This document shows, in pieces, positions 1-64,000 of a stretch of DNA of 64,000 nt. This DNA is from an uncultured Bacilli bacterium. Its GTDB lineage: Bacteria > Bacillota_I > Bacilli_A > RF39 > UBA660. Each line of letters opens with the position of its first letter. Positions within the stretch are counted from its first letter, which is position 1. The position numbers and the translations under genes are program-made. The notes beneath the pieces were generated by a model that saw nothing but the letters and a program-made list of their open reading frames with translations, ran no database searches and was not told where the DNA came from. The stretch spans positions 3,027 through 67,026 of the forward strand of contig CANRIB010000004.1 in the NCBI GenBank assembly GCA_947630575.1, written 5' to 3'.

Positions 1-44
1 TTTAAACGATTTTTTACGGAAATATTATCAAAAATTTGAATCAT
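1..44 (-). CDS. 5' end of an unidentified gene running off the left edge (MIQIFDNISVKNRL...)
   Basis: Minus-strand ATG at 42-44 preceded by an AAGAGGTG-type RBS. Only 14 codons are visible. Confidence 0.3.
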   Translation of the reverse strand, partial: MIQIFDNISVKNRL

Positions 45-84
45 TTTACACCTCTTAAAAAAATTATAGCAAAAAATGCAAAAT

Positions 85-98
85 GTTGCAATTGCAAC
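85..98. promoter_or_regulatory. Perfect 14-bp palindrome GTTGCAATTGCAAC upstream of nrdD (candidate operator)
   Basis: Read directly from the sequence. Lies about 70 nt upstream of the nrdD start in the promoter region. Confidence 0.3.
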
Positions 99-165
99 AA
101 GATAGTTTTTTTAAAATGTGTTATACTTGGTTCGTGATAAAAAATAAAAGTGGAGGAGTTAAACA

Positions 166-2328
166 ATGAAAATTATTAAAAGAGATGGACATATGGTAGA
201 TTATAGCCCAGAGAAAATTGAACAAGCTATAATAAAGGCTAATGCAGAGGTTGAAGAAGAGGATCAAGCAAGTCCTACCCAAATTAAAAATATAATTAAA
301 TATATAGAAAAGCTTGGTAAAAAAAGAATGCTTGTTGAAGATATTCAAGATATTATTGAAATGAAGTTAATGAGTATTGGAAAGTATGAACTTGCTAAAA
401 AATATATTACTTATAGATATACTAGAGAATTAGTTCGTAAGAGTAATACGACAGATGTATCTATTAAAGAATTAATTGATGGAGAAAGTGATTATTGGAA
501 TACTGAAAATTCTAATAAAGATGCTAAAGTTGTTACAACTCAAAGAGATTATTTAGCAGGTATTACAAGTACAGATATTACAAGAAGATTTTTACTTCCA
601 GAAGATATAGTTAAAGCCCATGATGAGGGAATTATTCATTTTCATGATGCTGATTATTTTGCCCAAAATGCTTTACATAATTGTGATTTAATTGATTTAG
701 AAGATATGCTTCAAAATGGAACAAATATTAATGGGGTAATGATTGAGAAACCACATAGATTTTTGACAGCAATGACGATTGCAACTCAGTTAATCACGGC
801 GGTTAATTCAAGTCAATATGGAGGATGTACGATTACACTTACCCATTTAGCACCTTTTGTTAGAGAAAGTTATAAACGTTATTTAGAAAAATATAAAGAA
901 AGAAAATTTAATAAAGAATTATGCGAAAAATATGCGAAAGAAGATTTAGCAAAAGAAATTACGGATGGAGTACAAACTTTTCAATATCAAATTAATTCAA
1001 TGACGACGACTAATGGACAAGCACCTTTCTTATCTGTTTGTATGTATCTTGGAGAAACTACAGAATATAAAGAAGAACTAGCAATGATTATTGAAGAAGT
1101 ATTGAAACAAAGAATTCAAGGGATGAAAAATGAAAAAGGTGTTTATATTACTCCAGCTTTTCCAAAACTTTTATATGTTCTTGAAGAAGATAATATTCAT
1201 GAGAATAGTAAATATTGGTATTTAACAGAACTTGCTGCGGAGTGTACTGCGAAGAGAATGGTGCCAGATTATATATCTGAAAAAATAATGAAACAACTTA
1301 AAATTGATAAAAATGGCAATGGACAATGCTATCCATGTATGGGATGTCGTTCTTTCTTAACTCCTTATGTAGATCAAAATGGTAAACCTAAATATTATGG
1401 AAGATTTAATCAAGGAGTTGTAACAATTAATTTGGTTGATGTTGCATTATCAAGTGATAAAGATATGGATTTATTTTGGAAGATACTTGATGAGAGATTA
1501 GAGTTATGTCATAGAGCCTTACAAATTAGACATAAAAGACTTTCTAAAGCAACAAGTGATGTAGCACCAATATTATGGCAACATGGAGCTTTAGCAAGAC
1601 TTAAGAAGGGTGAATCTATTCATGATTTACTTCATAATGGATATTCGACTATTTCTTTAGGCTATGCAGGTCTTTACGAGTGTGTTAAGTTTATGACAGG
1701 ACATTCTCATACCGATAATGGAGAAGGAAAAGAATTTGGTTTAGATGTAATGCGGAAACTTAATGAAGCTTGCAAAAAGTGGAAAGAAGCAGAAGCAATT
1801 GATTATAGTGTTTATGGTACTCCAATTGAGTCTACAACTTATAAATTTGCTAAATGTTTAAAAGAACGTTTTGGAGTTATTAAAGGAATTACAGATAGAG
1901 ATTATATTACTAATAGTTATCATGTACCTGTATTTGAAGAAATTGATGCTTTTACTAAGTTAAAACTTGAAAGTGAATTTCAAGCACTTAGTCCAGGAGG
2001 GGCAATTAGTTATATCGAAACTCCTAATTTATCAAATAATTTAGAGGCTGTTGTTGAAGTAATTAAATTTATTTATGATAATATTATGTATGCGGAACTT
2101 AATACTAAACTTGATTATTGTCATGAATGTGGATATACAGGAGAAATTTTAATTGATGATGATATGGAATGGTATTGTCCTAACTGTGGAAATAGAGATC
2201 ATGATAAAATGAATGTGGCTAGAAGAACTTGTGGATATATTGGATCTAACTTCTGGAATAAAGGAAGAACTCAAGAAATTAAAGAAAGAGTAATGCATAT
2301 AGATAATAAAGATGCAGAAACAGTTTAA
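166..2328 (+). CDS. nrdD: Anaerobic ribonucleoside-triphosphate reductase (class III RNR)
   Basis: 720 aa. N-terminal ATP-cone (KIIKRDGHMVDYSPEKI), C-terminal Zn ribbon (CHECGY...CPNCG) and glycyl-radical motif RRTCGYIG. Followed by nrdG. Confidence 0.95.
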   Translation: MKIIKRDGHMVDYSPEKIEQAIIKANAEVEEEDQASPTQIKNIIKYIEKLGKKRMLVEDIQDIIEMKLMSIGKYELAKKYITYRYTRELVRKSNTTDVSIKELIDGESDYWNTENSNKDAKVVTTQRDYLAGITSTDITRRFLLPEDIVKAHDEGIIHFHDADYFAQNALHNCDLIDLEDMLQNGTNINGVMIEKPHRFLTAMTIATQLITAVNSSQYGGCTITLTHLAPFVRESYKRYLEKYKERKFNKELCEKYAKEDLAKEITDGVQTFQYQINSMTTTNGQAPFLSVCMYLGETTEYKEELAMIIEEVLKQRIQGMKNEKGVYITPAFPKLLYVLEEDNIHENSKYWYLTELAAECTAKRMVPDYISEKIMKQLKIDKNGNGQCYPCMGCRSFLTPYVDQNGKPKYYGRFNQGVVTINLVDVALSSDKDMDLFWKILDERLELCHRALQIRHKRLSKATSDVAPILWQHGALARLKKGESIHDLLHNGYSTISLGYAGLYECVKFMTGHSHTDNGEGKEFGLDVMRKLNEACKKWKEAEAIDYSVYGTPIESTTYKFAKCLKERFGVIKGITDRDYITNSYHVPVFEEIDAFTKLKLESEFQALSPGGAISYIETPNLSNNLEAVVEVIKFIYDNIMYAELNTKLDYCHECGYTGEILIDDDMEWYCPNCGNRDHDKMNVARRTCGYIGSNFWNKGRTQEIKERVMHIDNKDAETV

Positions 2329-2330
2329 TT

Positions 2331-2840
2331 ATGAGATATAATAAAATTAGAAAAATGGATATATCTAATGGCCCAGGAGTAAGGGTTTCGATATTCATGC
2401 AGGGGTGTGTATTTAATTGTTATAATTGTTTTAATCCTGAAACTCATGACTTTAATGGGGGAAAAGAATTTACAGATGAAGTAATTGAGAGTATTATGGA
2501 TTTAGCAAGCAAAGATTATATTGTAGGTTTATCAATATTGGGAGGGGAGCCTATGCATCCTAAAAATATTGAAGGAACAACGAAGCTTGCTAAAATGTTT
2601 AAAGCAAGATATCCAGAGAAAACTGTGTGGGCTTGGACAGGTTTCTTGATGGATAGGGACTTAATGGATAAAGAAATATTAAAGTATATTGATGTCTTAG
2701 TTGATGGTCAATATAAAGATGAATTACATAGTTTTTTACTTAAATATTGTGGTTCTTCAAATCAAAGAGTAATTGATGTCCAAAAGAGTCTGAAGAAAAA
2801 TAAAATAATTTTATATGAAACAGAAAAAGCGCCAGTTTAA
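2331..2840 (+). CDS. nrdG: Anaerobic RNR activating protein (radical SAM)
   Basis: 169 aa with a Cys cluster GCVFNCYNCFNP. Immediately downstream of nrdD. Confidence 0.92.
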   Translation: MRYNKIRKMDISNGPGVRVSIFMQGCVFNCYNCFNPETHDFNGGKEFTDEVIESIMDLASKDYIVGLSILGGEPMHPKNIEGTTKLAKMFKARYPEKTVWAWTGFLMDRDLMDKEILKYIDVLVDGQYKDELHSFLLKYCGSSNQRVIDVQKSLKKNKIILYETEKAPV

Positions 2841-2851
2841 TGGGGCTTTTT
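2826..2851 (+). terminator. Candidate intrinsic terminator overlapping the nrdG stop
   Basis: AAAGCGCC...GGGGCTTT stem followed by a T run. Confidence 0.4.
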
Positions 2852-3005
2852 AAGTGCGAAATTTGTCGAAACAATTATGTTGAAATAAAAGTATTTTTGG
2901 TGTTAAAATATTTATAGAGTGTTAGGAAAGACGTCTACTAATTTATTAATACTACCTCCCTAAGCGAAAGCTAAAAACCCTGGGGTTTTGGAGAAAGGAG
3001 TACTG

Positions 3006-3143
3006 ATGATATTAGCCAAACTAAAAGAGATTTTAGTTATGATAAAAGGTTTATCTAAGGATAAACAAAAAAAGGCGTCTACCACCATCATCATTGTTAA
3101 AGACAACAAAGAGGCGGTGAACGTCTACCTAAACCATAAGTAG
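3006..3143 (+). CDS. Possible 45-aa small ORF (MILAKLKEILVMIKGLSKDKQKKASTTIIIVKDNKEAVNVYLNHK)
   Basis: AAAGGAG RBS about 7 nt upstream of the ATG. Enclosed by a long-range inverted repeat (2919-2938 / 3140-3160). No recognisable family. Confidence 0.25.
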   Translation: MILAKLKEILVMIKGLSKDKQKKASTTIIIVKDNKEAVNVYLNHK

Positions 3144-3230
3144 ATGTTTATTCCTAACATTCTACAATTTGATTTTAACATATTATAATATGATTTGTAA
3201 ATAGATAAGTTAAAGAAAAATAAATAACTA

Positions 3231-3326
3231 AGTGTTGTAGTTTTCTTGTATATGATATGCGGTAATTATAAAATTTCAGTGGATTATTTGTTAGGTAGAG
3301 TTAATAGTCCAAAGAGTTTTAAATAG
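3231..3326 (+). pseudogene. 3' remnant of an XRE-family HTH gene
   Basis: Translates to ...FLYMICGNYKISVDYLLGRVNSPKSFK*. This closely matches the C-terminus (FLYTICKKYNISADYLLGRTDNPKY) of the XRE gene at 12309-12776. There is an upstream in-frame stop and no N-terminal part. Confidence 0.5.
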
Positions 3327-3385
3327 GTTATACAAATTAAAGTATAACTTTTTTTAATTTTTTCATAATAAGAATGGAGGTAAAC

Positions 3386-3823
3386 ATGAATAGAGAAGAA
3401 TATCAAAAATTAGTAAAAAAGCATGAACCTAAAGAAAATAAATTAGAAAATACGATTTATTCCTTTTTAATTGGAGGTTCCATTGGCTTTTTGGTAGAAG
3501 GTATTATACAAGTAATAATGAATATTTTTACAATTGGTAGAATAGAAGCTGGTACTTGGGCTTGTTTAATTGTTATTTTTGTTTCATCTTTATTTACCGC
3601 GCTTGGTTTTTTTGATGATTGGATGAGTAAAGCAAAAGCGGGATTATTACTACCAACAACAGGATTTGCCCACTCAGTTTCAAGTAGTGCTCTTGATTAT
3701 AAAAGAGAGGGTTTAATTACAGGTTTAGGTTCTAATTTTTTTAAACTAGCAGGAAGTGTTATTCTTTATGGAATATTAAGTGCTTTTGTTTTAGTGATAG
3801 TGAAGGTGATTATAGGTGGCTAG
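3386..3823 (+). CDS. spoVAC: Stage V sporulation protein AC
   Basis: Small 4-TM protein in the conserved spoVAC-AD-AE order. GGAGGT RBS before the ATG at 3386 (ORF track starts at 3374). Confidence 0.88.
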   Translation: MNREEYQKLVKKHEPKENKLENTIYSFLIGGSIGFLVEGIIQVIMNIFTIGRIEAGTWACLIVIFVSSLFTALGFFDDWMSKAKAGLLLPTTGFAHSVSSSALDYKREGLITGLGSNFFKLAGSVILYGILSAFVLVIVKVIIGG

Positions 3824-4790
3824 TAAAAAGTTTAATAATGTTTATATTAAAGATAATGTTTCAATTGTAGGACCTTTAGAGAAAGAAGGTTTACTTAAAA
3901 ATTATGATTTTTCTATAGATGATTATTATTATGGAGAAAAAACTTTTGAACAAGCGGAAATTAAAATGCAAAATGTGGTTTTAGATAATTTGCTTAATTA
4001 TAATAAATTAACAGATAGTAAGATAGATTTGTTAATTGGGGGAGATTTAGTTAATCAGATTAGTATTTCAGGATATAATGCTTCTAAGTATAGGATTCCT
4101 TTTTTAGGAGTTTATAGTGCTTGTGCTTCATATGTGGAAGAACTTATTATTGGATCTTCTTTTATAAGTAGTAAATTAGCTAAAAGAGTTGTTGCTATAA
4201 CTAGTAGTCATAATTTAAATGCGGAAAGACAATTTAGATATCCAGTAGAATATGGGGCAATAAAAAAACATACAACAACTTTTACAACAACAGGAGCAGT
4301 TGCTACTTTGTTAACTAATGAAGAAACGGGAATTAAAATAGAAAGTGCAACAATTGGAAAAGCTATTGATATGGGGATTAAAGATACTAATAATATGGGA
4401 GCAGTTATGGCACCAGCGGCGGCAGATGTTTTAAATACTCATTTAGTGGAAATGAAAAGAAATGTTAATTATTATGATCTTATTTTGACGGGAGATTTAG
4501 GTTTAGTAGGAAAAGAGATATTTACAGAGATGCTAGATAAAGTATATGATATTAGAATAAAAAAATATATGGATGCAGGTTCTGAAATATATACAAGTTC
4601 CCAAGAAACATATGCGGGAGCTAGTGGACCAGTTGCATTACCATTAGTATTATTTGATAAAGTATTAAATTGTAAAAAATATAAAAAGATATTGGTTATT
4701 GCAACGGGTTCTTTACAATCTGTACAGTTAGCTAATCAAAAGTTAGGGATTCCTGGAATTGCTCATGCGATTAGTTTGGAGGTTTCATAA
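3816..4790 (+). CDS. spoVAD: Stage V sporulation protein AD (thiolase-like fold)
   Basis: 324 aa with a GTG start overlapping the spoVAC stop. Typical SpoVAD length and position. Confidence 0.88.
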   Translation: MASKKFNNVYIKDNVSIVGPLEKEGLLKNYDFSIDDYYYGEKTFEQAEIKMQNVVLDNLLNYNKLTDSKIDLLIGGDLVNQISISGYNASKYRIPFLGVYSACASYVEELIIGSSFISSKLAKRVVAITSSHNLNAERQFRYPVEYGAIKKHTTTFTTTGAVATLLTNEETGIKIESATIGKAIDMGIKDTNNMGAVMAPAAADVLNTHLVEMKRNVNYYDLILTGDLGLVGKEIFTEMLDKVYDIRIKKYMDAGSEIYTSSQETYAGASGPVALPLVLFDKVLNCKKYKKILVIATGSLQSVQLANQKLGIPGIAHAISLEVS

Positions 4791-5140
4791 TGATATTTAT
4801 TTGGGCTTTTTTAGTCGCGGGTTTAATGTGTGCTGTAGCACAAATTATTCTTGATAATACAAAGTTTACACCGGGACATATAACAACTTTATTTACAGTT
4901 TTAGGAGCAATATTAGCTTTCTTTGGAATATATGATAAATTAATAGAATTTGCAGGAGGAGGAGCAACAACAATAATTTCCAATTTTGGTTATCTTCTTT
5001 ATACAGGAGCTTTAGAGGGGTATAAAGAGATGGGAATATTAGGAATTTTTACAGGATTACTTACTAAAGGAAGTGCGGCTATTGTGGGAGCAGTAGTATT
5101 CGCGGCTATTATGGCATTAATTTTTAAACCAAAGGACTAA
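4790..5140 (+). CDS. spoVAE: Stage V sporulation protein AE (AEB-type)
   Basis: 116-aa polytopic membrane protein, translationally coupled to spoVAD (TAATG overlap). Confidence 0.82.
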   Translation: MIFIWAFLVAGLMCAVAQIILDNTKFTPGHITTLFTVLGAILAFFGIYDKLIEFAGGGATTIISNFGYLLYTGALEGYKEMGILGIFTGLLTKGSAAIVGAVVFAAIMALIFKPKD

Positions 5141-5199
5141 TTAGTTCTTTTTATTTGTTTTATTTTTTGATATAATAAGATTAATAAGAAGGGATAATT

Positions 5200-6150
5200 A
5201 TGGCCAAACAGAAAATAAAAAACTTTAAATTGGAACAGGAAGAGTTAAAACCTGTTACGATAGGGGTTTTTGAAAGTAGAAAAAAAAGTTCAGTTAGTAT
5301 ATTTATTATTTTGACAACTTTTATTGTATTAGTTTTATTTTTACCTCAGATATCAGATTTATATAATAAGTATTTTAATTCTGATGAAGTTGAAATTCCT
5401 GAAGGAGGAAAATTAGAACCAATTAAACCACCAAGCGATGATGAAGAAGATGAGGATTATCATGATACTTTCTATGATTATGCGATAGATTTAAAAATAG
5501 AAAGAGAAGATATTACAGTTGGAGATTTTGTGGTTGATACTGTAAATAATACTTTAGGTTTTAAAGTAACAAATAATTTGAGTACAAGTATAATTTTGAG
5601 TGATTTAGATTATTATTTGGAATTATATACGGAAGATCATACTTTATTAGAAAGACTTAAAATAACTGGTGATGCGATAGATGTAGGTGGCAGTAATAAT
5701 TATAAAAAACAATTGAGTACAGGAGTGGCTTTAGATTTTAAATCCTTTGTGTTAGTAAAGATAGATCAAAATGATTATCCTGCAGTTAATTTAACTTTGG
5801 ATGAAAATGGAAATAGTGCTTTAGTTTGTAGTAGACCTCATGAAACAGTAACATATAAATTTACAGATAATTTATTAAAAGAAGTTTCTAGTGAAATTGT
5901 TTATGCAGTTACAGATAATGATTATACAACTTATGCTTCACAGTATCGTAATCAAGCGACAACTTATAATGGTAGACCGGGTATTACTTCAACATTTTTA
6001 GATATTAATGGAGCTTTTACAGTTTCAACAGCAGTGGATTTAAGTAAAGCCGAAAGAATGACAATTTTTAATGCTGATACGTTTAGAACTGATACAGAAG
6101 CAAAAATAGTTAATTTTGAGATGGAGGCTCAAGGGTTTGATTGTGAGTAA
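5200..6150 (+). CDS. Membrane-anchored hypothetical protein with acidic linker
   Basis: 316 aa. One N-terminal TM helix, a DDEEDED linker and a beta-rich ectodomain. No recognisable family. Confidence 0.55.
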   Translation: MAKQKIKNFKLEQEELKPVTIGVFESRKKSSVSIFIILTTFIVLVLFLPQISDLYNKYFNSDEVEIPEGGKLEPIKPPSDDEEDEDYHDTFYDYAIDLKIEREDITVGDFVVDTVNNTLGFKVTNNLSTSIILSDLDYYLELYTEDHTLLERLKITGDAIDVGGSNNYKKQLSTGVALDFKSFVLVKIDQNDYPAVNLTLDENGNSALVCSRPHETVTYKFTDNLLKEVSSEIVYAVTDNDYTTYASQYRNQATTYNGRPGITSTFLDINGAFTVSTAVDLSKAERMTIFNADTFRTDTEAKIVNFEMEAQGFDCE

Positions 6151-6168
6151 CAACTTAAGATAAAGGAA

Positions 6169-6915
6169 GTGACTAAAATGGAATATAAATTTTGTATTAA
6201 TGATTTTGAGGGTCCATTAGACCTTCTTTTGCATTTAGTTAAAACTTCAAAAATGGATATTTATGATATAGATATAAAAGTTATTATTGATGAATATTTG
6301 GTTTTTATTGAAAATGAAAAGAATAAAAATATTGATATAGCAAGTTCATATTTGGTTATGGCTGCAGAATTAATACATTTGAAGAGTAAAATGTTAGTTA
6401 ATGATGATACAGTAGATGCCGGAGATGAAAGTGACGATTTTCATATTACTAGTGAAGAAGATTTAAAAAGAAAAATTATTGAATATGAAAAATATAAGAA
6501 AATATCAGAAACTTTAGAAGAACAAATGAATAAGAGAAATAATTTTTATACGAAAAGTCCTTCTAAATTAGAAGAAATTGTCGATAATTCGAAAGTTAAT
6601 TTGGGGGATGTTGATGCTCAGGATTTAGTGCAGGCATTAAAAAATATTATGGCAAGAGAGAAATATCAAAAGCCGCTTAATACCAAAATTACTAAAAAAG
6701 AATATAGTGTAGAAAAAAGAATTGGAGATATAAGAAAAATACTTACGGTTAGAGATAAAATTGAGTTTGGAGAGTTGTTTCCAGAACATGATAAAGATTT
6801 TTTGATTGTGACATTTTTATCGGTTTTAACTATGAGTAAAAATGAAGAAATTATTTTAACGCAGGAAGATAATTTTCGACCTATTATGGTAGAAAGGAGA
6901 ACTTTAAGTGAATAA
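6169..6915 (+). CDS. scpA: Segregation and condensation protein A
   Basis: N-terminal FEGPLDLLLHL motif and pairing with scpB. An alternative ATG lies at 6178. Confidence 0.9.
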   Translation: MTKMEYKFCINDFEGPLDLLLHLVKTSKMDIYDIDIKVIIDEYLVFIENEKNKNIDIASSYLVMAAELIHLKSKMLVNDDTVDAGDESDDFHITSEEDLKRKIIEYEKYKKISETLEEQMNKRNNFYTKSPSKLEEIVDNSKVNLGDVDAQDLVQALKNIMAREKYQKPLNTKITKKEYSVEKRIGDIRKILTVRDKIEFGELFPEHDKDFLIVTFLSVLTMSKNEEIILTQEDNFRPIMVERRTLSE

Positions 6916-7486
6916 ATTAGGAATATTAGAAGGAATACTTTTTGTGGTAGGAGATGAAGGTATTACTTTAAATAATTTATGTGAAGTTATGGCTATTACA
7001 ACTGAAGAAGCAAAAGACTTGTTATTAAAACTTAAAAGTAGTTATGAAGATAGTAATCGAGGGATAAGAATAAGTTATTTAGGGGATGCTTTTAAATTAA
7101 CTACTAAAGAAGAACATAAAGAATATTATCAAAAATTAATAGAGAATCCTGATGCTAATACTCTTAGTCCATCAACTTTAGAAGTGCTTGCGATAATCGC
7201 ATATAATCAACCAATTACAAGAGTAGAAATAGATGAGATGCGAGGGGTTCAAAGTGCATATATTGTTAGAAGATTAGTTGCTAAAGGACTTGTAAAAGAA
7301 GCAGGTAAATCAAAATTACCTGGAAGACCAAATATGTACCGAACTACAAGAGAATTTTTGGACTGTTTTGGCCTTGCAAGTTTAAATGAACTGCCAGAGT
7401 TTACTCCTGAAGTCGAAGAAAAAGAAGAAGAAACAGAATTATTTACATCTATTTATAAAGAGGAAGATAATGAATTGGGAGTTTAA
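6908..7486 (+). CDS. scpB: Segregation and condensation protein B
   Basis: ILEGILFVVGDEGITL..., LEVLAIIAYNQPITRVEI and PGRPNMYRTT motifs. Confidence 0.9.
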   Translation: MNKLGILEGILFVVGDEGITLNNLCEVMAITTEEAKDLLLKLKSSYEDSNRGIRISYLGDAFKLTTKEEHKEYYQKLIENPDANTLSPSTLEVLAIIAYNQPITRVEIDEMRGVQSAYIVRRLVAKGLVKEAGKSKLPGRPNMYRTTREFLDCFGLASLNELPEFTPEVEEKEEETELFTSIYKEEDNELGV

Positions 7487-8087
7487 GCATGTTTTAAGGG
7501 AAGAAAAGTTTGAAAACTTTAGAGAAATGAATATTACCGGAATATTGTTTAATAAAGAAATTCTTACTAATGAAGAATTGAAGTTTCAGACTTTAAGAGA
7601 GGTTTGTTTTCAAAATGTAAAGTTTGTTAGTTGTACGTGGGATAATGTTTTTTTGGCTAAAGTTAAGTTTGTTAATTGTGAATTTTTAAATGTTAATGTG
7701 GGAGAGTCTAATTTTAATAAAGTAGAATTTATTAATTGTAAGTTTACCAATGTAAGTTTTTTTGAAGATAATTTAGGTGATTTAGAGCTTAAAGAAAGTA
7801 TTATGCAGTATTCTAAATGGGAGAATACTAAAATAGATAATAGTAAGTGGGATGGAATTAATTTAAAAGAAAATATTTTTAGACATAATAAATTTAAAAA
7901 AATGGAGTTTTATAAATGTGAGTTTAGTTTGGATAATTTTATTGATACTAAATTTATAGATTGTGATTTAAAGACTAGTCATTTTAAAGGGGTTAATATT
8001 AATATAGATGAATTAGTTAGTTCAAAATTATCAATACTTAATATGATAGAAATTGTGGGAGATAAAGGAATTATTTTGGAAGACTAA
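7470..8087 (+). CDS. Pentapeptide-repeat protein
   Basis: Repeats of the A(D/N)LxX type (NVKFVSCTWDNVFLAKVKFVNCEFLNVNVGESNFNKVEFINCKF...). Likely start is MNWEF at 7470 with an AGAGGAAG RBS. The upstream part of ORF 7386 is an scpB overlap artefact. Confidence 0.8.
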   Translation: MNWEFKHVLREEKFENFREMNITGILFNKEILTNEELKFQTLREVCFQNVKFVSCTWDNVFLAKVKFVNCEFLNVNVGESNFNKVEFINCKFTNVSFFEDNLGDLELKESIMQYSKWENTKIDNSKWDGINLKENIFRHNKFKKMEFYKCEFSLDNFIDTKFIDCDLKTSHFKGVNINIDELVSSKLSILNMIEIVGDKGIILED

Positions 8088-8134
8088 AGGAAATGTCTTC
8101 TTTTTTTTGAAAGATTATGTTATAATTAATTTGC

Positions 8135-8221
8135 GCTTGTGTGGCGGAATTGGTAGACGCACCAGACTCAAAATCTGGCGAGGTTAAACTCATGTGGGTT
8201 CAAGTCCCACCATAAGCACCA
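8135..8221 (+). tRNA. tRNA-Leu (anticodon CAA), CCA encoded
   Basis: 7-bp acceptor stem GCTTGTG/CATAAGC with one G-U pair. Anticodon loop CT-CAA-AA, long variable arm, GGTTCAAGTCC T-arm and terminal ACCA. Confidence 0.9.
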
Positions 8222-8426
8222 AATAAATTTTTATCCCTGTGTTAATATGGGGTTTTTATTTGAAATATTTTTTAAATATAATATTAAATTTTTGATTAGT
8301 AAATTATCTTTTTAAGATTACATTAATTGTGATAAGATAAATTTAATGTTAGACAAGCAGTTAAGTTTTGGTTTTTCTTTTAAATTTTGTTGGTATATTT
8401 ATAATTATAAGGTATAATTATTATTA

Positions 8427-9026
8427 GTGATAGATATGATAGGATTAATTATTAGTGTTTTTGTATTATTTTTAATATGGGCATATTTAATGGATGAAGG
8501 AAAACTGGATTGGATAGATAAAAAAGTTTATCAGAAAATGAATATTAAAGAGCCTTGGATTAGTTTTTTTAAGATATTTACTAATTTAGCTAGTACAATA
8601 TTTTTTGTAATTGTTTGTGTTCTTTTGGTGTTATTTTTAAAAAATAAAAAATTGGCTTTATTTATAAGTGTATTAATGATTTTTGATAGTATTTTAGTAT
8701 ATACATTTAAACATCTTTTTAAAAGAGAAAGACCAAATATTAAAAGATTAGTAAAGGAAAAGGGTTTTAGTTATCCATCAGGGCATTCAACTAGTTCAGT
8801 TTGTTTTTATGGATTTATGATTTTTTTATTAGGAATTAGTTCTCTTTCTTGGCCTATTAAAATAATACTTGATATTAGTTTAATTTTACTTATTTTATTA
8901 ATTGGTTATAGTAGAGTTTTTTTAGGAGTACATTATTTTAGTGATGTAGTAGGGGGATTATTATTGGGCAGTAGTTATATACTTTTATTTGTCTACTTAA
9001 TGAAGAGTTTTATAAATATTCTTTGA
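8427..9026 (+). CDS. PAP2-family lipid phosphatase (undecaprenyl-PP / PG-phosphate phosphatase-like)
   Basis: Motifs KHLFKRERP, PSGHS and SRVFLGVHYFSD. Polytopic membrane protein. Confidence 0.85.
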   Translation: MIDMIGLIISVFVLFLIWAYLMDEGKLDWIDKKVYQKMNIKEPWISFFKIFTNLASTIFFVIVCVLLVLFLKNKKLALFISVLMIFDSILVYTFKHLFKRERPNIKRLVKEKGFSYPSGHSTSSVCFYGFMIFLLGISSLSWPIKIILDISLILLILLIGYSRVFLGVHYFSDVVGGLLLGSSYILLFVYLMKSFINIL

Positions 9027-9073
9027 GTTTCCATACTTTGCGTGTTATAATTAATTAGGGTAAGGAGATTTGC

Positions 9074-10504
9074 ATGGCAAAGAGGGAAGTTAAAAATAAG
9101 AAACCAGTTATTCCATTTTTTAAGTATTTAGCAGTAGTAATGGTTATTGTTACACTTATAACATTGGGATTATTTAAATTTATAAATATTTTACCAGGCG
9201 AATATTATTTAGTATTTGTGTTATTACTTAGTTTAATAACAATTACTTTAGTTACACTGGTACTTACTAAAAAGGGAGTTAAAAAGAGGATATTTGGAAC
9301 ATTATTATCTTTAATATATATAGTAATTTTAATATTAGGAATAGTTTATGAATTAAATACATTAGGATTTTTAAAAAAGTTGGGGTTTGTTAATTATAAA
9401 ACAGAAAATTATAATGTTTTAGTTTTAAAAGATAAGGGTTATGAATTTAAAGATTTAGATAGTAAATTAATGGGGAGTATAGATTTTAAGACAGAAGGGC
9501 TTAAAAATGCTAAAAAGAAATTAGATAATAGATTAAATATTAAATATAAGACTTATGATGATATTGCTAAATTGAAAGAAGAATTTATAGAGGGAAAAAT
9601 AGATAGTATGTTAGTAGAAGAATCAATTATGGCAATATTAAGTGAAAATGATGATGAATTTGCTAAAAGTTTTGAAGTTGTATATGATTTTGCAGTAGAT
9701 GTGGAAACTGAAGATGTTGTAAAAGAAGTAGATATTACAAAAGATTCTTTTAATGTTTATATATCGGGTATTGATACTTATGGTTCCGTTAGTAGTGTTT
9801 CTCGAAGTGATGTTAATATGGTTGTAACAGTAAATCCTAAAAAACATAAAGTAGAGATTACTTCGATACCAAGAGATTATTATGTGAATTTAGGGGGAAT
9901 AAATGAAAAAGATAAATTAACTCATGCAGGAATTTATGGAGTAGATGTAAGTGTTAAAACAATTGAAGAATTGTTAGATATTAATATTAATTATTATGTT
10001 AAAGTTAATTTTACATCATTAACTAAAATTGTGGATGCTTTAGATGGGGTACAAGTATATTCAGAATATGATTTTGTATCGAGAGATGGATATAGTTATA
10101 AAAAAGGGATGAATTATGTTGATGGAGAAAGAGCTTTATCTTTTGTGAGAGAAAGAAAGGCTTTTGATGGAGGAGATAGAGTAAGAGTAGAAAATCAAGC
10201 GCGGATGATTGAAGCTTTAATTGATAAAGCAATAAGTCCTAAAATTATTGTTAAATATAATAGTTTAATAGATGCTTTAGAGTCTTCATTTGTTACTAAT
10301 ATGAATATGAATAATATTACAGATTTTATTAAAATGCAGATAAAAGATAATGCTAAATGGGATATTAATGATTATAGCTTAGATGGGGTTGATGGTTATG
10401 ATTATACTTATTCTTATAAGTCTGCTAAATCATATGTAATGCTTCCTAATGAAGAAACAATTATAAACGCTAAAAATAAAATTAAAGAAGTTTTAGCTAA
10501 ATAA
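9074..10504 (+). CDS. LCP (LytR-CpsA-Psr) family cell-wall polymer ligase
   Basis: N-terminal TM helices and an LCP core (ISGIDTYG...RSDVNMVVTVNP...ITSIPRDYYV...DKLTHA). Confidence 0.85.
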   Translation: MAKREVKNKKPVIPFFKYLAVVMVIVTLITLGLFKFINILPGEYYLVFVLLLSLITITLVTLVLTKKGVKKRIFGTLLSLIYIVILILGIVYELNTLGFLKKLGFVNYKTENYNVLVLKDKGYEFKDLDSKLMGSIDFKTEGLKNAKKKLDNRLNIKYKTYDDIAKLKEEFIEGKIDSMLVEESIMAILSENDDEFAKSFEVVYDFAVDVETEDVVKEVDITKDSFNVYISGIDTYGSVSSVSRSDVNMVVTVNPKKHKVEITSIPRDYYVNLGGINEKDKLTHAGIYGVDVSVKTIEELLDININYYVKVNFTSLTKIVDALDGVQVYSEYDFVSRDGYSYKKGMNYVDGERALSFVRERKAFDGGDRVRVENQARMIEALIDKAISPKIIVKYNSLIDALESSFVTNMNMNNITDFIKMQIKDNAKWDINDYSLDGVDGYDYTYSYKSAKSYVMLPNEETIINAKNKIKEVLAK

Positions 10505-10636
10505 AAAGATTTATGAGTAATATCATAGATTTTTTTATTGTAAAATTTTACATTATATAGTGTAAATATATTTGTTAATCAATTGACAATATAGTAAAGA
10601 CATAGTAAAATTATAATCAAGAAAGGAAGCTAGAGA

Positions 10637-12262
10637 ATGAAAAACTTAAAAAAATTAATGGGGTTAATGGTTGCAGGTGTGCTAGCTTTAGGTTTTAATA
10701 CGAATGTTAGAGCAGAAACAATAGATTTTGAAGCAGATAAGATTGAAGGTTTGAAAGGATTCGATTATTTAGGAGAAAATAGTCCAGCTAAGTTTAATGT
10801 TAGGTACGATGATCAAATGAATGTTTCAGTACTTGATATTACTACAAGTAATTTGAATGATGCGGCTATTCAAGCAATTTTGAATCATGCTCCTGGAAAT
10901 TCTGGTAGTCCAGCAGTATTAGGAACTTTATATTTTGGAATTGAAACAGGAATTACAGGAACACAGTTTAAAAAATATGGAGAGCCTTTCGTAGGAAATA
11001 ATTTTATGTCATTAGCAAAATCTGCAGCTGAAAGTGCTGTTGCTGAAGATAATCCTACAAATAATAATTTAGTTTGGGTTCCTCAAATAAAAGTTGATTA
11101 TTTTGATAAAGTGCAAAATAAGTTTGTTACTCTTAGTGGTTCTACAACAGGTGGTAAAACTGTAAAGGAAGCTATAGAAGAAAAATTTAAAGATGAAGAA
11201 AAAAGTTTTGATGAATTAGTTTATGGTAAAGATTACGTATTTTATGGCTATGAGGATAGATCTTATGTTTCTATAATTCAAAGTGATAGTGATGAATATA
11301 CTGATAAATATTATTTTTTAGTTAATATTAGTACTTCATTTCCAGTAGAAAGTGAAAATGTTGAAACTGGAGATGGTAAAGGTAATTTTAATAAAGAAGG
11401 ATATTTTCCAAGCTTAGAAACTGCTTTAGCTGCTTCTAATTATTCTAAGAATATTAAAATTAATGATAATATAGAAATTACAAAAGATTTGGAAATTCCT
11501 GCGGGAGTTACTGTTGATGCTACAAATGGTAAATTAACAATTAAGTCTGGAGCTAAACTTACAGTAAAAGGTACTGTTAAAGCTGATACAGAAAATATTG
11601 TTTTAGAAAATGGGGGAGAAGTTGAAGTTGAAGGCAGCGGTAGTTTACAAAATAATTCAGGAGCTAAACTTCATTTTGTTAATGTTAGTTCAACATTAGA
11701 AAATGGAATAATTACAGTAAGTCCTAAGTTAGCAAAATTAGGTGATACAGTAACAATTACTGTTACTCCTAATGAAGGTTATGAGCTTAAAGAAGGAAGC
11801 TTAAAAGTAACTAAAAAAGCCGTAGCTAGTGCAATATCTACAATAGCTCTTCCTATAGCAGAAGATAATGAGATTCCAATAACAGGATATACATTCCCAA
11901 TGCCAGATGGAGAAGTTGAAGTTACAGCAGAATTTGAAAAAATTGAAGAACAAATAAAAATTACTTTAGATATTGATGGCGATGTTAAAGAAAATTATGA
12001 AGTAACAAAAGGTTGGACTTTACAAGATTTATTAAATGATTTAAAAAATAAAGGTTATAGTATTACAGGATTTACTAATAAAGATGGGGAAGAATTAGAA
12101 TTAAGTTCTGAAATAACTGAAGGAATGTATTTAGTTGCAGTATTAGAAGATGAGGTAGTTACTGAAGCTCCTCAGACTTTAGATAATATATTGAAGTTTG
12201 TAGGAATTGGAGTTTTAGGATTAGGAACTCTTGGAGTAGCTGCTAAAAAATATTTATGCTAA
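10637..12262 (+). CDS. Secreted cell-surface protein with beta-helix / Ig-like segments and a C-terminal TM anchor
   Basis: Signal peptide (MGLMVAGVLALGFNTNVRA). C-terminal hydrophobic helix plus KKYLC tail preceded by APQTLD. No canonical LPXTG. Confidence 0.7.
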   Translation: MKNLKKLMGLMVAGVLALGFNTNVRAETIDFEADKIEGLKGFDYLGENSPAKFNVRYDDQMNVSVLDITTSNLNDAAIQAILNHAPGNSGSPAVLGTLYFGIETGITGTQFKKYGEPFVGNNFMSLAKSAAESAVAEDNPTNNNLVWVPQIKVDYFDKVQNKFVTLSGSTTGGKTVKEAIEEKFKDEEKSFDELVYGKDYVFYGYEDRSYVSIIQSDSDEYTDKYYFLVNISTSFPVESENVETGDGKGNFNKEGYFPSLETALAASNYSKNIKINDNIEITKDLEIPAGVTVDATNGKLTIKSGAKLTVKGTVKADTENIVLENGGEVEVEGSGSLQNNSGAKLHFVNVSSTLENGIITVSPKLAKLGDTVTITVTPNEGYELKEGSLKVTKKAVASAISTIALPIAEDNEIPITGYTFPMPDGEVEVTAEFEKIEEQIKITLDIDGDVKENYEVTKGWTLQDLLNDLKNKGYSITGFTNKDGEELELSSEITEGMYLVAVLEDEVVTEAPQTLDNILKFVGIGVLGLGTLGVAAKKYLC

Positions 12263-12283
12263 TTAAATAAATAAAAAATAAAA

Positions 12284-12320
12284 AAGTAATGGGAAAATAA
12301 AAATCTCATTACTTTTTTAA
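12284..12320. terminator. Bidirectional terminator between convergent genes
   Basis: AAAAAGTAATGGG...CTCATTACTTTTT hairpin flanked by A and T runs. Confidence 0.55.
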
Positions 12321-12776
12321 TTGTTTAATATATTTAGGATTGTCAGTTCTTCCTAAGAGATAGTCGGCAGAAATATTATATTTTTTACATATAGTGTATA
12401 GAAAAGGGGTTGCAATAATGTTTTTTCCTTTTTCATATGCACATATTACAGTTTTATCTGAGTTAATAACACTTGCTAATTTACCTTGTGTTAGTTTTTG
12501 TTCTTTTCGAAATTCTTTTAATCTACTACCTGATGTAATTTTATTTAATTTTTGATTATTGAAATTATTACTTTTTTTATTTGTTAAATTCAAAATATAA
12601 TCTAATGAAACATTAAAATAGTTGCAAAAATTGTATAAATGTTTAATGGGTATAGTTGTGTCTTCCGTTTCATAATGACTATATGTTATTGAAGATATTC
12701 CTAAATAATTTGCTATATCTTTTTGCATTATTTTGTTTTCTATTCTAATTTCTTTCATTTTGTTACCATAGTTCAT
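12309..12776 (-). CDS. XRE-family regulator with two tandem HTH domains
   Basis: Two HTH_3-like units (IMQKDIANYLGISSITYSHYE... and LTQGKLASVINSDKTVICAYE...), each ending in a DY(I/L)L motif. Divergent from paralog A. Confidence 0.85.
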   Translation of the reverse strand: MNYGNKMKEIRIENKIMQKDIANYLGISSITYSHYETEDTTIPIKHLYNFCNYFNVSLDYILNLTNKKSNNFNNQKLNKITSGSRLKEFRKEQKLTQGKLASVINSDKTVICAYEKGKNIIATPFLYTICKKYNISADYLLGRTDNPKYIKQLKK

Positions 12777-12850
12777 TTATCTCACCTGAAATAATTTTCT
12801 CATTAAATGTATTTTCTTAAAATCCTAGTGCCGAAATAGACAACTTTTTC

Positions 12851-12879
12851 TTGACTTTTAGTATAGGAGAGTATATAAT
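12851..12879 (+). promoter_or_regulatory. Sigma-A-type promoter for paralog A (TTGACT-17-TATAAT)
   Basis: Read directly. The homologous arrangement precedes paralog C on the minus strand (48885-48913). Confidence 0.55.
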
Positions 12880-12890
12880 TTTAGTATAAG

Positions 12891-12904
12891 TTAGAAATTT
12901 CTAA
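12891..12904. promoter_or_regulatory. Perfect palindrome TTAGAAATTTCTAA in the paralog A leader
   Basis: Conserved with one mismatch in the paralog C leader (48860-48873), at the same distance from the -10 box. Confidence 0.4.
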
Positions 12905-12944
12905 TATGATTGATAATAAATCAATTATAAAGAAGGGAAGATTA

Positions 12945-14324
12945 ATGAAGGTAGAGAAGTTAAGTAAAGGAAAGAGTAAGAAAATTATATTAGCTATAAC
13001 AATAATAGTATTAGCAATAGGAATAATATATATAACAAATAGCAAAGCAAAATATCAAGTAACCAAAAGTGTGCAAATAGTTAATGGAGTAATAAATTAT
13101 TCTAGAGCAGATTTTAGTTTGTTAGGAGTGTATCAGCAACATGAAAAGAGTAGTAGTACTTATGATAGTGTAAATAATGTTCCTACGTCTGGTTATGTAT
13201 TAAATGAAAATAAAACATATTGTACAATAGGCTCAACAAAATATGAGGGAAAAACAAATTATAATAAACAAGGAATAACAATAAATTATGCTGGAGGTAG
13301 TGTAACATTTGGAGGAGTAAAAACTGCCAATACAAAATGTTATTTGTATTTTGATATTACTGATAATATTCCACCAGCAGAACGTGTTACTCAATTAGGT
13401 TTAACAGTAAGCCAATCGGGATGTCCAACTTATCCAACTCCGACAATAAGTTCAGCAGAAAGTTCTGCTACATTATTTTGTAAAGGTCAAGACGACGATG
13501 GAGATACATATTATTTTAGAGGGAAAGCAGATAAGAATTGGGTAAAGATAGGAAATACATATTGGCGAATCATCCGAATAAATGGAGATGGAACAATAAG
13601 ATTAATATATAATGGAACAAGTGCAGTCACGACAGGAGTATCAACTCAATATAAAACTGGAGCTTTTAATTCTATTTTTGGTGATAATGCCTACGTAGGA
13701 TTAAAATATACGATAGGTGTAAGAAATGGATTTAATACTCCATCAGATATGTTTAATACATTAAATACATTTTACAATGAGTATTTTGGAAGTGGTAAGT
13801 CTTTAGTATCATATGCAAATAAATTAGACTCAAGTGCGGGATTTTGTGGAGACAGAACTAGTAATACAGATTATTTAGCTCAAACAACAAATAATACAGG
13901 CGGAACTGGAGCAAACGAAACATACTATGGAGGTAGACTAAGATTACTTAATTCAAAGAAACCAACATTTAAATGTCCAGATAAAACTAATGATTTGTAT
14001 ACAAAAACAGGAGCAACACAAGGAAATAAGTCATTAACCAATTCAATAGGTTTAATGACAGTGGATGAAGCAATGTATGCCGGAGGTTTTGGAGGACAAA
14101 ATAACGATGGTTATTGGTTATATACAAATCAAAGCTATTGGCTTATGTCTCCGTCTGGCTTTGGTGGTGGTGCTGCTAACATGTGCGTTTTGTATTCGGA
14201 TGGTACTCTCGGCAACTATAGTGTTAGCCTTGCGCATGGTGTGCGACCTGTAATAAATTTAAAATCAAATACTATATTTACAGGAAATGGAACTACGAGT
14301 AGTCCATTTGTAGTGCAATTATAA
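12945..14324 (+). CDS. Membrane-anchored surface protein, paralog A of a 3-member family (C-terminal lectin-like YW..SP...GVRPV domain)
   Basis: Start chosen by homology to the paralog C N-terminus (MKVEKLSKG.. vs MEFKKLERN..; shared AKYQVTKS(V/A)QIVNGVINY). Shared motifs: YYFRG, YWRIIRINGDGTIRLIY, AGFCGDR, FKC, GLMTVDEAMYAGG, YWLMSP, GVRPVINLK. Confidence 0.8.
   Translation: MKVEKLSKGKSKKIILAITIIVLAIGIIYITNSKAKYQVTKSVQIVNGVINYSRADFSLLGVYQQHEKSSSTYDSVNNVPTSGYVLNENKTYCTIGSTKYEGKTNYNKQGITINYAGGSVTFGGVKTANTKCYLYFDITDNIPPAERVTQLGLTVSQSGCPTYPTPTISSAESSATLFCKGQDDDGDTYYFRGKADKNWVKIGNTYWRIIRINGDGTIRLIYNGTSAVTTGVSTQYKTGAFNSIFGDNAYVGLKYTIGVRNGFNTPSDMFNTLNTFYNEYFGSGKSLVSYANKLDSSAGFCGDRTSNTDYLAQTTNNTGGTGANETYYGGRLRLLNSKKPTFKCPDKTNDLYTKTGATQGNKSLTNSIGLMTVDEAMYAGGFGGQNNDGYWLYTNQSYWLMSPSGFGGGAANMCVLYSDGTLGNYSVSLAHGVRPVINLKSNTIFTGNGTTSSPFVVQL
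14136..14252 (+). other. G+C-rich variable-region-like block in paralog A
   Basis: Local G+C is far above the flanks. Occupies the same position (YW.MSP to GVRPV) as the blocks in paralogs B and C. Confidence 0.45.
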
Positions 14325-14383
14325 AAATAAAATCCTTGCCTAAGTCGCTCTAAACTTTATTCTTAGGCAAGATTAAATTCCAT

Positions 14384-14407
14384 GAGGGGATATTCTCCTC
14401 TTTTTTT
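14384..14407 (+). terminator. Intrinsic terminator after paralog A
   Basis: GAGGGGA-TAT-TCTCCTC hairpin followed by TTTTTTT. An additional 10-bp inverted repeat lies at 14334-14370. Confidence 0.6.
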
Positions 14408-14413
14408 GTTCAT

Positions 14414-14436
14414 TAAAAAACATCTATGATAGATGT
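14414..14436 (-). terminator. Intrinsic terminator of the phosphoesterase gene
   Basis: Minus strand reads ACATCT-ATCAT-AGATGT followed by TTTTTT, directly after the stop. Confidence 0.5.
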
Positions 14437-15245
14437 TAATTGTTGTATAGTCTATATAAAGTTATTGATGGAGTGTTAAATAATCTCATGCTTATATCTT
14501 GAGTTCCTATGCCATTTGATATAAATAATTGAGTATCTTTTATTTTGTAGTAATTATCTATGTAAGTTGATGCTCCTTCTATTTTTCTTATTCCACCAAC
14601 AAAAGGGATTTTAAATTGTCCTCCTAATGAGTGTCCGGCAAATACAATTTGAGTATTTTTTATATTTTTGATTAAATCAGGTTCGTGTATTAAAGTTATG
14701 TTGTAATAATCATTTTCATATAATTCGTTTATATTTTCATTATTTGTTAGTCCTATAAAATTTAGGGGAATAGAACTGTTATAATAAACTAGTTTGGAAG
14801 TATTATTTAGTAAAGTAAAATTAGCTTTGGTTAATATTTCAGAATAATCACTTAAGTATAAATTATCATAATCTCCAATAATAGCAAATTTATAGAGTTT
14901 AGCATTTATTTTTTTTAAATATTTTGTAGTAAGTTCTTTTTCTTCGTTAGTAATTTTTTTATAGTCAAATAAGTCACCAGTGAAAATGACAATATCTGCA
15001 TTTAGATTATTTAATTCTTTAACTATTTTTTTTAAAGTTTCTTCATTTGTTGTTCTTCCATAGTGAATATCAGAGAATTGAGCTATTTTAAAACCATTGT
15101 AATCGGGATTTAGTTTTTGGTCATATATAGGTATTTCATTTACTTTGAAACTTATGGGATTGATATATCTACCATATAAGTAGATAATGAAAATAATAAT
15201 TATTAAAATGGCCAAAATTTTTATGCCAATATGTTTTTTTTCCAT
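14436..15245 (-). CDS. Membrane-anchored metallophosphoesterase (YkuE-like)
   Basis: Motifs QFSDIHYG, GDLFD and GHSLGGQ, plus an N-terminal TM helix. Confidence 0.85.
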   Translation of the reverse strand: MEKKHIGIKILAILIIIIFIIYLYGRYINPISFKVNEIPIYDQKLNPDYNGFKIAQFSDIHYGRTTNEETLKKIVKELNNLNADIVIFTGDLFDYKKITNEEKELTTKYLKKINAKLYKFAIIGDYDNLYLSDYSEILTKANFTLLNNTSKLVYYNSSIPLNFIGLTNNENINELYENDYYNITLIHEPDLIKNIKNTQIVFAGHSLGGQFKIPFVGGIRKIEGASTYIDNYYKIKDTQLFISNGIGTQDISMRLFNTPSITLYRLYNN

Positions 15246-15254
15246 TGTTCCTCC

Positions 15255-15941
15255 TTACATAGCAAATATAATTATAATACACATTGTATTGTGTAACATG
15301 TGAATTAAAAAAGATGAATAGATATTGTCTGTTTCATAAAATGTTTTAGCAAAAAAGAATCCTAATGCTCCATAAGGAATAATAAATAAAAATTCTAATA
15401 AATCAAATCTGGCGATATGAGCTAAGCCAAAAATTATGGCAGTGAATAAAGAAAAAGTGTACCATTTGTCAAAAGCATTTTTGAAGCTCGCTCTAAAAGT
15501 AATTTCTTCAATTAATGGTCCCATAAAAATCATACTAATGATATTACTAAAGGGATATTTTATAAGTAAATTACGATTTAGGGTTTCATTAGTTGGGATA
15601 TTTCCAACGATGGTATTAATAATAATGTTACTTACCATCATAATACCAAGACCACAGAGCCAATTTTTTAAGGCAAGGGAAGTGTTTTCTTTTTTATAGT
15701 TTTTAAAATCATTTATTAGACATTTATGATATATAAGGCCTAATATTACAAAAAGAAGAGTATATGTTCCTAATTGAGCTAATGTAGCAACTACTTTATT
15801 AGAGCTTTCATAATAATCTCCAAAAAGAAAAGCTCCAAGACTGGCGATAATAATATATAAGAAGATAGTGCCAAATCCTTGTAAAAAAGCTAGAAATTTA
15901 TCTTTCATGTTATCAACTCTATTCTTTAATAAATATATCAT
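15255..15941 (-). CDS. CPBP-family intramembrane metalloprotease (CAAX protease/Abi-like)
   Basis: Motifs EEITFR, FGLAH and HMLHN in a polytopic membrane protein. Confidence 0.8.
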   Translation of the reverse strand: MIYLLKNRVDNMKDKFLAFLQGFGTIFLYIIIASLGAFLFGDYYESSNKVVATLAQLGTYTLLFVILGLIYHKCLINDFKNYKKENTSLALKNWLCGLGIMMVSNIIINTIVGNIPTNETLNRNLLIKYPFSNIISMIFMGPLIEEITFRASFKNAFDKWYTFSLFTAIIFGLAHIARFDLLEFLFIIPYGALGFFFAKTFYETDNIYSSFLIHMLHNTMCIIIIFAM

Positions 15942-16020
15942 AAATAGAGATATTTTTCAATTTATTTTCAGTATAGAATAGTAAAGTTAAGATAAAGTGA
16001 TGGTTATTTTAATTAAAGTG

Positions 16021-16049
16021 TTGATATTTTTAAAAAAATTAGGTATAAT
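16021..16049 (+). promoter_or_regulatory. Promoter TTGATA-17-TATAAT ahead of the pilin-like cluster
   Basis: Read directly. An AGGAGG RBS precedes the first ORF. Confidence 0.55.
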
Positions 16050-16087
16050 AATGTACAGATAAAATAAAAAAGGAGGAATAAATTTAG

Positions 16088-16357
16088 ATGAAAGAGGCTA
16101 CTGGTGAGTTAAATATGACAGTTGTTACCGTAGTGGCAATTGCTGCGGTTGCTGCATTCTTTTATGCATTTGTATGGCCTGGAATTAGAAAGAGTATAGA
16201 ACAAAGTACTTATTGTAATATGGCAAATTGTTCTTCTGATTGGAAGACTTGTACAGCTGAGAAAGATGATGGTACAACATGGACAGGAAGCTGTGAATCT
16301 TACTTTAAGAAACAACAAGAAACTACAAATGGTAATGGTGGAACTACTCCATCATAA
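16088..16357 (+). CDS. Small Cys-containing pilin-like protein (MKEATG leader + hydrophobic helix)
   Basis: 89 aa with an AGGAGG RBS. N-terminus MKEATGELN followed by a roughly 22-aa hydrophobic segment. Paralog of the next ORF. 4 Cys. Confidence 0.6.
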   Translation: MKEATGELNMTVVTVVAIAAVAAFFYAFVWPGIRKSIEQSTYCNMANCSSDWKTCTAEKDDGTTWTGSCESYFKKQQETTNGNGGTTPS

Positions 16358-16371
16358 TAGGAGGTTAGAAT

Positions 16372-16629
16372 ATGAAAGAGGCTACAGGTGAGTTAAATGT
16401 AATGGTTATAGTGGCTATTATAGTGGCAATGTTAGCCTTTTTTTTCTTTGGTTTTATATGGCCAAGAATTAATGAGAATTTTAGGCATAGTTCTAGTTGT
16501 GATGATGCGATTTGTATTTGTGAAGATAAAGATGACACGGGTAAATGTCGAACTAAAGTAGGCGAAGTAATGGAGTGTCATATTAAGGGAAATGAAAGCA
16601 AAACAATTATGTGCCCTTGGGAAGGCTAA
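16372..16629 (+). CDS. Small Cys-rich pilin-like protein, paralog of 16088
   Basis: 85 aa with the identical MKEATGELN start, a hydrophobic helix, and 6 Cys in the 45-aa tail. Confidence 0.6.
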   Translation: MKEATGELNVMVIVAIIVAMLAFFFFGFIWPRINENFRHSSSCDDAICICEDKDDTGKCRTKVGEVMECHIKGNESKTIMCPWEG

Positions 16630-16643
16630 TTGAAGGTGATTAG

Positions 16644-17165
16644 ATGAAAGAAGCTATAGGTGGTATATCTCTTTTTAATATAGTAATAGTTCTTATTTTA
16701 CTTTTTACAGGATATATTAGTTTATCAATTAATTATTCTAAGGCATATAATGTTAAAAATGAAGTTTTAAATGTTATTAGAAATCAGGGTGGTGTTTGTA
16801 CTGCAGATGGGGTAGCAACTGGTGATATTTGTTATAATTTTAAAGAACAAATTACAGATTATTTTAAAGAAGCTAGTTATAGAGCTACTGGAGATTGTGG
16901 CAGTGATTGGATTGGTTATACTAGAACGGGTGATTTATTATCACGAGGGGCTAAAAATGCTGCGTTTTGTGTTAAAGGAATAAAAGTTAATGCCAATTCA
17001 GAGCTTCCTAATGCACTATATTATCAAGTGAGAATATTTTATCAACTTGATTTGCCAATAATTAATAATATTTTTAATTTTTCAATTTTAGGTGAAACAA
17101 CGAGGGTTTATCAGCCTAATGAGTGTGATACTAGAAGTGCAAATTATTATTGGTGTGAAGGGTGA
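16644..17165 (+). CDS. TadE-like pseudopilin candidate
   Basis: 173 aa. MKEAIGG leader, hydrophobic helix, then YSKAYNVKNEV, homologous to the next ORF. 6 Cys. Confidence 0.5.
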   Translation: MKEAIGGISLFNIVIVLILLFTGYISLSINYSKAYNVKNEVLNVIRNQGGVCTADGVATGDICYNFKEQITDYFKEASYRATGDCGSDWIGYTRTGDLLSRGAKNAAFCVKGIKVNANSELPNALYYQVRIFYQLDLPIINNIFNFSILGETTRVYQPNECDTRSANYYWCEG

Positions 17166-17169
17166 TTAA

Positions 17170-17907
17170 ATGAGAACTACTATTGGTCAAACTTGGGTTA
17201 TGCAGTTAATGATTGTGTTTATTCTTTTGTTTGTGGCTTATATTGTTTTAATTCTTAATTATTCGCGAACAATTAAAGTTAAAAATGAAATGATAACATT
17301 AATAGAGAAGTATGAAGGATTAAATGATTATTCAATTGAGTCCATAAATGGTTATTTGAATAGTAATGGTTATGTTGCGACTGGTGTTTGTGTTACTAAA
17401 GAAGCTGAAGGTGTTTATGGTGGAACTGTAGATTCAGTTAAACTTGAAAAAGCTAAAGCTGGGAAAAAATATAGTTATTGTTTAAAGAAATATCAGGGAA
17501 CTAGTATAACTAATTATTATCAAGTTGCACTTTTTTATAAATTTAATTTACCAGTTTTAGGTAATGTTTCTGGTTTTACAGTTAAAGGAACAACTAATAA
17601 TTTTAAATCATTTGATGATGATTTATATTGTAATAATATTACCGGTACTTGTAATTCTTCATCATCAAGACCTAGTACAGATACAGGAGAGAGCATGTAC
17701 ACAGTAACCTTTAATCTTAATGGAGGCTATGGTTCTATTCCTAGTCAACAAGTAAGGACGGGTGGAACTGTTAGGATGCCGGCAAATCCAACTATGGCGG
17801 GGCATACGTTTAATTGTTGGGGATATTATAACAATGGACGTTTGACTACTTTTGATGTTAATACAAGAGTTGATAGAGATTTAGAATTAGTGGCAATATG
17901 GAAATAA
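17170..17907 (+). CDS. TadE/TadG-like pseudopilin candidate with C-terminal Listeria-Bacteroides (Flg_new) repeat
   Basis: 245 aa. The MRTTIGQTWVMQLMIVFILL N-terminus resembles RGQTLILFIILIPL of ORF 22184. C-terminus YTVTFNLNGGYG...GHTFNCWGYY...DLELVAIWK. Confidence 0.5.
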   Translation: MRTTIGQTWVMQLMIVFILLFVAYIVLILNYSRTIKVKNEMITLIEKYEGLNDYSIESINGYLNSNGYVATGVCVTKEAEGVYGGTVDSVKLEKAKAGKKYSYCLKKYQGTSITNYYQVALFYKFNLPVLGNVSGFTVKGTTNNFKSFDDDLYCNNITGTCNSSSSRPSTDTGESMYTVTFNLNGGYGSIPSQQVRTGGTVRMPANPTMAGHTFNCWGYYNNGRLTTFDVNTRVDRDLELVAIWK

Positions 17908-17934
17908 AGAAAGAAAAGTTTTTGGAGGGTTAAA

Positions 17935-18936
17935 ATGAATGTTATAGTGTCAAATAAATATCAAAATATGCTTGCAACATTAGATATTGATATAATTAAA
18001 AGTATTAATGGAGAGTTTGAAGTTGAAGATTTAGTTAGTCAATTTACAAATTTTTACTTTAATAAAATGATTATTGATGTAACGGCAATAAAGGGTTATC
18101 AAAATATAAAGAATATTCAAAAGTTATCAGTAAATTTTGATACGAGTAAGATAATTTTATTATTGGATGATTCCGCGATGGTTAACAGTGGGGCTTATTT
18201 ATCCCAATTAGTTTCGATGGGAATATATAATTTTACAAGAAATATAAATGCGGTTAAGTTTTTAATTGATAATCCTAATTCATATAAAGATGTTGCCCAA
18301 TATCATAATTTAAATGGAAATAGTACAGATAATGATAATCCAGTAAATTTTGATACTTTTGCTGGTTCGGGAAGTGGAGGTATGAGGATAGTTGGCTTTA
18401 AAAATGTAACTCTTCATGCAGGGGCTACTTCTTTGGTTTATATGCTAAAAAAACATTTGGAAGTTGCATATAATGTTATTGCAATTGAGGTAGATGGAGA
18501 AGACTTTAAATATTTTAATGATAAAAGCTTAAAGACCACAACTGCTTTAGATTTATCTTTTAATATTGCTAATAATCCGGATGCAGAAGTTATATTAATT
18601 GATTTAAATGAATCTAATCAAGAAAGTTTATGTAATGAAGTGGTTTATTTAATTGAACCAGGCTTAATTAAACTTAATAAATTGATTAGAAATGATAGAG
18701 AAGCTTTTGAAAAGTTAAAAGATAAAATGATAGTGTTAAATAAAAGTATTTTAACTAATAAAGATATTAGTGATTTTGAAAAAGAAACTAATAGTAAAGT
18801 CTTTTATAATATACCTTATGTTGATGATAAGAAAGAGCATGAACAAGTGTTGGAAGACTTTTTGGTAGCTTTAGGTTTTTCAAGATTAAATAATGGTGGG
18901 GGAAATAAAACTAAACTTTTTAATATATTTAAATAA
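17935..18936 (+). CDS. TadZ/CpaE-like protein: receiver-like N-domain plus ParA/MinD-like domain with degenerate Walker A
   Basis: 333 aa. The C-terminal half has a MinD-like layout, but HAGATS replaces KGGVGKT. Context is the pilin-like genes. Confidence 0.45.
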   Translation: MNVIVSNKYQNMLATLDIDIIKSINGEFEVEDLVSQFTNFYFNKMIIDVTAIKGYQNIKNIQKLSVNFDTSKIILLLDDSAMVNSGAYLSQLVSMGIYNFTRNINAVKFLIDNPNSYKDVAQYHNLNGNSTDNDNPVNFDTFAGSGSGGMRIVGFKNVTLHAGATSLVYMLKKHLEVAYNVIAIEVDGEDFKYFNDKSLKTTTALDLSFNIANNPDAEVILIDLNESNQESLCNEVVYLIEPGLIKLNKLIRNDREAFEKLKDKMIVLNKSILTNKDISDFEKETNSKVFYNIPYVDDKKEHEQVLEDFLVALGFSRLNNGGGNKTKLFNIFK

Positions 18937-18961
18937 AATCACTTTGAAGAGTGATTTTTTA
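18937..18961 (+). terminator. Intrinsic terminator ending the pilin-like cluster
   Basis: AATCACT-TTGAAG-AGTGATT followed by TTTTT. Confidence 0.7.
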
Positions 18962-19012
18962 GTTTTAAATTTTATTAATTGCTGATATAATATAACAAAA
19001 GGAGAATACTGA

Positions 19013-19780
19013 ATGAAAAAAGTAGTAAGTTTTGTTGTTTTAGTATTAGTGATGAGTAGTATTATAATATTAACTATTTATACTTTGAATAATAAAGGGG
19101 TTAAAGAAGATGTTCAGGGAAAAGTTGGTAGAAAAATAGAAAATGTTACTACTAATATGACTGATAATAGTTTAAATGAGATATATAATGTGTATTTAAA
19201 TAATCAAAGACATAAATTAAAATTAGAATATAGTATAAATAAAAATAAAGAAAATAATATGATAAGTGGAACTTTACTAATTTATATTGATGGGGTTAGA
19301 ATAATTAGAGAAAATGTGATTAATGATATTCAGGCAGAGGATATAGAGAGTTTATTTTCGAATGTTGATGTTGATAATTATGTTAGAATAGATATGAATA
19401 ATATCCAAATATTAAAAGAAAATAATCAGGAATATTTGTTGATAAGAATGGGTGTTTTAGATAAAGATAAAGTTATAGAAAAATATTATTTATTTGATGA
19501 TAAAGGGGAATCTTTAATTGAAGATGGGTTATTAATTAGAAATGATCAAGAATATATTGTTAATAAAGATGGAAAGGATTTAAATGTTTTTTATGAAAGT
19601 TTTGAGGGACAACTTAGAGTAAAAAGAGAAGGAAATATATTTTATGCTTTAATATTAGAGGAAAAAGAAGAAAATTTGGTTTTAAATGAATATAAGTATT
19701 ATTTTAAAAATGATAAATTAAATAAGGAACTTATTACGACCCATGAAAATGTTAAAATTAAGGATAAAGAATCTAAATAA
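19013..19780 (+). CDS. Membrane-anchored hypothetical protein
   Basis: 255 aa with an N-terminal TM/signal anchor and a GGAGAA RBS. No family recognised. Confidence 0.55.
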   Translation: MKKVVSFVVLVLVMSSIIILTIYTLNNKGVKEDVQGKVGRKIENVTTNMTDNSLNEIYNVYLNNQRHKLKLEYSINKNKENNMISGTLLIYIDGVRIIRENVINDIQAEDIESLFSNVDVDNYVRIDMNNIQILKENNQEYLLIRMGVLDKDKVIEKYYLFDDKGESLIEDGLLIRNDQEYIVNKDGKDLNVFYESFEGQLRVKREGNIFYALILEEKEENLVLNEYKYYFKNDKLNKELITTHENVKIKDKESK

Positions 19781-19844
19781 GAGGTTCTTTTTAATTGTTG
19801 TTAAATAATTACTTTTATGTTAAAATGTTGGTAGGTGATTACTA

Positions 19845-21119
19845 ATGTTTGTAGATGAATTAACAATTAAAGTCGTAGCTGGTAAAGGGGGAGATGGGTG
19901 TACATCTTTTAGACGAGAAAAATATGTTGCAATGGGAGGACCTGATGGGGGTAATGGTGGTCATGGGGCCAGTATTATTTTTAAAGTAGATAAAGGTTTA
20001 AAGACTTTAATTGATTTAAGATATATGAAGATTATTAAAGCAGATAAAGGAGAAAATGGTAAAGGTTCAAATAGACAGGGAGCTAATGCTTCTGATGTTG
20101 TAATTAAAGTTCCAGAAGGGACGACAATTATAGATAAAGATACTAATTTAGTTATAGCAGATTTAGTAGGAGATAATAAAGAAGTTGTAGTAGCTAAAGG
20201 AGGACGAGGGGGACGAGGAAATGCTGCGTTTAAAACCCATAGTGATAATGCTCCGAGAATTAGTGAACTTGGGGAACCAGGCGAAGAAAGAATTCTTAAA
20301 GTAGAACTTAAAGTTATTGCTGATGTTGGTTTAATTGGATTTCCAAGTGTAGGCAAATCGACAATTTTAGCTACGATTAGTGCGGCAAGACCTAAAATTG
20401 CTAGTTATCATTTTACTACTTTAGCTCCTAATTTAGGGGTTGTTAAATTAAAGGATAGTCGCAGTTTTATTATGGCAGATTTACCGGGACTTATTGAAGG
20501 GGCGCATACGGGAGTAGGTTTAGGACATAAGTTTTTGAGGCATGCTTTAAGAACAAAACTTTTAGTGCATGTGATTGATATGGGAAGTGAAGAGGGAAGA
20601 GATCCAATACAAGATTATTTAAATATTAGAAAAGAATTAGAAGAATATAGTGAGAAACTTGCAAATAAAAAAGAGATAATTGTTGCAAATAAAATGGATT
20701 TACCTGAGGCTTTAGATAATTTAGAAAAGTTTAAAGAAAGATTTAGGGATAAGGAAATTATTCCAGTTAGTTCAGTTACTAATGAAGGATTTGATACTTT
20801 AATGGAAAGTTGTGCTGATAAATTGGAAGAAATAAATAATACTCCTTTATATGAAGAAGATGAGTTAGAAAGTCACATTATTTATAAATTTAAAAATGAA
20901 AAACCATTTACAATTACTAAAGATGGTGATGTTTGGGTATTAGAAGGTAAGGAACTTGAAAAACTCTTTAAGATGACAAGATTTAATGAAGATGAAGCAG
21001 TAGTTAGATTTGCCAGAAAATTAAAGGGGATGGGAGTTGAAGAAGAACTAGAAAGAGCAGGAGCTAAAAGAGGAGATTTAGTCCAGATTTGTGATTATAT
21101 GTTTGAATTTAAAGAATAA
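19845..21119 (+). CDS. obg: GTPase Obg/CgtA
   Basis: Gly-rich Obg fold (GGDGCTSFRREKY..GGPDGGNGGHG), G-domain GFPSVGKST/DLPGLIEGA/NKMD, and a C-terminal OCT domain. Confidence 0.95.
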   Translation: MFVDELTIKVVAGKGGDGCTSFRREKYVAMGGPDGGNGGHGASIIFKVDKGLKTLIDLRYMKIIKADKGENGKGSNRQGANASDVVIKVPEGTTIIDKDTNLVIADLVGDNKEVVVAKGGRGGRGNAAFKTHSDNAPRISELGEPGEERILKVELKVIADVGLIGFPSVGKSTILATISAARPKIASYHFTTLAPNLGVVKLKDSRSFIMADLPGLIEGAHTGVGLGHKFLRHALRTKLLVHVIDMGSEEGRDPIQDYLNIRKELEEYSEKLANKKEIIVANKMDLPEALDNLEKFKERFRDKEIIPVSSVTNEGFDTLMESCADKLEEINNTPLYEEDELESHIIYKFKNEKPFTITKDGDVWVLEGKELEKLFKMTRFNEDEAVVRFARKLKGMGVEEELERAGAKRGDLVQICDYMFEFKE

Positions 21120-21120
21120 A

Positions 21121-21447
21121 CTATTCTTCGAATAAAAGAATAGTTCCAATTTTAATTTTTTTAGTACTATTAGCAGGCATTTCTAAAATGCTTGTTTTTT
21201 TAGAGTCATATTTTATTTTAATGATGCGGTTTTTGTCTAAGTTCTCATATTTATATATTACTTCATTGTTTTCGTCTAAGCCAACAATATCAATATTTAC
21301 TTTCATAAAGTAGGTATGAATAGAATTGCATTTAGGAAAAAGCATACCATAATTAATGTTTTTCTTGCCCATTAGGCCTTTTAATCTTTTGGAAAAGGAG
21401 TTTGCAATAATTATATTATATTTTTGTTTGTTAGTTTTAAGATACAT
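21121..21447 (-). CDS. DUF192 family protein
   Basis: 108 aa. RLKGLMG...GMLFP.CNSIHTYFM pattern typical of DUF192/COG1430. Confidence 0.65.
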   Translation of the reverse strand: MYLKTNKQKYNIIIANSFSKRLKGLMGKKNINYGMLFPKCNSIHTYFMKVNIDIVGLDENNEVIYKYENLDKNRIIKIKYDSKKTSILEMPANSTKKIKIGTILLFEE

Positions 21448-21571
21448 ATTATCACCTATAATAATTGTATCATATAAATTGAAATTTATGACTTCTAATT
21501 TTTAATTTTTAGTATTTTATAGTTAAATTAAATAAATACTTGAAATGGCTTAATAAATTAATGCTTAAAAA

Positions 21572-21600
21572 TTGACTTTTTAACTATTTTATTATATCAT
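21572..21600 (+). promoter_or_regulatory. Candidate promoter TTGACT-17-TATCAT for the tad operon
   Basis: Read directly upstream of flp. Confidence 0.4.
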
Positions 21601-21622
21601 TATTATGATAAGGGTGAAAGTT

Positions 21623-21829
21623 ATGAAGAGAGATGGCCAAGCATTAGTAGAGTATATTTTAATAATTGCACTTATTAGTGTTATTGCTATTGCGCTCGTT
21701 AATTACTTTGGGGGTTATCTAAAGGATGCGATTACCAAGACATCATGTAGTTTAGTTGATGAGGTATATACTAAAGGAGATAAGCCCGGAGAGGGTAAAT
21801 GTGAGGAAAAAGAGGAAACTCAGGAATAA
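21623..21829 (+). CDS. flp: Flp-family type IVc pilin
   Basis: MKRDGQALVEYILIIALISVIAI carries the G/xxxxEY Flp motif. Start at 21623 with a GGGTGA RBS (ORF track starts at 21605). Confidence 0.75.
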   Translation: MKRDGQALVEYILIIALISVIAIALVNYFGGYLKDAITKTSCSLVDEVYTKGDKPGEGKCEEKEETQE

Positions 21830-21852
21830 CTTTTACTTAAAGGGGTAATAAA

Positions 21853-22191
21853 ATGAGAAAAAAAGGGCAGGCACTAGTAGAATTTATAATAATATTACCA
21901 ATATTTTTAATGCTGTTTTTGGGTGTTATAGATTTAGGAAAAATATTTTATAATAAAATTATTTTGGAAAGTGCCATAAATGATGTAGTTTCTTTATATC
22001 AGGATGGTAAAAGTGAAGAAGAAATAAAAAATAAATTAGATTTAGATGATTCTAAGTTGGAAATAAATGATGATGGAAGTTATAAAGAAATTAAGATAGA
22101 AAAAGAAGTAGAGATTATTACACCGGGACTTAATTTAGTTTTAAATAGTCCTTATAAATTAGAGATTAAGAGGAGTATTATAAATGATTAG
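21853..22191 (+). CDS. TadE-like pseudopilin
   Basis: KKGQALVEFIIILPIFLMLFLGVIDLG N-terminus typical of TadE. Confidence 0.7.
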   Translation: MRKKGQALVEFIIILPIFLMLFLGVIDLGKIFYNKIILESAINDVVSLYQDGKSEEEIKNKLDLDDSKLEINDDGSYKEIKIEKEVEIITPGLNLVLNSPYKLEIKRSIIND

Positions 22192-22555
22192 TAATAAAAG
22201 AGGACAGACTTTAATACTATTTATTATTTTAATACCATTAATCTTGGGAGTTATGGCTGTGGTTGTTGATGTGGGGTTAATAGTTAGTAAAAGTAGTAGT
22301 TTAAAAGAAACAACAAGATTAGTTATTAAAGATAGTTTAAATAATGATTTAGGAGAAGAGGAAATTAAAGAATTATTTGTTAAGAATAAAATAGATGTTG
22401 ATAATTTAGAATTAGAATTAGAAAATGAGGAAATTCATGTTAAGAATAAAATAGAGATAGATAGTATTTTTGGGGCAATTATTGGGCTTAAAAAATACAC
22501 GATTAAAATAGATATTAAGGGGTATAAAGATAATAATAAAATAGTTATAGATTAG
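22184..22555 (+). CDS. TadE/TadG-like pilus assembly protein
   Basis: KRGQTLILFIILIPLILGVMAVVVDVG N-terminus (TadG-like N-terminal motif). Confidence 0.6.
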   Translation: MISNKRGQTLILFIILIPLILGVMAVVVDVGLIVSKSSSLKETTRLVIKDSLNNDLGEEEIKELFVKNKIDVDNLELELENEEIHVKNKIEIDSIFGAIIGLKKYTIKIDIKGYKDNNKIVID

Positions 22556-22564
22556 GGTGAAGCT

Positions 22565-23329
22565 ATGAATAATAAAGGAATGTCAATATGTATATCATCG
22601 GCTAAAGGTGGAGTTGGTAAGACTATTACAACGCTTAATCTTGCTGGTTTATATGAAGTATTAGATAAAAAAGTTTTAGTGATTGATTTTGATTTAGCTA
22701 GTGGAGGAATTGCAACTGCTTTAAATATTGAACCACAAAAAAGTGTTTATAATTTTGTTGATGATTATAATAATAACCGTTATAAAGATTTTAAAGATTA
22801 TGTTATTAGGTATGATGATAAAATAGATATTTTAGCTAGTCCTAAAGATCCAAGACAAGCAGGTAAAATAAATCCTAAATATGTAGAATTAATACTTGAT
22901 AAAGCAGTATTTAATTATGATATTGTGTTAGTGGATACTAGTCATGTACTTAATGATTTTAATATATTTACGATGGATTTAGTAGATAAAATTATTTTTA
23001 TGGTTACTAATGACCCAATGGATTTAAAGAATATGAGAAGTTTAATTGGGATATTAAAAGATGTTAATTATAATAATTATAAAGTGGTTTTAAATGAAAG
23101 TGTCCATCCATTTAAGAAATATTTTAGTTTGTATGATATTAAAAATATTATTAGAAATAATATAGATTATGTTATATCTAAAGATTTTTATATTAAAAAT
23201 ATTGATAGTATTATTATGAGTGGAAAGATTATTACTTTAGATAGTAAAGTGCCTTCGGTTTTTAATAAAGATTACACAACCTTAATGCAATTAATAACAG
23301 ATATGTATAAAGAGGAGGTGCAAGAATGA
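22565..23329 (+). CDS. TadZ/CpaE-type ParA-like ATPase (no receiver domain)
   Basis: Walker A SAKGGVGKT. Position between the pseudopilins and cpaF. Confidence 0.8.
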   Translation: MNNKGMSICISSAKGGVGKTITTLNLAGLYEVLDKKVLVIDFDLASGGIATALNIEPQKSVYNFVDDYNNNRYKDFKDYVIRYDDKIDILASPKDPRQAGKINPKYVELILDKAVFNYDIVLVDTSHVLNDFNIFTMDLVDKIIFMVTNDPMDLKNMRSLIGILKDVNYNNYKVVLNESVHPFKKYFSLYDIKNIIRNNIDYVISKDFYIKNIDSIIMSGKIITLDSKVPSVFNKDYTTLMQLITDMYKEEVQE

Positions 23330-24771
23330 AACAGAGTTTAAGAGATGCATTTGATATAGAAATTAAAGAGAAAGAAACTAAGATTTTAAATGATTATGAA
23401 ATATTTAAAGATAAAAAATTACTGGATAAGTTAAGAACAGAGATAGTAGAAAATTTAATTGATAATGAAATGCCTAAGGATATTAGTTTAAATGAATGGA
23501 TTAATAATGAGATAGATAAAACAGTTGAAGGTTATGATTTATCTAATTTAGAAAGAAGTCATTTATTTAATTTAATTGATAATGAAATAAATGGATATGG
23601 GCCGATATCTGAGCTTTTAAATAGTAAAAATGTAACGGAAATAATGGTTAATTCTCCTAATGAAATATATATTGAAATAGATGGAGTATTAACGAAAGAT
23701 GAAAGTGTATCATTTATTAATGATGAACATATTATTAGAACAGTTCAAAGATTAATACAACCTTTGGGAAGGACTATTGATGCTTCTAATCCGATGGTTG
23801 ATTCAAGACTTATGGATGGGTCAAGAATTAATGCGGTAATACCTCCTTTATCAACTAAAGGGCCGGTGGTGACAATTAGAAAATTTAAAGAGTCTATGAG
23901 TAATATTGATGAATTAATTAGAATTGGAACTTTAACTCCTTATATGGCAAGATTTTTGGATGCGGCAGTAAGAGGAAAATGTAATATATTAATATGTGGT
24001 GGTACTGGTTCTGGTAAGACTACTTTACTTAATATTTTAAGTGGTTTTATTGGGGATAATGAAAGAATTATTACAATTGAAGATGCAGCAGAATTAAAAT
24101 TAAAGCAAAACCATGTTATATCTTTGGAAACAAAAATGCTTAATTATGAGCAAAAAAATGAAATTACAATTCGGGATTTAGTTATTAATTCTCTTAGGAT
24201 GCGGCCAGATCGAATAATTGTGGGAGAAGTAAGAGGTAAAGAAGCTTTTGATATGTTGCAAGCAATGAATACAGGACATGATGGATCTCTTACGACTATG
24301 CATGCGAATGGTCCTCAAGATGCTTTAAATAGACTGGAAACAATGGTTTTAATGGGAGGGTTAGAAATTCCTATTAAGGCTATTAGAGAATATATTATTA
24401 GTGCGATAGATTTAGTTGTTAATATTGAACGGATGAGTGATGGAAGAAGAAAAGTTACAAATATTGCAGAGTTAGAAGATTTTACAGATGGTGAAATTAA
24501 ATTAAAAGAAATATTTGCTTTTAAACAAAAGGGACTTACAGAAACAGGGGAAGTTGATGGAGAATTTATTTTGTATGATGGAGTTCCAAAAGTATATAAA
24601 AAGATAAAAGCGCGGGGAATTTTAGATATTGAAGATATTTTTTATCCAGATAAAGTAGTTAAAGAACAACATAATTTTATTAAAAATGGAATTAAAGAAG
24701 AAGAACAAAATGATAAACCAAAAATAATGTATTATCGGGGAAAATATGAGGGAATTGGACCTAGAGAATAG
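23326..24771 (+). CDS. tadA: CpaF/TadA secretion ATPase
   Basis: Walker A GGTGSGKTT, TIEDAAEL, RMRPDRIIVGEVRG and GHDGSLTTMHAN motifs. Confidence 0.92.
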   Translation: MKQSLRDAFDIEIKEKETKILNDYEIFKDKKLLDKLRTEIVENLIDNEMPKDISLNEWINNEIDKTVEGYDLSNLERSHLFNLIDNEINGYGPISELLNSKNVTEIMVNSPNEIYIEIDGVLTKDESVSFINDEHIIRTVQRLIQPLGRTIDASNPMVDSRLMDGSRINAVIPPLSTKGPVVTIRKFKESMSNIDELIRIGTLTPYMARFLDAAVRGKCNILICGGTGSGKTTLLNILSGFIGDNERIITIEDAAELKLKQNHVISLETKMLNYEQKNEITIRDLVINSLRMRPDRIIVGEVRGKEAFDMLQAMNTGHDGSLTTMHANGPQDALNRLETMVLMGGLEIPIKAIREYIISAIDLVVNIERMSDGRRKVTNIAELEDFTDGEIKLKEIFAFKQKGLTETGEVDGEFILYDGVPKVYKKIKARGILDIEDIFYPDKVVKEQHNFIKNGIKEEEQNDKPKIMYYRGKYEGIGPRE

Positions 24772-24779
24772 GAGATATT

Positions 24780-25778
24780 ATGACAGGAGTAAGACTAGTA
24801 CAAATATTAATTATGGTTATTATTTTAGGAGTAGTTATATATTTACTTCGTCTTTCTCGTGCGGTAAAGTTAGAAAAAAGAATTGGTAAATTTGCTATAG
24901 CAAATGAAGAAATTGATAGTGAATTATCTTTAATTGATAAGGGTTTGGAATTTATTAAAAAGATAATAAAATTATTTTCAAAAATATTAAAAAAATCAGT
25001 AGTATTAACTAAATATGGAGAAAAGTATAATAAATATATTTCTTTTAAAAATAAAGATAAAATAGAGGGGATAGACTATGTATCTTTGAAGTTTTTGATA
25101 GCTATAATAGTATTAGGATTAAGTGCTATTACGGCTTTATTTCATAAAATTAATTTAAGTTTTCCTGTAGTGATATTAATATTTTTAATTAGTTTTTTTG
25201 GAATTGATATTTATTTCTATATAGAATTTAGGAAGAGAAGAAAAAAAATTGAAGATGATTTATTAAAAGCTATTATTATTATGAATAATGCTTTTCAAAG
25301 TGGTCGCAATATTATGCAGGCAATAGAAGTTGTTAAAAATGAGCTTGATGGTCCTATTCAAGATGAGTTTAAAAAAATATATTTAGATATTACTTATGGG
25401 TTAGATTTAGAGCTTGTTTTTGATAGATTTTATGAAAGAGTAAAATTAGAAGATGCTAAGTATATTAGTTCATCTCTTAGTTTACTTAATAAAACTGGGG
25501 GAGATATAATAAAAGTGTTTTCTTTAATTGAAAAGTCAATTTTTGATAAAAAGAATTTAAAAAATGAGCTTAATAGTTTAACGGCTTCTAGTCAATTTGT
25601 GTTTAAAATGTTGATTTGTTTACCAGTTTTATTAATAGGGGTAATATTTATTTTAAATCCTACATATTTTACACCTTTATTTACGACACCTTTAGGTATT
25701 TTAGCTTTAGTATTTACAATTTTATTATATATTCTTTATATTTTAGTTATTAAAAGAGTTTTGGAGGTCGAGTTATGA
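24780..25778 (+). CDS. tadB: TadB-like platform protein (T2SSF domain)
   Basis: Polytopic membrane protein following cpaF, with overlapping stop/start. Confidence 0.8.
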   Translation: MTGVRLVQILIMVIILGVVIYLLRLSRAVKLEKRIGKFAIANEEIDSELSLIDKGLEFIKKIIKLFSKILKKSVVLTKYGEKYNKYISFKNKDKIEGIDYVSLKFLIAIIVLGLSAITALFHKINLSFPVVILIFLISFFGIDIYFYIEFRKRRKKIEDDLLKAIIIMNNAFQSGRNIMQAIEVVKNELDGPIQDEFKKIYLDITYGLDLELVFDRFYERVKLEDAKYISSSLSLLNKTGGDIIKVFSLIEKSIFDKKNLKNELNSLTASSQFVFKMLICLPVLLIGVIFILNPTYFTPLFTTPLGILALVFTILLYILYILVIKRVLEVEL

Positions 25779-26473
25779 AAAGTAGTTTAAGTTACAAGAT
25801 TTATCCTAAAACAACGATTAAAAGAATAGAAAAGAAAGTAAAATTATTGGGGGTAAGTACAGATTTTTCAGTGGTATTTTTCTTAAATGGAAGATTATTA
25901 TTATGTATATTAGTATTTATATTAAGTTTAGTTTTCTTTAAATATGGTTTTATTATTGCACCAATTTTAACTTTATTAGTTTATTTGGGAATGGAAAAAA
26001 TATGTTTAGATTATGAAATAAAAAAGAGAGGAAAAAGATTAGAAAAACAAGCTTTATTCTTTATGGAAGTTTTAGTTTTAACTTTAGAGGGAGGAAGAAA
26101 TTTAGAAAATGCTTTAAATTTAACTATTGCGAATATTGATTCAGAATTAGCTTTAGAATTTAAGCAAGTTATAGAAGAAGTGCATTTGGGTAAGAGTTTA
26201 AATGAGAGTTTAGAAGCTATGAAAAAAAGAATTCCAAGTGAAGTTATAAATAATACAATTCTTAATATGATACAGGCTAATACTTATGGAACAAATATAA
26301 CTGTTTCTATGTATAATCAAATTGAATTTTTGAGAAATAAACAATTATTGGATGTTAAAGCCGAAATTGCTAAATTACCAACAAAAGTAAGTGTGATAAG
26401 TGTTTTATTTTTTGTACCAATCATGTTACTTATTATTTTAGCGCCGGTTTTAATTAAACTTATTAGTAATTAG
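25775..26473 (+). CDS. tadC: TadC-like platform protein (T2SSF domain)
   Basis: Polytopic membrane protein, coupled to tadB. Confidence 0.8.
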   Translation: MKSSLSYKIYPKTTIKRIEKKVKLLGVSTDFSVVFFLNGRLLLCILVFILSLVFFKYGFIIAPILTLLVYLGMEKICLDYEIKKRGKRLEKQALFFMEVLVLTLEGGRNLENALNLTIANIDSELALEFKQVIEEVHLGKSLNESLEAMKKRIPSEVINNTILNMIQANTYGTNITVSMYNQIEFLRNKQLLDVKAEIAKLPTKVSVISVLFFVPIMLLIILAPVLIKLISN

Positions 26474-26851
26474 TTTTTTGATATTTTTTAAAGTTATGGG
26501 GTCAATGAAATGTTCTATTTTTTCAACTTGCTCTAAAGTAAAATGTTTTTTGTTTAGTTTTTTTAAAAATATTGTTAATATTTCATGTCTAGTGTATAAA
26601 TATTTACCTATTTTAAGACCTTTATTTGTTAATGTTAAATTATCTGGGTTAATAATATTTAAGTTTTTAAGTTTAGTAATCATCTTGCTGCAAGATGATT
26701 TTTTGATATGAAGTAAGTTACTTAATTTAGTGATAGTTAAAGTTTCGTTTTGAAGAGTTTTGCGATAAAGCATTTCAATATAGTCTTCCATCGCGTAGGT
26801 AATAAAGTTTTGATTTTTTAAATAACTTGTTAAAGTATAATAATCATTCAT
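26450..26851 (-). CDS. DtxR/MntR-family metal-dependent repressor (short form)
   Basis: MEDYIEMLYRK..., an N-terminal winged-HTH typical of Fe_dep_repress. Divergent from feoAB. Confidence 0.7.
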   Translation of the reverse strand: MNDYYTLTSYLKNQNFITYAMEDYIEMLYRKTLQNETLTITKLSNLLHIKKSSCSKMITKLKNLNIINPDNLTLTNKGLKIGKYLYTRHEILTIFLKKLNKKHFTLEQVEKIEHFIDPITLKNIKKLITNKFN

Positions 26852-26891
26852 AATAACATATCCTTTTATTTTACATATATTAAAGTAGTTG

Positions 26892-26909
26892 TTAGTTTAG
26901 GGAAACTAA
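26892..26909. promoter_or_regulatory. DtxR/IdeR-box-like palindrome TTAGTTTAGGGAAACTAA in the feoA promoter region
   Basis: 7-bp perfect inverted arms with a 4-nt spacer. Resembles the TTAGGTTAGCCTAACCTAA consensus. Lies between the repressor gene and feoA. Confidence 0.5.
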
Positions 26910-26937
26910 TAATTATATATTAAAGGAGTTAAAAAAA

Positions 26938-27174
26938 ATGACAATTACTTTAGATAAAATAAAAAAAGATGAGGAAGTTTTAATAAAAAGAGTACAGGGG
27001 GAAGAAGATATTAAAAGAAGATTCTTGGATTTGGGGTTTGTTCCGGGTGAAAAGACTAAATGTGTTTTAGTAAGTCCTTTTAAAGATCCTAAAGCTTATT
27101 TTATTAATAATAATATTATTGCAATTAGAGATAAAGATGCTAAAAATATAGAGGTATTTTATGAAAGAGATTAA
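26938..27174 (+). CDS. feoA: Ferrous iron transport protein A
   Basis: 78-aa SH3-like protein (LGFVPGEK...), overlapping feoB. Confidence 0.85.
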   Translation: MTITLDKIKKDEEVLIKRVQGEEDIKRRFLDLGFVPGEKTKCVLVSPFKDPKAYFINNNIIAIRDKDAKNIEVFYERD

Positions 27175-29161
27175 AGTGGCTTTAATTGGTACTCCCAATG
27201 TGGGGAAATCATCTTTATATAATATTTTAACTAATAATCATGTGCATACAGGAAATTGGGCAGGAAAGACGGTGGATTTTACAAGAGGAGAATGTATAAA
27301 GAAGAAAACAAAGTTTATTTTTTATGATTTACCAGGAACGTATTCTATAATATCTAAATCAAAAGAAGAAGTCGTGGCAACAGATTTTATAGTTCAGGAA
27401 GATTTTGATGTAGCAGTAGTAGTAACTGATGCGACTAGTTTAGAAAAAGGAATAACTTTAGTTTTACAAGTTCAAGAAATGGTTAAGAAAGTTGTCTTGT
27501 GTGTAAATTTAATTGATGAAGCAAAGAAAAAAGGAATAGATATTGATAAAGAATTATTGAGTAATAATTTAGGGTGTCCAGTAGTATTTACTAGTGCAAA
27601 AAATAATATGGGATTAGATAGTTTGTTAGAAAATATTGAAAATGTTTTAGAACAAAATTATTTAGATATTAATTATGGTATTTTAAATAAATATATTAAT
27701 ATTATTAATGATGATATTGTTGGTTATTCGGGTAATAAGAAATGGCTTAGTTTGAGGGTTTTAGAGAATAATAAACATTATAGAGAGATGTTTCGGGATA
27801 AAATTAAATTAGATAAAAATAAAGAAAAACAAATTAGAGAGGAACTTCTTAATGTAGATATACCTTTAGAAATAGTAATAAAAATGAAGAGAGAAGTAAA
27901 AAATAAATTAAAGGGTGTTGTAAAGAAAAATAGTAATAATAATCTTAATAAAGAACGGAAAATAGATAAAATACTTACAAGTAAAATATGGGGAATTCCC
28001 ATTATGTTACTCATGCTTTTTGGGCTTTTTTATATTACTATAATTGGGGCTAATTATCCATCAGATATATTATTTAGTTTTTTTCAGAGTTTGGAAGATA
28101 ATTTAATTGATGGTTTAAATTTTTTACATATTCCTACGGTTATAGGGGATTTATTAGTTAATGGAGTTTATAAAACATTATATTGGGTTATTTCAGTCAT
28201 GATGCCTCCAATGTTGATTTTCTTTCCTTTATTTAGTTTTTTGGAAGATTTAGGAGTTTTGCCTAGAATTGCTTTTAATATGGATAAAGCATTTAGTAAG
28301 TGCAATGCATGTGGAAAACAAGCGCTTACAATGTGTATGGGTATTGGGTGCAATGCTGTTGGAGTTACAGGAGCGAGAATAATTGATTCAAAAAGAGAAA
28401 GAATAATTGCAATACTTACTAATGTTTTTATGCCTTGTAATGGGAAATTTCCAACAATAATTGCGATAATAACAATGTTTATGGTCGGTTTAAATAATAT
28501 TTATGGAAGTTTGATATGTGCTTTAATACTCACAGGTTTTATATTTTTAGGAATAGTTGTAACTTTTGGAATTAGTTATTTACTATCTAAAACAATACTT
28601 AAGGGAGAAGCATCAAGTTTTACTTTGGAGCTACCACCTTATCGGGTGCCTAAAATATTAGAAACTATTGTTAGTAGTATTAAGAATAGAGCTATTTTTG
28701 TTTTGGTTAGAGCTGTTAAGGTGGCAATCCCGGCAGGAGTTATTATTTGGTTGGTAGCAAATGTTAATATTAAAGGTTTATCAATCATGGAATATTTAGT
28801 AGATTTTTTAAATCCAGTAGGGTTAATGTTGGGATTAGATGGAGTTATTATTTTAGCTTTACTTTTAGGTTTTCCGGCCAATGAAATAGTAGTTCCGGTG
28901 ATGCTTATGTGTTATCTTAAAACTAGTACTTTAATAGATTTTACAAATATAGAAGCTTTAAAAAATATATTGATTGTTAATGGATGGACAATAAAAACGG
29001 CGATTTGTTTTATATTATTAATGTTATTTCATTATCCTTGTTCAACAACTATGCTTACAATAAAAAAAGAAACTGGTAGTTTATATTATACTTTAATCGC
29101 ATTTATTTTGCCTTTATTAGTTGGTGTTATTTTATGTATGGTGGTTAATATTATTTTTTAA
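27161..29161 (+). CDS. feoB: Ferrous iron transporter B
   Basis: G-domain GTPNVGKSSL / DLPGTYS, followed by a polytopic permease domain. Confidence 0.93.
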   Translation: MKEIKVALIGTPNVGKSSLYNILTNNHVHTGNWAGKTVDFTRGECIKKKTKFIFYDLPGTYSIISKSKEEVVATDFIVQEDFDVAVVVTDATSLEKGITLVLQVQEMVKKVVLCVNLIDEAKKKGIDIDKELLSNNLGCPVVFTSAKNNMGLDSLLENIENVLEQNYLDINYGILNKYINIINDDIVGYSGNKKWLSLRVLENNKHYREMFRDKIKLDKNKEKQIREELLNVDIPLEIVIKMKREVKNKLKGVVKKNSNNNLNKERKIDKILTSKIWGIPIMLLMLFGLFYITIIGANYPSDILFSFFQSLEDNLIDGLNFLHIPTVIGDLLVNGVYKTLYWVISVMMPPMLIFFPLFSFLEDLGVLPRIAFNMDKAFSKCNACGKQALTMCMGIGCNAVGVTGARIIDSKRERIIAILTNVFMPCNGKFPTIIAIITMFMVGLNNIYGSLICALILTGFIFLGIVVTFGISYLLSKTILKGEASSFTLELPPYRVPKILETIVSSIKNRAIFVLVRAVKVAIPAGVIIWLVANVNIKGLSIMEYLVDFLNPVGLMLGLDGVIILALLLGFPANEIVVPVMLMCYLKTSTLIDFTNIEALKNILIVNGWTIKTAICFILLMLFHYPCSTTMLTIKKETGSLYYTLIAFILPLLVGVILCMVVNIIF

Positions 29162-29254
29162 GATAAGAAAAAAAGAGGAGAAATTTATATTTATATTTTC
29201 ACTCTTTTTAATATTTAAAAATATTGCTTATATCATGTTTAATTTATGATAATT

Positions 29255-29515
29255 TTAATTATTATTCTTAACTGGTTTATTATAAGAAATAATATCTGTT
29301 AAATCGCAATTTAAAACATAACATAATTTAGCAAGAACATCTCCATCATATCTAGCAATATTACCAGTTATATATCTTTCTAGGACTATATGATGCAAAC
29401 CAGTTCTTTTAGCAAGTTGGGTTTTAGTTAAGTTTCTTTCTTGCATTATTTTTTTAATACTACACGTGACTGTTCCATAATTTACATAAGTTATTATACT
29501 TTCTTGATTATTCAT
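29255..29515 (-). CDS. XRE-family HTH regulator
   Basis: 86 aa (LTKTQLAKRTGLHHIVLERY...LCYVLNCDLTDII). Divergent from paralog B. Confidence 0.8.
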   Translation of the reverse strand: MNNQESIITYVNYGTVTCSIKKIMQERNLTKTQLAKRTGLHHIVLERYITGNIARYDGDVLAKLCYVLNCDLTDIISYNKPVKNNN

Positions 29516-29650
29516 GATATCCTCCTAAATATATCTTAACAAAAATTACGTATATAGAAGAGACGTTTATATATTCGGTACAGAAATGCAAAAAAAGTAT
29601 ATACAATTAAAAAAAATTAAGTTATAATGTATAAAAATAGGAGTGATTAT

Positions 29651-31849
29651 ATGACTAAAGAAACTAAAAGATTATTTATTGTTGAAGGAATTATTTTGCT
29701 GATTGTTTTAACTATTGGTATTGGTTATGCTTTTTTATCAACAAGTGGTAAACAAGAATTAGCCAATACTTTTACAGCAGGTTGTTTAAGTATAACAATA
29801 GAAGAAGAGGGAAGAGCAATAGATTTAGAAAATGCTTATCCCATAACAGATATAGAAGGATTAGAACAAGATGGATATACTTTTAAAATAAAGAATAATT
29901 GTAGTAATGATACAAATTATCAAATTAATTTAGAATCATTAAGTAATCCAACAGCAGATACAACATTAAAAGCCGATTATGTAAGAGTATCCCTTTCAAG
30001 TGATACAATGGATAATTTAATAACAACATTAAAAGAAAATGATGTAGCAACATATCATTCAGAAAATGCTTATGTATCTTATAATCTTTATAGTGGAATA
30101 TTAAAAGGAAGTGCAAGTAAATCATTTACTTTAAAAGAATGGGTAGAATATAATACAACCAAAGAAGAAGGAGCAAGTAAAGAATATAAATCACAGATAA
30201 ATGTAGTAAGTGATACAAGAGTAGAAGTAACACCAAAACCAGAGATAACATTTGCTTATAGTGGAAATACGATAAAAGGAACAATAGCAGGTAGTGCAAC
30301 AGATATAACATATTGTGAAACAAAAGATAATAGATGTGAACCAAAACAAAATGGAGAAATACAAGAACAAACAACCTCAATAACATTAAATGAAGAATCA
30401 AAAACAAAAGAAGTAACAACCAAATTAGGAGTATTAAATGTATATCAAGATTATAAAAGAATGATATGTGCAAAATTGGATAATGGAAAGACAATATGCA
30501 GTAATCCAGATACAGGAAGTGGGACACCAGATTTTAGCATTAATAGTGATTACGCTGATAATGATTTCAAAGTATGTACATATAAGGGAATTAGTGTTAA
30601 CACAGGATATGCTCCAGAAGAAATGTGCCAGTTAGTTTTTGAAATAACTAGAAATGGTAGTTATTATTATCAAGATGGTTTAATGGAATATGAACTTAGA
30701 ATAAGTTCTGATTCTAAGCGTGTAGGTTTAGCTATTTGGGATGAAGAAAAACAAATATGTACTTACAATGGAAATGAAATCAAAACTTGGGGTGAACAAA
30801 GGATTAACCAAGAAAATTGCTTGTTTGCTTATGAACAAAATGGTAAATATATTACTTTTAATCTAATAGATGAAATGAAAGAGACTTATAATGCAGATAA
30901 TATAAATTTTTTAGGAGCGGGTACTTTAAGTACTGCTGTTGGAAAAACCGGAATATATGAAACAAAAGATGAAGAAGGAACAAGTTATTATTATAGAGGA
31001 GCAGTAGAAAATAATTATGTAGAGTTTGCAGGATTTTATTGGCGAATAATTAGGATAAATGGAAATGGTTCCATACGTTTAATTTATAGTGGAAAAAAAG
31101 ATGAAGTAAATGAAATAGGTAAAGAAACAATATTAAAAAATGGATATAAGGATACAAATGGTTATAAAATGATAACATTAAAAGATGAAAGAAAATATGG
31201 TACCTATAATGGAGATGTTAACGATAATGCCTATGTAGGATATATGTATGGAACACCTGGTTCAAATAATTATACTGATGCTCATGAAAATATAAATGAA
31301 AGTAATGTTAAGAAAGAATTAGATAATTGGTATATAGCAAATTTAAAACAAGTAGAAGATAAATTAGATACACAAGCCGGCTTTTGTAATGATAGAAGTT
31401 TAGCAGAAGGATATGAAAATGTTGGATATGGAACGAAAGAAACATATTATGGAGCATCGGATAGAATAAAAAATAAATATCAGCCAACCTTAAAATGCGT
31501 TAATAAAGATAATGATTATTTCACATGGAAGGGACATGCCAATACTGGTAATAAAGTATTAACCAATCCGATAGGATTAATCACAGCCGATGAAGCAATG
31601 TATGCTGGAGCGAATACTGTTCCGAATGATACTTATTATTTATATACAGGTCAGAATTATTGGACAATGTCTCCGTATGACTTTAACGGCAGCTATGCTG
31701 GCGTGTTCTGTGTGAGTTCGTTTGGCTACCTCGGCTACTACTACGTGGACAGCACGAACATCGGTGTGCGCCCAGTAGTAAATGTGGACCCTAATAAAGT
31801 AAGTATTTCTGGAACTGGTACTATAGATAATCCTTATCTTTTCTCTTAA
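29651..31849 (+). CDS. Surface protein paralog B: SipW-type signal peptide/TasA-like N-region plus the family core and C-terminal lectin-like domain
   Basis: Start MTKETKRL with a TAGGAG RBS (ORF track starts at 29627). GYAFLSTSGKQELANTFTAGCLSI resembles the SipW-cognate signal class. Core motifs: YYYRG, FYWRIIRINGNGSIRLIY, AGFCNDR, LKC, GLITADEAMYAG, YWTMSP, GVRPVVNV. Confidence 0.8.
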   Translation: MTKETKRLFIVEGIILLIVLTIGIGYAFLSTSGKQELANTFTAGCLSITIEEEGRAIDLENAYPITDIEGLEQDGYTFKIKNNCSNDTNYQINLESLSNPTADTTLKADYVRVSLSSDTMDNLITTLKENDVATYHSENAYVSYNLYSGILKGSASKSFTLKEWVEYNTTKEEGASKEYKSQINVVSDTRVEVTPKPEITFAYSGNTIKGTIAGSATDITYCETKDNRCEPKQNGEIQEQTTSITLNEESKTKEVTTKLGVLNVYQDYKRMICAKLDNGKTICSNPDTGSGTPDFSINSDYADNDFKVCTYKGISVNTGYAPEEMCQLVFEITRNGSYYYQDGLMEYELRISSDSKRVGLAIWDEEKQICTYNGNEIKTWGEQRINQENCLFAYEQNGKYITFNLIDEMKETYNADNINFLGAGTLSTAVGKTGIYETKDEEGTSYYYRGAVENNYVEFAGFYWRIIRINGNGSIRLIYSGKKDEVNEIGKETILKNGYKDTNGYKMITLKDERKYGTYNGDVNDNAYVGYMYGTPGSNNYTDAHENINESNVKKELDNWYIANLKQVEDKLDTQAGFCNDRSLAEGYENVGYGTKETYYGASDRIKNKYQPTLKCVNKDNDYFTWKGHANTGNKVLTNPIGLITADEAMYAGANTVPNDTYYLYTGQNYWTMSPYDFNGSYAGVFCVSSFGYLGYYYVDSTNIGVRPVVNVDPNKVSISGTGTIDNPYLFS
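31658..31777 (+). other. G+C-rich variable-region-like block in paralog B
   Basis: About 52% G+C by hand count in an otherwise AT-rich gene. Scaffold nucleotides are identical to the block in paralog C. Differences are concentrated in NNC/NNT codons. Confidence 0.55.
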
Positions 31850-31939
31850 AAATATTTTTTAAAAGTTGATTTGAAATAAATTATTGTTTTGGCTAGTATT
31901 TTGTGATATGATAATAATAGTTAAAGGGAGAGAATAGGT

Positions 31940-34345
31940 GTGGCACAGTTAGAAGCACATTTTAAAGTTGATTATAAGAATGCCATGAGTCAGAGTAAAG
32001 CGGTGTTTCGAGGAAGTAAATATCGAATTACAATTTTAACTGAAAGACTTATTCGTTTAGAGTATGACCAAAATGGTAATTTCTTTGACCATCCAACAGA
32101 ATTTGCAAGATTCCGAAATTTTCCTGTGCCTGAATTTCAAGTAGAAGAAAATGATAAAACTCTCGTTATTCAAACTAAATATTTTGTTTTACAATATATA
32201 AAAGAAAAACCTTTTGTAGGACCTAAATATGCACCTGATAGTTATTTAAAAGTAGGGCTTATGAATAGTGATAAAATATGGTATTTTGATCATCCAGAGG
32301 CAAGAAATTTTGGCGGAACAAAAGTATCTTTAGATAAAGGTATTAAAGGGGCTTTAAATAAAGGATTATATTCTACGGATGGTTTTGCATCAATTGATGA
32401 TTCAAAGAGTTTAGTATTTATGGAAGATGGTTTTTTAGTTAAACCAACGGCTAAAAGAATAGATACATATTTATTTATTTATCGAAGAGATTTTGGACTT
32501 TGTTTAAAAGATTATTTTACTTTAACAGGATATCCTCCTTTAATTCCAAGATATGCTTTAGGTATTTGGTGGAATAGAGATGTAATATATTCATTTAAAG
32601 ATAGTCAAAAATTATTGCAGGCTTTTAATAGTCATGAGATACCTATTGCAGTTTTTCTTCTTAATGAATTTTGGCATTTAAAAGATAAAAGAGATTTAAA
32701 TAAACATAAAACAGGTTTTACTTTTGCCAAAGAATTATTTCCTGATCCTTATGAATTTACAACTTATATGCATGAGAGAGGGGTTAGAGTAGGACTTAAT
32801 ATTGATCCTTTTGAAGGAATTGGGGAACATGAAGAGAAGTTTAGAACAATATCAACTGAACTTGGTCTTATTAATACAAGAAATATTCCTTTTAATGCTT
32901 TTGATAAAACTTTTTTGGCAGTTTATTTTACTCATTTAATTAAACCACTTGATAGTTTGGGGGTAGATTTTTACTGGCTTGATTATAATAAAGATTTAGC
33001 AAGTTTAAGAGCCCTTAATCATTATCATTTTTGGAATTATAAAAAAGATAATCGAAAAAGAGCTAATTTAATGAGTAGAGCATCAAATATTGCTCCCCAT
33101 TTAAATGGAATACATTATTCTGGTCAAACGAGTGTTAGTTGGGATACTTTAAATTATTTACCTTCTTTTAATTCTAGTGCCTCAAATATAGGGGTTTCTT
33201 GGTGGAGTCATGATATTGGGGGATTTAAGGGAGGTATGGAAGACAGTGAGCTATATGTTAGATATGTAGAACTTGGCTGTTTTAGTCCAATATTTAGATT
33301 TGCATCTGAACGTGGACATTATTACAAAAGAGAACCTTGGGCTTGGGATGTTAAAACATACACTATTGCAAAATTTTATTGTAATTTAAGACATAGATTA
33401 ATTCCATATTTATATACTGAAAATTATAAATATCATAAGACGGGTCTTCCTTTAGTGCAACCTTTATATTATAGTTATCCAGAAATATATGATGAACCAG
33501 CATATAAAAATGAATATTATTTTGGAAGTGAGTTTTTGGTTAAACCAATTACAAAAAAGCAAGATAATGTTATGAATAGGTGTGTTGAACATATATTTTT
33601 ACCTAAAGGAACTTGGTATGATTTTAAAACAGGAAAGAAGTTTCCAGGAAATAGAAGATATGTAGCTTTTTATAAAGATGATGATTATCCAGTTTTTGCA
33701 AAAAGTGGGGCAATTATTCCGCTTGCAATATTACCTAAAAATATTAATGATACTAATCCACCTGTTTCAATGGAGATTCATGTTTTTCCGGGACGTAGTA
33801 ACATTTATAAATTATATGAAGATGATGGATATTCTAATTTACAAGAAGAAGGTTATTATATAGTAACCGCGATAGATTATAATTATCTGGCAAATAACTA
33901 TACTTTAATTATTAGACCAATTGAAGGTAAAGCGGGTATTATTCCTAAGATGCGTAATTATAAGATAAGATTTAGAAATACAAGAGAAGCAGAAGATGTT
34001 AAAGCTTATATTAATGGAGAAGAAATACCTTTGGAATCTTATGCCGATGATGTAGATTTTATTGTAGAAGTTAAGAAAATTCCGACTACTTGTCAATTAA
34101 CTATTAATTGTAAAGGTAAAGATATTGAAATAGATGCGGTAAGACTTATTAATGAAGATATTAATTCAATTATTAGTGATGCTAAAATTAATACTAATTT
34201 AAAAGAAAAGATTGCTTCTATTATGTTTAGTAATATGGAAGTTAATAAAAAGAGAATTGAAATAAGGAAGTTAAAGAGAAAAGGTTTAAGTGATACTTTT
34301 ATTAAAATGTTTATAAAATTACTTGAATATATTTCAGAAATTTAG
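31940..34345 (+). CDS. Glycoside hydrolase family 31 (alpha-glucosidase/alpha-xylosidase-like)
   Basis: 801 aa with GVDFYWLDYN and WSHDIGGF catalytic-region motifs. GTG start. Confidence 0.85.
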   Translation: MAQLEAHFKVDYKNAMSQSKAVFRGSKYRITILTERLIRLEYDQNGNFFDHPTEFARFRNFPVPEFQVEENDKTLVIQTKYFVLQYIKEKPFVGPKYAPDSYLKVGLMNSDKIWYFDHPEARNFGGTKVSLDKGIKGALNKGLYSTDGFASIDDSKSLVFMEDGFLVKPTAKRIDTYLFIYRRDFGLCLKDYFTLTGYPPLIPRYALGIWWNRDVIYSFKDSQKLLQAFNSHEIPIAVFLLNEFWHLKDKRDLNKHKTGFTFAKELFPDPYEFTTYMHERGVRVGLNIDPFEGIGEHEEKFRTISTELGLINTRNIPFNAFDKTFLAVYFTHLIKPLDSLGVDFYWLDYNKDLASLRALNHYHFWNYKKDNRKRANLMSRASNIAPHLNGIHYSGQTSVSWDTLNYLPSFNSSASNIGVSWWSHDIGGFKGGMEDSELYVRYVELGCFSPIFRFASERGHYYKREPWAWDVKTYTIAKFYCNLRHRLIPYLYTENYKYHKTGLPLVQPLYYSYPEIYDEPAYKNEYYFGSEFLVKPITKKQDNVMNRCVEHIFLPKGTWYDFKTGKKFPGNRRYVAFYKDDDYPVFAKSGAIIPLAILPKNINDTNPPVSMEIHVFPGRSNIYKLYEDDGYSNLQEEGYYIVTAIDYNYLANNYTLIIRPIEGKAGIIPKMRNYKIRFRNTREAEDVKAYINGEEIPLESYADDVDFIVEVKKIPTTCQLTINCKGKDIEIDAVRLINEDINSIISDAKINTNLKEKIASIMFSNMEVNKKRIEIRKLKRKGLSDTFIKMFIKLLEYISEI

Positions 34346-34354
34346 TAGAATATA

Positions 34355-34547
34355 GGAAATACGTGGAAGAAAAGAGTAGTAATAAAATAATTTATTTAAA
34401 GCGAGCTTGAGATGGTGGAAGTCAAGTAATAAAAATTTATGAACTTGCTTTTTAGAGTATTAGGGGTAATCTCCCATAAAGGATTATTAAAGAGATAAAT
34501 AAAGGTGGTACCGCGGAATTTTCGCCCTTAGGTATGACCTTTTTTTA
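34355..34547 (+). promoter_or_regulatory. T-box riboswitch leader, probable Leu (CUU) specifier, with terminator
   Basis: AGTA box; GGTGGAA distal motif; GAA-CTT-G specifier-loop candidate. Conserved T-box AAAGGTGGTACCGCG at 34500-34514. Terminator AGGTGGTACC/GGTATGACCT plus a T run at 34502-34547. Confidence 0.8.
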
Positions 34548-34563
34548 GTTTAAAGGAGGATAT

Positions 34564-34959
34564 ATGGATTATTTAAAAACTTTATATTTGTTTGTAGGAT
34601 TAATGCTGGTGGTTTTTTTAGTAGATTATTATTTAATTAATAAAAGAAAATTAAAATTAATTAATAATAAAGGTAAAAATAAAAAGGGAAAGAATAAGAA
34701 AGTTAAACCGATTGGGGAATTAGATTATTTAATTATTAAGTTTAAATTAAAAGAAAAGAAATTAAATAAAGAGAGAGTAATATTTTGGATTGCCATTATA
34801 AATAGTTTTATTATCGCGTTTGTTTCAAGTATAATTATGTTACTGGATATTCCGATGGTATTTCAATTGTTAGTGGCATTCGTGTTGTTATTTAGTTTAA
34901 TTTATTCTTTATATGAAATTTATGGAAGATATTTAAGAAAATTGGAGGAGAAAAAATAA
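34564..34959 (+). CDS. Small membrane protein between the T-box and leuS
   Basis: 131 aa with an AGGAGG RBS, 3 predicted TM helices and a Lys-rich loop. Its stop overlaps the leuS ATG (TAATG). Confidence 0.6.
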   Translation: MDYLKTLYLFVGLMLVVFLVDYYLINKRKLKLINNKGKNKKGKNKKVKPIGELDYLIIKFKLKEKKLNKERVIFWIAIINSFIIAFVSSIIMLLDIPMVFQLLVAFVLLFSLIYSLYEIYGRYLRKLEEKK

Positions 34960-37778
34960 TGAATACAAAAGAGATAGAAAAGAAATGGCAAAAAATATGG
35001 GCTGATAACCATTATTTTGAAGCTAAAAATGGGGGAGATAAAGAAAAATATTATATATTAGTAGAATTTCCTTATCCGAGTGGTTCGGGTTTACATGTAG
35101 GTCATGTTAGAAGTTATTCCGCTTTAGATGCAATGGCAAGGATGAAGAGGCTACAAGGGTATAATGTATTATTTCCAATGGGATGGGATGCTTTTGGGGC
35201 ACCAGCAGAACAATATGCGATTAAAAATCATATATATCCCGCAGATGCTGTAAAAGAAAATATTAAGACTTTTAAGGGACAAATTGAGGCTTTAGGGATG
35301 TCTTTTGATTGGTCAAGAGAGTTTGCGACGACTGACCCAGAGTATTATAAATGGACTCAATGGCAATTTTTACAATTTGTAAAAAAAGGGATGGCTTATA
35401 AAGCTGAAAAAGAAATAAATTGGTGTCCTAATTGTAAAACTGGGCTTTCTAATGAAGATGCCGCCGGAGGAGTTTGTGAGAGATGTGGGGCTGTTGTAAC
35501 TAAAAAATTAAAATCACAATGGATACTTCGGATGAGTGATTATGCGGATAGATTGCTTGATGGACTTAAAGATACTGAATTTGAAGAGAAAATTAAAACC
35601 GCTCAAATAAATTGGATAGGTAAAAGTATTGGTGCAGAAGTTGACTTTAAACTTAAAGATACAGAAGATGTTTTAAAAGTATTTACAACTAGATGTGATA
35701 CTTTGTTTGGAGTAACATTTATGGTTATGTCACCAGAACATCCTATTTTGGCTAAATATCAGGATAGAATTAAAAATATAGAAGAAGTTAGAAAATATCA
35801 AGAGGAAGCAAAACAAAAAAGTGAAATTGAAAGAACAGATGCAACAAAAGATAAAACAGGAGTTAAATTAGATGGTTTAACTGCGATTAATCCTGTAAAT
35901 GATGAAGAAATACCGATATATATAAGTGATTATGTTTTGGCTTCTTATGGAACAGGGGCAATTATGGCTGTTCCGGCTCATGATGAGAGAGATTATGCTT
36001 TTGCTAAAAAATTTAATATTCCTATTATTCAAGTTTTGGAAGAAACAACTGGAACTCCTCATGAAAATGAAAGTAAGAAAAATTCGATTGTGGCTATTCT
36101 TTATGATGAAGAAAGTGATAAATATTTAACAATAAATTGGCATGAATTAGGGGGACGTTTATTTATTGGGGGAACAATTAAAGAAAATGAAACTCCTTAC
36201 GAGTGTGCTTTAAGAGAAATAAAAGAAGAAACTGGTTATCAAAATGTAGAATTAGTGGAAGTTCTTCCAAGGATAAACCATCATTACTATGCTTTTAATA
36301 AAGATAAATATTTTAATATTGATTCAACAGGATTTTTGTTTAAATTAAAAAATAAAGAACAAACTAAACAAGAACTTGATACAGATGAAGTATTTGATTT
36401 AGAGTGGGTAGATAAAGAGGTAATTAGTGCTGAGGTAAAAGACGAATTACATAGTAAAACCTTTTTATACGCATGTAATGCAGGAGCAATGATTGGTGAT
36501 GGCATACATATTAATTCGGAATTCTTAAATGGCTTAAATAAAGAAGATGCAATAAAGAGGATGCTAGAGTTTTTAGAAGAGAAAAAAGTTGGTAAAAAAA
36601 CGACTAATTATCGCTTACAAGATTGGATATTTTCAAGACAAAGATTCTGGGGTGAACCTATTCCAATGATTTATTGTGAAGATTGTGGATGGGTGCCTGT
36701 ACCAGAAGAAGAACTTCCAGTTTTATTACCTAAAGTTGCGCATTATGAACCTACTGATACAGGAGAATCACCTCTTGCTAATATTCCAGATTGGGTTAAT
36801 ACTCCTTGTCCAAAGTGTGGAAAAATGGCTAAAAGAGAAACTGATACAATGCCTAACTGGGCAGGGTCTAGTTGGTACTGGCTCCGCTATATGGATCCTC
36901 ATAATGATAAAGAATTTGTGGGACAAGATGCGCTTAAATATTGGGGAATGGTAGATTATTATAATGGTGGTATGGAACATGCGACAAGACATTTACTTTA
37001 TGCAAGATTTTGGCATCAATTCCTATATGATCAAGGATTAGTACCAACACCAGAACCATTTAAGAAGAGAGTAGCGCATGGGATGATTTTAGCTGAGGAT
37101 GGAACTAAAATAAGTAAATCTAAAGGTAATGGAATTAATCCTGTTGATGTTGTTAATAAATATGGGGCAGATACTTTAAGATTATTTGAAATGTTTATGG
37201 GAGATTATGAGAAAGATATTCCATGGAGTAATGAAGGTCTTAAAGGATGCAAGAGATTCTTAGATAGAGTAATTAAACTTAAAGAAAAGATTAATGATAA
37301 AGAAGAATATTCAAAAGATTTAGAAAATATTATTCATAAAACTATAAAAAAAGTAACTAATGATTTAGCAACGATGAAATATAATACGGCTGTATCTAGT
37401 TTAATGATTTTAGCAAATAAATATGAAGATAAAGATGTTATTACAAAGAAAGATTATCAAATATTGCTTATTTTATTAAATCCAATTGCGCCACATATTA
37501 CAGAAGAATTAAATGAAGAAATTGGATATACTACCCATATCGCGGCAATGGATTGGCCAAAGTATGATGAGGAGAAAACTATTGATAATGAAGTTACTAT
37601 TGGAGTACAAGTTAATGGTAAGCTTAGAGGAGAAATTACAATTGCAACAGATGAAGAGGAAGAAGATATTAAGGCTAAAGCTTTAGCTAATGAAAATGTT
37701 AAAAAGCATATAGATGGTAAAGAAATAGTTAAAGTAATTATTATTAAAGGAAAGATTGTTAATATTGTAGTAAAGTAA
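34959..37778 (+). CDS. leuS: Leucine--tRNA ligase with an inserted Nudix domain
   Basis: HIGH (HVGH), editing-domain TTRCDT, AVPAHDERD, KMSKS (KISKS). 939 aa, against about 800-860 typical for bacteria. Confidence 0.95.
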   Translation: MNTKEIEKKWQKIWADNHYFEAKNGGDKEKYYILVEFPYPSGSGLHVGHVRSYSALDAMARMKRLQGYNVLFPMGWDAFGAPAEQYAIKNHIYPADAVKENIKTFKGQIEALGMSFDWSREFATTDPEYYKWTQWQFLQFVKKGMAYKAEKEINWCPNCKTGLSNEDAAGGVCERCGAVVTKKLKSQWILRMSDYADRLLDGLKDTEFEEKIKTAQINWIGKSIGAEVDFKLKDTEDVLKVFTTRCDTLFGVTFMVMSPEHPILAKYQDRIKNIEEVRKYQEEAKQKSEIERTDATKDKTGVKLDGLTAINPVNDEEIPIYISDYVLASYGTGAIMAVPAHDERDYAFAKKFNIPIIQVLEETTGTPHENESKKNSIVAILYDEESDKYLTINWHELGGRLFIGGTIKENETPYECALREIKEETGYQNVELVEVLPRINHHYYAFNKDKYFNIDSTGFLFKLKNKEQTKQELDTDEVFDLEWVDKEVISAEVKDELHSKTFLYACNAGAMIGDGIHINSEFLNGLNKEDAIKRMLEFLEEKKVGKKTTNYRLQDWIFSRQRFWGEPIPMIYCEDCGWVPVPEEELPVLLPKVAHYEPTDTGESPLANIPDWVNTPCPKCGKMAKRETDTMPNWAGSSWYWLRYMDPHNDKEFVGQDALKYWGMVDYYNGGMEHATRHLLYARFWHQFLYDQGLVPTPEPFKKRVAHGMILAEDGTKISKSKGNGINPVDVVNKYGADTLRLFEMFMGDYEKDIPWSNEGLKGCKRFLDRVIKLKEKINDKEEYSKDLENIIHKTIKKVTNDLATMKYNTAVSSLMILANKYEDKDVITKKDYQILLILLNPIAPHITEELNEEIGYTTHIAAMDWPKYDEEKTIDNEVTIGVQVNGKLRGEITIATDEEEEDIKAKALANENVKKHIDGKEIVKVIIIKGKIVNIVVK
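36040..36492 (+). other. Nudix hydrolase domain inserted within LeuRS
   Basis: Exact Nudix box Gx5Ex7REUxEExGU, read as G-TIKEN-E-TPYECAL-REIKEETGY. Flanked by the LeuRS segments FNIPIIQV and GDGIHINSEFLNGL, which are nearly contiguous in B. subtilis LeuS. Confidence 0.8.
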
Positions 37779-37793
37779 TTTCTTGACGCTAAT

Positions 37794-37822
37794 TTGACAG
37801 AAAAAGAAAAATATGTTATAAT
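37794..37822 (+). promoter_or_regulatory. Consensus promoter TTGACA-17-TATAAT with TGn extension (P1)
   Basis: Read directly. Confidence 0.6.
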
Positions 37823-37866
37823 ATGTATATATCAGGGGTAAAATGACTAGAAAACTTGAGATTAAT

Positions 37867-37895
37867 TTGACAACGGCATATCACTTTGTTATAAT
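37867..37895 (+). promoter_or_regulatory. Second consensus promoter TTGACA-17-TATAAT with TGn extension (P2)
   Basis: Read directly, 73 bp downstream of P1. Confidence 0.6.
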
Positions 37896-37922
37896 AGAGC
37901 TCAAGTTAAGGGGGAAAATATT

Positions 37923-38384
37923 TTGGTTGATAAGTTAGTTGGAAAGCTAATAAGGGGTAAAATAGTTGAAATAACGATAGTACTAGTTATGGTTATTGTG
38001 TCAATTCCTGTTTGGAATACTTTTGGTAAAAAGATAAGTAATGCCAATGTGATAGATATTGACCAGTTTAATTTAGCATTTGCCATTTTAGATAATGGTA
38101 ATAGTGATACTCTTACTGTTACTAATGATTATAGGTTAAATAAGAGTTTTAGAATAGTTTTAAGAGTTAATAGAGAAGTTAATATTGATAATTCTAGTAT
38201 TATTGTTAATGATAAAAGTTATAAGTTAGCTGATTTTGAACAATATAAAAAAGGAGCATATTATTATTTTAATATTGTTACAGATTATGTTGTTGCGGAA
38301 ACATTGAAGTATGATGTAACACCTAATTTAGATGGCAATATTATTAACTATGCATATATTTTTGAAGAAAATATTAATTTTTAA
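37923..38384 (+). CDS. Membrane-anchored/secreted hypothetical protein
   Basis: TTG start 8 nt after an AAGGGGG RBS. N-terminal hydrophobic helix. Confidence 0.5.
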   Translation: MVDKLVGKLIRGKIVEITIVLVMVIVSIPVWNTFGKKISNANVIDIDQFNLAFAILDNGNSDTLTVTNDYRLNKSFRIVLRVNREVNIDNSSIIVNDKSYKLADFEQYKKGAYYYFNIVTDYVVAETLKYDVTPNLDGNIINYAYIFEENINF

Positions 38385-38452
38385 ATAAAGTGATAAAATA
38401 CTATTGTAATTTATCACTTTTTTATGGTATTATTATAATATGGTGATAGTAT

Positions 38453-39067
38453 ATGAGAGTAAAGGATATTATCAAGAAACAAACCACGATTATTGCTATT
38501 GCAGTAGTCTTAGTTGCTATGACGGCAATGGGTGCTAGTTATGCCATATTTTTTGACATTAAGAAAAATCAAGATGATCAAGTTATAACAGCTGGAACAC
38601 TTAAGGTTACTATTTCTGGGGTTAGTAAATTGACTGAACCAAAAGTGTTAGATAATGATTCTGGTCTTAAGGAAACTGGAATTAGTTATACTATAGAAAA
38701 TAAAGATTCTGATGGTAATAGTAATTTACCTAATAATTATACTTTGTATATTTATGCTGATGATGCTAATACTATGGATTTATCTAAAGTTAAAGTTGCG
38801 ACGAATGGTGAGGCTAAAGTTTTTAATGCATTGGATGTGAGTCCTATAACTATTTCAAGTACTGATGATAGTGGATGTACATCTACTAGTGATGGGAAAT
38901 GTAAAGGATATAAAATTGATTCTGGAACTTTACAGACTGGTGATACAGGTAAGGTTACTAAATCAGTCAAAGTTTGGATTGATGAGTCATTAGTTACTGA
39001 TGAAATTGAAAGTAAAACTTTGAGTTTAAAGCTTTATATTGTAAGTGAAGTTGCAGAGCAAAGTTAA
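38453..39067 (+). CDS. Secreted protein with SipW-cognate-type signal peptide (TasA/camelysin-like)
   Basis: AMGASYAIFFDIKKNQDDQVITAGTLKV matches the AxF...(N)xxTAGTL pattern of that signal class. Confidence 0.55.
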   Translation: MRVKDIIKKQTTIIAIAVVLVAMTAMGASYAIFFDIKKNQDDQVITAGTLKVTISGVSKLTEPKVLDNDSGLKETGISYTIENKDSDGNSNLPNNYTLYIYADDANTMDLSKVKVATNGEAKVFNALDVSPITISSTDDSGCTSTSDGKCKGYKIDSGTLQTGDTGKVTKSVKVWIDESLVTDEIESKTLSLKLYIVSEVAEQS

Positions 39068-39073
39068 TTTTGG

Positions 39074-39105
39074 AATGATAAATTTAAATTATCATTTTTT
39101 TTTTT
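39074..39105 (+). terminator. Intrinsic terminator
   Basis: AATGATAA...TTATCATT hairpin followed by an 11-T run. Confidence 0.75.
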
Positions 39106-39109
39106 GAAA

Positions 39110-40344
39110 GGTTGTGTTAAACTTTATGACTGATAAACAAAAAAGTGGTATAATAGAGATGCCAAATAAAAATTGTAGAAAGGAAGTATCCTTAATCAGC
39201 TAGTTCATCTACAGTTTTTATTTGGCGATATTATACTGATTGGAGCTAGCTGATTAAGGATATTTTTATGTAGTATGAAAATAGAGGAATTATTAAAAGA
39301 ATTAGATCCAGTAACAATCATTGAATTTAAAAATTATTTATTAGAAAATTTATCTGATTTATGTTCTAAAAAAAATTCAAATTCAAAAATCATATCTAAC
39401 TTTAAACAAGAAGAAATGTTCTGTGAAAAATGTGGTTGTAAATTATATAAAAATGGAACAACTAAAAGTGGCATTCAAAAATATATTTGTAGTGGATATG
39501 GAGTAACTTCTTCACAAACAACTGATACAATAATTTGTCATAGTAAATTATCATTTGAAATATGGAGGAATGTTATAGATAATTTACTAAATAGTTTTAG
39601 TTTAAGAAGAATAGCTGAAGAAAATAATATTTCTCTTTTAACATCTTTTAGATTAAGGCATAAAGTTTTATATGCTTTAAAACATTTTATAGAAAGTATT
39701 AATTTATCTGGAGAAATACAGTCAGATGAAAAGTATTTTTCAATTAATTTAAAAGGGACAAAAACAAAAAACATGCCAAGATATTCTAAAAAAAGAACAT
39801 CAACGAGTTCACCTTACAGAGGCATAAGTCATCATAAAATATGTGTAGTTTCAAGTATAGACGAAGAAGATAATCTATTATTAAAGATAGTCGGTTTAGG
39901 AAGATGTACAACTGATATGCTAAACCAATCGCTTGGTCAGAAAATAAACAAAGCCAAATCAATAACGGCCGATAGTGCGAGTGCTTATCAAGAATTTTGT
40001 AAAAGCAACAATTTAGTATTAAATGCTATTCCATCTGGTTTTCATAAAAATGATATTTATAATATATCAGAAATAAATGGAGTTCACTCTCAACTGGAAA
40101 CTTGGTTCAGGAAATTTAGAGGTGTATCAACTAGACACTTACAAGAATATTTAGATTGGTTTGTTTATATTTTTACTATGAAAAAAAGATTCATGTTAAA
40201 TAAAATAAAAACTGAATCTTATTCAAGAATTATAATAGACAATAATTATATAAAAACTAAAGATATTTTTTCAATTAAAATGCCTATTGATTTAAATGTT
40301 GCTTATGCTGAATACATTAATCAGTCATAAAGTTTAACACAACT
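39110..40344 (+). mobile_element. IS1595-family insertion sequence (ISXO2-like transposase), apparently intact
   Basis: Terminal inverted repeats of about 23 bp (GGTTGTGTTAAACTTTATGACTGA / TCAGTCATAAAGTTTAACACAAC). Flanking 8-bp direct repeat TTTTGAAA at 39102-39109 and 40345-40352. Inserted right after a terminator. Confidence 0.8.
39275..40330 (+). CDS. IS1595-family DDE transposase
   Basis: 351 aa with an N-terminal Zn-finger CEKCGC...YICSG and a DDE_Tnp_IS1595-like core. The stop lies inside the right IR. Confidence 0.85.
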   Translation: MKIEELLKELDPVTIIEFKNYLLENLSDLCSKKNSNSKIISNFKQEEMFCEKCGCKLYKNGTTKSGIQKYICSGYGVTSSQTTDTIICHSKLSFEIWRNVIDNLLNSFSLRRIAEENNISLLTSFRLRHKVLYALKHFIESINLSGEIQSDEKYFSINLKGTKTKNMPRYSKKRTSTSSPYRGISHHKICVVSSIDEEDNLLLKIVGLGRCTTDMLNQSLGQKINKAKSITADSASAYQEFCKSNNLVLNAIPSGFHKNDIYNISEINGVHSQLETWFRKFRGVSTRHLQEYLDWFVYIFTMKKRFMLNKIKTESYSRIIIDNNYIKTKDIFSIKMPIDLNVAYAEYINQS

Positions 40345-40510
40345 TTTTGAAAAAAAGTGAAAATTTACTAATTTTATGTTTTCTGTAGACAGATTTTGTA
40401 ATATCTGCTTAGACAAAAATATAAAATCTGCTAGAAGATTTTAGTAAATTTGCCTCTTGACCAAAAAATATTTTATGTTATATGATTGTAGCATAGAAAG
40501 AGGCGAACAT

Positions 40511-40858
40511 ATGTATAAATTTGATTCAGAAAATGTGGAAGTATATTTTATATGCTATAAGAAAGAAGAAATGGAGCTCGTGGATACTTATTATGATCCA
40601 GTTTTAAATGTTCATTCCTGGTATTTTAATGCTTATTTAGCTTATAAACATTGGAAGAATAACTTTAAAGGTTTACAATTAGGAGAAATAGCTAAAATGC
40701 TTTTAATTGTTGCGGCTAGTAGATATATTATTTATTTACTAGAAGGTAAGGATTACAAAAACGAAAAAGAACATAAAAGATTATTAAAAGAGTTGCATAA
40801 AATCGAACCAAAATTACAAAAAGTGGTTAATAGTGCAACTAATGGAATTAAGTTTTAG
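40511..40858 (+). CDS. Hypothetical protein
   Basis: Likely start MYKFDSEN with an AGAGG RBS (ORF track starts at 40457). No family recognised. Confidence 0.45.
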   Translation: MYKFDSENVEVYFICYKKEEMELVDTYYDPVLNVHSWYFNAYLAYKHWKNNFKGLQLGEIAKMLLIVAASRYIIYLLEGKDYKNEKEHKRLLKELHKIEPKLQKVVNSATNGIKF

Positions 40859-40859
40859 T

Positions 40860-41396
40860 TTATGATAGGAAAAATGTTGAAGCTACTTTTTGGATATATT
40901 TGTTTATATCTTGTAAGCTTTCATTTATTTCTCCTTTAAAGTATTTAATAATTAGGTTAATTGTTCCTTCAATGAAGAAAATAACATCTAAGTTATGATT
41001 GGGTGGTAAATTCCTAGATATGGCAGTAGTCATTTTGTGATTTATTCTTTTGACAAATATCATTGTATCATCACTAGTTAGAAGTTTAGAATAGATGTTT
41101 TCATTTTTTTCTAGATAACTAAATATATCATCAAAGTATTTGTTAATATCATTTTCAGAGATGGGTAGTTCCTTATCAAATATATTTTCTATTATTTCTT
41201 CTTGGAATTCATTAGCAAGTTCATAAATGTTATCGTAATGAGAATAGAAAGCACCACGAGTAATGCCGGCTCTTTTAACTAATTCTGTTACGGTAATGTT
41301 TTTTATTTCTCTTTTTTCTTCAACTAATTCGGCAAATGTTTTTTTTATAAGATTGATGGTTCTTTTAGAAGAAGTGTTAATACATTTTAATTTCAT
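40860..41396 (-). CDS. TetR/AcrR-family regulator
   Basis: HTH ITVTELVKRAGITRGAFYSHYDNIYEL. Divergent from the MMPL transporter. Confidence 0.88.
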   Translation of the reverse strand: MKLKCINTSSKRTINLIKKTFAELVEEKREIKNITVTELVKRAGITRGAFYSHYDNIYELANEFQEEIIENIFDKELPISENDINKYFDDIFSYLEKNENIYSKLLTSDDTMIFVKRINHKMTTAISRNLPPNHNLDVIFFIEGTINLIIKYFKGEINESLQDINKYIQKVASTFFLS

Positions 41397-41544
41397 TTTA
41401 ATTCACCTATTAATATTATAACATAATTTTAACAAAAATATAGTATTTGTTAAAGTTTTGACATATTTGTTTAATTTGTTATTAAACTTTTGATTAGAAA
41501 AGAGTAAAATGATATAGATTTCGTTTGAAAGGGGATTTTTTATT

Positions 41545-44500
41545 TTGAAAAAAATAACAGATTTTTTAATTGATTATAGAAAAATTATTTTGGTAATTAT
41601 GATTTTAATTACGGGTATGTGTTTGTTTTTGTCTAGTAAAGTTGATGTAAATAGGGATATTACTAAATATTTAGATAAGAATAGTGAAACAAGAATAGGT
41701 ATGGATATTATGGATAAAGAATTTGGTGATAATGTTACAAGTTCTTTAAATGTGATGTTTCTTGATTTGAATAAAGAAGAAAAAGAGAAAATATATCAAG
41801 AATTAGAAGATATTAGTGAAGATATAGAAGTTAGTTATGAAAATAATGAATATTATAATATTGATAATTATACTTTGTATAAAATTAAAGTTAATGATGA
41901 TAAAGATTCTAAATTAGCTAAGAGTATATATGACAAAATAAATGATAGTTATAAAAATTATAAAATATATATGTCGGGAGATATTTATGAAGAGTTTAAA
42001 ACTATATTGCCAGTATGGATAGTTTTTTTGGCTATATTTTTGGCTTTAATTATTTTAATTATTATGTGTGATTCATATATAGAGCCTATATTATTTTTGA
42101 TAGCTATAGGTATGGCGGTTGTGATAAATAAAGGAACAAATATAATGTTTGATTCTATTTCTAGTATTACTAATGCTATATGTGCAATATTACAACTTGC
42201 TCTTTCAATGGATTATTCTATTATGCTTATTAATCGTTATAGACAAGAAAAAGAAAATGAAAAAGATGATGTTAAAGCTATGAAGAAAGCTTTATATTCG
42301 TCATTTAAATCAATTTCTAGTAGTTCTGTTACAACAATTGTGGGTTTAATTGCTTTGGTGTTTATGTCTTTTACAATTGGTAGAGATTTAGGGTTAGTGC
42401 TTGCTAAAGGAGTGTTATTTAGTTTAGTTACAATTTTTACTTGTTTACCAGCGTTAATTTTGATGTTTGATAAATTAATAAATAAAACTAAAAAGAAAAG
42501 TCCAACTTTTAAATTAGATTTTTTAGGGAAGTTTGCTTATAAGTTTAGATATGCTGGAATTATTTTATTTGTTATTGTTTTAGTGGGTTGTTATCTTTTT
42601 AAAGGTAATTTAGGTATTTTATATACAGATAAGGGAGAAGATAAGATTGCAGATGTTTTTGGTGAGAATAATGAGATAGCACTTATTTATAATAATAAAA
42701 ATGAAGATAAAGTGGCTAGTTTTTGTAAAGATTTGAATAATAAAAAAATTGATGAAGTATTGTGTTATGGAAATACTATTAATGAAAAGTTAAATTATAA
42801 AGATTTAAAAAGTAAATTAAAAGATTTAGGTTCGGATGTCCAGATTGATGATTATCTTTTAAAGATTGTGTATTATAAATATTATGAGGGAGAAAATAAT
42901 ACACTTACTTTAAATGAATTACTTAATTTTATACCAGAGTATGTGTATACTAATGATAAAATGGATGAACAAATATCTAATAGTATGAAAAGTAATATTA
43001 AGAAGTTAGAGAATTTTGCAAGTGTTAATGCCATAAATAAAAAGCATAATAAAAAAGAGATAGCAAATATTTTAAGTATTAAAGAAAATGATGTAAATGA
43101 TTTGCTTATATTTTACGATTCTTTACATAATTCTAATAAATTGACTTTAAGAGAATTTTTGGATTTTATGCTTAGTTATGTGGTTGATAGTGAATATGGG
43201 AAAGAGCTTGATAGTAAAGCAATTGAAAATATTAATTTGATAAATAAATTTGCTAATAAAGATGTAATAGAAAAGGAATTATTAGATAAAGAGATGGCTA
43301 GTTTTTTAGGTATAAATGAAAGTGATGTTAGTAATTTATATTTATATTATCTTAGTTTAAATATTAATAAATATAAGATGACTTTAAGTAATTATGTGGA
43401 TTTTATGGTTTTACTTAGTAAAGATACTAATTATGCTAGTTTAATTGATGAGAATTTATTAAATCAAATTAAAATATTACAGACATTTAGTAATTTAGAG
43501 TTTATAAATAAAGGTATTACTTATCAAGAGATGGCTAATATTTTAGGTATGAGTGAAGAATTAGTTAAAAATGTTTATCAGATAAATAAAGGGGATTTAG
43601 AGATTCAAGAGTATTTATTAACACCTTATGAATTTATTAGTAGTATCATTAATAATGAAGATATTAACAAAAGTTTAGATGCAGAAACAAGTAAAAAATT
43701 AAGTACATTAAAGATGACTATGGATAGTGCTCTTAATAATAAATTTTATGATTATTTAGAGATGGCAAGTATTATGGGTATTAGTAAAGAAACTGTAAAT
43801 AATATTTATATATTATATTTTAAAGATAGTTTAAGTCTTAGTCCCAAAGTATTTGTAGATTTTATATTAGAGCATCAAAATGATGATAGTTTAAAAGATA
43901 TACAAAGAGATAGTTTAAATAATTTAGTTTTTGCTGATAGTATTATGGATAGTGTTATAAATAATACTAAGTATGATACACTGGAATTAAGTAAATTACT
44001 TAATATGGAAGAAAATAAAATAAAACTATTATATGGGGTATATGATGTTAATTATTTAAAGAAAGATATATTAATTTCTTATAAAGATTTTGTTTATTTT
44101 TTAATAAATGATGTAATACCAAATAAAGATTATGGAAGTAGTTTTGATAAAGAGAAAATTAATAAAATAAATACTCTTAAGAAAATTATAGATAATACAA
44201 GTAAGAATATAAAATATGATAAAGATAGTTTATATAATATACTTTCTAAATTATCAGGAGATTTAGATAAAAATTTAATTGATTTGTTATATATCTATTA
44301 TGGTAGTGTGCATAATTATAATCAAGAATATGTTTTAACTATTGATGAATTTGTGGGTTATCTTAATAAAGATATAATTAAAGATAAAAGATTTGATGAT
44401 TTTATTGATGATGATATGAGAGAAGAGATAATTTCGGCAAAAGATATGGTTAGTGATGCTTATAAAAATTTAGTGGGAGAAGAATATTCAAGATTAGTGT

Positions 44501-45132
44501 TAGATACTAAATTTAATTTAGAAGATAAAGAAGTATTTCAGTTTATGGAGTCTTTGCAAAAGAATTTAAATATTGATGATTCTTATTTAATTGGAAATTC
44601 ACCGATGGCTTTAGAAATGAGTAAAACTTTTCAAAATGAGTTAAATTTAATAACAATACTTACAATTATATTTATATTTGTGGTTGTTTTAGTAACATTT
44701 AAATCAGTATTAATACCAACTATATTAGTTTTATTAATTCAAACAGCAGTTTATCTTACAATGGGAATATTATTTGTTCAGGGAGGAACAGTTTATTTCA
44801 TTTCTCTTTTAATCGTGCAAAGTATTTTAATGGGGGCTACAATTGATTATGCGATACTTTATACTTCGTATTATTTAGAAGCTAGAAATAGAGAAGATGT
44901 TAAAAATGCCTTAATTAAGGCTTATAATAATTCTATTCATACGATTCTTACTAGTTCTTCTATTTTGGTGTTAGTTACTTTGGTGGTAGGTTATTTTGCC
45001 TCAGCAGTAACAGCCCAGATATGTATAACTATTTCTGAGGGAACTTTATGTTCTAGTTTACTTATTCTTCTTTTGTTACCAGAAATGCTTGCAAGTTTAG
45101 ATAAATTTTTAGTGAGAAGAAAGAAAGTATAG
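41545..45132 (+). CDS. MMPL/RND-superfamily membrane transporter with a long repeat-containing extracytoplasmic linker
   Basis: 1195 aa. Two multi-TM MMPL-type bundles (about aa 150-300 and 1010-1180) flank a roughly 500-aa soluble region. Confidence 0.78.
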   Translation: MKKITDFLIDYRKIILVIMILITGMCLFLSSKVDVNRDITKYLDKNSETRIGMDIMDKEFGDNVTSSLNVMFLDLNKEEKEKIYQELEDISEDIEVSYENNEYYNIDNYTLYKIKVNDDKDSKLAKSIYDKINDSYKNYKIYMSGDIYEEFKTILPVWIVFLAIFLALIILIIMCDSYIEPILFLIAIGMAVVINKGTNIMFDSISSITNAICAILQLALSMDYSIMLINRYRQEKENEKDDVKAMKKALYSSFKSISSSSVTTIVGLIALVFMSFTIGRDLGLVLAKGVLFSLVTIFTCLPALILMFDKLINKTKKKSPTFKLDFLGKFAYKFRYAGIILFVIVLVGCYLFKGNLGILYTDKGEDKIADVFGENNEIALIYNNKNEDKVASFCKDLNNKKIDEVLCYGNTINEKLNYKDLKSKLKDLGSDVQIDDYLLKIVYYKYYEGENNTLTLNELLNFIPEYVYTNDKMDEQISNSMKSNIKKLENFASVNAINKKHNKKEIANILSIKENDVNDLLIFYDSLHNSNKLTLREFLDFMLSYVVDSEYGKELDSKAIENINLINKFANKDVIEKELLDKEMASFLGINESDVSNLYLYYLSLNINKYKMTLSNYVDFMVLLSKDTNYASLIDENLLNQIKILQTFSNLEFINKGITYQEMANILGMSEELVKNVYQINKGDLEIQEYLLTPYEFISSIINNEDINKSLDAETSKKLSTLKMTMDSALNNKFYDYLEMASIMGISKETVNNIYILYFKDSLSLSPKVFVDFILEHQNDDSLKDIQRDSLNNLVFADSIMDSVINNTKYDTLELSKLLNMEENKIKLLYGVYDVNYLKKDILISYKDFVYFLINDVIPNKDYGSSFDKEKINKINTLKKIIDNTSKNIKYDKDSLYNILSKLSGDLDKNLIDLLYIYYGSVHNYNQEYVLTIDEFVGYLNKDIIKDKRFDDFIDDDMREEIISAKDMVSDAYKNLVGEEYSRLVLDTKFNLEDKEVFQFMESLQKNLNIDDSYLIGNSPMALEMSKTFQNELNLITILTIIFIFVVVLVTFKSVLIPTILVLLIQTAVYLTMGILFVQGGTVYFISLLIVQSILMGATIDYAILYTSYYLEARNREDVKNALIKAYNNSIHTILTSSSILVLVTLVVGYFASAVTAQICITISEGTLCSSLLILLLLPEMLASLDKFLVRRKKV
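42900..44400 (+). repeat. Six tandem, diverged repeats of about 75 aa inside the MMPL protein
   Basis: Recurring pattern LT(L/P)xEF(L/V)xF...(E)(M/I)A..LG(I/M)(S/N)E..V..LY..Y, seen six times in the translation. Confidence 0.6.
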
Positions 45133-45158
45133 ATTTTTAGTTAATCTATATTTTTTTA
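45129..45158 (+). terminator. Intrinsic terminator after the MMPL gene
   Basis: TATAGAT...ATCTATA hairpin plus TTTTTTT. Confidence 0.6.
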
Positions 45159-45248
45159 GTTAAATAAAAATGTGTGTTTTGAGCTTTAATTCTTTAAAAT
45201 TAATTGTTATAATATTTTTTAGTAAGATATATATGGAAGTGAATTATA

Positions 45249-45944
45249 GTGAATCAGGAGAAATTTGGAAAACTTATTAAAGATATTAGAATTAAAAATA
45301 ATTTAACTCAAAAAGATTTAGCTCAAAAATATAATGTAACATATCAGGCAGTAAGTAAATGGGAAAATGGTAAAAATATGCCAGATATTTCATTAATTAA
45401 AAAGATAAGTGAAGACTTTAATATTAGTTTAGATGAACTTATTGAAGGGCAGTATAAAACTAAAAATAAAAGATTAAAATATTTAGTTGGTTTATTTTTA
45501 ATTTTAGTTCTATGTGTTGGGCTATGGCTTTTTATTAGAAGTAAAAGTGATTTTGCTTTTAAGACTTTATCAACTAGTTGCGATAATTTTAATATTTCAG
45601 GGAATATTGCTTATAATGATAAGAAATCGTCAATTTATATTACTAATATTCAGTATTGTGGAGGAAATGATACAACAGAATATAAAAATATTGAGTGTGT
45701 ATTATATGAAAATGATGGTAATAATCAGAAAGTTATAAGTTCTTATAAATATAATAAAAATAAATTAGTTAAATTAGAAGATTTTTTACAGAAAATAACT
45801 TTAAGTGTTGATGATTATCAAAAGTCTTGTAAAGATTATAAAGATAATACTCTTTATTTAATGATTAATGCAATAGATAAAGAGGAAAGATTAACAACTT
45901 ATAAAATACCTTTAGAATTAAATGATAGTTGTCAAGTTAATTAA
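45249..45944 (+). CDS. Membrane-bound XRE-family HTH protein (HTH - TM - extracellular domain)
   Basis: GTG start. LTQKDLAQKYNVTYQAVSKWENGKNMPD HTH followed by one TM helix. Confidence 0.75.
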   Translation: MNQEKFGKLIKDIRIKNNLTQKDLAQKYNVTYQAVSKWENGKNMPDISLIKKISEDFNISLDELIEGQYKTKNKRLKYLVGLFLILVLCVGLWLFIRSKSDFAFKTLSTSCDNFNISGNIAYNDKKSSIYITNIQYCGGNDTTEYKNIECVLYENDGNNQKVISSYKYNKNKLVKLEDFLQKITLSVDDYQKSCKDYKDNTLYLMINAIDKEERLTTYKIPLELNDSCQVN

Positions 45945-46035
45945 ACTCAACTATAAGTTTAGTGTATTCAACTTTAAAGTTATTGTTTTATAAATTTATA
46001 AATGATAAAATTATCATGGAAAAGGAGAAGGAAAA

Positions 46036-46725
46036 ATGAAAAAAAGTTTAAAATTTATTTTAATGATAGTACTTTGTATTACTCTTTGTGCATGTGCTAG
46101 TGATAGAGAGGAGAAAAAAGAAGAACTCGTAGATTTACCAAAACCAGAATTAGCGGGAGGTATTAGGGGAGAACAGTTTGGTATAGATAAAAATATTGAC
46201 GAATCAACAATTGATAATTATTTAAATCGGGAAGACAGTGTGTATATTGATATGAGAATGCTTAAAGATCCAGGAAATTATGAGGCAATTGGAGGAGATT
46301 CTTATCTTTCAGGTTTTGTTAAAGGATTTGAGGTAGTGCCATATCCATATTTAGTTAATGTATCTGGGCTTCCGGAAGAAGTTGGAAAAACTTATACAGG
46401 AAAGACTTTATTTACAGTAGATGAAGATGGTGAATATAAAGCTAATTATGAAGAATCGATGGAGATATTGGAGTATTATTTTCCAAAAGATAAAAATATA
46501 TTTTTAATGTGTGGCGGTGGGGGATACGCCGGGATGACTAAGAATATGTTGATTGCTTTAGGTTGGGATAAAGATAAAATATATAATGTTGGGGGATATT
46601 GGTACTATGAAGGTAAAAATAAAGTAGAAGTAAAAAGAGTTAAAGAAGATAAAAAGACTGTTTATGATTTTTGGAAAGTTACTTATCATGATATAGATTT
46701 TAGTGTACTTACTGAGGTTAAGTAA
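46036..46725 (+). CDS. Lipoprotein with rhodanese-like domain
   Basis: Lipobox LTLCAC|A. C-terminal IFLMCGGGGYAG...LGWDKDKIYNVGGYWYYEG resembles a rhodanese active-site loop and fold. Confidence 0.55.
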   Translation: MKKSLKFILMIVLCITLCACASDREEKKEELVDLPKPELAGGIRGEQFGIDKNIDESTIDNYLNREDSVYIDMRMLKDPGNYEAIGGDSYLSGFVKGFEVVPYPYLVNVSGLPEEVGKTYTGKTLFTVDEDGEYKANYEESMEILEYYFPKDKNIFLMCGGGGYAGMTKNMLIALGWDKDKIYNVGGYWYYEGKNKVEVKRVKEDKKTVYDFWKVTYHDIDFSVLTEVK

Positions 46726-47216
46726 TGAAAAATAAGAAAGTTTGGATAATTGGGGGAATAGTTTTATTATTAATTGGAATTTTAGTTGTATTTTATTTAA
46801 TTAATAAAGAAGATAAATTAGAAATTAATGAGAATCAGTTTGTTTTAGATAGTGAATATTATAATAAGGGTGAGTATATTCAAATTGATAGTGATAAAGT
46901 TAAAGAATTAGTAGATAATAAAAAAACATTTTTATTATTTACTTATAATAATTATTGTAATTTTCCAGTGCCATGTGATAGTATTTTTCAAGAAGTAATG
47001 GATAAATATAAAATTGATGTTTTAAAAATACCATTTGATAAATTTAAAGATACAGATTTTTATGAAACTGTTAAATTTGCACCAAGTTTAATGATTATAA
47101 AAGAGGGGAAAATAATAGATTATTTAAAAGCAGACGAAGATGGTGATATGGATAAATATCAAGATGTGAAAGCTTTTAGAAATTGGTTAAATAGTTATAT
47201 AGTATTAAAAAAATAA
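46725..47216 (+). CDS. Membrane-anchored thioredoxin-fold-like protein (C-x5-C)
   Basis: N-terminal TM helix. FLLFTYNNYCNFPVPCDSIF at the position of a Trx CxxC motif. Start overlaps the upstream stop. Confidence 0.45.
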   Translation: MKNKKVWIIGGIVLLLIGILVVFYLINKEDKLEINENQFVLDSEYYNKGEYIQIDSDKVKELVDNKKTFLLFTYNNYCNFPVPCDSIFQEVMDKYKIDVLKIPFDKFKDTDFYETVKFAPSLMIIKEGKIIDYLKADEDGDMDKYQDVKAFRNWLNSYIVLKK

Positions 47217-47245
47217 ATTGTTAGGTTAAGGCTTAACAATTTTTG
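47217..47245 (+). terminator. Candidate terminator
   Basis: ATTGTTAG...TTAACAAT hairpin plus TTTT. Confidence 0.5.
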
Positions 47246-47424
47246 TGTGCAATTAAAAATGCAAGGAGAGAGCCCTGCATATATATTTTCTTGCCCATAG
47301 ATAAAGTTTAGAGCAATATGAGCAAGTAGTTTGTATTTTAAATTTAATTGTTATATGTCTAGACTTGAGAGTTAAATTAAACTCGCTACACTCCTTGAAA
47401 AGTGTATTTTTACCATTTGTCCCA

Positions 47425-48831
47425 TTAGCTTGGTACAAATGGACTTCCTGATTTTCCATTTCCTGTAAATGTTGTATCAGCCTTCAGATTTATTACTGGG
47501 CGCACACCATACGCGCTGTTCTCGCTGCCGAAAGTGAGGTTGCCATTCAAATTCACATAGAACACGTAAGCATAAGTGCCGCTAAACTTATACGGAGACA
47601 TTGTCCAATAGGCAGAATTTGTATATAAGTAATATGATTGATTATTGCTTCCTCCAAAGCCTCCTGCATATACTACTTCATCAGCTGTTATTAATCCTAC
47701 TGGATATGTTAAACTTTGTGTTCCTTTTTCTGCTTTTCCATATGTAAATAAATCCTCTTTATTTGTACATGTGAATATTGGGGCTTGTGGATTTTGCCAA
47801 CTTCCACCTTTATAGAATCTTATATAAGGAGCATAATATGTTGTTGTCGTTCCTGTTCCTCCCCCTGTAGTAGTTCCTGTATTATTTGTATATGATGTTC
47901 TATCTGCACAAAATCCTGCATTATTATCTATTTTACCATTTCCATTTGACCATTCGTCTAGTAGATTCGTTTTAAACCACTCATTTGCTCTATCTGCTGC
48001 ATAACTGTTTGTACCTTTTCCATGTACATTACTATCTGCATATTGATATCCTACATATTTATTATCATTAAATTTACCATCTGAAGTCGCATAATAAAAT
48101 GTATTTGCAGATCCAACTGTTATTTGAGTGCCTGTTCCTGTTGTTCCTGGTGGAGTAGTAGAATTCAATGTAGTTGTTCCTGCATATATTAATCTTATCG
48201 TTCCATCACCATTTATTCGGATGATTCTCCACCATATACTTTTATTATCACTTGTTGTTCCATATCTTACCCAATTATCATCTACTTTTCCTCTAAAATA
48301 ATATGTTGTTCCATTATCATCTGTTCCACTATACATGATTGAATTACCATTGCTATCTTTATGTTCTGAAGTATCTGTACTTGAAAAACTTGTTTGGCCT
48401 TGCTGTGGATTTCTGCTATTTACTAATTCAGTAATTGTTATTGGTTTTATTTTAAAATATAAAGTACATTTATCTCTTTTCTTTAGCTTACTAAATGTAT
48501 GATTACCACCTATTGTTTTTAATACTGCTCCTGTATCTTCGTGTGTATCGTCTATCATACATTTACTTTGGCTTTCGTCTATTTCATAACCAGTAGTTGG
48601 TACTTTATCTGTTATTTCATATCCTCCAGTATCATTTTCTTTTTGAATTTCAACTATCATAAAATCATATGGTTTATAGTTTATTACACCATTGACTATT
48701 TGAGCACTTTTGGTTACTTGATATTTGGCTCTTGACCTTAATGATACTACTGTTGTTATTATTGCTATTAATACAACTAAAACTAATAATACTTTTTTAG
48801 TATTATTTCGCTCTAACTTCTTAAATTCCAT
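47425..48831 (-). CDS. Membrane-anchored surface protein, paralog C (C-terminal lectin-like domain)
   Basis: 468 aa. N-terminus and leader are homologous to paralog A. Motifs: YYFRG, WWRIIRINGDGTIRLIY, AGFCADR, FTC, GLITADEVVYAGG, YWTMSP, GVRPVINLK. Confidence 0.8.
   Translation of the reverse strand: MEFKKLERNNTKKVLLVLVVLIAIITTVVSLRSRAKYQVTKSAQIVNGVINYKPYDFMIVEIQKENDTGGYEITDKVPTTGYEIDESQSKCMIDDTHEDTGAVLKTIGGNHTFSKLKKRDKCTLYFKIKPITITELVNSRNPQQGQTSFSSTDTSEHKDSNGNSIMYSGTDDNGTTYYFRGKVDDNWVRYGTTSDNKSIWWRIIRINGDGTIRLIYAGTTTLNSTTPPGTTGTGTQITVGSANTFYYATSDGKFNDNKYVGYQYADSNVHGKGTNSYAADRANEWFKTNLLDEWSNGNGKIDNNAGFCADRTSYTNNTGTTTGGGTGTTTTYYAPYIRFYKGGSWQNPQAPIFTCTNKEDLFTYGKAEKGTQSLTYPVGLITADEVVYAGGFGGSNNQSYYLYTNSAYWTMSPYKFSGTYAYVFYVNLNGNLTFGSENSAYGVRPVINLKADTTFTGNGKSGSPFVPS
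47494..47610 (-). other. G+C-rich variable-region-like block in paralog C
   Basis: About 47% G+C by hand count. The first 21 nt and last 15 nt are identical to block B. Internal differences are mostly at codon positions 1-2. Confidence 0.55.
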
Positions 48832-48884
48832 GACTTTGATTCCTTCCTTATCAATTATATTAGAAATTCCTAACTTATGCTAAA

Positions 48885-48913
48885 AGTATATCACATAAGC
48901 TAGCTAAGTGCAA
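48885..48913 (-). promoter_or_regulatory. Promoter TTGCAC-17-TATACT for paralog C
   Basis: Read on the minus strand. Same spacing to the conserved leader palindrome as in paralog A. Confidence 0.5.
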
Positions 48914-48965
48914 GCACATTTTGCAAATGAATTGTAATATCATATAAGTAATGAGGTGGAGAAAT

Positions 48966-49115
48966 ATGAATAAAGATGTTATTTATGTTAGAATAGACGA
49001 GGAAATAAAAAAAGAGCTTGATATGATAGCTCTTGAAGAGAATAGAAGTTTAAATAATTTGATTGTTACTATTTTAATGCGTTATTTAGAAGATAGAAAG
49101 AAAAATAATAAATAA
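48966..49115 (+). CDS. Ribbon-helix-helix (CopG/Arc-like) DNA-binding protein, 49 aa
   Basis: GAGGTGGAG RBS. MNKDVIYVRIDEEIKKELDMIALEENRSLNNLIVTILMRYLE has the beta-alpha-alpha RHH pattern. Below the ORF-track length cutoff. Divergent from paralog C. Confidence 0.6.
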   Translation: MNKDVIYVRIDEEIKKELDMIALEENRSLNNLIVTILMRYLEDRKKNNK

Positions 49116-49278
49116 TTTATGTAAATTAATGTAAAAAACATTTGACCAAAATATCCTTGAGATTTTATAATCTAATTAAGAGGCATAGTTTGGTGTTTTA
49201 TTCCTCGGTTCATATTAAGATATAATAATATAGAAAGCGAGGTGAGGTCCATGATTAAACTTAATGATAAGGAGAATT

Positions 49279-49338
49279 ATGGAGTACTTGATTGTACTTA
49301 TTTTGATTCTGGTACTAATTGCCAGAATTTTAAGATAA
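49279..49338 (+). CDS. 19-aa hydrophobic peptide MEYLIVLILILVLIARILR (type I toxin-like)
   Basis: AAGGAGA RBS. Followed by an 11-bp perfect hairpin (49350-49375) and a T-tract hairpin. A convergent antisense promoter lies downstream. Confidence 0.4.
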   Translation: MEYLIVLILILVLIARILR

Positions 49339-49339
49339 C

Positions 49340-49426
49340 TAACATAAATATAGAACACCTGAATAGGTGTTCTATCCAAATAAACTTGGACTGAGGACAT
49401 CATAAGTGCCTCTTTTTGTTTGTCCT
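49340..49426 (-). ncRNA. Candidate antisense sRNA 1 (about 85 nt)
   Basis: Minus-strand promoter TTGCAT-18-TATAAT (49433-49462). Three predicted hairpins; the last is ATAGAACACC...GGTGTTCTAT followed by a U-rich tail. Confidence 0.35.
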
Positions 49427-49456
49427 GTATATATTATATACTAAAATATAGATAAA

Positions 49457-49513
49457 ATGCAAGTGTTTATTTTAATTTTGGTATTAGTTGTTAGTTTTAG
49501 ATTGATAAAATAA
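49457..49513 (+). CDS. 18-aa hydrophobic peptide MQVFILILVLVVSFRLIK (second copy)
   Basis: Aligns without gaps over 12 residues to the first peptide with conservative changes (I/V, L/V, R/K). No clear RBS, so possibly leaderless. Confidence 0.3.
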   Translation: MQVFILILVLVVSFRLIK

Positions 49514-49589
49514 TAGAACACCTGAATGGGTGTTCTATCCAAACACATTTGGACTTAAGACACCATAAGTGCTTCTTTTTTTATGTCCT
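49503..49589 (-). ncRNA. Candidate antisense sRNA 2
   Basis: Second copy of the repeat, about 85% identical, with minus-strand promoter TTGCAT-17-TATAAT (49596-49624). Confidence 0.3.
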
Positions 49590-49690
49590 ATATATATTAT
49601 ATACATAAAATATTAAAAATGCAAATAATTTTGGTTATTAAAAGTTTATTATGTGTTATAATAGAAATGGATATTAGAGGAGGTATATAA

Positions 49691-50446
49691 ATGTTATTAA
49701 AAGATAAAGTAGCATTAGTTACAGGTGCTGGTCAAGGAATTGGAGAAGCTGTTGCAAAATGTTATGCTAAAGAAGGAGCTAAAGTAGTAGTTGTAGATAT
49801 TAATGAAGATACAGCTTTAAAAGTTGCAAATGATATTAAAAAAGTTGGAGGAGAAGCAGTTTCATTTGTGGCAGATGTAACTAAAGCAGAAGAAGTAGAA
49901 GCAATGGTTAAGTTTGCGGTTGATACTTATGGCAAGTTAGATGTTGCTTGTAATAATGCTGGTAAATCTAGTGCGACTATTAATTTAGTTGATACACCGG
50001 TTGAGAATTTTAATGAAGTTATAGATTTGGATGTTAGAGGAGTTTTCTTTTGTTGTAAAGAAGAAATTAAGGCTATGCATGAAAATGGGGGAGGAGCTAT
50101 AGTTAATGTTTCTTCGACTTCTGGTTTACTTGGAAATCCGGGAATTGTACCATATAATACAAGTAAACATGCAGTTTTAGGTTTAACTAAGTCTGTTGCT
50201 TTAGAAGAGTGCAAAAATAATATACGTATTAATGCTGTATGTCCGGGAGTAACTGAGACACCTTTAATTAAAAATGTTAGAGATAATGATCCAGATACAT
50301 ATCAGTTATTTTGTACTCAGATACCTTTAGGTAGATTAGCCCAACCAGAAGAAATTGGAAATGTTGTATTATTTTTATCAAGTGATATGGCATCATTTAT
50401 GGTAGGTGCAACAGTGGTAGTTGATGGTGGAGTTACAATAGAATAG
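49691..50446 (+). CDS. Short-chain dehydrogenase/reductase (FabG/glucose-1-dehydrogenase-like)
   Basis: TGAGQGIG cofactor motif, NNAG, and the catalytic Y-x3-K (YNTSKHA). Confidence 0.9.
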   Translation: MLLKDKVALVTGAGQGIGEAVAKCYAKEGAKVVVVDINEDTALKVANDIKKVGGEAVSFVADVTKAEEVEAMVKFAVDTYGKLDVACNNAGKSSATINLVDTPVENFNEVIDLDVRGVFFCCKEEIKAMHENGGGAIVNVSSTSGLLGNPGIVPYNTSKHAVLGLTKSVALEECKNNIRINAVCPGVTETPLIKNVRDNDPDTYQLFCTQIPLGRLAQPEEIGNVVLFLSSDMASFMVGATVVVDGGVTIE

Positions 50447-50469
50447 TCATGGTTAGCCATGATTTTTTT
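50447..50469 (+). terminator. Intrinsic terminator
   Basis: TCATGG-TTAG-CCATGA plus TTTTTTT. Confidence 0.7.
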
Positions 50470-50531
50470 CTTAGGAAATACAATTGATTTATTAGTGTAG
50501 TTTAGGTATAATTATTAAGAGATGGATATTT

Positions 50532-53033
50532 ATGGATAAAAATAGAAAAAAAGATTTGATAAATAAAATAATTTTAGTACTGTTTTTTTTAGGGGTAGTA
50601 TTATTTTTAACACGTTTTAAATTTTTATATGGTTCAGAGTTAGATTGGGAAACTCAACATTGGACTTTTGCAGAATATTTTAGAAGATTATTTTATAAAA
50701 CTTATGATTTATTTCCATCTTTTGCTTTTAATATAGGGGCAGGAGAAAATATTTATAATTTTTCTTATTATGGTTTTTTAAATCCAATTATATTAATAGC
50801 GTATTTTTTACCTTTTGTGAAGATGCTAGATTATGTAATGTTATCTAGTATAATTGGGGTTATTGTGAGTGTTTTACTTTTTTATAAATGGCTTGATAAT
50901 AAAGGTTATTCTAGTTTTATTACTTTTTTATGTTCTTTTATATTTCTTTTAAGTGGTCCTTTAATATTGCATAGTCATAGGCATATTATGTTTGTTAATT
51001 ATATGCCATTTTTAATTATGGGACTTATGAGTATTGATAATTATTTTAAAAAAGGGGTTAGATGGCCTTTAATATTAAGTGTATTTTTAATTATTATGAC
51101 TAGTTATTATTTTAGTATTCCTAGTTTAATGGTTTTGGTTATATATGGGATTTATGAATGGTTAAAACAAGATAGAGTAACAGTTAAAGATTTTTTTAAA
51201 GATGGTTTTAAGTTTTTAGTTCCTATAATAATTGGAATTATACTTGCGAGTATTATTTTATTGCCAACATTTTATACTTTATTTGTGGGAAGAAGTAGTA
51301 ATACTGTAAGTATTAATTATAAAGAATTATTAATACCTAATATTCATTTAGATTATTTGTTATATGGGTCTTATTCAATGGGACTTACGGCTATAGCAGT
51401 AGTGGCAGTTATTTATGGATTTTTATCTAAAAAAAGAGAAAACATATTTTTAGCTTTAATTATAAGTCTTATATGTTTGTTTCCTATATTGGGGTATGTT
51501 TTAAATGGATTTTTATATATTAATGCAAAGGTGTTTATTCCATTTGTGCCTTTAGTAGTTTATTTAATTGGGGTATTTTTAAAAGATTTATTAGAAGATA
51601 AAGTAGAGATTAAAAAATTAGTTTTGGTAATAGGAATTTTTTCATTATTAGTTTATATAAGTAGTTATAATAATTTTTTAAGTTATTTAATTGATGTTTT
51701 AGTAGTAGTTTTAATGGTTTTGTTATATTATTTTAAAAAGTTTAAATGGGGGTTATTTGGAACAACATTATTGACATCAGTGATAGTTATGCTTAATTTA
51801 AATTTAAGTGATGGACTCATGAGTATAGAAAATTATAATTATATATTTAATGATAAGATAGATAAGTTATATCAAAATATTAATGATGATAATATATATA
51901 GATCAAGTAATTTAGTAGATACGCTTGTGACATCTAATAAAACATATGATAATTATTATGGGACTTCTACTTATAGTTCAGGGTATAATTCTTATTATAA
52001 AGAGTTTTTTACGGATACTTTTGGGAATCCTATAAGCCACAGAAATCATTTGATATTAAGTCAAATAAATAATCCTTTATGGGATAGTTATATGGGAGTT
52101 AAGTATATTGTTAATGATAAAGAAATGAATTATAAAAAAGTTTTAACTTTAGGTGATTATTCTTTATATCAAAATGAGGTTGTTTATCCTTTGGGATACG
52201 TGCGAAATCAAGTAATGAGTAAAAAAGAATTTGATAGTTTAGAATATCCTTATAATATTGAAGCATTAATGAAATATACAATTGTAGACGAAGAGATACC
52301 TAAAACTAATTTTGTTAGGACGACTAAAGAAATTAAGCTTGATTTAGATAATATCCCTAATATTTCTTATGAATTAGAAGATGGACATTATAAATTTAAA
52401 TTAAAAGAAGATCAGAATTTTAATATTCCAATAGAGGATGATTTAACTGATAAAGTGTTATTAATTAGATTTAAAATGAATTATGAAGAAAGTTGTAAAA
52501 ATGGAGATACAGTAGTAACAATTAATGATGTTAAAAATACACTTACTTGTCGAAGTTGGAAATATAAAAACGAAAATGATACTTTTGATTATGCTATATT
52601 AAATCCAAGGAGTTTAGATATTAAAATTAAAAAGGGTAGATATGATATTAGTTATATTACTACTTATATTTTAGATTATAAAGAATTAAAAGATATTGTT
52701 GGAGATTTAGATACTTTTATATTTAATAAGAGTAAAACTAAAGGAGATAAAATAGCAGGTAATATTAATGTTAGACATGATGGTTATTTTAGTTTATCTA
52801 TTCCTTATGATACTGGATTTAAAATATATGTAGATGGCAAAAAAGTTTCATATGAACTTGTTAATGAAGCATTTATAGGATTTAAGATAAATAAGGGTAA
52901 GCATGATATTAAAATTGTTTATTCTTCTCCTCTTAGAAATATATCATTAGGGTTATCAAGTATAGGATTATTATTATTTATTGTTGTTATAGTATTAGAT
53001 AAGAGAGGTAAAAATGAAAAAAGAAAAAATTAG
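50532..53033 (+). CDS. YfhO-family polytopic membrane glycosyltransferase-like protein
   Basis: 833 aa with many N-terminal TM helices, a large C-terminal ectodomain and a final TM helix. Adjacent to a GtrB/CsbB-like GT2, as in YfhO-CsbB pairs. Confidence 0.65.
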   Translation: MDKNRKKDLINKIILVLFFLGVVLFLTRFKFLYGSELDWETQHWTFAEYFRRLFYKTYDLFPSFAFNIGAGENIYNFSYYGFLNPIILIAYFLPFVKMLDYVMLSSIIGVIVSVLLFYKWLDNKGYSSFITFLCSFIFLLSGPLILHSHRHIMFVNYMPFLIMGLMSIDNYFKKGVRWPLILSVFLIIMTSYYFSIPSLMVLVIYGIYEWLKQDRVTVKDFFKDGFKFLVPIIIGIILASIILLPTFYTLFVGRSSNTVSINYKELLIPNIHLDYLLYGSYSMGLTAIAVVAVIYGFLSKKRENIFLALIISLICLFPILGYVLNGFLYINAKVFIPFVPLVVYLIGVFLKDLLEDKVEIKKLVLVIGIFSLLVYISSYNNFLSYLIDVLVVVLMVLLYYFKKFKWGLFGTTLLTSVIVMLNLNLSDGLMSIENYNYIFNDKIDKLYQNINDDNIYRSSNLVDTLVTSNKTYDNYYGTSTYSSGYNSYYKEFFTDTFGNPISHRNHLILSQINNPLWDSYMGVKYIVNDKEMNYKKVLTLGDYSLYQNEVVYPLGYVRNQVMSKKEFDSLEYPYNIEALMKYTIVDEEIPKTNFVRTTKEIKLDLDNIPNISYELEDGHYKFKLKEDQNFNIPIEDDLTDKVLLIRFKMNYEESCKNGDTVVTINDVKNTLTCRSWKYKNENDTFDYAILNPRSLDIKIKKGRYDISYITTYILDYKELKDIVGDLDTFIFNKSKTKGDKIAGNINVRHDGYFSLSIPYDTGFKIYVDGKKVSYELVNEAFIGFKINKGKHDIKIVYSSPLRNISLGLSSIGLLLFIVVIVLDKRGKNEKRKN

Positions 53034-53958
53034 TATTATTGTTCCATGTTATAATGAAGAAGAAGCTATACCATATTTTTATGAAGAAATTAAAAAAGTA
53101 GCACAAGAAATGAATTATGTTACTTTTGAATATTTGTTTATAAATGATGGGTCTAAAGATAATACTTTAGAGAAATTAAGAGAATTAAGTCGGAAAGATA
53201 AAAAAGTAAGATATATATCATTTTCGCGTAATTTTGGGAAAGAAGCGGCTATGTATGCCGGACTTAAAAATGTAACTGGGGATTATGTTGCTATTATGGA
53301 TGCTGATTTACAGGATCCTCCTAGTTTACTTCCAAAGATGTATAATTATCTTAAAAATGAAGATTATGATACTGTTGGAACTAGAAGAGTTACAAGAAAA
53401 GGAGAACCACCAATTAGAAGTTTTTTTGCAAGGATGTTTTATAAAATAATAAATAAAATGTCTAAAGTAGAAATGGTTGATGGGGCTCGAGATTATAGAT
53501 TAATGAAAAGACAAGTCGTGGATGCGATAATTGAACTTAAAGAGTATAATCGTTATTCTAAAGGATTATTTAGTTTTGTTGGTTTTAATACTAAATGGAT
53601 TGAATATGAAAATGTTAAGAGAGTAGCAGGAGAAACTAAATGGAGTTTTTGGAAATTATTTTTGTATGCCTTAGATGGAATTACAGCTTTTTCGGTAGTA
53701 CCACTTGCAATGGCATCTATTATGGGACTTCTTTTTTGCTTTATTGCTTTTGTGATGATTATTGTAATTATTTGTAAAACTTTAATATGGGGAGATCCCG
53801 TGAGTGGTTGGCCTTCAATGGTTTGTATTATCTTTTTAGTAAGTGGGGTACAACTATTTTGTATAGGGATACTTAGTCAATATTTGTCTAAAACTTATTT
53901 GGAAACTAAAAATAGATCGATATATATTATTAAAGAAACAGAGAAAGATAATAAATAA
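53014..53958 (+). CDS. GT2 bactoprenol-phosphate glycosyltransferase (GtrB/CsbB-like)
   Basis: IIVPCYNEE, DADLQDPP, and two C-terminal TM helices. Confidence 0.88.
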   Translation: MKKEKISIIVPCYNEEEAIPYFYEEIKKVAQEMNYVTFEYLFINDGSKDNTLEKLRELSRKDKKVRYISFSRNFGKEAAMYAGLKNVTGDYVAIMDADLQDPPSLLPKMYNYLKNEDYDTVGTRRVTRKGEPPIRSFFARMFYKIINKMSKVEMVDGARDYRLMKRQVVDAIIELKEYNRYSKGLFSFVGFNTKWIEYENVKRVAGETKWSFWKLFLYALDGITAFSVVPLAMASIMGLLFCFIAFVMIIVIICKTLIWGDPVSGWPSMVCIIFLVSGVQLFCIGILSQYLSKTYLETKNRSIYIIKETEKDNK

Positions 53959-53972
53959 TATAGGGGGATTAA

Positions 53973-55784
53973 ATGAAATTAAAGAAAATGCTAACTTATA
54001 ATATAAAAACATTAGTTAAATTTGAAGTTATTTATAAGTTTTTATCAGCCTTAATATTTATGCCTTTATTTTTGGGTGGTTTTAGATTAATTACAAAGAT
54101 AAGCGGATATAGTTATCTTACTTTTGAAAACTTTTTTTCTTTTTTAACTAATCCTTTGGTAATAATATTTTTACTTATTTTACTGGTATTATTAACTTTT
54201 TATACTGTTATTGATATAGGGACAATTATAGTTATTTTAGATAGTTCTTATAATGAAAAAAGAATAGGTGTTCGAAATTCAGTAATAATAGCTTTAAGTA
54301 AAATAAAAAAGATATTTAAATTAAAAAATATTTTGCTTTCTTTTTTAGTAATATTTTTAATACCTTTTTTACATATTGGGGTGTCTTCTAGTTTTATTGG
54401 AACAATTAAAATACCAGAGTTTATATTAGATCATATATTTAAAGATAAGTTTTTGTTAAGTTTATATATTGGGGTTGTAGCCTTGCTTATTTATTTACTT
54501 TTTAGATGGTTATATGGGATACATTATTTTATATTGGAAGATTGTGATTTTAAAGAAGCCAGAAAAAGAAGTATAAATTTAAGTAAGAAAAATAAGATTA
54601 AAGATTTTTTAGTTATTTTGGGAGTTCAGTTTATTATTGCCTTAATTTATGTTGTATTTATTTTACTCGGTATAGCTTTAATAGTGTTGTTATATAAATT
54701 ATGGGGAAAGGTTAATATTTTAGGGAATCTTGCAATTACAATTATTTGGCTTTTAATCGCAGTATCTTTTGTAGTTATGACTCTTTTATCAACACCAATT
54801 AGTTATGCGATTATAAGTGGTTTATTTTATAAACATAAAGAAAAAATAGGAGAAAAAATTGTTCATGTTAATATTAAAGAACAAGAAAAAAATACAATAA
54901 ATAAGAAGTTTAAAACATTAAAATATATAGTGATTATTTTATTAATTGGAAGTGGAACAGTTTTAACTTATGAAGTTATTAATGGTAAAAATGATTTAAA
55001 AATAGAATATGTGCGATTGATGGATGTTACGGCACATCGTGGGGCTTCGGTTAAGTATCCAGAAAATACTATGAGGGCTTTTCGAGGGGCAAAAGAAATG
55101 GGAGCAGATTTTATTGAACTTGATGTCCAACAAACTAAAGATAAAAAATTAATTGTTTTACATGATACTAATTTAAAAAGAACAACCGGAGTTAATAAAA
55201 ATACTTGGGATGTGACATATGAAGAAATAGAAAAGTTAGATGCGGGTAGTTTTTTAGATAAAAAATTTAAGGGAGAAAAAATACCTTTATTAGAGGAAGT
55301 AATAAAGTATGCCAAAAATAATAATATTAAACTTAATATTGAGTTAAAACCAACAGGAAAAGAGACAGATTTTGAGTCATCAGTTGTTGAGTTAATTAAA
55401 AAATATGATTTTTTGGATAGTTCCGTTGTTACTTCGCAAGTTTATGAAGTATTAGAAAATGTAAAAAAGTGTGATAAAAATGTTAAAACAGTTTATGTTA
55501 TGAGTCTTGCTTATGGAGATATTTTGAAGTTAGATGCCGCCGATAATTTTAGTATTGAAGCTTCAAGTATTAATAAACTTTTGGTTAAAAAGCTTCATAA
55601 TGCAGGAAAGGAAATATATGCTTGGACGGTTAATACTAAAGAGAGTATTTCTAAAATGATAGAGTTAAATGTGGATAATATTATTACGGATGATATAATT
55701 TTAGCTAGAGATACTATTTATACAAGTAAGACTAGTGATGTTATTCAAGAGTATATTAAACTCGTTAATAATTTATTTAAATAG
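53973..55784 (+). CDS. Membrane-domain glycerophosphodiester phosphodiesterase
   Basis: N-terminal polytopic domain plus GDPD core (AHRGAS..PENT, ELDVQQTKDKKLIVLHD, IELK). Confidence 0.85.
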   Translation: MKLKKMLTYNIKTLVKFEVIYKFLSALIFMPLFLGGFRLITKISGYSYLTFENFFSFLTNPLVIIFLLILLVLLTFYTVIDIGTIIVILDSSYNEKRIGVRNSVIIALSKIKKIFKLKNILLSFLVIFLIPFLHIGVSSSFIGTIKIPEFILDHIFKDKFLLSLYIGVVALLIYLLFRWLYGIHYFILEDCDFKEARKRSINLSKKNKIKDFLVILGVQFIIALIYVVFILLGIALIVLLYKLWGKVNILGNLAITIIWLLIAVSFVVMTLLSTPISYAIISGLFYKHKEKIGEKIVHVNIKEQEKNTINKKFKTLKYIVIILLIGSGTVLTYEVINGKNDLKIEYVRLMDVTAHRGASVKYPENTMRAFRGAKEMGADFIELDVQQTKDKKLIVLHDTNLKRTTGVNKNTWDVTYEEIEKLDAGSFLDKKFKGEKIPLLEEVIKYAKNNNIKLNIELKPTGKETDFESSVVELIKKYDFLDSSVVTSQVYEVLENVKKCDKNVKTVYVMSLAYGDILKLDAADNFSIEASSINKLLVKKLHNAGKEIYAWTVNTKESISKMIELNVDNIITDDIILARDTIYTSKTSDVIQEYIKLVNNLFK

Positions 55785-55793
55785 GAGATAAAT

Positions 55794-56663
55794 ATGGAAT
55801 TAATTAAAGTAGGAGAAAAAACTTATTATATTAAAAATCCAACTAATATAGGAGTATATAAAATTAGTGATAATGAAGTTTATTTAATTGATACGGGTAA
55901 TGATAAAGATGCTGGGAAAAAGATAATTAAAATAATAGAAGAACAAGGGTGGATTATAAAAGGAATTATTAATACACATTCTAATGCTGATCATGTAGGG
56001 GGTAATAAAGTAATTCAAGATAGAACTGGGGCTATAATACTTGCTAATAAAATAGAGAAGTGTATTACAGAAAATCCTATTTTAGAACCATCTTTCTTGT
56101 ATGGTGGATATCCTTTTAAGGCTTTAAGAAATAAATTTTTGATGGCTAAAGAAAGTAAAGCGTTAGAAATAGATAATAATTTACCTCAAGGTTTAGAATA
56201 TTTTAGTTTAAAAGGGCATTTCTTTGATATGATTGGAATTAAGACTAGTGATGATGTCTATTTTATTGGTGACGCTTTATTTAGTGAAGATACTATTAAT
56301 AAATATCATTTATTCTTTATATATGATGTAGAAGAATATTTAAATACTTTAGAGTATTTAAGAGGTTTAAAAGGAAAATTGTTTGTTCCTTCGCATGGAG
56401 AAGCATTAAAAGATATTTCTTTACTCACCAATTTAAATAAAAAGAAAATAGAAGAAATAATAAATTTTATTTATGAAGAGTGTGAAAATAAAACTTTTGA
56501 AGAAATACTACAATCGGTTTTTAATCATTATAATTTAGTTATGGATGTTAATCAGTATGTATTGATTGGAAGCACTGTTAAGTCTTATCTTTCTTATTTA
56601 TGTGATAAAGGTAAGATAAATTATGAGTTTAATGATAATAAAATGATATGGAAAAAATTATAA
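55794..56663 (+). CDS. MBL-fold metallo-hydrolase
   Basis: THSNADHVGG (variant of HxHxDH) and a later SHGE motif. Confidence 0.72.
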   Translation: MELIKVGEKTYYIKNPTNIGVYKISDNEVYLIDTGNDKDAGKKIIKIIEEQGWIIKGIINTHSNADHVGGNKVIQDRTGAIILANKIEKCITENPILEPSFLYGGYPFKALRNKFLMAKESKALEIDNNLPQGLEYFSLKGHFFDMIGIKTSDDVYFIGDALFSEDTINKYHLFFIYDVEEYLNTLEYLRGLKGKLFVPSHGEALKDISLLTNLNKKKIEEIINFIYEECENKTFEEILQSVFNHYNLVMDVNQYVLIGSTVKSYLSYLCDKGKINYEFNDNKMIWKKL

Positions 56664-56717
56664 GTAATTTAAAGGGATGGTTAAAATGTTTTTAATTTAG
56701 TTATTATTATTTTAATA

Positions 56718-56977
56718 ATGATAATAATGACAATATTCTCATATGATGATTTGATTAGCATTTTACCTAGTATTGCAGTAATACTTTATAGTTTAGCTTT
56801 ATGGCAAGATAATTTAAAGATTACAAGAATAGCGGAAGTAATTTCTTGTATATTATTTATAATTTATAATATAAAGTTTTATGCAATCTCGGATTAGTAG
56901 CTACTGTATTAGAATTAATATTTGCTTTAGTTGCCATATATAGATTTGATATAAAGAAAGAGAAACAAATAAAGTAG
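56718..56977 (+). pseudogene. Frameshifted fragment of a YgjV-like inner-membrane protein
   Basis: The reading ...ILPSIAVILYSLALWQDNLKITRIAEVISCILFIIYNIKFYAIS stops at 56895. Shifting one base continues GLVATVLELIFALVAIYRFDIKKEKQIK*. The N-terminal half is missing. Confidence 0.4.
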
Positions 56978-57367
56978 TGGATTAGCTAGATAATTATGTA
57001 TTAAATTAAAAAGTTTATAGCTTTTAATTTATCAAATTATATTTTTGGTTCTTGTATTTATTAAAATATTAAAAAATGTTATTATTATATTAAGGATGAT
57101 AAATATGAATATTAATTATGAAAAGATAACAAGATTCATATTTATCCTTATACAAAGTCTTTTAGAGATTGCAAAAGTTCAAATAAATTAGTCATTAGAG
57201 CGATAACTTCATTTATATTTGAAAAATTATACTCTCAAGATTGGTTAAATCAAATAAATTAATTACATTAAATATAAAGGATATTACAATAGTTTTGAGA
57301 AAATTAATTAGACTGTATATCAAAATAAGCAAAAATTTGTTATAATTATACCCATGAGGTGATTGAT

Positions 57368-57916
57368 ATGTGGCTATACATAATTATAGCAATAGTGGTT
57401 ATTATTTTGATTGCATTATTTGTTACATATAACAGTTTGGTTCAATTAAATAATAAAGTCAAAGAAGCATTTGCAACAATGGATGTTTATTTGAAAAAAA
57501 GATGGGATTTAATTCCAAACATTGTTGAAACAGTGAAAGGATATACAAATCACGAAAAAAATACTTTAAAAGAAGTTATAGAATTGAGAAATAGTGCATA
57601 TGACAAAATGTCAGATGATGAAAAAATTAAAACAAATGAACAATTATCGAAAGGCATTAACAAGATTATGGCTTTAGCAGAGGCTTATCCTGATTTAAAA
57701 GCAAGTGAAAATTTTAAAGATTTAAGTAATCAACTTACAAAGGTTGAGGATGATATTGCAAATTCAAGAAAATATTATAATGGTACAGTAAGAATTTATA
57801 ATAATAAAGTAGAAATGTTTCCAAGCAATATAATAGCGAAGATATTTGGCTATAAGTCAAAAAATATGTTTGAAGCAAGTGAAATAGAAAGGGAAAATGT
57901 AAAAGTTGAATTATAA
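57368..57916 (+). CDS. lemA: LemA family protein
   Basis: N-terminal TM helix and YNSLVQLNNKVKEAFATMDVYLKKRWDLIPNIVETVKGY typical of LemA. TGAGGTGA RBS. Confidence 0.88.
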   Translation: MWLYIIIAIVVIILIALFVTYNSLVQLNNKVKEAFATMDVYLKKRWDLIPNIVETVKGYTNHEKNTLKEVIELRNSAYDKMSDDEKIKTNEQLSKGINKIMALAEAYPDLKASENFKDLSNQLTKVEDDIANSRKYYNGTVRIYNNKVEMFPSNIIAKIFGYKSKNMFEASEIERENVKVEL

Positions 57917-57928
57917 TGGAGGTAAACA

Positions 57929-60277
57929 ATGAAAAGAATTATTAAGGGGTTATCCTTATTTATATTAGTTGTATTATCTTTTACAATAACATTTTCAACA
58001 AATGCAAATGCTTTATCGCAACAAACGTCTTATATAAATATTAATGATACGGCTGAAAGTTTAACTATTGGTAATTTATCGTTTTCTAATATTACATTTA
58101 AAGATTATTCTTCCATTTCTACACAAGCTTTTGGTTTAACAGGAATTGTTGCTAATAATTCTGATAAAACTATTGATTATACGTCAACGGCATATTATTA
58201 CGATTCAAATTATAACTTAATTGCACAAGAATATAATTCGGGTACTGCAATAACAGGAACAAATAATTTTAATCAGATGTCCAATTTGAGTATTTTAAAT
58301 GGACATAGTGTAAGTGAGATATATTATTATCGTTTAGTAATTAATACTATAAGCAGTTTGGCAACTGGATCGGATATTTTATCTACTACTCCTAGTAAAA
58401 ATGATCAATATAGATCTTATGATTATGTAATAGATAAGTATGATATTAATATTATTGTTAATGAGAATAATACATTAGATATTACAGAAACAATTACTGC
58501 ATATTTTAATGTTGCAAAGCATGGAATATTTAGAACTATTCCACTAAAAAACACAATTACAAGATTAGACGGTACAACATCAAAAAATAGAACTCAAGTA
58601 ACTAATTTAAGTGTTGATAATGAATATACTACATCCAGAGAAAATGGAAATTATAAAATTCAAATAGGTTCAGCAAGTCGTACTTTAACAGGTGAACAAA
58701 CTTATGTAATAAAATACACTTATAATTTAGGAAAAGATCCTATCAAAGATTATGATGAGTTATATTACAATATTATTGGGGATGAATGGGATACAGTTAT
58801 TGGTAATGTTACTTTTACAATAACGATGCCAAAAAATTTTGATTCTAGTAAACTTGGCTTTTCATCAGGAAAAACAGGCTCTACTAATAATAGTGAAGTT
58901 AAATATAATGTAAGTGGATATAAAATAACTGGAAGCTATAATGGTATTCTTGAAGCTCAGGAAGCATTAACTGTAAGATGTGAACTTGATGAAGGCTATT
59001 TTGTTGGAGCTGGATTATCTATTAATGTAATAAACTATCTTGTTTTATTATTACCTGTAATTTTTCTAGGAGTTGCTGCATTAATATGGTATAGGTTTGG
59101 TCGTGATGAACAAGTTGTAGAAACAGTAGAATTTTATCCACCGGAAGGTTTTAATAGTTTAGAGGTTGGATTTTTATATAAAGGAAAAGCTGGTAATCAG
59201 GATGTTACATCTCTTCTTATATATTTAGCAAATAAAGGTTATATAAAAATAGCAGAAACTGAAGAAAAATCTTTATTTTCAAAATCAACAGGTTTTAAAA
59301 TAATGAAATTAAAAGAATATGATGGTAATAATTTAAATGAACAAATATTTTTAGATGGCTTATTTACAAAGCAACCAAAATTTAAATCATTATTTTCAAA
59401 AGAAAATGAAAATGTAGAAAATAATATAACTGAGGTAACATCATCAGATTTATACGATAACTTTTATATTACAATGAATAAAATATTATCTAATATAAAT
59501 AATAAAGAAAATAAAAACAAAATATTTGAAAAATCAGCATCTAGTAAATCTATATTTATTATTTTAATGATAATTGTTACTTATTGTTTAATTACTATTC
59601 CTCCAATACTTACTTATGGACAAGCAGATACACTTATTTTTGCTTTATTATTTCCTGGAATTGGTTTTACATTAATGTTTAATATGTTATTTGGTGGCAA
59701 ACAAACTATTTATGTTAATGGTAGAACTACTAATTCAGCAATAGTAACAAAGATATTTGGTTTAGTATGGGGTGGTATGTTTGGAGGAGTGCCTTGGGCT
59801 TTTATTGTTCTTCCTACATTATTGCAAGATCCAATATATTTAATTGGATATATAGTTGGGGTAGTATGTGTTTTAGGAATGGTAATATGTTTAAAATATT
59901 TGCCAAAGAGAACTCAATATGGTAATGAAATGTTAGGAAAATTAAGAGGTTTTAAAAATTTCCTAGAAACAGCAGAAAAAGAAAAATTAGAAGCAATGGT
60001 TATGCAAGATCCAACATATTTTTATAATATTTTACCTTATACTTATGTTTTAGGTGTATCTGATACATGGATTAAAAAGTTTGAAACAATATCATTACAA
60101 GCTCCTAGTTGGTATGATAGTCCAAATACATTTGATATGATTGCATTTGGAACATTTATGAATACTACTATGGTCTCTGCTCAAAGCGTTATGTCATCTA
60201 GTCCATCCAGTGGTTCGTCAAGTGGTGGTGGTTCTTCTGGAGGAGGCTCTGGAGGAGGCGGAGGTGGTTCTTGGTAG
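57929..60277 (+). CDS. DUF2207-family membrane protein with Gly/Ser-rich tail
   Basis: Signal peptide, ectodomain, TM helices and a C-terminal SSGGGSSGGGSGGGGGGSW tail. The classical genomic partner of LemA. Confidence 0.8.
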   Translation: MKRIIKGLSLFILVVLSFTITFSTNANALSQQTSYININDTAESLTIGNLSFSNITFKDYSSISTQAFGLTGIVANNSDKTIDYTSTAYYYDSNYNLIAQEYNSGTAITGTNNFNQMSNLSILNGHSVSEIYYYRLVINTISSLATGSDILSTTPSKNDQYRSYDYVIDKYDINIIVNENNTLDITETITAYFNVAKHGIFRTIPLKNTITRLDGTTSKNRTQVTNLSVDNEYTTSRENGNYKIQIGSASRTLTGEQTYVIKYTYNLGKDPIKDYDELYYNIIGDEWDTVIGNVTFTITMPKNFDSSKLGFSSGKTGSTNNSEVKYNVSGYKITGSYNGILEAQEALTVRCELDEGYFVGAGLSINVINYLVLLLPVIFLGVAALIWYRFGRDEQVVETVEFYPPEGFNSLEVGFLYKGKAGNQDVTSLLIYLANKGYIKIAETEEKSLFSKSTGFKIMKLKEYDGNNLNEQIFLDGLFTKQPKFKSLFSKENENVENNITEVTSSDLYDNFYITMNKILSNINNKENKNKIFEKSASSKSIFIILMIIVTYCLITIPPILTYGQADTLIFALLFPGIGFTLMFNMLFGGKQTIYVNGRTTNSAIVTKIFGLVWGGMFGGVPWAFIVLPTLLQDPIYLIGYIVGVVCVLGMVICLKYLPKRTQYGNEMLGKLRGFKNFLETAEKEKLEAMVMQDPTYFYNILPYTYVLGVSDTWIKKFETISLQAPSWYDSPNTFDMIAFGTFMNTTMVSAQSVMSSSPSSGSSSGGGSSGGGSGGGGGGSW

Positions 60278-60330
60278 CCACAAGCCACTATAGAAAAAGG
60301 CAATGCTAATAATTTGAAGTTGTAAGATAA

Positions 60331-60362
60331 AAGTAGACACAAAAAAATGTGTTTACTTTTTC
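60331..60362 (+). terminator. Intrinsic terminator
   Basis: AGTAGACACA...TGTGTTTACT hairpin plus TTTT. Confidence 0.6.
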
Positions 60363-60458
60363 TTTGGTATATTTATTAAAATGTTAATTTTAGTTGACAA
60401 ATTTCCAATAGAAATTGGTAGATTTCAACTAAAATAAAATGTATAATTTTGGTGTGAG

Positions 60459-61115
60459 GTGAGAAAAGTGAATACTTTAGGTGAAAGATTGTTTAAGCTA
60501 AGAAGAGATAAAAAATTATCTCAAGAAGAAGTAGCAGAAAAATTAAATGTTACAAGACAAACAATTTCAAAATGGGAAACAAATCAAAGTATGCCTGATT
60601 TTGATAAAGTTGTTCCATTATGTGAATTATATAATATAACTCCTGATGAACTCTTTATTGAATTAAAAGGAAAGGAAACTTCAAAAAATAATGAATTTGT
60701 TATTGATTTAGAAGAAGAAAAACTAAAGACAAGTAAGAAAGCAAAAGGAATAGCCATTGGTGTTGTATTATATTTTTTGGGAGTTGTTTGGACAATGATT
60801 TCGATTCCTGTTATGAATATGAACCCAATAGTTGCATCTGCTATATTTTTACTTATTTGTGGGTTTGCAACAGGTACAATAATCTATGTCTGTATTAGAT
60901 ATAAAAAAATAAAAACTCTTAAAGAAACAAAAATGGATAGATTAAGAAATCAAATTTCAAATGTAGTAGCCATAATAGTTACTATTATATACTTAATTAT
61001 TAGTTTCAAAACTATGGCTTGGCATTTAACATGGATAATATGGTTAATATTTGGCTTATTTGAAGAAATATTAAAATTAATATTTATGCTTAGGAGTTAT
61101 AAAGATGAAAAATAA
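60459..61115 (+). CDS. Membrane-bound XRE-family HTH protein
   Basis: LSQEEVAEKLNVTRQTISKWETNQSMPD HTH followed by 4 TM helices. Confidence 0.8.
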   Translation: MRKVNTLGERLFKLRRDKKLSQEEVAEKLNVTRQTISKWETNQSMPDFDKVVPLCELYNITPDELFIELKGKETSKNNEFVIDLEEEKLKTSKKAKGIAIGVVLYFLGVVWTMISIPVMNMNPIVASAIFLLICGFATGTIIYVCIRYKKIKTLKETKMDRLRNQISNVVAIIVTIIYLIISFKTMAWHLTWIIWLIFGLFEEILKLIFMLRSYKDEK

Positions 61116-61992
61116 AAAATGGATTATAACATTAATTATTTTGTTATCTATTGTTATGGTAGCACTTTCAATATTTTTTGTTGGTCTTTTACAAAGTGAT
61201 TTTAAATTTAAGGGTTTTAGAATTGGACTTCAAATTAGTAATGAAATGATATTAGATAAAACTTATGAAGATAAATTTAATAATATTGTGATAGATGCTA
61301 CTACAAGTGAAATTTTTATAAAAAGATCCGATACGGAAAATATTAAAGCTGTAATTTATGGTGAAAAAGATTATACTGCTGTTGAAACTAATCTTAATTC
61401 TTTAAATGTTAAAATAAACGAAAAAGATTGTGTTGTTTTTTGTTTTAATCAAAAGTCTGCAAAAGTAGAAATATATTTGCCAAAAGAATATGATGGAAAA
61501 ATTGATCTAAAAAATGATTATGGTGATATTTTTATTGATGAATTTTTAAATGCTAATATTGATATTGAAGAAGACTGTGGAAATGTTAAAATACTTGGTG
61601 GAAATATAATTAAAGTAGATAATAATTATGGCGATATAAGAATAGAGAAGGCTAATGAATTAACTATAAATGAAGATTGTGGAGATGTCATAGTTTCTGA
61701 TACCAATGATGCAACAGTAAAAAATAATTATGGAGATATAAAAATTGAAGCTATTAATAATTTTTTTCGTCTGGAAAATGATTGTGGAGATACAGAACTT
61801 AATAATATTAATTTAAACAAAGATTCTTATATTAAAAATGATTTTGGTGATATAGAAATAGGTAATACAAATGAATTATTTATCGATGCCAAAACAGATT
61901 TAGGAAAAGTGAAAATTAATAATAATTATAATAAATCTGATATTACCTTAAAAATAGAAAATGATTGTGGAGATATAAAAGTAAATAATTAA
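61105..61992 (+). CDS. DUF4097-like beta-helical putative adhesin (LiaG/YvlB-like)
   Basis: Signal anchor and about 9 repeats centred on (N/E)(D/N)(C/Y)GD(I/V)x(I/V). Overlaps the upstream HTH gene. Confidence 0.7.
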   Translation: MKNKKWIITLIILLSIVMVALSIFFVGLLQSDFKFKGFRIGLQISNEMILDKTYEDKFNNIVIDATTSEIFIKRSDTENIKAVIYGEKDYTAVETNLNSLNVKINEKDCVVFCFNQKSAKVEIYLPKEYDGKIDLKNDYGDIFIDEFLNANIDIEEDCGNVKILGGNIIKVDNNYGDIRIEKANELTINEDCGDVIVSDTNDATVKNNYGDIKIEAINNFFRLENDCGDTELNNINLNKDSYIKNDFGDIEIGNTNELFIDAKTDLGKVKINNNYNKSDITLKIENDCGDIKVNN

Positions 61993-62081
61993 AAGAAATA
62001 GCAAATATATATAAAGTTCGTTTTTTCGTGGTATAATATTTAGTGATAAAAATAGTAATTTGAAAGTGAGTTGATATAATA

Positions 62082-62381
62082 ATGGCTACAACAAAAGAGT
62101 ATAAAGATTTTGTATTGGAACAATTAAATTTATTAGATACCATTACTTGCAAATCAATGATGGGAGAATATTTACTTTATTATAATGGAATATTATTTGG
62201 TGGTATCTATGATGATAGATTACTTGTTAAGATAGTAGATAGTAATAAAAAATACAATATGCAAGAATCTATACCTTATGATGGTGCTAAACCTATGTAT
62301 TTAGCTCGTGATGTAGATAACAAAGAATTATTAAGAGAAATTGTTATTGAAACTTGTAAAGGCTTACCAATAAAAAAGTAA
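62082..62381 (+). CDS. TfoX N-terminal domain protein
   Basis: 99 aa. KSMMGEYLLYYNGILFGGIYDDRLLVK is typical of TfoX_N. Confidence 0.78.
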   Translation: MATTKEYKDFVLEQLNLLDTITCKSMMGEYLLYYNGILFGGIYDDRLLVKIVDSNKKYNMQESIPYDGAKPMYLARDVDNKELLREIVIETCKGLPIKK

Positions 62382-62396
62382 AGAGGTTTAAATTAT

Positions 62397-62642
62397 ATGA
62401 ATAAAGAAATATTATTATCAAATATTGATAAAATTCATACTACTGAAATGGGTATTGATAGAATTAAAAAAAATCTAAAATTAGATACAAATGATGTAGT
62501 AGAATATTGTAAAAATAAAGTTTTAGAAAAAAATTGTAATATATTTAAACAAGGAAAGAATTGGTATTGTGAGATTGAAAATATAATAATAACTATTAAC
62601 TCATATAGTTATACAATTATAACAGCACATACTATTCGCTAA
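62397..62642 (+). CDS. DUF3781 family protein
   Basis: 81 aa with the pattern IHTTEMGIDRIKKNL...GKNWYC. Confidence 0.6.
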   Translation: MNKEILLSNIDKIHTTEMGIDRIKKNLKLDTNDVVEYCKNKVLEKNCNIFKQGKNWYCEIENIIITINSYSYTIITAHTIR

Positions 62643-62785
62643 ACTACAATTTCTATTAGCAAAATCTATATGTGATTTGCTTTTTCTATGTATAAAAAAA
62701 TAAATTTTTGAAACTTTTTTTTAAAAAATTGGGATTATTATATTGTAGGTGATGAATATGGCTAGCGAGTCTTACCTATATAAAT

Positions 62786-63319
62786 TTAATTATATATATG
62801 ATAAAACTTTTTATCAAAAGAAATATTATCACATTTGCATTTATTTGGAACATGTTTAACATCTATTTGCCATTTAATACCTAAATTTTTAGGTGTATCA
62901 TACTTTTTAGGAGTATATTTAGAAGTATTTTTAATATTAATTTGTTTATAAAAACCAATTTTTTTAAGAAATCTATATAAACTAACTGGATGTCTAGAAT
63001 AGCCTTTATTTATTTTAAGCTTATACCATAATTCACAGAGAGTAATATGGGGATTTCTTCTAATATAATTTTTAATCCATTTAATTTTTAAATCAGAATG
63101 CGAATTAGGATGTTTAGATAAAGGTTTATGAGACTTATCAATTAAAGATTCTTTAGTACCATCAAATTTTTTATTTCATCGTTATAAAGAAGATTTAGAT
63201 ATATGATATTTGCGACAAACATAGTTTGAACTATTGCCATTTCTATAAGAAGATACAGCATAAAATTTTGTATTCAAATCATGTGGTAAATATCTAACGT
63301 TTTGTGATATAATATTCAT
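62786..63319 (-). pseudogene. Decayed, 3'-truncated IS481-like (rve-type) transposase gene
   Basis: HTH region ...CRKYHISKSSL*R*NKKF has TAA and TGA where Y and W are expected. Continues to WQIDVKHVP (start of the DDE core) and then ends. Confidence 0.6.
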
Positions 63320-63584
63320 AGTGATTCAAGTCCTTTCGTATATTGTTTGTACAACTCAATTATACAACTTGAATCACTTTTTTATATATAAACGTTTTAT
63401 ATCAATTGTAATACAACAAGATAATGAAAGGGTTTAATTGAAATTGTTTGACTTATAAGTAAAATAATGTTAATATATATAACAATACATTTTATATTTG
63501 AATTAGATTTTTTGGAGGAGGCGGACCTTATTTTGTGTCCACTTTTTTAATTGTTTTGTAATTGAAAAGAGATGAGAAAATATT

Positions 63585-64000
63585 ATGGATTTGAATTTGT
63601 ATAAAACATTTTATATTGTAGCTAAGTGTAGTAGTTTTACAAAGGCAGCAGAACAATTATACATATCGCAACCTGCTGTAACACAAGCTGTAAAAAAATT
63701 AGAAGATCAGTTAAATGCAGAATTATTTAAACGTACATCTAATGGTATATCATTAACAACGGCAGGTAAGATGGTTTACTATTATGCTGAAGAATTGTAT
63801 AATCTTATTGAAGCTAGTTTCAATCTCATAAACAAAGTAAAAGAAACTCAATTTAGTACAATCAAAATAGGAGTTCCAACACATATTGGTACATTTTATT
63901 TTGTAAAATATTTAAAAGAATTTAATCAAAAACATCCCAATGTTAGAGTCTGCATAATAAATAAAAAATCAGACGAAATGTTAAAAATGTTACAAAAAAG
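63585..64000 (+). CDS. LysR-family transcriptional regulator (5' partial, runs off the window)
   Basis: MDLNLYKTFYIVAKCSSFTKAAEQLYISQPAVTQAVKKLEDQL is a classic LysR HTH. A TTGACT-17-TAATAT promoter lies at 63448-63476. Confidence 0.85.
   Translation, partial: MDLNLYKTFYIVAKCSSFTKAAEQLYISQPAVTQAVKKLEDQLNAELFKRTSNGISLTTAGKMVYYYAEELYNLIEASFNLINKVKETQFSTIKIGVPTHIGTFYFVKYLKEFNQKHPNVRVCIINKKSDEMLKMLQK

Follow-up and report, generated by a model that had tools for sequence, protein, structure and literature searches.

A genus-wide repertoire of retroelement-varied DUF6273 surface receptors, nearly every gene probably gated by a divergent small DNA-binding protein

The window analysed here, a 64,000-nucleotide stretch of contig CANRIB010000004.1 from an uncultured gut bacterium of the Bacilli, repeatedly pairs the gene of a lectin-tailed surface protein with a divergently oriented gene for a small DNA-binding regulator, which raises the questions of what these surface proteins are, why each should be accompanied by a regulator, and how two of them came to have related leaders when their regulators belong to different folds. 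The recurrence of this arrangement had been proposed in an earlier note, which counted three modules and a remnant. The recurrence held, all four elements were recovered at the positions given below, and the layout is conserved in other genomes; the copy number of three did not stand, as the genome carries about 54 paralogs of the surface protein. The reading that we consider probable is a genus-wide repertoire of DGR-varied receptors, in which nearly every gene would be gated by a divergent small DNA-binding protein acting mainly as a repressor.

Module A is composed of regulator A (12309-12776, minus strand), a 155-aa tandem-HTH XRE protein matching HTH_19 (82.9 bits, 1.5e-23) and HTH_3 (72.2 bits, 3.6e-20) in Pfam over two stretches each, and paralog A (12945-14324, plus strand), a type II membrane protein of 459 aa predicted to comprise a TM helix, a beta stalk, and a C-type-lectin-like DUF6273 domain. 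The open reading frame of paralog A was listed as 12906-14324(+); its real start is almost certainly 12945, because an RBS precedes this position and M14 forms the invariant start column. The upstream ATG at 12906 was rejected as a start, given that in-frame conservation is absent among leader variants. The predicted promoter of paralog A (TTGACT, a 17-nt spacer, and TATAAT; 12851-12879, plus strand) agrees with the consensus at 11/12 positions and is conserved across class-1 paralogs. It is followed by the palindrome TTAGAAATTTCTAA (12891-12904, plus strand), a candidate shared operator at about +5 to +18 of the predicted transcript, and by a second inverted repeat in the leader, TATGATTGAT-AATAA-ATCAATTATA (12905-12929, plus strand), directly 5' of the RBS, while an intrinsic terminator is predicted past the gene (14384-14400, plus strand). 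On the other side, the conserved box AATTTTCTCAT, which reads ATGAGAAAATT on the regulator strand (12793-12803, minus strand), lies directly 5' of the regulator RBS (12782-12787); it is kept in nearly all tandem-HTH modules of the genome and also in other species, and may be a -10-like element or a binding site. The remnant of a tandem-HTH regulator C-terminus at 3231-3326 (plus strand) reads VVFLYMICGNYKISVDYLLGRVNSPKSFK up to a stop and retains the motif ..LY.IC..Y.IS.DYLLGR...PK..K. It is homologous to the C-terminus of regulator A, as had been noted, but at about 59% identity the relationship is family-level and not the near-identity that had been claimed.

Module B differs in both of its members. 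Regulator B (29255-29515, minus strand) is an 86-aa single-HTH XRE protein matching HTH_26 in Pfam (62.1 bits, 5.9e-17), and paralog B (29651-31849, plus strand), which is 36% identical to paralog A, comprises 732 aa, its DUF6273 domain being preceded by an additional N-terminal region; its start is likely 29651 within the open reading frame 29627-31849(+). A SipW/TasA-like origin had been suggested for this N-terminal region, which is at most weakly TasA/camelysin-like: Peptidase_M73 (PF12389) matched 4 of 40 homologues of the region (best 1.5e-5), whereas paralog B itself gave no TasA/SipW-type match in Pfam or NCBIfam (PF12389, TIGR04088).

In module C, paralog C (47425-48831, minus strand; 468 aa, 44% identical to paralog A) faces a putative ribbon-helix-helix (RHH) protein of about 50 aa (48966-49115, plus strand; open reading frame from 48951/48966), a single-copy gene without a paralogue in the genome. 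Its matches to RHH models remained below the cut-offs (HicB 20.6 against 21 bits, RHH_5 17.7 against 26, RHH_1 16.4 against 20.5); a strand-helix-helix pattern is visible in its sequence. The paralog C promoter (TTGCAC, a 17-nt spacer, and TATACT; 48885-48913, minus strand) contains in its spacer the genome-unique sequence TTAGCTAGCTTA, with the core palindrome AGCTAGCT, and the leader carries the palindrome variant TTAGGAATTTCTAA (48860-48873, minus strand). The promoters and leaders of A and C align as related sequences, in agreement with the earlier proposal, and the palindromes lie exactly at the positions given for them, 12891-12904 and, on the coding strand of C, 48873-48860, each 11 nt past its -10 box. 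The contrast between an XRE and a putative RHH partner is equally real and is explained by a sharp break in homology between module C and its sibling C12_7455: the two are 98-99% identical beginning with the first base past the -10 box, and upstream of that point they are unrelated, a pattern by which we identify module C as the product of a promoter and regulator swap.

A genome-wide search revealed 54 paralogs of the surface lectin family in the 1.33-Mb genome (27% GC), which together with their partner regulators make up about 7.8% of its DNA. At 42 of 47 evaluable transcription units, a small DNA-binding protein is encoded divergently, 50-170 nt upstream, the partners being 41 XRE genes (40 plus the C27 case) and the single putative RHH gene; 28 of the 41 XRE regulators are tandem-HTH proteins of about 150 aa. 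Five paralogs, all with enough upstream sequence, have no regulator. Conversely, 40 of the 62 XRE-like open reading frames of the genome have a paralog as divergent neighbour, and the pairing is far beyond chance. The family was present in all 24 congeneric genomes sampled (10-73 copies each), among which the MAG 'Mycoplasma sp. CAG:776' is apparently included, whereas the 16 other genera sampled lacked it. Adjacency to a regulator extends across species as well, with a divergent XRE gene at 20 of 28 sampled loci, and GCA_000438195.1 and further metagenome contigs showed the same module layout.

The core of the surface protein had been described as unassignable and its tail as a separate part; our searches replace that description. 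The AlphaFold2 model of paralog A (pLDDT 88.7) places a TM helix at residues 11-33 and a lectin-like domain at 176-459, and the only significant PDB match found with Foldseek was 9qa6 (E 3.4e-5, probability 1.00, 319 columns; sequence identity 17%), for which the TM-scores of 0.25/0.15 are low because both chains are multi-domain. Classical lectins (mannose-binding protein, CD23) gave weak, short matches with the whole model (E > 1), and a sequence-profile search of the PDB returned no relative. The N-terminal domain of 9qa6 is an enlarged C-type-lectin-like domain of about twice the usual size (PMC12237041) and is annotated as DUF6273 (PMC12402451). Against the PF19789 cut-off of 23.5 bits, paralogs A and C scored 17.8 and 21.2 over profile positions 126-172 only and B gave no match, while at E <= 0.01 the profile matched 47/69 A-type and 11/40 B-type homologues. 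Precomputed PF19789 matches exist on several homologues. By the homologue matches and the modelled fold, core and tail are one enlarged, divergent C-type-lectin-like DUF6273 domain, which belongs to a named but functionally uncharacterised family with over 10,000 representatives when clustered at 50% identity. The solved DUF6273 domain is that of the Thomasclavelia ramosa IgA peptidase (IgAse/ThomasA), where, unlike in the paralogs, it is joined to an M64 metallopeptidase and a sortase anchor, and no variable region or DGR has been reported. The N-terminal domain of IgAse is dispensable for IgA cleavage in vitro, and no function can therefore be transferred to the paralogs.

A property absent from the earlier note concerns the C-terminal tips. 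The variable region of paralog B (31667-31777, plus strand) differs from the template C1:69345-69452 at 16 positions, 15 of which are template adenines, and further paralogs gave 16/17, 17/18, and 12/13 mismatches at template A; genome-wide, the figure was 392/618 between variable regions and templates. The signal is partial in paralog C (47494-47601, minus strand; 12/20 against the same template). In paralog A, the matching region (14145-14248, plus strand) is 68% identical to C1:69345-69448, with 19/33 mismatches at template A, and the tip is either a diverged variable region or one whose template lies outside the assembly. Three RVT_1 matches above the cut-off were found in the genome, including a 371-aa frame (C32:6236-6961) adjoining a module. 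We conclude from this signature in their C-terminal tips that the paralogs are DGR variable proteins. DUF6273 is known as a DGR target domain in gut phages (PMC10743442; PMC11792537). Among DGR variable proteins with a C-type-lectin fold, of which Bordetella phage Mtd is the prototype, these DUF6273 targets (tentaclins and Faecalibacterium prophage targets) have a PF19789-like domain in common with the paralogs, as well as a variable region at the C-terminal end of the domain and adenine-specific differences from the template. The phage targets are tail proteins, whereas the paralogs are encoded in the chromosome and anchored in the membrane at the cell surface; the number of targets, about 54 in a 1.3-Mb genome and served by many stand-alone templates, also sets them apart from the phage DGR systems. 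Most descriptions of DGR systems show one or a few variable proteins encoded next to the retroelement, and to our knowledge the control of target expression is largely unexplored. A divergent regulator for each target gene was not found described in the DGR literature searched, nor was a gated repertoire of variable receptors of this kind in the searchable literature.

Regarding the sites at which the regulators could act, the palindrome TTAGAAATTTCTAA occurs in near-exact form (<=1 mismatch) 26 times in the genome, of which 23 copies lie upstream of paralogs, at about +5 to +18 of their promoters, and it occurs in other species too. A lone 7+7 palindrome is not significant against shuffled AT-rich DNA (p ~0.4); what is significant is that it stands at a fixed position ahead of 23 paralogs, though the copies share descent from a common promoter. 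A block of about 275 nt around it shows a mean nucleotide identity of 75%, compared to 58-59% in the flanking CDS, and since the whole block is conserved, the conservation of the palindrome is inseparable from that of the promoter, the leader, and the signal anchor. When the longest inverted repeats and repeated words of each intergenic region were compared with shuffles, p <= 0.05 was reached in only 4/40 and 2/40 regions, and the claim that any single palindrome exceeds chance was dropped. The tandem-HTH modules showed no repeat enrichment outside the conserved block; enrichment over shuffles was observed only in the ten single-HTH modules taken together (p-values combined by hand with Fisher's method, ~7e-4). 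In these modules, module-specific half-sites recur in the -35/-10 spacer and the leader, and none of the private palindromes occurs a second time in the genome. As far as sequence comparison can tell, the private palindromes track the recognition helix of the regulator across species: the helix SKSSIEKYEYG goes with CGTAAnAT..ATTACG (C3_71903 of our genome and L043), and SRHGIKNIETG goes with AAGGTA..TACC (L027 and L042). The C15 module of our genome has GGTAC repeats.

The most likely explanation is that operator-bound repressors gate each receptor gene. According to this model, each genome would hold about 54 monocistronic genes, each for a type II membrane-anchored surface protein with a DUF6273 ectodomain, whose C-terminal ~35 codons would be rewritten by the DGR, with template RNA genes at other loci of the genome as the source. 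The regulator would bind inverted-repeat operators in the -35/-10 spacer and/or at about +5 to +20 of the receptor promoter and would act mainly as a repressor of its neighbour. Some 26 tandem-HTH modules have in common the half-site TTAGAAA, arranged head-to-head (TTAGAAATTTCTAA) or tail-to-tail (TTTCTAATATATTAGAAA), which makes cross-regulation possible, while the private, genome-unique operators of about ten single-HTH modules and the RHH module would permit independent switching. The 28 tandem-HTH regulators have a mean identity of 44%, with a modest difference in conservation between HTH2 (0.52) and HTH1 (0.40); so many divergent regulators facing one common operator are awkward for gene-specific control. 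A further-reaching version, which we put forward only tentatively and regard as rather improbable, is a two-layer repertoire in which the DGR-rewritten, ligand-binding tips of about 50 receptors are combined with partly orthogonal repressor-operator pairs that would choose the receptors displayed by each cell, through private operators for some genes and a common, cross-repressing operator for the others, with variegated or mutually exclusive expression as the outcome.

The leader repeats could instead act in the RNA, as hairpins affecting mRNA stability or translation, with the XRE proteins regulating other genes or themselves. The predicted folds of the paralog A leader (-9.8 kcal/mol, z = -2.5) and of an L024-type leader (-21.7 kcal/mol, z = -3.5) lend this some weight, whereas the paralog C leader gave no fold signal (z = 0.26) and TTAGAAATTTCTAA, being loopless, makes a poor hairpin. 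Hairpins near the RBS are kept all the same: each of three class-1 leader variants has a different small one directly 5' of it, and the leader families of other species, which differ, have one at the equivalent place. Against an RNA role stand the half-sites of the single-HTH modules, which are also found in the -35/-10 spacer, ahead of the transcription start, and follow the recognition helix across species; moreover, an Rfam scan of the window returned one tRNA only and no family in the leaders. We consider this explanation unlikely. Similarly doubtful is the view that the small regulators are activators or anti-repressors needed to turn on the neighbouring receptor gene. Small XRE and RHH proteins encoded divergently can act as activators, and several single-HTH module promoters are weaker than the near-consensus tandem-HTH target promoters; however, a promoter such as TTGACT-17-TATAAT should need no activator, and the candidate operators overlap the spacer of the core promoter or the initial ~20 bases of the transcript, where repressors classically act.

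That the modules simply arose by duplication of whole units was rejected, as the phylogenies of regulators and targets do not follow each other (Mantel r = 0.16, p = 0.057; nearest neighbours were the same in 3/28). In class-2 targets, near-identical 5' ends stand behind unrelated regulators. Recombination and gene conversion may move receptor genes between regulated expression sites, and such shuffling would account for the common leader of A and C behind regulators of different folds. The pairing has been retained after promoter and regulator swaps despite the lack of co-divergence, which speaks against regarding the adjacency as a hitch-hiking relic of an amplified phage cassette (an immunity-type XRE gene with a DGR receptor-binding protein) with no present regulatory link. 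A phage origin is suggested by the gut phages from which DUF6273 DGR targets are best known and by the XRE proteins themselves, which are typical phage repressors and whose top NCBIfam match, below the cut-off, was the RstR phage repressor family. The modules, however, are dispersed among housekeeping genes, without phage genes near them in our genome, GCA_000438195.1, or the metagenome contigs; their layout is kept across at least 24 species with intact open reading frames and conserved spacing, and the receptors have N-terminal membrane anchors and not tail-fibre modules, which leaves the relic quite improbable. Control of retroelement activity at the adjacent target (e.g., of cDNA access to the variable region) instead of expression is very improbable, for although the pairing singles out DGR target genes, some 1.3 kb separates the regulators and candidate operators, which are 5', from the 3' variable region, known DGR homing determinants are 3' of the variable region, and the template RNA genes have their own promoters, at which no TTAGAAA operator was found. 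Co-regulation of templates and targets through that site was rejected on the same ground.

When compared to known systems, repressor gating of the receptor genes would resemble the divergent XRE (Cro/CI-type) units of phages and Firmicutes in its small HTH protein, divergent genes, and inverted repeats overlapping the promoter. Unlike those units, the one described here has reached about 41 copies within a single small genome; its regulators are mostly tandem-HTH single chains, it lacks a sensor or peptidase partner, and all of its cargo genes belong to one paralogous receptor family. Bacteroides capsule loci (UpxY/UpxZ) and Mycoplasma vsp/vsa are large paralogous surface repertoires of host-associated bacteria with per-locus control and conserved 5' regions. 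The size of the repertoire, the per-locus control, and the conserved 5' regions are common to these systems and the paralogs; in contrast, control here is apparently exerted by trans-acting repressors, and diversity arises through retroelement mutagenesis and not through cassette inversion.

These results assign about 40 of some 60 XRE genes one-to-one to receptor targets and place DUF6273, a large family, in a cellular setting and not only in phage tails. Provided that the regulators gate expression, the genome would contain dozens of small repressor-operator pairs coupled to hypervariable binding domains, a natural library in which some pairs are apparently orthogonal and which would offer synthetic biology a source of compact orthogonal repressors. 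For DGR biology, gating would mean selection on which variant is displayed, and it would bear on how reduced-genome gut symbionts cope with changing host or phage ligands. Should the two-layer reading also be true, the repertoire would be a bacterial analogue of receptor choice on top of somatic hypermutation.

The open reading frames described in the earlier note were all found as described. Module A is composed of a 155-aa tandem XRE regulator on the minus strand (12309-12776), containing two XRE-type HTH domains (HTH_19, 1.5e-23; HTH_3, 3.6e-20), and the divergent paralog A. Judging from the sequence, translation of paralog A almost certainly begins at the ATG at 12945, because the ribosome-binding site AAGAAGGGAAG precedes it; an upstream ATG at 12906 was rejected since its frame is not kept among sister copies. 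Paralog A has its own near-consensus promoter (TTGACT-17-TATAAT, 12851-12879, plus strand) and an intrinsic terminator at its 3' side (14384-14400), and is therefore monocistronic. The palindrome TTAGAAATTTCTAA lies at 12891-12904, 11 nt past the -10 box. Module C shows the same layout on the opposite strand, with the promoter TTGCAC-17-TATACT (48913-48885, minus strand) followed, after an identical gap of 11 nt, by the palindrome TTAGGAATTTCTAA (48873-48860, minus strand), in agreement with the earlier placement of this element just downstream of the -10 box in both modules. The partner of paralog C encodes a protein of about 50 aa (48966-49115) for which all ribbon-helix-helix (RHH) matches were sub-threshold. 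Module B consists of an 86-aa single-HTH regulator (HTH_26, 5.9e-17) and the 732-aa paralog B; its intergenic region (29516-29650) contains no leader palindrome of the A/C kind. In that region, A-runs (A7 and A8) flank a putative -35/-10 pair, and (A)CGTWTATATA repeats occur. The regulator remnant at 3231-3326 (VVFLYMICGNYKISVDYLLGRVNSPKSFK, followed by a stop) corresponds to the conserved C-terminus of tandem-HTH regulators, which confirms its kinship, while the identity to regulator A is about 59%, short of the near-identity that had been proposed. Directly upstream of module A, a gene at 10637-12262 (plus strand) encodes a 541-aa secreted protein of another surface-protein family, with a signal peptide, an InlB B-repeat-like domain (Flg_new_2, 6.2e-10), and a C-terminal hydrophobic anchor.

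A protein search of the source genome (1.33 Mb, 27% GC, 62 contigs, 92% complete) revealed 54 paralogous ORFs, which account for 6.6% of the DNA, or 7.8% when paired regulators are included. Pairing was assessed from the upstream side of each paralog combined with an iterative HMM search for XRE proteins. A divergent XRE gene was located 42-171 nt upstream of 40 paralogs; one further paralog, on contig C27, had an XRE gene upstream of a split N-terminal piece, and one, paralog C, had the RHH partner. Three were the second gene of a tandem pair, four were too near a contig end to judge, and five had no regulator despite enough upstream sequence, so that 42 of 47 evaluable units were paired. The divergent partners represent 40 of the 62 XRE-like ORFs of the genome and comprise 28 tandem-HTH proteins of ~150 aa and about twelve single-HTH proteins of 71-93 aa. 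The three tandem paralog pairs (C5:66115-69926, C10:70-3455, and C1:43060-46516) are separated by 2-3 nt, and in none of them does the downstream gene have its own regulator or promoter; they are therefore probably two-gene operons. Outside the window, eleven contigs (C11, C33, C26, C20, C5, C18, C38, C45, C7, C10, and C21) start 27-362 nt, mostly about 50-115 nt, 3' of a paralog stop codon, and the assembly thus breaks at a repeat located 3' of these genes. Three contig ends share an identical stretch of 25 nt.

The AlphaFold2 model of paralog A, built from 69 homologues, was confident (pLDDT 88.7) and comprises a transmembrane helix (residues 11-33), a small beta domain (57-138), and a large alpha/beta domain (176-459), the latter containing both the "core" motifs and the "lectin tail" of the earlier note. 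The juxtamembrane stretch AKYQVTKSxQIVNGxxNY (residues 34-52; 13044-13100), disordered in the model (pLDDT < 50), is nearly invariant genus-wide and may act in sorting, processing or docking. The core had been regarded as unassignable. Foldseek returned one significant match in the PDB, the T. ramosa IgA peptidase 9qa6 (E 3.4e-5, 319 columns), whose 290-residue N-terminal domain is an enlarged C-type-lectin-like domain (PMC12237041) carrying a DUF6273 annotation (PMC12402451). Paralogs A and C match only the last third of PF19789, with a score under the cut-off, and this profile is matched by 47 of 69 A-type and 11 of 40 B-type homologues. The fold match and the homologue matches therefore make the core assignable and, on the strength of sequence and model, we identify it as a divergent DUF6273 domain. 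The DUF6273-like family is large: a profile search at E <= 1e-3 yielded 10,324 cluster representatives, including giant metagenome proteins with 8 (P0171, 3528 aa) and 11 (P0172, 4905 aa) tandem DUF6273-like stretches. The TasA/SipW-like N-terminus suggested for paralog B is weakly supported: B itself gave no match, and Peptidase_M73 was found in 4 of 40 homologues.

Work on gut phages describes DUF6273 as a target domain of diversity-generating retroelements (DGRs), the C-terminal end of which contains the variable region (PMC10743442, PMC11792537). In this genome, about 17 non-coding places resemble the last 260 nt of the paralogs (72-88% identity), and 392 of 618 paralog/template mismatches fall at template adenines, a pattern by which the family members are predicted DGR targets. 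The bias was 15/16 in paralog B (31667-31777), 16/17, 17/18, and 12/13 in other paralogs, and 12/20 in paralog C (47494-47601). For the equivalent region of paralog A (14145-14248; 68% identity to the best template, 19/33 mismatches at A), either the variable region is drifting or the assembly lacks its template. Three matches to the reverse-transcriptase profile RVT_1 exceeded the cut-off (C32:6236-6961, in a 371-aa frame; C51:4058-4678; C18:18996-19367), the first located 1.3 kb from the module C32_8299_9720; they may be of the DGR or the group II intron subtype. Stand-alone RNA genes carrying template repeats lie at C1:7899-8303, C1:53089-53168, C1:69345-69750, C1:72879-72950, C11:26878-26983, C13:24269-24685, C16:22094-22829, and C2:32546-32654. 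Each has a promoter of its own with a -10 box, begins with a conserved GGTTAATCT on its 5' side, and ends in a conserved 3' domain of ~60 nt with a hairpin behind it. All of these template genes are outside the window, several adjoin regulator-receptor modules, and the TTAGAAA palindrome is absent from them.

Upstream DNA could be aligned throughout in 25 paralogs (class-1), where the regulator start codon and RBS are followed by the box ATGAGAAAATT (regulator strand), about 45 variable nt, TTGACT-17-TATAAT, the palindrome, a second small inverted repeat, and the RBS and start codon of the paralog. The box ATGAGAAAATT(A), at 12793-12803 and in about 25 other modules, lies 6-8 nt 5' of the regulator RBS, is kept across modules and species, and might serve as an extended -10-like element or be recognised by a protein. 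Mean nucleotide identity was 75% for the block from -35 to about codon 55, 58% for the regulator genes, and 59% for the ectodomain coding sequence; since the whole block is conserved, conservation of the palindrome is inseparable from it. A single 7+7 palindrome is not significant here on its own (p about 0.4), but where its copies lie is striking: of 26 genomic copies with at most one mismatch, 23 lie upstream of paralogs, several other species keep it, and three further tandem-HTH modules bear the opposite half-site arrangement TTTCTAATATATTAGAAA. Single-HTH modules have their own unrelated repeats, each unique in the genome; such a repeat is often present once between the -35 and -10 boxes and recurs in palindromic form in the leader. 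Taken singly they are statistically weak, and Fisher's method, applied by hand to ten p-values from these modules, gave ~7e-4. That they are operators is best supported by comparing recognition helices: regulators of two species share the helix SKSSIEKYEYG and each faces CGTAAnAT..ATTACG sites, although the remainder of the intergenic DNA is dissimilar, and two regulators with SRHGIKNIETG both face AAGGTA..TACC. The leader repeats might instead work at the RNA level, a reading supported by leader RNA folding and by the small inverted repeat of class-1 leaders, and opposed by the spacer position of single-HTH repeats and the pairing of one helix with one site in different species.

The regulators share a mean identity of 44%, and co-divergence of regulator and target was not found (Mantel r = 0.16, p = 0.057). 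Paralog C and its sibling C12_7455 are 98-99% identical from the first base past the -10 box into the coding sequence, over at least its first 300 nt, whereas further upstream they are unrelated, C12_7455 having a standard tandem-HTH regulator and C the RHH. Likewise, class-2 paralogs have near-identical 5' coding ends and unrelated regulators. Receptor genes, as their sequences indicate, have evidently moved or been converted between differently regulated sites, which accounts for the homologous leaders of A and C beside regulators of different folds, the puzzle raised in the earlier note. Conservation in tandem-HTH proteins is higher in the second HTH and the C-terminal tail than in the first HTH (0.52 vs 0.40 identity), a pattern compatible with one HTH recognising the common site and the other a site that varies.

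The family was found in 24 of 24 other sampled species of the genus (10-73 matches each) and, at E <= 1e-10, was not found in any of 16 further genera from the same order or class. Regulator adjacency also extends beyond this genome, a divergent XRE gene being present at 20 of 28 loci from congeners. Public contigs, such as GCA_000438195.1, deposited as "Mycoplasma sp. CAG:776", repeat the module layout with Pfam-annotated tandem-HTH neighbours. In a MAG of a sporulating member of the Clostridia, a homologue with 32% identity had no such regulator neighbour. The relatives retrieved were "uncultured Bacilli" MAGs of rabbit gut origin. The kinds of components are already known, namely C-type-lectin-fold DGR targets, XRE repressors, and variable surface repertoires; in the literature retrieved, we found no paper tying DGR targets to dedicated neighbouring regulators and none on DGRs in this lineage.

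Taken with moderate confidence, our reading is that each regulator represses the gene beside it by binding the repeats that overlap the promoter or the start of transcription. It is preferred, as the most economical, to less probable readings in which the regulators activate rather than repress the neighbour, the adjacency is a hitch-hiking relic of a phage cassette, or the regulators control retrohoming. Under repression, the regulator would bind repeats overlapping the promoter or transcription start of the adjacent receptor gene, the bound protein would keep that gene repressed, and the display of each hypervariable receptor would be gated separately, or collectively for the set sharing an operator.

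Follow-up and report, generated by a model that had tools for sequence, protein, structure and literature searches.

A conserved five-gene cluster

The stretch of DNA analysed here (64 kb in total, hereafter the window) contains five co-directional genes, p1 to p5, that span 16088–18936 and are separated by gaps of only 4–27 nt (Table 1). All five ORFs recognised in an earlier note on this sequence are present, packed and in the same direction. The promoter that it had called good is the top-scoring site within 15800–19100 and is near-consensus, and a Shine–Dalgarno sequence, AGGAGG, lies ahead of p1 at 16072–16077. Its description of a clean terminator holds in part. A hairpin with a U-run is present, but its strength is moderate: the AT-rich structure at 18935–18958 has a ΔG of −8.5 kcal/mol and a z of −2.2 (10 of 200 shuffles fold as well), and it was missed by a consensus scan that demands at least three G–C pairs. 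The five genes probably form one transcription unit, as part of the interpretation favoured below.

Table 1. Coordinates and properties of the genes and signals of the cluster
Feature	Position	Strand	Description
p1	16088..16357	+	89 aa; major-pilin-like; MKEATG/ELN leader; ~26-residue hydrophobic helix; variable tail with 4 Cys
p2	16372..16629	+	85 aa; second major-pilin-like protein; leader as in p1; tail with 6 Cys
p3	16644..17165	+	173 aa; minor-pilin-like; MKEAIGG; long N-terminal helix; small alpha/beta head; conserved Cys
p4	17170..17907	+	245 aa; modular minor-pilin-like; p3-type module (about 1–155) and grafted Flg_new repeat (177–242)
p5	17935..18936	+	333 aa; cytoplasmic; flavodoxin-like N-domain 1–116; disordered linker; MinD/ParA-fold C-domain 150–315
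Sigma-70-type promoter TTGATA-17-TATAAT	16021..16049	+	11/12 matches; p1 start codon 39 nt downstream
Intrinsic-terminator-like hairpin and U-run	18935..18966	+	10-bp stem; 4-nt loop; overlaps p5 stop codon

The order p1–p2–p3–p4–p5 recurs in all 80 species-level genomes fetched, and the cluster is therefore far beyond chance. The comparison covered 21 genomes of the window's lineage and 59 loci of another, more distant clade. Within the window's lineage, every one of the five ORFs is intact in the 21 genomes, and dN/dS is 0.31 for p1, 0.38 for p2, 0.22 for p3, 0.32 for p4 and 0.087 for p5, values that are rough because dS, at about 1.1, is near saturation. These sequence comparisons indicate that purifying selection still acts on all five genes, in a lineage that lacks the adjacent partner genes described below.

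The small proteins p1 and p2

Both p1 and p2 begin with MKEATGELN and contain 4 and 6 Cys, respectively, as the earlier note had read them. The first 12 residues, MKEATGELNxTV, are almost invariant among 142 homologues (K2 99%, E3 95%, G6 97%, E7 96% and N9 98%). Across 53 homologues, most positions of residues 1–33 are at least 90% conserved, and the tail is variable. A conserved helix followed by a variable tail is the pattern of type IV pilins. The two proteins are paralogues (hhalign, 99.9%). Genes of this family encode 74–160 aa (n = 146), with the p2 set at 75–92 aa, and p1 and p2 have the size and single helix of Flp-like pilins (about 50–90 aa with a helix of at least ~20 residues), the helix being 24–26 residues long.

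Neither protein belongs to a Pfam or NCBIfam family. Searches against the Flp/Fap pilin profile PF04964 returned nothing for p1 or p2 at E ≤ 1, the window's own flp matching at 1.4e-5, and the hhalign probabilities of p1 and p2 with that flp are 3.8% and 1.2%. The leaders differ as well. The flp of the window reads G/QALVEY, whereas p1 and p2 read MKEATG/ELNxTV, with Glu at +1 and no E/Y at +5/+6; the canonical motif G/xxxxEY is absent from both, as had been pointed out before. A class III signal has Gly at −1, a hydrophobic residue at +1 and Glu at +5; the p1–p4 families instead have Glu or Gly at +1 and Thr, Phe or Met at +5, and the class III signal peptide profile PF04021 matches none of the module's proteins. 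Gly6 is kept in 97% of p1/p2 proteins and 85% of p3/p4 proteins (n = 145), with Ser or Glu instead in about 14% of the latter. The module's leaders hold one basic residue, with two to four after the helix, the reverse of the pattern in the window's canonical Flp and TadE. A start resembling the p1–p4 leader, M(K/R)E..WG, occurs in 38 of 39 DUF5411 proteins encoded in the motor module described below. Neither the window nor the fetched loci yielded a gene for a prepilin peptidase (TadV/CpaA-type A24). Within the window's lineage, a gene for an Rce1-like (CPBP) intramembrane protease divergently adjoins p1 in 20 of 21 genomes. On the bolder and more doubtful reading given at the end, the MKEATG leader may be processed by a non-A24 enzyme, for example this neighbouring protease.

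The larger proteins p3 and p4

The starts of p3 (MKEAIGG) and p4 (MRTTIGQ) and the segment common to both, NYS(K/R)..(N/K)VKNE, agree with the earlier reading, and the two proteins are paralogues (hhalign, 99.9%). In the AlphaFold2 model of p3 (pLDDT 83.7, pTM 0.75), a helix at residues 5–48, a second helix at 62–77 and five strands form a pilin-style lollipop; C85 and C109 are invariant among 46 sequences. This predicted layout, in which a hydrophobic N-terminal helix precedes a small beta-rich domain, fits a protein of the TadE/F type, and in 41 of 43 loci the genes lie downstream of those for the ATPase, CpaB-like and membrane proteins described below. Neither p3 nor p4 matches the TadE/Tad profiles (PF07811 and PF13400) at E ≤ 1, the window's tadE matching at 2e-12, and hhalign against two TadE-like families gave 1.8–6.3%. 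When the p3 model was compared with the PDB by Foldseek, the top 50 contained no pilin and the best E was 0.3, a comparison weakened by the fact that most solved pilins are without the N-terminal helix.

Residues 177–242 of p4 match Flg_new (PF09479; E 3.5e-11), confirming the repeat noticed earlier. This tail is missing from more than 90% of the p4 family, in which members are about 160 aa, and it is found on p4 in four species, that of the window and those of loci L013, L016 and L018. The suggestion that p4 is a tip adhesin is plausible, but the tail is lineage-specific. Other tails occur in relatives: a p3 paralogue in L036 carries Peptidase_M15, a domain of peptidoglycan-hydrolase type (E 4e-10), and the DUF5411 protein of L038 and the p4 of L013 have a tail in common. 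Such modular tails on p4, the p3 paralogue and DUF5411 would place the C-termini outside the cell. The grafted C-terminal domains, Flg_new in p4 and, among relatives, Peptidase_M15 or other tails, recall PilB and PilC of Streptococcus sanguinis, modular Gram-positive type IV pilins with an extra functional domain at the C-terminus. The S. sanguinis proteins have a canonical class III signal, with Gly at −1 and Glu at +5, and use type IVa machinery.

The MinD/ParA-fold protein p5

The AlphaFold2 model of p5 (pLDDT 72.6) consists of two alpha/beta domains, for which Foldseek matches IcmF (flavodoxin-like plus G-domain), HypB, MinD, ParA and BcsQ at E 1e-6 to 1e-3. Its P-loop is HAGATS, without the lysine of the canonical deviant Walker A, KGGxGK[ST]. 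Searches with p5 returned 5717 related protein clusters, and the family itself comprises 559 clusters at 50% identity. The P-loop of the family reads x[HGS]AG[AS][TS][TS]L, with Lys absent from all 61 diverse representatives; D48, the Asp that ends strand 3, and the acidic residues E185 and D223 of the C-domain are invariant. The single Pfam match of p5 is to CbiA at E 0.009, below the cut-off, and the 61 representatives have no Pfam match above threshold, only isolated matches at E ~0.004–0.009 in one member each.

The TadZ-like architecture that the earlier note saw in p5, a flavodoxin-like domain joined to a MinD/ParA fold that lacks the P-loop lysine, is supported by the model. The contrast that it drew with the window's TadZ (22565) also holds, that protein carrying an intact Walker A, KGGVGKT, and no N-terminal receiver domain. 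Eubacterium rectale TadZ, in a structure credited to Xu and colleagues in 2012, reportedly combines an N-terminal receiver-like (flavodoxin-fold) domain with a C-terminal MinD/ParA-fold domain. The protein p5 resembles TadZ/CpaE in its two-domain architecture and in being encoded with pilus assembly genes. It differs in having [HGS]AG[AS][TS][TS] in place of KGGxGK[ST], and sequence comparison does not join the two: hhalign with the window's TadZ gives 0.8%, the profile of 61 sequences does not match TadZ in the PDB, and TadZ is absent from the top 50 Foldseek matches. Because the P-loop lysine is absent, p5, as modelled, is most likely an assembly or localisation hub rather than an ATPase.

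Taken as a whole, the pilin-like layout proposed for the cluster stands, with its conserved short N-terminus, hydrophobic helix and lollipop model of p3. Membership of the Flp, TadE or TadZ families is not supported: there is no Pfam or NCBIfam match, hhalign stays below 10% and no PDB sequence is matched.

Motor genes in relatives and the canonical Tad locus

Loci of the other clade that include at least 5 kb upstream place motor genes directly before p1–p5 in 41 of 43 cases, in the order large secreted protein, DUF5411, CpaB-like (one or two copies), T2SSE ATPase, membrane proteins of 297 and 262 aa, and p1–p2–p3–p4–p5. Metagenome loci approached from the motor side, with at least 2.5 kb downstream, carry the module after the motor in 46 of 54 cases and the motor alone in 8 of 54, which indicates that the two are separable. 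The motor ATPase of relatives matches PF00437 (E 2.6e-28); its top NCBIfam families are VirB11, TadA and TrbB, all below curated cut-offs, and its identity to the TadA of the window is just 27%. For the CpaB-like protein, the matches are to TIGR03177 (E 2.5e-8) and RcpC. The 297-aa and 262-aa membrane proteins have no match to T2SSF at E ≤ 10, hhalign values below 3% and no PDB match; their position and size fit TadB/TadC. Neither the 64-kb window nor the 10-kb flanks of the module in the 21 close relatives contained any motor gene of this system.

Once this motor is counted, the parts inventory equals that of Tad/Flp (type IVc) systems such as the flp–tadE–tadF–tadZ–tadA–tadB–tadC set of Bifidobacterium breve and the window's own Tad locus: an ATPase of the VirB11/TadA clade, a CpaB/RcpC-like protein, two membrane proteins of platform size, two small proteins of pilin size, two larger ones of TadE/F size and one two-domain MinD/ParA-fold protein. 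The small subunits likewise have a short leader ending in Gly and then a hydrophobic helix. By contrast with Tad, the parts recognisable by sequence are limited to the ATPase and the CpaB-like protein; the leader is fixed at six residues, MKEATG, followed by ELN, without Glu/Tyr at +5/+6 and with a single basic residue; the tails are Cys-rich; and the TadZ-like protein is without the P-loop lysine. Moreover, the pilin and TadZ-like genes come after the motor, no prepilin peptidase is linked and VirB2-like genes follow the module.

By gene content, rather than by homology comparison, DUF5411 and the T2SSE ATPase, the core of the relatives' motor module, also resemble an uncharacterised 'membrane machinery' operon flagged computationally in the gut Firmicutes Roseburia, Ruminococcus and Eubacterium (Miller et al. 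2022, PMC9523054), which combines genes for a CpaF-type ATPase, a DUF5411 protein and an internalin-like protein with several small genes that lack annotation. That operon differs in being found in Clostridia and in having a recognisable PilC/GspF protein, and the report of it describes no p1–p5 module, MKEATG leader or TadZ-like protein.

A canonical flp–tadZ–tadA–tadB–tadC locus lies at 21605–26473, 2.7 kb downstream of the module, and the earlier note had suggested that this machinery services p1–p4. In such an arrangement p1–p4 would be alternative subunits of the canonical Tad machine, and p5 would supply the receiver-like domain that the short TadZ is without. The 2.7-kb spacing recurs in L001, L016, L017, L018 and L020, the window has no other T2SSE ATPase, its TadZ lacks an N-terminal domain, and the module is under purifying selection though its own motor is not nearby. 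However, among close relatives with enough flank the Tad locus adjoins the module in only 5 of 12, and it does so in 0 of 59 other-clade loci. The other clade's module has its own ATPase, distant from TadA as given above; G/xxxxE[YF] is absent from the module's leaders and present in all three canonical substrates next door; and the p5 architecture spans all 559 clusters, which speaks against a local division of TadZ. We consider this reading unlikely. The earlier idea that TadZ function is split between two genes is not supported either, the p5 architecture being family-wide and attributable to the other system. The alternative that the earlier note had offered, an independent surface-filament system, fits better, as 41 of the 43 distant loci have their own ATPase, CpaB-like and membrane-protein genes. 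That the module directly follows these genes favours a separate Tad-like system.

VirB2-like and T4SS genes beside the module

Genes for T4SS_pilin-like (VirB2-like) proteins follow p5 in 47 of 53 loci. Beyond them, 11 of 35 loci encode a TcpE/PrgI-like protein together with a large polytopic protein and a VirB4-like ATPase that is split (AAA_10 / TraG P-loop, E 1e-12), and 24 of 35 have housekeeping genes and no T4SS genes. In very distant relatives, with p5 about 30% identical, the order is p1-like, p3-like, p5-like, VirB2-like, VirB6-like, VirB3-like, VirB4, and no T2SSE ATPase was found within 6 kb of the module. Of the distant relatives, L087 and L088 have VirB4, VirB3/PrgI/TcpE-like and VirB6-like genes near the module, and L089 and L091, on short contigs, show a VirB2-like gene only. 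Neither the window nor the 10-kb flanks of the 21 close relatives contain a T4SS or VirB2-like gene.

A relaxase-less, MPF-FATA-like T4SS with arrays of VirB2-like genes has been described in Patescibacteria (PMC12102498). The relatives' loci resemble it in having, downstream of p5, tandem T4SS_pilin (PF18895)-like genes (1–5 copies), PrgI/TcpE-like, large polytopic and VirB4 proteins, no relaxase nearby, and genome-reduced hosts. They differ in phylum; coupling to a Tad-like motor or to p1–p5 is not described there, and the genes are absent from the window.

The module could then be an accessory of a relaxase-less monoderm T4SS, in which p1–p4 would be subunits spanning the membrane or cell wall alongside VirB2-, VirB6- and VirB3-like proteins and VirB4, with p5 as cytoplasmic organiser. 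The frequent VirB2-like genes after p5, the TcpE/PrgI-like, polytopic and split VirB4-like genes in about a third of loci, the T4SS gene order kept in very distant relatives without a nearby T2SSE ATPase, and the M15 domain on one p3 paralogue all agree with it. Against it stand the absence of T4SS genes from the window and its close relatives, the housekeeping genes past the VirB2-like genes in most loci, and the N-terminal signature in common with DUF5411, a member of the ATPase module. It would also be hard to explain why the parts correspond one to one with those of a Tad system, and we regard this reading as improbable. The Tad-like filament and T4SS readings are not mutually exclusive: by analogy, plasmid R64, mentioned in PMC12102498, couples a pilus to a T4SS.

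Discussion

The evidence suggests that p1–p5 probably supply the filament subunits and the scaffold of a separate Tad-like (type IV filament) system, as yet uncharacterised, in uncultured low-GC gut Bacilli, and are not an accessory of the neighbouring Tad machine. In this system, p1 and p2 would be small major-pilin-like subunits and p3 and p4 larger minor pilins, with the Flg_new repeat of p4 as a binding module located at or on the filament. From the gene structure, family-wide conservation, p1/p2 and p3/p4 paralogy, predicted folds and neighbourhoods, we infer a pathway in which the N-terminal helix of p1–p4 inserts into the membrane, the short leader M(K/R)E..G would be removed by a prepilin-type peptidase, and a motor consisting of the VirB11/TadA-type ATPase, the two polytopic membrane proteins and the CpaB-like protein, its presumed identity in this genome as well, would pull the subunits from the membrane and polymerise them into a filament, with p5 in the putative hub role. 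In the window's lineage, the module appears to have split from the upstream motor and the downstream VirB2-like genes and would now be expressed from its own promoter; the flp–tadC locus 2.7 kb downstream would be a separate system.

Two further readings fare worse. Uncleaved, signal-anchored surface or membrane proteins that form no filament, with the N-terminus as an interface within a membrane complex or a tag recognised in the cytoplasm, would account for the unusual flanking charges, the Ser or Glu at Gly6 in some p3/p4 proteins, the lack of a linked peptidase gene and the lack of a structural match between the p3 model and solved pilins; yet the near-invariance of MKEATGELN over 142 proteins beside a fast-evolving tail, the T2SSE ATPase and CpaB-like genes linked to the module in 41 of 43 loci and the lollipop model of p3 make them very unlikely. 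A decaying remnant, no longer functional after loss of the motor in the window's lineage, would explain why motor and VirB2-like partners are missing from the window and the flanks of its 21 close relatives, but is scarcely credible given five intact ORFs in 21 species-level genomes, dN/dS of 0.09–0.38, a retained near-consensus promoter and the new domains that p4 acquired within this lineage.

Returning to the separate Tad-like system, a bolder and more doubtful extension of it is that the module represents a new branch of type IV filaments, tied both physically and in function to a relaxase-less monoderm T4SS with VirB2-like arrays in genome-reduced gut Bacilli, and defined by a new type of leader, MKEATG–ELN, and a lysine-less MinD/ParA-fold organiser. 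If this were true, these bacteria would possess a combined machine for cell-to-cell contact or macromolecule transfer, and not one for mere adhesion.

A five-gene cluster encoding pilin-like proteins

The earlier note had described five packed, co-directional genes at this site, and both the ORF listing and the raw sequence confirmed them (p1–p5, hereafter the module). The gaps between the genes are 4–27 nt. A promoter-like TTGATA-17-TATAAT at 16021–16049, an 11/12 match, is the top-scoring site of the region, and a terminator-like 10-bp hairpin with a U-run (dG −8.5 kcal/mol, z −2.2) extends from the p5 stop codon; this hairpin is AT-rich and was not picked up by the consensus scan. The window has a GC content of about 27% and carries sporulation genes. 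Its relatives are uncultured gut Bacilli, filed as 'Bacilli bacterium', 'Mycoplasma sp. CAG:776', 'Candidatus Caccenecus' or 'uncultured Tenericutes'.

Genes of the module and the sources for each
Gene	Coordinates	Product	Source
p1	16088-16357	89 aa	ORF listing and raw sequence
p2	16372-16629	85 aa	ORF listing and raw sequence
p3	16644-17165	173 aa	ORF listing and raw sequence
p4	17170-17907	245 aa	ORF listing and raw sequence
p5	17935-18936	333 aa	ORF listing and raw sequence

Re-reading of the sequence bore out the motifs that had been listed: MKEATGELN on both p1 and p2, which hold 4 and 6 Cys, respectively; MKEAIGG on p3 and MRTTIGQ on p4, with an NYS..VKNE segment common to the two; and HAGATS in p5. 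The features ascribed to the canonical Tad genes of the window also hold. These genes, at 21605–26473, form a Gram-positive Tad locus of flp, tadE, a second TadE/G-like gene, tadZ, tadA, tadB and tadC. The flp product contains G/QALVEY, and the gene callers place its start at 21623 (68 aa), not at 21605; TadZ has an intact KGGVGKT and no N-terminal receiver-like domain.

No Pfam or NCBIfam family was recognised for p1, p2 or p3, and Flg_new, which the earlier note had seen on p4, is the sole match of that protein (Pfam, E 3.5e-11). Profile–profile comparison (hhalign) identified p1 and p2 as paralogues, and likewise p3 and p4, at 99.9% in each case. Across 142 p1/p2 sequences, the N-terminus is nearly fixed (K2 99%, E3 95%, A4 93%, T5 89%, G6 97%, E7 96%, L8 96% and N9 98%), and residues 1–33 are much better conserved than the Cys-containing tail. 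The corresponding pattern in 145 p3/p4 sequences is M-(R/K)-E-x-I-G-G/S-T-W, with Gly (85%), Ser (11%) or Glu (3%) at position 6. The p1–p4 leaders hold only one basic residue, and 2–4 basic residues follow the helix, a pattern that is reversed relative to the canonical Flp and TadE of the same window. MKEAIGG was also considered as a double-glycine bacteriocin leader; this was rejected, as it is too short for one and wrongly spaced, and p1 and p2 have a single Gly.

An AlphaFold2 model of p3, built from 46 sequences (pLDDT 83.7, pTM 0.75), contains a long helix (residues 5–48), a second helix and a five-stranded sheet. This predicted shape is the general type IV pilin shape. A Foldseek search of the model against the PDB returned no significant match, and a VirB8-like NTF2 fold was discarded, there being no such match. 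When module proteins were compared by hhalign with the Flp, TadE-like and TadZ proteins of the window, none exceeded 7%, with sensitivity limited by canonical alignments of six sequences each. Across the module families and Flp, TadE, TadZ, TadB and TadC (the same six-sequence alignments), the ATPases alone were related.

The two-domain protein p5

The only Pfam or NCBIfam match of p5 is a sub-threshold one to CbiA, and searches of PDB sequences with the single sequence, a 41-sequence profile or a 61-sequence profile found nothing relevant. The p5 model (pLDDT 72.6) comprises two alpha/beta domains joined by a disordered linker. Foldseek matched it to IcmF (flavodoxin-like domain plus G-domain), HypB, MinD, ParA and BcsQ with E values of 1e-6 to 1e-3; TadZ is not among the best 50 matches. 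In 61 representatives that are 30–53% identical to the window p5, none of which scores above threshold against Pfam, the P-loop position reads [HGS]AG[AS][TS][TS]L in every case and GK[ST] in none. Only five columns of this set are invariant: M1, G26, D48, E185 and D223. Judged from their positions, E185 and D223 would match the acidic residues of Walker A′ and Walker B in MinD. D48 closes strand 3 of the flavodoxin-like domain, the position of the phospho-acceptor Asp of receivers, and no acidic pair follows strand 1.

The p5 family forms 559 clusters at 50% identity, and all homologues among the matches listed are named 'hypothetical protein'. A scan of species-representative genomes placed p5 relatives in at least 179 species-level genomes, almost all of them uncultured gut Bacilli. 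No p5 relative was found in viral contigs or plasmids, and housekeeping-looking genes flank the module in its relatives; a mobile-element origin was therefore rejected.

Partner genes in related genomes

From these genomes, 80 loci were fetched, which fall into two groups. In the window lineage (L001–L021), p5 is 81–88% identical and the gene order is metallophosphoesterase (−), Rce1-like protease (−), p1–p5 and a DUF2140-like gene. At least 5 kb of upstream sequence is present in 17 of these loci, and a secretion ATPase lies there in none of them; family HMMs of all partner families found no match in the 64-kb window. Obg followed by the canonical flp–tadC genes lies downstream in 5 of the 12 loci with at least 8 kb of downstream sequence. 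The gene for the Rce1-like (CPBP, PF02517) intramembrane protease, at 15255–15941 (−), is divergent to p1 and shares a 146-bp intergenic region with it. This arrangement is kept in 20 of 21 close relatives, and in L027 such a gene precedes the entire system on its upstream side; the protease could be a candidate for leader processing, or its position could be mere synteny. The DUF2140-like membrane protein (255 aa; 19013–19780, with its own promoter-like site at 18964–18991) follows p5 in all 20 window-lineage loci that extend beyond p5. It evolves fast (dN/dS 0.54) and occupies the place of the VirB2-like genes of other lineages.

In the other clade (L022–L080), p5 is 54–65% identical, and 41 of the 43 loci with enough upstream sequence carry a set of motor genes directly before p1–p5. 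Their order is a large secreted protein, DUF5411 (E 4e-57), one or two CpaB/RcpC-like proteins, a T2SSE ATPase and two polytopic membrane proteins of 297 and 262 aa. The ATPase is 27% identical to the window TadA; its best NCBIfam matches are VirB11, TadA and TrbB, all under the curated cut-offs. The two membrane proteins correspond to TadB and TadC in size and position, and from their sequences seem to be like them in topology; Pfam, hhalign and PDB profile searches gave no T2SSF signal for either. DUF5411 proteins start with M(K/R)E..WG in 38 of 39 cases, and their N-terminus is thus of the same kind as those of p1–p4. At a single locus (L025:5723-6682), a lactate/malate-dehydrogenase-like gene lies between the ATPase and the first membrane-protein gene. 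In metagenomes, 54 loci continue for at least 2.5 kb downstream after the gene of the 262-aa membrane protein; the module comes next in 46 and unrelated genes in 8, so motor and module do occur apart; no tie between the motor-only contigs and the window lineage was found.

These comparisons bear on one of the two alternatives of the earlier note, in which p1–p4 would be assembled by the neighbouring canonical Tad machine. The two are adjacent in some close relatives, but the linkage is inconsistent across genomes, and the module leaders differ from canonical ones. No canonical Tad gene occurs within 10 kb at any of the 59 other-clade loci. We consider such service unlikely.

Small membrane proteins with two helices, one to five in number and weakly matching T4SS_pilin (PF18895), are encoded after p5 in 47 of 53 loci. 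Behind these VirB2-like genes, 11 of 35 loci encode a large polytopic protein, a TcpE-like protein and a split VirB4-like ATPase (AAA_10/TraG P-loop, E 1e-12). In very distant relatives, with p5 at about 30% identity, the gene order is still p1-like, p3-like, p5-like, VirB2-like, VirB6-like, PrgI-like and VirB4, with p1-like leaders reading MKEASAELS or MKEASGELS; no T2SSE ATPase was seen within 6 kb of them. The VirB4-like ATPase is divided into genes of about 190–200 and 580–595 aa (L024:16874-19260; L087:10877-13175); lineages both near and very far share this split, which thus looks conserved and not like an assembly error. Among published systems, the closest analogue of this set of genes downstream of p5 is the relaxase-less T4SS of Patescibacteria with its VirB2-like arrays (PMC12102498). 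The pairing of p5 with VirB2-like genes is deeply conserved, which speaks for a module that is accessory to a VirB-type secretion system and not to a type IV-pilus-like filament. We hold this to be improbable as the full account, and it is compatible with a Tad-like reading.

A family of large secreted or anchored proteins has three paralogues in the window, at 12906–14324 (+), 29627–31849 (+) and 47425–48831 (−), of 472, 740 and 468 aa. Motifs common to them are YWRIIRINGDGTIRLIY and GVRPVINL, and they match DUF6273 weakly (E 0.003). Members lie amid the VirB2-like genes 3′ of p5 in at least eight distant loci, and several close relatives have members beside the module. The family could supply cargo or a partner adhesin; with so many copies, the association could also be chance. 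Elsewhere in the window, a 351-aa transposase-like ORF (39275–40330) has as neighbours two small genes at 37923–39067, whose products (153 and 204 aa) match no Pfam family and carry an anchor or signal at the N-terminus. In the 204-aa protein, ...GASYAIFFD after the hydrophobic stretch resembles SipW-dependent TasA/camelysin-type signals.

Modular subunits

In most species p4 has about 160 aa. The Flg_new tail is restricted to the window, L013, L016 and L018, and L004 has a different tail. A Peptidase_M15 domain, of the cell-wall peptidase type, is joined to one p3 paralogue (L036:7979-9523, E 4e-10), and the C-terminal tail of a DUF5411 protein (L038:3744-4703) is similar to the p4 tail of L013. 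From these sequences, extra domains appear to be exchanged among the N-terminally similar p3, p4 and DUF5411 proteins. The additions place the C-termini outside the cell and follow the logic of modular pilins; the reversed charge pattern of the leaders is a caveat on this topology.

A proposed divergent Tad-like system

On balance, we favour the reading of 16088–18936 as a module of pilins and scaffold that belongs to a Tad-like system of its own, one that is very divergent. In such a system, p1 and p2 would be the major subunits, p3 and p4 minor or modular subunits and p5 a TadZ-like hub that would not be capable of the usual ATP hydrolysis; the motor of the host genome would be sited elsewhere, outside the window. 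Leader cleavage (after Gly6), the formation of filaments and the part played by p5 are inferred. No prepilin peptidase was found in any fetched locus or in the 64 kb of the window; genes for such peptidases are often unlinked to pilus loci. That p1–p4 are instead anchored proteins that stay uncleaved strikes us as very unlikely. The window lineage keeps all five genes intact; dN/dS is 0.31 (p1), 0.38 (p2), 0.22 (p3), 0.32 (p4) and 0.087 (p5), rough values at a dS of about 1.1. It follows that the module is used in spite of having no adjacent partners, and a decaying remnant can be practically dismissed.

The module would work like the Flp, TadE, TadF and TadZ part of a Tad system, yet its proteins fall outside each of these families. 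In the literature search, DUF5411 was named by one paper only, which proposed a putative new membrane machinery from an uncharacterised gut Clostridia operon of a CpaF-type ATPase, PilC, DUF5411 and an internalin-like protein (PMC9523054); the p1–p5 module is not described there. The tad operon reported in Erysipelotrichales (PMC12786226) is of the canonical kind and differs from the p1–p5 system. For these reasons, we rate the module as a putative Tad-like machine or type IV filament whose subunit class and organiser are both unrecognised.

Adjacency to a canonical Tad locus in a single genome was misleading, and comparison across genomes alone revealed the partners with which the module travels. 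If our reading is true, current annotation misses an entire surface machine of abundant gut bacteria. Its invariant leader could be used to find the substrates of the system, and the Flg_new and cell-wall hydrolase domains on the modular subunits point to binding targets. In its link to VirB2-like arrays, the system has a parallel in the essential T4SS of Patescibacteria.

Follow-up and report, generated by a model that had tools for sequence, protein, structure and literature searches.

The 64-kb stretch of DNA analysed here (the window) carries three members, paralogs A, B and C, of a protein family with more than 6000 members in public data; their positions and those of the associated features are collected in Table 1. 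Paralog C has more than 6175 homologues, with a top identity of 66%, and paralog B has a syntenic orthologue in a related contig (L003), where the same GH31-like gene and LeuRS follow. Regulators of the XRE family recur beside such genes: paralog A is paired with one in the window, a pairing of this kind accompanies most homologous targets in other genomes, and in L001, L007-L016 and L022-L024 the target is preceded by an HTH_3/HTH_19 gene in divergent orientation. The upstream regions of paralogs A and C share an inverted repeat with the palindrome TTAGAAATTTCTAA and represent a candidate common operator or promoter. In one relative, a long paralogue type adjoins a tad pilus operon.

Table 1. 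Genes, putative variable regions (VRs) and associated features in the window
Feature	Position	Strand	Description
Double-HTH XRE-family regulator	12309..12776	-	Divergent from paralog A; NCBIfam RstR- and XRE-type matches
Candidate common operator/promoter	12873..12925	+	Upstream of paralog A; 85% shared with 48839-48891 upstream of paralog C
Paralog A	12906..14324	+	472-aa homologue; equivalent block at ~14121-14270
Paralog B	29627..31849	+	ORF for a putative 740-aa target protein; N-terminal hydrophobic anchor, long middle part, C-terminal DUF6273-like domain (~441-740)
Putative VR of paralog B	31658..31777	+	120 nt, 51.7% G+C, 19% A
Paralog C	47425..48831	-	ORF for a putative 468-aa target protein; N-terminal membrane anchor and DUF6273-like domain
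Putative VR of paralog C	47494..47610	-	117 nt, 47.0% G+C

A sequence-only reading of this DNA had drawn attention to a G+C-rich block of about 120 nt in an otherwise AT-rich gene and genome, and both its position and its composition are borne out. The window as a whole has 26.7% G+C and the genes of paralogs B and C have 30-33%, while adenine makes up 19-23% of the two blocks versus 42% of the genes. The blocks of B and C begin with the same 21 nt (TATTGGACAATGTCTCCGTAT) and end with the same 15 nt (GGTGTGCGCCCAGTA), as that reading had stated. Alignment by codon yields 39 aligned codons and a 1-codon indel, with 27 substitutions distributed 10/13/4 over codon positions 1, 2 and 3; the 23 changes at positions 1-2 and 4 at third positions compare with about 22 and about 4, from a total of about 26, in the earlier count. 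The excess of position 1-2 changes in the block over the flanks is significant (p = 0.02). Codons for a residue common to B and C, with Met and Trp set aside, are identical in 20/20 cases within the block versus 68/101 in the rest of the aligned domain (Fisher p = 0.0016), so that the scaffold codons are indeed the same even at synonymous sites. The flanks themselves are 52-60% identical in nucleotide sequence, a lower value than the roughly 70% given before. Another G+C spike, at 60141-60277, was considered as a VR or template repeat (TR) and rejected; it encodes the Gly/Ser-rich tail of a DUF2207-like protein.

The scaffold of invariant codons, …GCT NNC GTG TTC NNT GTG NNT TCG NNT GGC NNC CTC … GGT GTG CGC CCA GTA, recurs at the nucleotide level elsewhere: in homologous genes of three other gut Bacilli MAGs, in L009-L013, L021 and L022, and in two phage genes. 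Compared with its syntenic orthologue in L003, the block of paralog B has 76% nucleotide identity and the same codon in 22/24 cases, versus 55% and 52/99 upstream of the block; LeuRS of the two genomes is 71% identical in amino acids. Across the variable blocks of 93 homologues, Lys, Gln and Glu are nearly absent (Lys at 0.6% versus 6.2% elsewhere), as expected from NNC/NNT codons derived from AAC/AAT. A scan of genome contigs with a 5' VR pattern returned coding VRs only; because the pattern held TGGACAATG and 5' scaffold codons, which templates lack, it could not have found templates. Searching GenBank phages with the C-terminal domain (tblastn) gave no match.

Homologous copies of the block, of the template kind that the sequence-only reading had anticipated in this genome, are present in related metagenome contigs; all nine (two each in L006, L009 and L014, one each in L007, L008 and L010) are non-coding and have AAC or AAT at the variable codons. 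In the window, neither blastn (word size 7) nor nhmmer with a profile of the template RNA found a copy beyond the three VRs, in line with the earlier statement that it contains no template repeat. Each template copy is part of a unit of ~300 nt that resembles an RNA gene, with a -10 box, a closing stem, a spacer hairpin and a terminator. From 5' to 3', the -10 box is followed by the 5' strand GGTTAATC(T), the ~130-nt AAC/AAT-rich template, GGTGTGCGCCC-AATA, the spacer hairpin (TATCCT…AGGATA), a 3' strand, (A)GATTAACC, that pairs with the 5' end, and the terminator. All 7 copies with an intact 5' end have a TATAAT-like box at a distance of 6-10 nt from GGTTAATC, on its 5' side. Conservation extends to the closing stem and the spacer hairpin, and compensatory changes are seen in the terminator hairpin; the pairs of the closing stem and of the outer spacer stem hardly vary, with conserved complementarity, wobble changes only and no covariation. 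Rfam recognizes tRNA and no other family in the template loci and the window. For 4-6 kb on each side, the templates of the relatives are surrounded by unrelated genes (rnpA, yidC, jag and genes for an amidase, an oxidoreductase and an XRE protein). Template- and spacer-specific patterns have zero matches among IMG/VR viral contigs, and neither GenBank phages nor PLSDB plasmids match the template RNA in blastn.

Coding and non-coding copies can be told apart by their 3' boundaries. Both contain the element GGT(G/T)TGCGCCC, followed by AGTA in coding copies and by AATA(TCC) in non-coding ones; all readable template ends have CC(C)AATA, and coding copies have CCAGTA in 11/11 cases. A shared G+C-rich 3' element with a VR-specific flank constitutes an IMH/IMH*-like feature, which may also act as an IMH. 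The B block is homologous to the template family between TCTCCGTAT (31670) and GGTGTGCGCCCA (31763-31774), and the G at 31775 (CCCAGTA) marks a 3' boundary of the VR type. In the C block, which reads downwards in position numbers, the homologous stretch extends from TCTCCGTAT (47598) to GGTGTGCGCCCA (47508-47497). Correspondingly, nhmmer with the template-RNA profile matches B at 31669-31777 (E = 2.8e-16) and C at 47599-47494 (E = 5.7e-19). The final codons of the B block, ACG AAC ATC GGT GTG CGC CCA, are the same in a template copy of L009 (L009:4482-4684), and 30 nt of the C block (GTGTTCTATGTGAATTTGAATGGCAACCTC) are the same in the non-coding template copy of L010. The profile match to paralog A is far weaker (14147-14260, E = 7.8e-8). 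Its block is likewise A-poor, with 46-50% G+C, and its scaffold has drifted at synonymous sites (GGT GTG CGA CCT GTA, with GTG and GGC replaced by GTT and GGT); paralog A is probably a former target, or the target of a diverged template.

The templates fall into two length classes, with either 10 or 9 codons between CTC and GGTGTGCGC, and the closest relative, L009, has both classes in tandem. Paralog B fits the 10-codon class and paralog C the 9-codon class, which accounts for the codon indel between them. The earlier pairing of B with C is qualified by these two classes, since the two genes probably do not draw on one and the same template.

The adenine dependence of the variation was assessed with a consensus of four homologous templates, all from other organisms and thus non-cognate, and six VRs. 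Variable columns among the coding copies comprise 19/22 of the template-A columns versus 22/50 of the others (p = 8e-4), in agreement with the earlier proposal that the variable codons are those expected from adenine-directed mutagenesis of an AAC/AAT template. The VR of paralog C differs from the non-cognate consensus at 9/23 A sites and 5/49 non-A sites, and such residual non-A differences are expected for non-cognate templates; relative to the templates compared, a few of its changes (AAG, GAG, ACT) go beyond A-mutagenesis. No exact template/VR pair occurs in any locus examined. In the contigs that contain both template and target (L008, L009, L010 and L014), the test for a cognate pair failed, as the VRs differ at several non-A sites; VRs that adjoin templates look drifted.

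Metagenomic variants of the relatives vary chiefly in this block, as would be anticipated from the sequence-only reading. L022 and L023, 21.3 kb from two metagenomes, differ at 35 columns, of which the VR accounts for 24, and 32/35 differences between L012 and L021 (gene region) are in the VR. Two comparisons at the protein level, again in relatives, give 18/30 differing VR columns versus 2/408 outside, and 12/26 versus 0/414. Hypervariation in the relatives is therefore confined almost wholly to the VR. Alleles of one gene also differ by 2-codon indels. In most 90% clusters the VR is invariant across samples, one such cluster being present on 76 contigs, so that diversification is rare or episodic.

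An AF2 model of residues 441-740 of paralog B is confident (pLDDT 90.6), and Foldseek matches it to DUF6273 proteins, including entries of BFVD. Its best PDB match is 9qa6 (E = 4e-6), a protein whose N-terminal domain is DUF6273 (PMC12402451). The Pfam profile for this domain (PF19789) scores 17.8 bits with paralog A and 21.2 bits with paralog C (E = 2.8e-4), neither of which reaches the gathering cut-off of 23.5; the alignments cover only the last ~50 positions of the profile, and paralog B has no match. Precomputed PF19789 matches are present in many homologues, and a phage protein in L004 exceeds the cut-off with 29.2 bits. The modelled fold of the target domain is that of proteins annotated as DUF6273, C-type-lectin-like, which upholds the lectin-like scaffold of the DUF6273 type proposed from the sequence. 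DUF6273 is a published target fold of DGRs, with the VR at the C-terminus (PMC10743442, PMC11792537).

A reverse transcriptase (RT) was sought in the window with an RT-motif regex and by inspection of all ORFs of at least 100 aa, and none was found, as the sequence-only reading had also reported. Precomputed Pfam matches on called genes, together with phmmer searches using an approximate Brt query, revealed no RT within ±10 kb of ~20 homologous targets or beside any template copy (326 kb in total), and RVT_1 is missing from the recorded Pfam families of the called genes in these related loci. We noticed no candidate for an accessory (Avd/HRDC) gene beside the template copies. Downstream of the VR, no conserved structure better than shuffled sequence is seen in paralog B, L012 or L022, and the structure signal of paralog C is located at the end of the gene. 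A hairpin or cruciform at this position is not universal among DGRs.

Taken together, scaffold conservation, templates in relatives, adenine bias, amino-acid composition, VR polymorphism and fold favour the original DGR reading with remote targets: the blocks of paralogs B and C are, with good confidence, VRs of remote DGR targets whose templates come from unlinked RNA genes. Remote DGR targets and action in trans are established (PMC5758913). Paralogs B and C, and formerly A, would be surface proteins with a membrane anchor and a terminal DUF6273 (C-type-lectin-like) domain, and probably serve as adhesins or receptors. At least one template-repeat RNA would be encoded elsewhere in the genome, the template in relatives apparently being a free-standing gene of ~300 nt. 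An RT acting in trans would convert the template to cDNA with misincorporation opposite adenines, and the cDNA would replace the target segment from TCTCCGTAT to GGTGTGCGCCCA. In this way ~17-20 NNC/NNT codons on the predicted ligand-binding face would be rewritten and the A-free scaffold codons kept, with B and C corresponding to two template length variants. Neither a cognate template nor an RT was found; the presence of both in this genome, and present-day activity of the system in this organism, are inferred.

The main alternative, which we consider unlikely, is that a DGR wrote these blocks in the past and that the RT, the templates or both have since been lost, leaving B and C as frozen alleles. 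The window contains neither RT nor template, most clusters have VRs that are invariant over many samples, and the scaffold has decayed in paralog A and in targets that adjoin templates; moreover, there is a precedent in Treponema denticola isolates that have DGR-type targets and lack RT or TR (PMC4891356). However, 64 kb is a small part of a genome, and the scaffolds of B and C are intact at every synonymous site (20/20). They also agree with template copies from species in which LeuRS is just ~71% identical, so that copying must have continued after the lineages split, and in relatives the block is almost the sole polymorphic spot in 21 kb.

Switching of silent cassettes by homologous recombination, known from the pilS/pilE and vls systems, would need no RT: the non-coding copies would be silent donors for gene conversion. 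Tandem donors with length variants (L006, L009 and L014), the 2-codon indels between alleles of one gene and the failure to find an RT nearby all fit such a scheme. Against this, the variable codons of the donors are AAC or AAT almost throughout, and at exactly these positions the recipients show all four bases, a diversity that conversion alone cannot create. Each donor, moreover, is part of a conserved unit of promoter, stem, spacer and terminator, as is typical of an RNA gene, and the A/G difference that is fixed at the 3' boundary points to transfer in one direction. We regard cassette switching without an RT as very improbable. Least probable of all, and already disfavoured, is ordinary paralogue evolution, with positive selection on binding loops and a scaffold kept by gene conversion or by structural or codon constraint: paralogues in one genome can homogenize short tracts and the scaffold residues are structurally conserved, but such evolution does not account for identical G+C-rich, A-free codons across species and phage genes in a genome of 27% G+C, for the non-coding AAC-rich copies or for a block almost free of Lys, Gln and Glu.

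Among known DGRs, that of TvpA in T. denticola and the 'Lineage 4' systems of Wu et al. are chromosomal and have remote targets (PMC5758913, PMC4891356). In common with these, the present targets are not phage-borne and have AAC-type codons at the C-terminus of a lectin-like domain; TvpA/Lineage 4 systems have several target genes, tens to hundreds of kb from the RT, and some strains keep targets without RT or TR. Their targets, however, have a CLec fold of the FGE-sulfatase type instead of DUF6273, and the templates in our relatives are not beside an RT but occur as several free-standing copies, often in tandem and of varied lengths. DUF6273 targets are otherwise known from DGRs of gut phages and prophages, including the tentaclins and the Faecalibacterium prophages Lelie, CP11, Roos and Pioen (PMC10743442, PMC11792537). 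These share with paralogs B and C the domain family, the C-terminal VR and the C-type-lectin-like fold. In the phage systems, target, TR and RT lie side by side in one compact cassette, whereas the targets described here are chromosomal and membrane-anchored, are each paired with an XRE regulator, have no RT or TR within 10 kb, and have no DNA or protein match in GenBank phages.

In the Trichodesmium erythraeum DGR, the TR is expressed from its own promoter as an abundant non-coding RNA of ~265 nt and serves at least 12 target genes (PMC4143802). The ~300-nt unit described here, known from its sequence, likewise appears to be an RNA gene of its own; unlike the Trichodesmium template, which lies beside the RT gene, the templates of the relatives are flanked by unrelated genes, and several variants coexist. 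The DGR of Bordetella phage BPP-1 is organized as mtd-avd-TR-brt. The proposed adenine-specific rewriting of AAC codons, a G+C-rich 3' element of VR and TR with divergence directly after it (the logic of IMH/IMH*), and the predicted pairing of RNA sequence upstream of the TR with the downstream spacer are all features in common with BPP-1. The differences are that no linked RT was found and no avd candidate noticed, that no hairpin is detectable downstream of the VR, and that the fold is other than that of Mtd.

On a broader and more tentative level, to which we give somewhat less than even odds, these loci may belong to a split DGR of low-G+C gut Bacilli, in which the templates are autonomous, multi-copy small-RNA genes, unlinked to the RT, that serve many dispersed surface-protein genes and apparently also small phage genes. 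The templates of such a system might often be tandem and of several lengths, each with promoter, closing stem, spacer and terminator, a picture that we put forward with the same reserve. Rewriting of one target from different templates would explain the allelic indels, and diversification would then have two tiers, choice of template followed by adenine mutagenesis.

Most surveys of DGRs appear to start from the RT gene and to seek TR/VR pairs in its neighbourhood. Should templates be free-standing, with targets at tens of kb or more from any RT, such surveys would under-count the whole class, to which the DUF6273 surface proteins of uncultured gut Bacilli, thousands in number, belong. Testable parts are provided by the anatomy of the template RNA: an RNA of ~300 nt, a closing stem and spacer, a boundary of CCCA|A versus CCCA|G, and template lengths for comparison with the alleles of the targets. 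Since similar blocks occur in phage genes, it may be asked whether a single diversification machinery is common to host and phage, and the system as a whole bears on how the surface of these bacteria varies in the gut.

Paralogs B and C are most likely remote targets of a chromosomal diversity-generating retroelement (DGR), which would act through a reverse transcriptase (RT) and trans-acting template RNAs. The C-terminal block of each gene carries the signature of a DGR variable region (VR), with a G+C content of 51.7% in B and 47.0% in C against 26.7% for the window, and 19-23% adenine compared with 42% in the genes. The sequences quoted in the sequence-only reading are present in both blocks, and codon alignment (39 aligned codons plus a one-codon indel) bears out the identical ends (21 nt at the start, 15 nt at the close) and the predominance of substitutions at codon positions 1-2 (27 in total, with 10, 13 and 4 at positions 1, 2 and 3). 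Codons for the same amino acid are identical at 20 of 20 positions in the block versus 68 of 101 in the remaining aligned domain (p = 0.0016). The reported pattern is genuine, not a product of chance, and needs a single correction: the flanks are 52-60% identical between B and C and thus more diverged than the roughly 70% first estimated.

In each of the three paralogues a hydrophobic anchor is found at the N-terminus, and the C-terminal domain closes in …YW(T/L)MSP…GVRPV(I/V)N. The corresponding block of paralog A is A-poor (46-50% G+C), but synonymous changes have accumulated in its scaffold (CGA CCT; GTT; GGT). The neighbourhood is ordinary chromosome (nrdDG, spoVA genes, scpAB, a tad pilus locus, obg, feoB, a GH31-like gene, leuS and an IS), and the 64 kb contain, as originally reported, neither an extra copy of the block nor an RT-like ORF. 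A second strong G+C spike proved unrelated to any VR or template; it encodes a C-terminal tail rich in Ser and Gly (…SSGGGSSGGGSGGGGGGSW) in a 782-aa membrane protein.

Several further features of the window were recorded. The regions upstream of A and C have in common a 53-nt stretch (85%) with the palindrome TTAGAAATTTCTAA, which may serve as a shared operator. The neighbour of A is a divergent XRE gene of the double-HTH type, and its place beside C is taken by a small ORF that is ribbon-helix-helix-like by eye. The tad locus precedes the long paralogue B by ~3 kb, and in another lineage (contigs L017-L020) the gene for a 794-aa target-family protein immediately precedes a tad/flp pilus operon (TadE, CpaE-like, CpaF, TadB, TadC); judged by gene order, a link between target-family proteins and the tad pilus is possible. 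Elsewhere, a ~97-nt element occurs in two tandem copies (87% identical), each opening with a perfect hairpin, ATAGAACACCTGAA(T/G)(A/G)GGTGTTCTAT, and preceded by a tiny hydrophobic ORF (MEYLIVLILILVLIARILR and MQVFILILVLVVSFRLIK); the arrangement resembles duplicated type I toxin-antitoxin-like modules, and the elements have no match in Rfam. An IS-like unit has 40-nt terminal inverted repeats (90% complementary) around a 351-aa ORF with N-terminal Cys-rich motifs.

Positions of features in the window and of selected features on related contigs
Feature	Position	Strand
Paralog A	12906-14324	+
Paralog B	29627-31849	+
VR of paralog B	31658-31777	+
Paralog C	47425-48831	-
VR of paralog C	47494-47610	-
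53-nt stretch upstream of A	12873-12925	
53-nt stretch upstream of C	48839-48891	
XRE gene beside A	12309-12776	
Small ORF beside C	from 48966	
tad locus	16644-18936, 21853-26473	
782-aa membrane protein	57929-60277	
Second G+C spike	60141-60277	
Toxin-antitoxin-like region	49251-49640	
~97-nt copies	49350-49446, 49513-49609	
Tiny hydrophobic ORFs	49279-49338, 49457-49513	
IS-like unit	39098-40356	
351-aa ORF	39275-40330	
794-aa target-family member	L017:10001-12385	
Phage DUF6273 protein, 196 aa	L004:2079-2669	
Phage DUF6273 protein, 221 aa	L005:9449-10114	
Template copies compared	L007:5524, L008:4788	

Pfam gives DUF6273 matches for A and C only, both sub-threshold. A structural model of B residues 441-740, made with 78 homologues (pLDDT 90.6, pTM 0.89), has a sole significant PDB match (E = 4e-6) to 9qa6, a Thomasclavelia ramosa IgA peptidase in which the N-terminal domain carries a DUF6273 annotation (PMC12402451); in BFVD, most matches are phage proteins named 'DUF6273 domain-containing', and TM-scores are modest (0.3-0.4). 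Published work treats DUF6273 as a C-type-lectin-like domain that DGRs target, the VR lying at the domain's C-terminal end (PMC10743442, PMC11792537). The proposed lectin-like DGR scaffold is supported by the structural matches to DUF6273; Foldseek returned no direct match to Mtd or TvpA.

The same nucleotide scaffold recurs in other organisms. A degenerate pattern retrieved three 'uncultured Bacilli' MAGs, each time at the C-terminus of a homologous protein; one locus (L003) is syntenic with paralog B, a GH31-like gene and then leuS lying downstream. The codons TCT CCG TAT … TAT GCT NNC GTG TTC NNT GTG NNT TCG NNT GGC NNC CTC … GTG … GGT GTG CGC CCA GTA are identical across organisms, and the NNC/NNT codons vary freely. 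LeuRS of the two host organisms is 71% identical; between B and its L003 orthologue the block is 76% identical with 22/24 codons the same, versus 55% and 52/99 upstream. Fixed G+C-rich, A-free codons (GTG TTC, GGC, CTC, CGC) in genomes of 26-33% G+C are expected from repeated copying of a conserved template. Two small phage DUF6273 proteins on IMG/VR contigs L004 and L005 carry the core scaffold (…GTG TTC NNT GTG NNT TCG AAT GGC NNC CTC … GGT TTG CGC CCA GTA), and no template or RT occurs in 14.2 kb of L005 (the whole contig) or 8.9 kb of the 32-kb L004 contig; such phage genes may be rewritten by a host-encoded system. L004 and the bacterial locus L022 come from one sample (3300006217).

The AAC-rich template anticipated by the sequence-only reading has counterparts in related contigs, as nine non-coding AAC/AAT copies. 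Scanning metagenome contigs with a pattern requiring AA at the variable codons yielded intergenic matches in three contigs, and a profile built from these extended the set (two copies each in L006, L009 and L014; one each in L007, L008 and L010). A typical template reads TCTCCGTAT AAC TAT AAC AAC GGT TGG GCT AAC GTG TTC AAT GTG AAT TCG AAT GGC AAC CTC AAC TGG AAC AAC GTG AAT AAC ACG AAT GGT GTG CGC CCA ATA TCC. After the G+C-rich element, every non-coding copy has CC(C)AATA and 11 of 11 coding copies have CCAGTA. The copies are embedded in a conserved ~300-nt unit, which comprises a TATAAT-like box 6-10 nt before GGTTAATC(T), read in the seven copies with an intact 5' end; a spacer 3' of the template, in which the stem TATCCT/AGGATA encloses a variable hairpin; a 3' strand, (A)GATTAACC, complementary to the 5' end; and a terminator, an A+T-rich hairpin with compensatory changes. 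The closing and outer spacer stems are conserved, changing only from G-C to G-U, so that conserved complementarity without covariation supports these putative stems; no Rfam family matches the unit. Copies are often tandem, several contigs (L010, L014) being broken within the array, and their neighbours are rnpA-yidC-jag-amidase and a 399-aa ORF (L007, L008), an oxidoreductase and an XRE gene (L009), uvrA (L014) and, by eye, a DUF1016-like gene (L006). In the near-identical contigs L007 and L008, from sister samples, a 12-nt stretch containing the closing stem's 5' strand (GGTTAATCTAA) is missing from the L007 copy, and in the template of this pair a longer, hairpin-forming insert (ATGTCCTGTTAGGCGCTTGACAGGGC) takes the place of GGTGTGCGCCC; such copies are possibly inactive, or variants.

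The searches for an RT gave nothing in the window, around ~20 target loci or beside any template copy, and the template family has no match in IMG/VR, GenBank phages or PLSDB plasmids. No exact template/VR pair was recovered, because the template-adjacent VRs (L008, L009, L010, L014) have drifted, and no conserved hairpin occurs downstream of the VR. The scaffold in those adjoining targets has drifted to GTA TTT, GGT and AGA CCT GTT; in a small sample, it is intact in targets far from templates (B and C, L002, L012, L022).

Template length accounts for the length difference between B and C. The closest relative found, L009, whose target is 66% identical to C, has two tandem templates: the longer has 10 codons between CTC and GGTGTGCGC and ends in …ACG AAC ATC GGT GTG CGC CCA, the end of VR B, and the shorter has 9 codons and ends in …ACG TAT GGT, like VR C. 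Over its first 30 nt the VR C core is identical to the L010 template. The two template classes explain the B/C codon indel and suggest that B and C are served by separate template variants rather than by one template in common.

The chief rival reading takes B and C as frozen relics, comparable to the targets kept by T. denticola isolates that have neither RT nor template (PMC4891356). The perfect synonymous-site identity of B and C with the templates of distant relatives nonetheless suggests that copying went on long after the lineages split, although it does not date the last event. In relatives, VR rewriting by such a DGR looks episodic rather than continuous. Most clusters at 90% identity show a single VR across many samples (P0121 on 76 contigs); where alleles differ, the differences are concentrated in the VR, with 18/30 VR columns against 2/408 outside for proteins P0089 and P0126, and 12/26 against 0/414 for P0078 and P0154. 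At the DNA level, 24 of 35 differing columns lie in the VR between L022 and L023 (21.3 kb, two unrelated metagenomes), as do, for L012 and L021, 32 of the 35 differences within the gene region. Two-codon indels also separate alleles, which the use of different template variants would explain.

Adenine specificity was assessed with non-cognate templates of other organisms. Across six VRs, variable columns coincide with template-A columns (19/22 versus 22/50, p = 8e-4), and VR C departs from the template consensus at 9/23 A sites and 5/49 other sites. In 93 distinct homologue VRs, Lys falls to 0.6% (6.2% elsewhere in these proteins) and K+E+Q+M+W to 5.5% (15.6%); these five are unreachable from AAC/AAT by altering adenines. 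Enrichment is seen for Tyr, Ser, Phe, Val and Gly. Plain cassette recombination is argued against, since the donors are nearly uniform AAC/AAT, yet the recipients have all four bases at those sites.

We favour a DGR in which template RNAs encoded elsewhere in the genome would be reverse-transcribed with adenine-specific errors; the cDNA would replace the segment from TCTCCGTAT to GGTGTGCGCCCA, the G+C-rich element and the differing next base would fix where replacement stops on the 3' side and which way sequence is transferred, and ~17-20 codons on the binding face of the DUF6273 domain would be rewritten. Of this scheme, the VR signature, the template family, the adenine bias, polymorphism limited to the VR in relatives and the fold were observed, and we infer an RT (with any Avd), its action in trans on free-standing template RNAs, and that the system is active in this genome. 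Published precedents exist for remote targets (PMC5758913), for a template that is transcribed separately as a ~265-nt RNA and serves 12 genes (PMC4143802) and for DUF6273 targets (PMC10743442, PMC11792537). The variant features rest on related contigs rather than the window: compared with published DGRs, what appears different is RT-unlinked, multi-copy templates of several lengths, each seemingly a self-contained RNA gene; the same scaffold in phage genes without a template or RT of their own in the contig parts examined; and a large chromosomal target family (>6175 homologues) that appears paired with XRE regulators.
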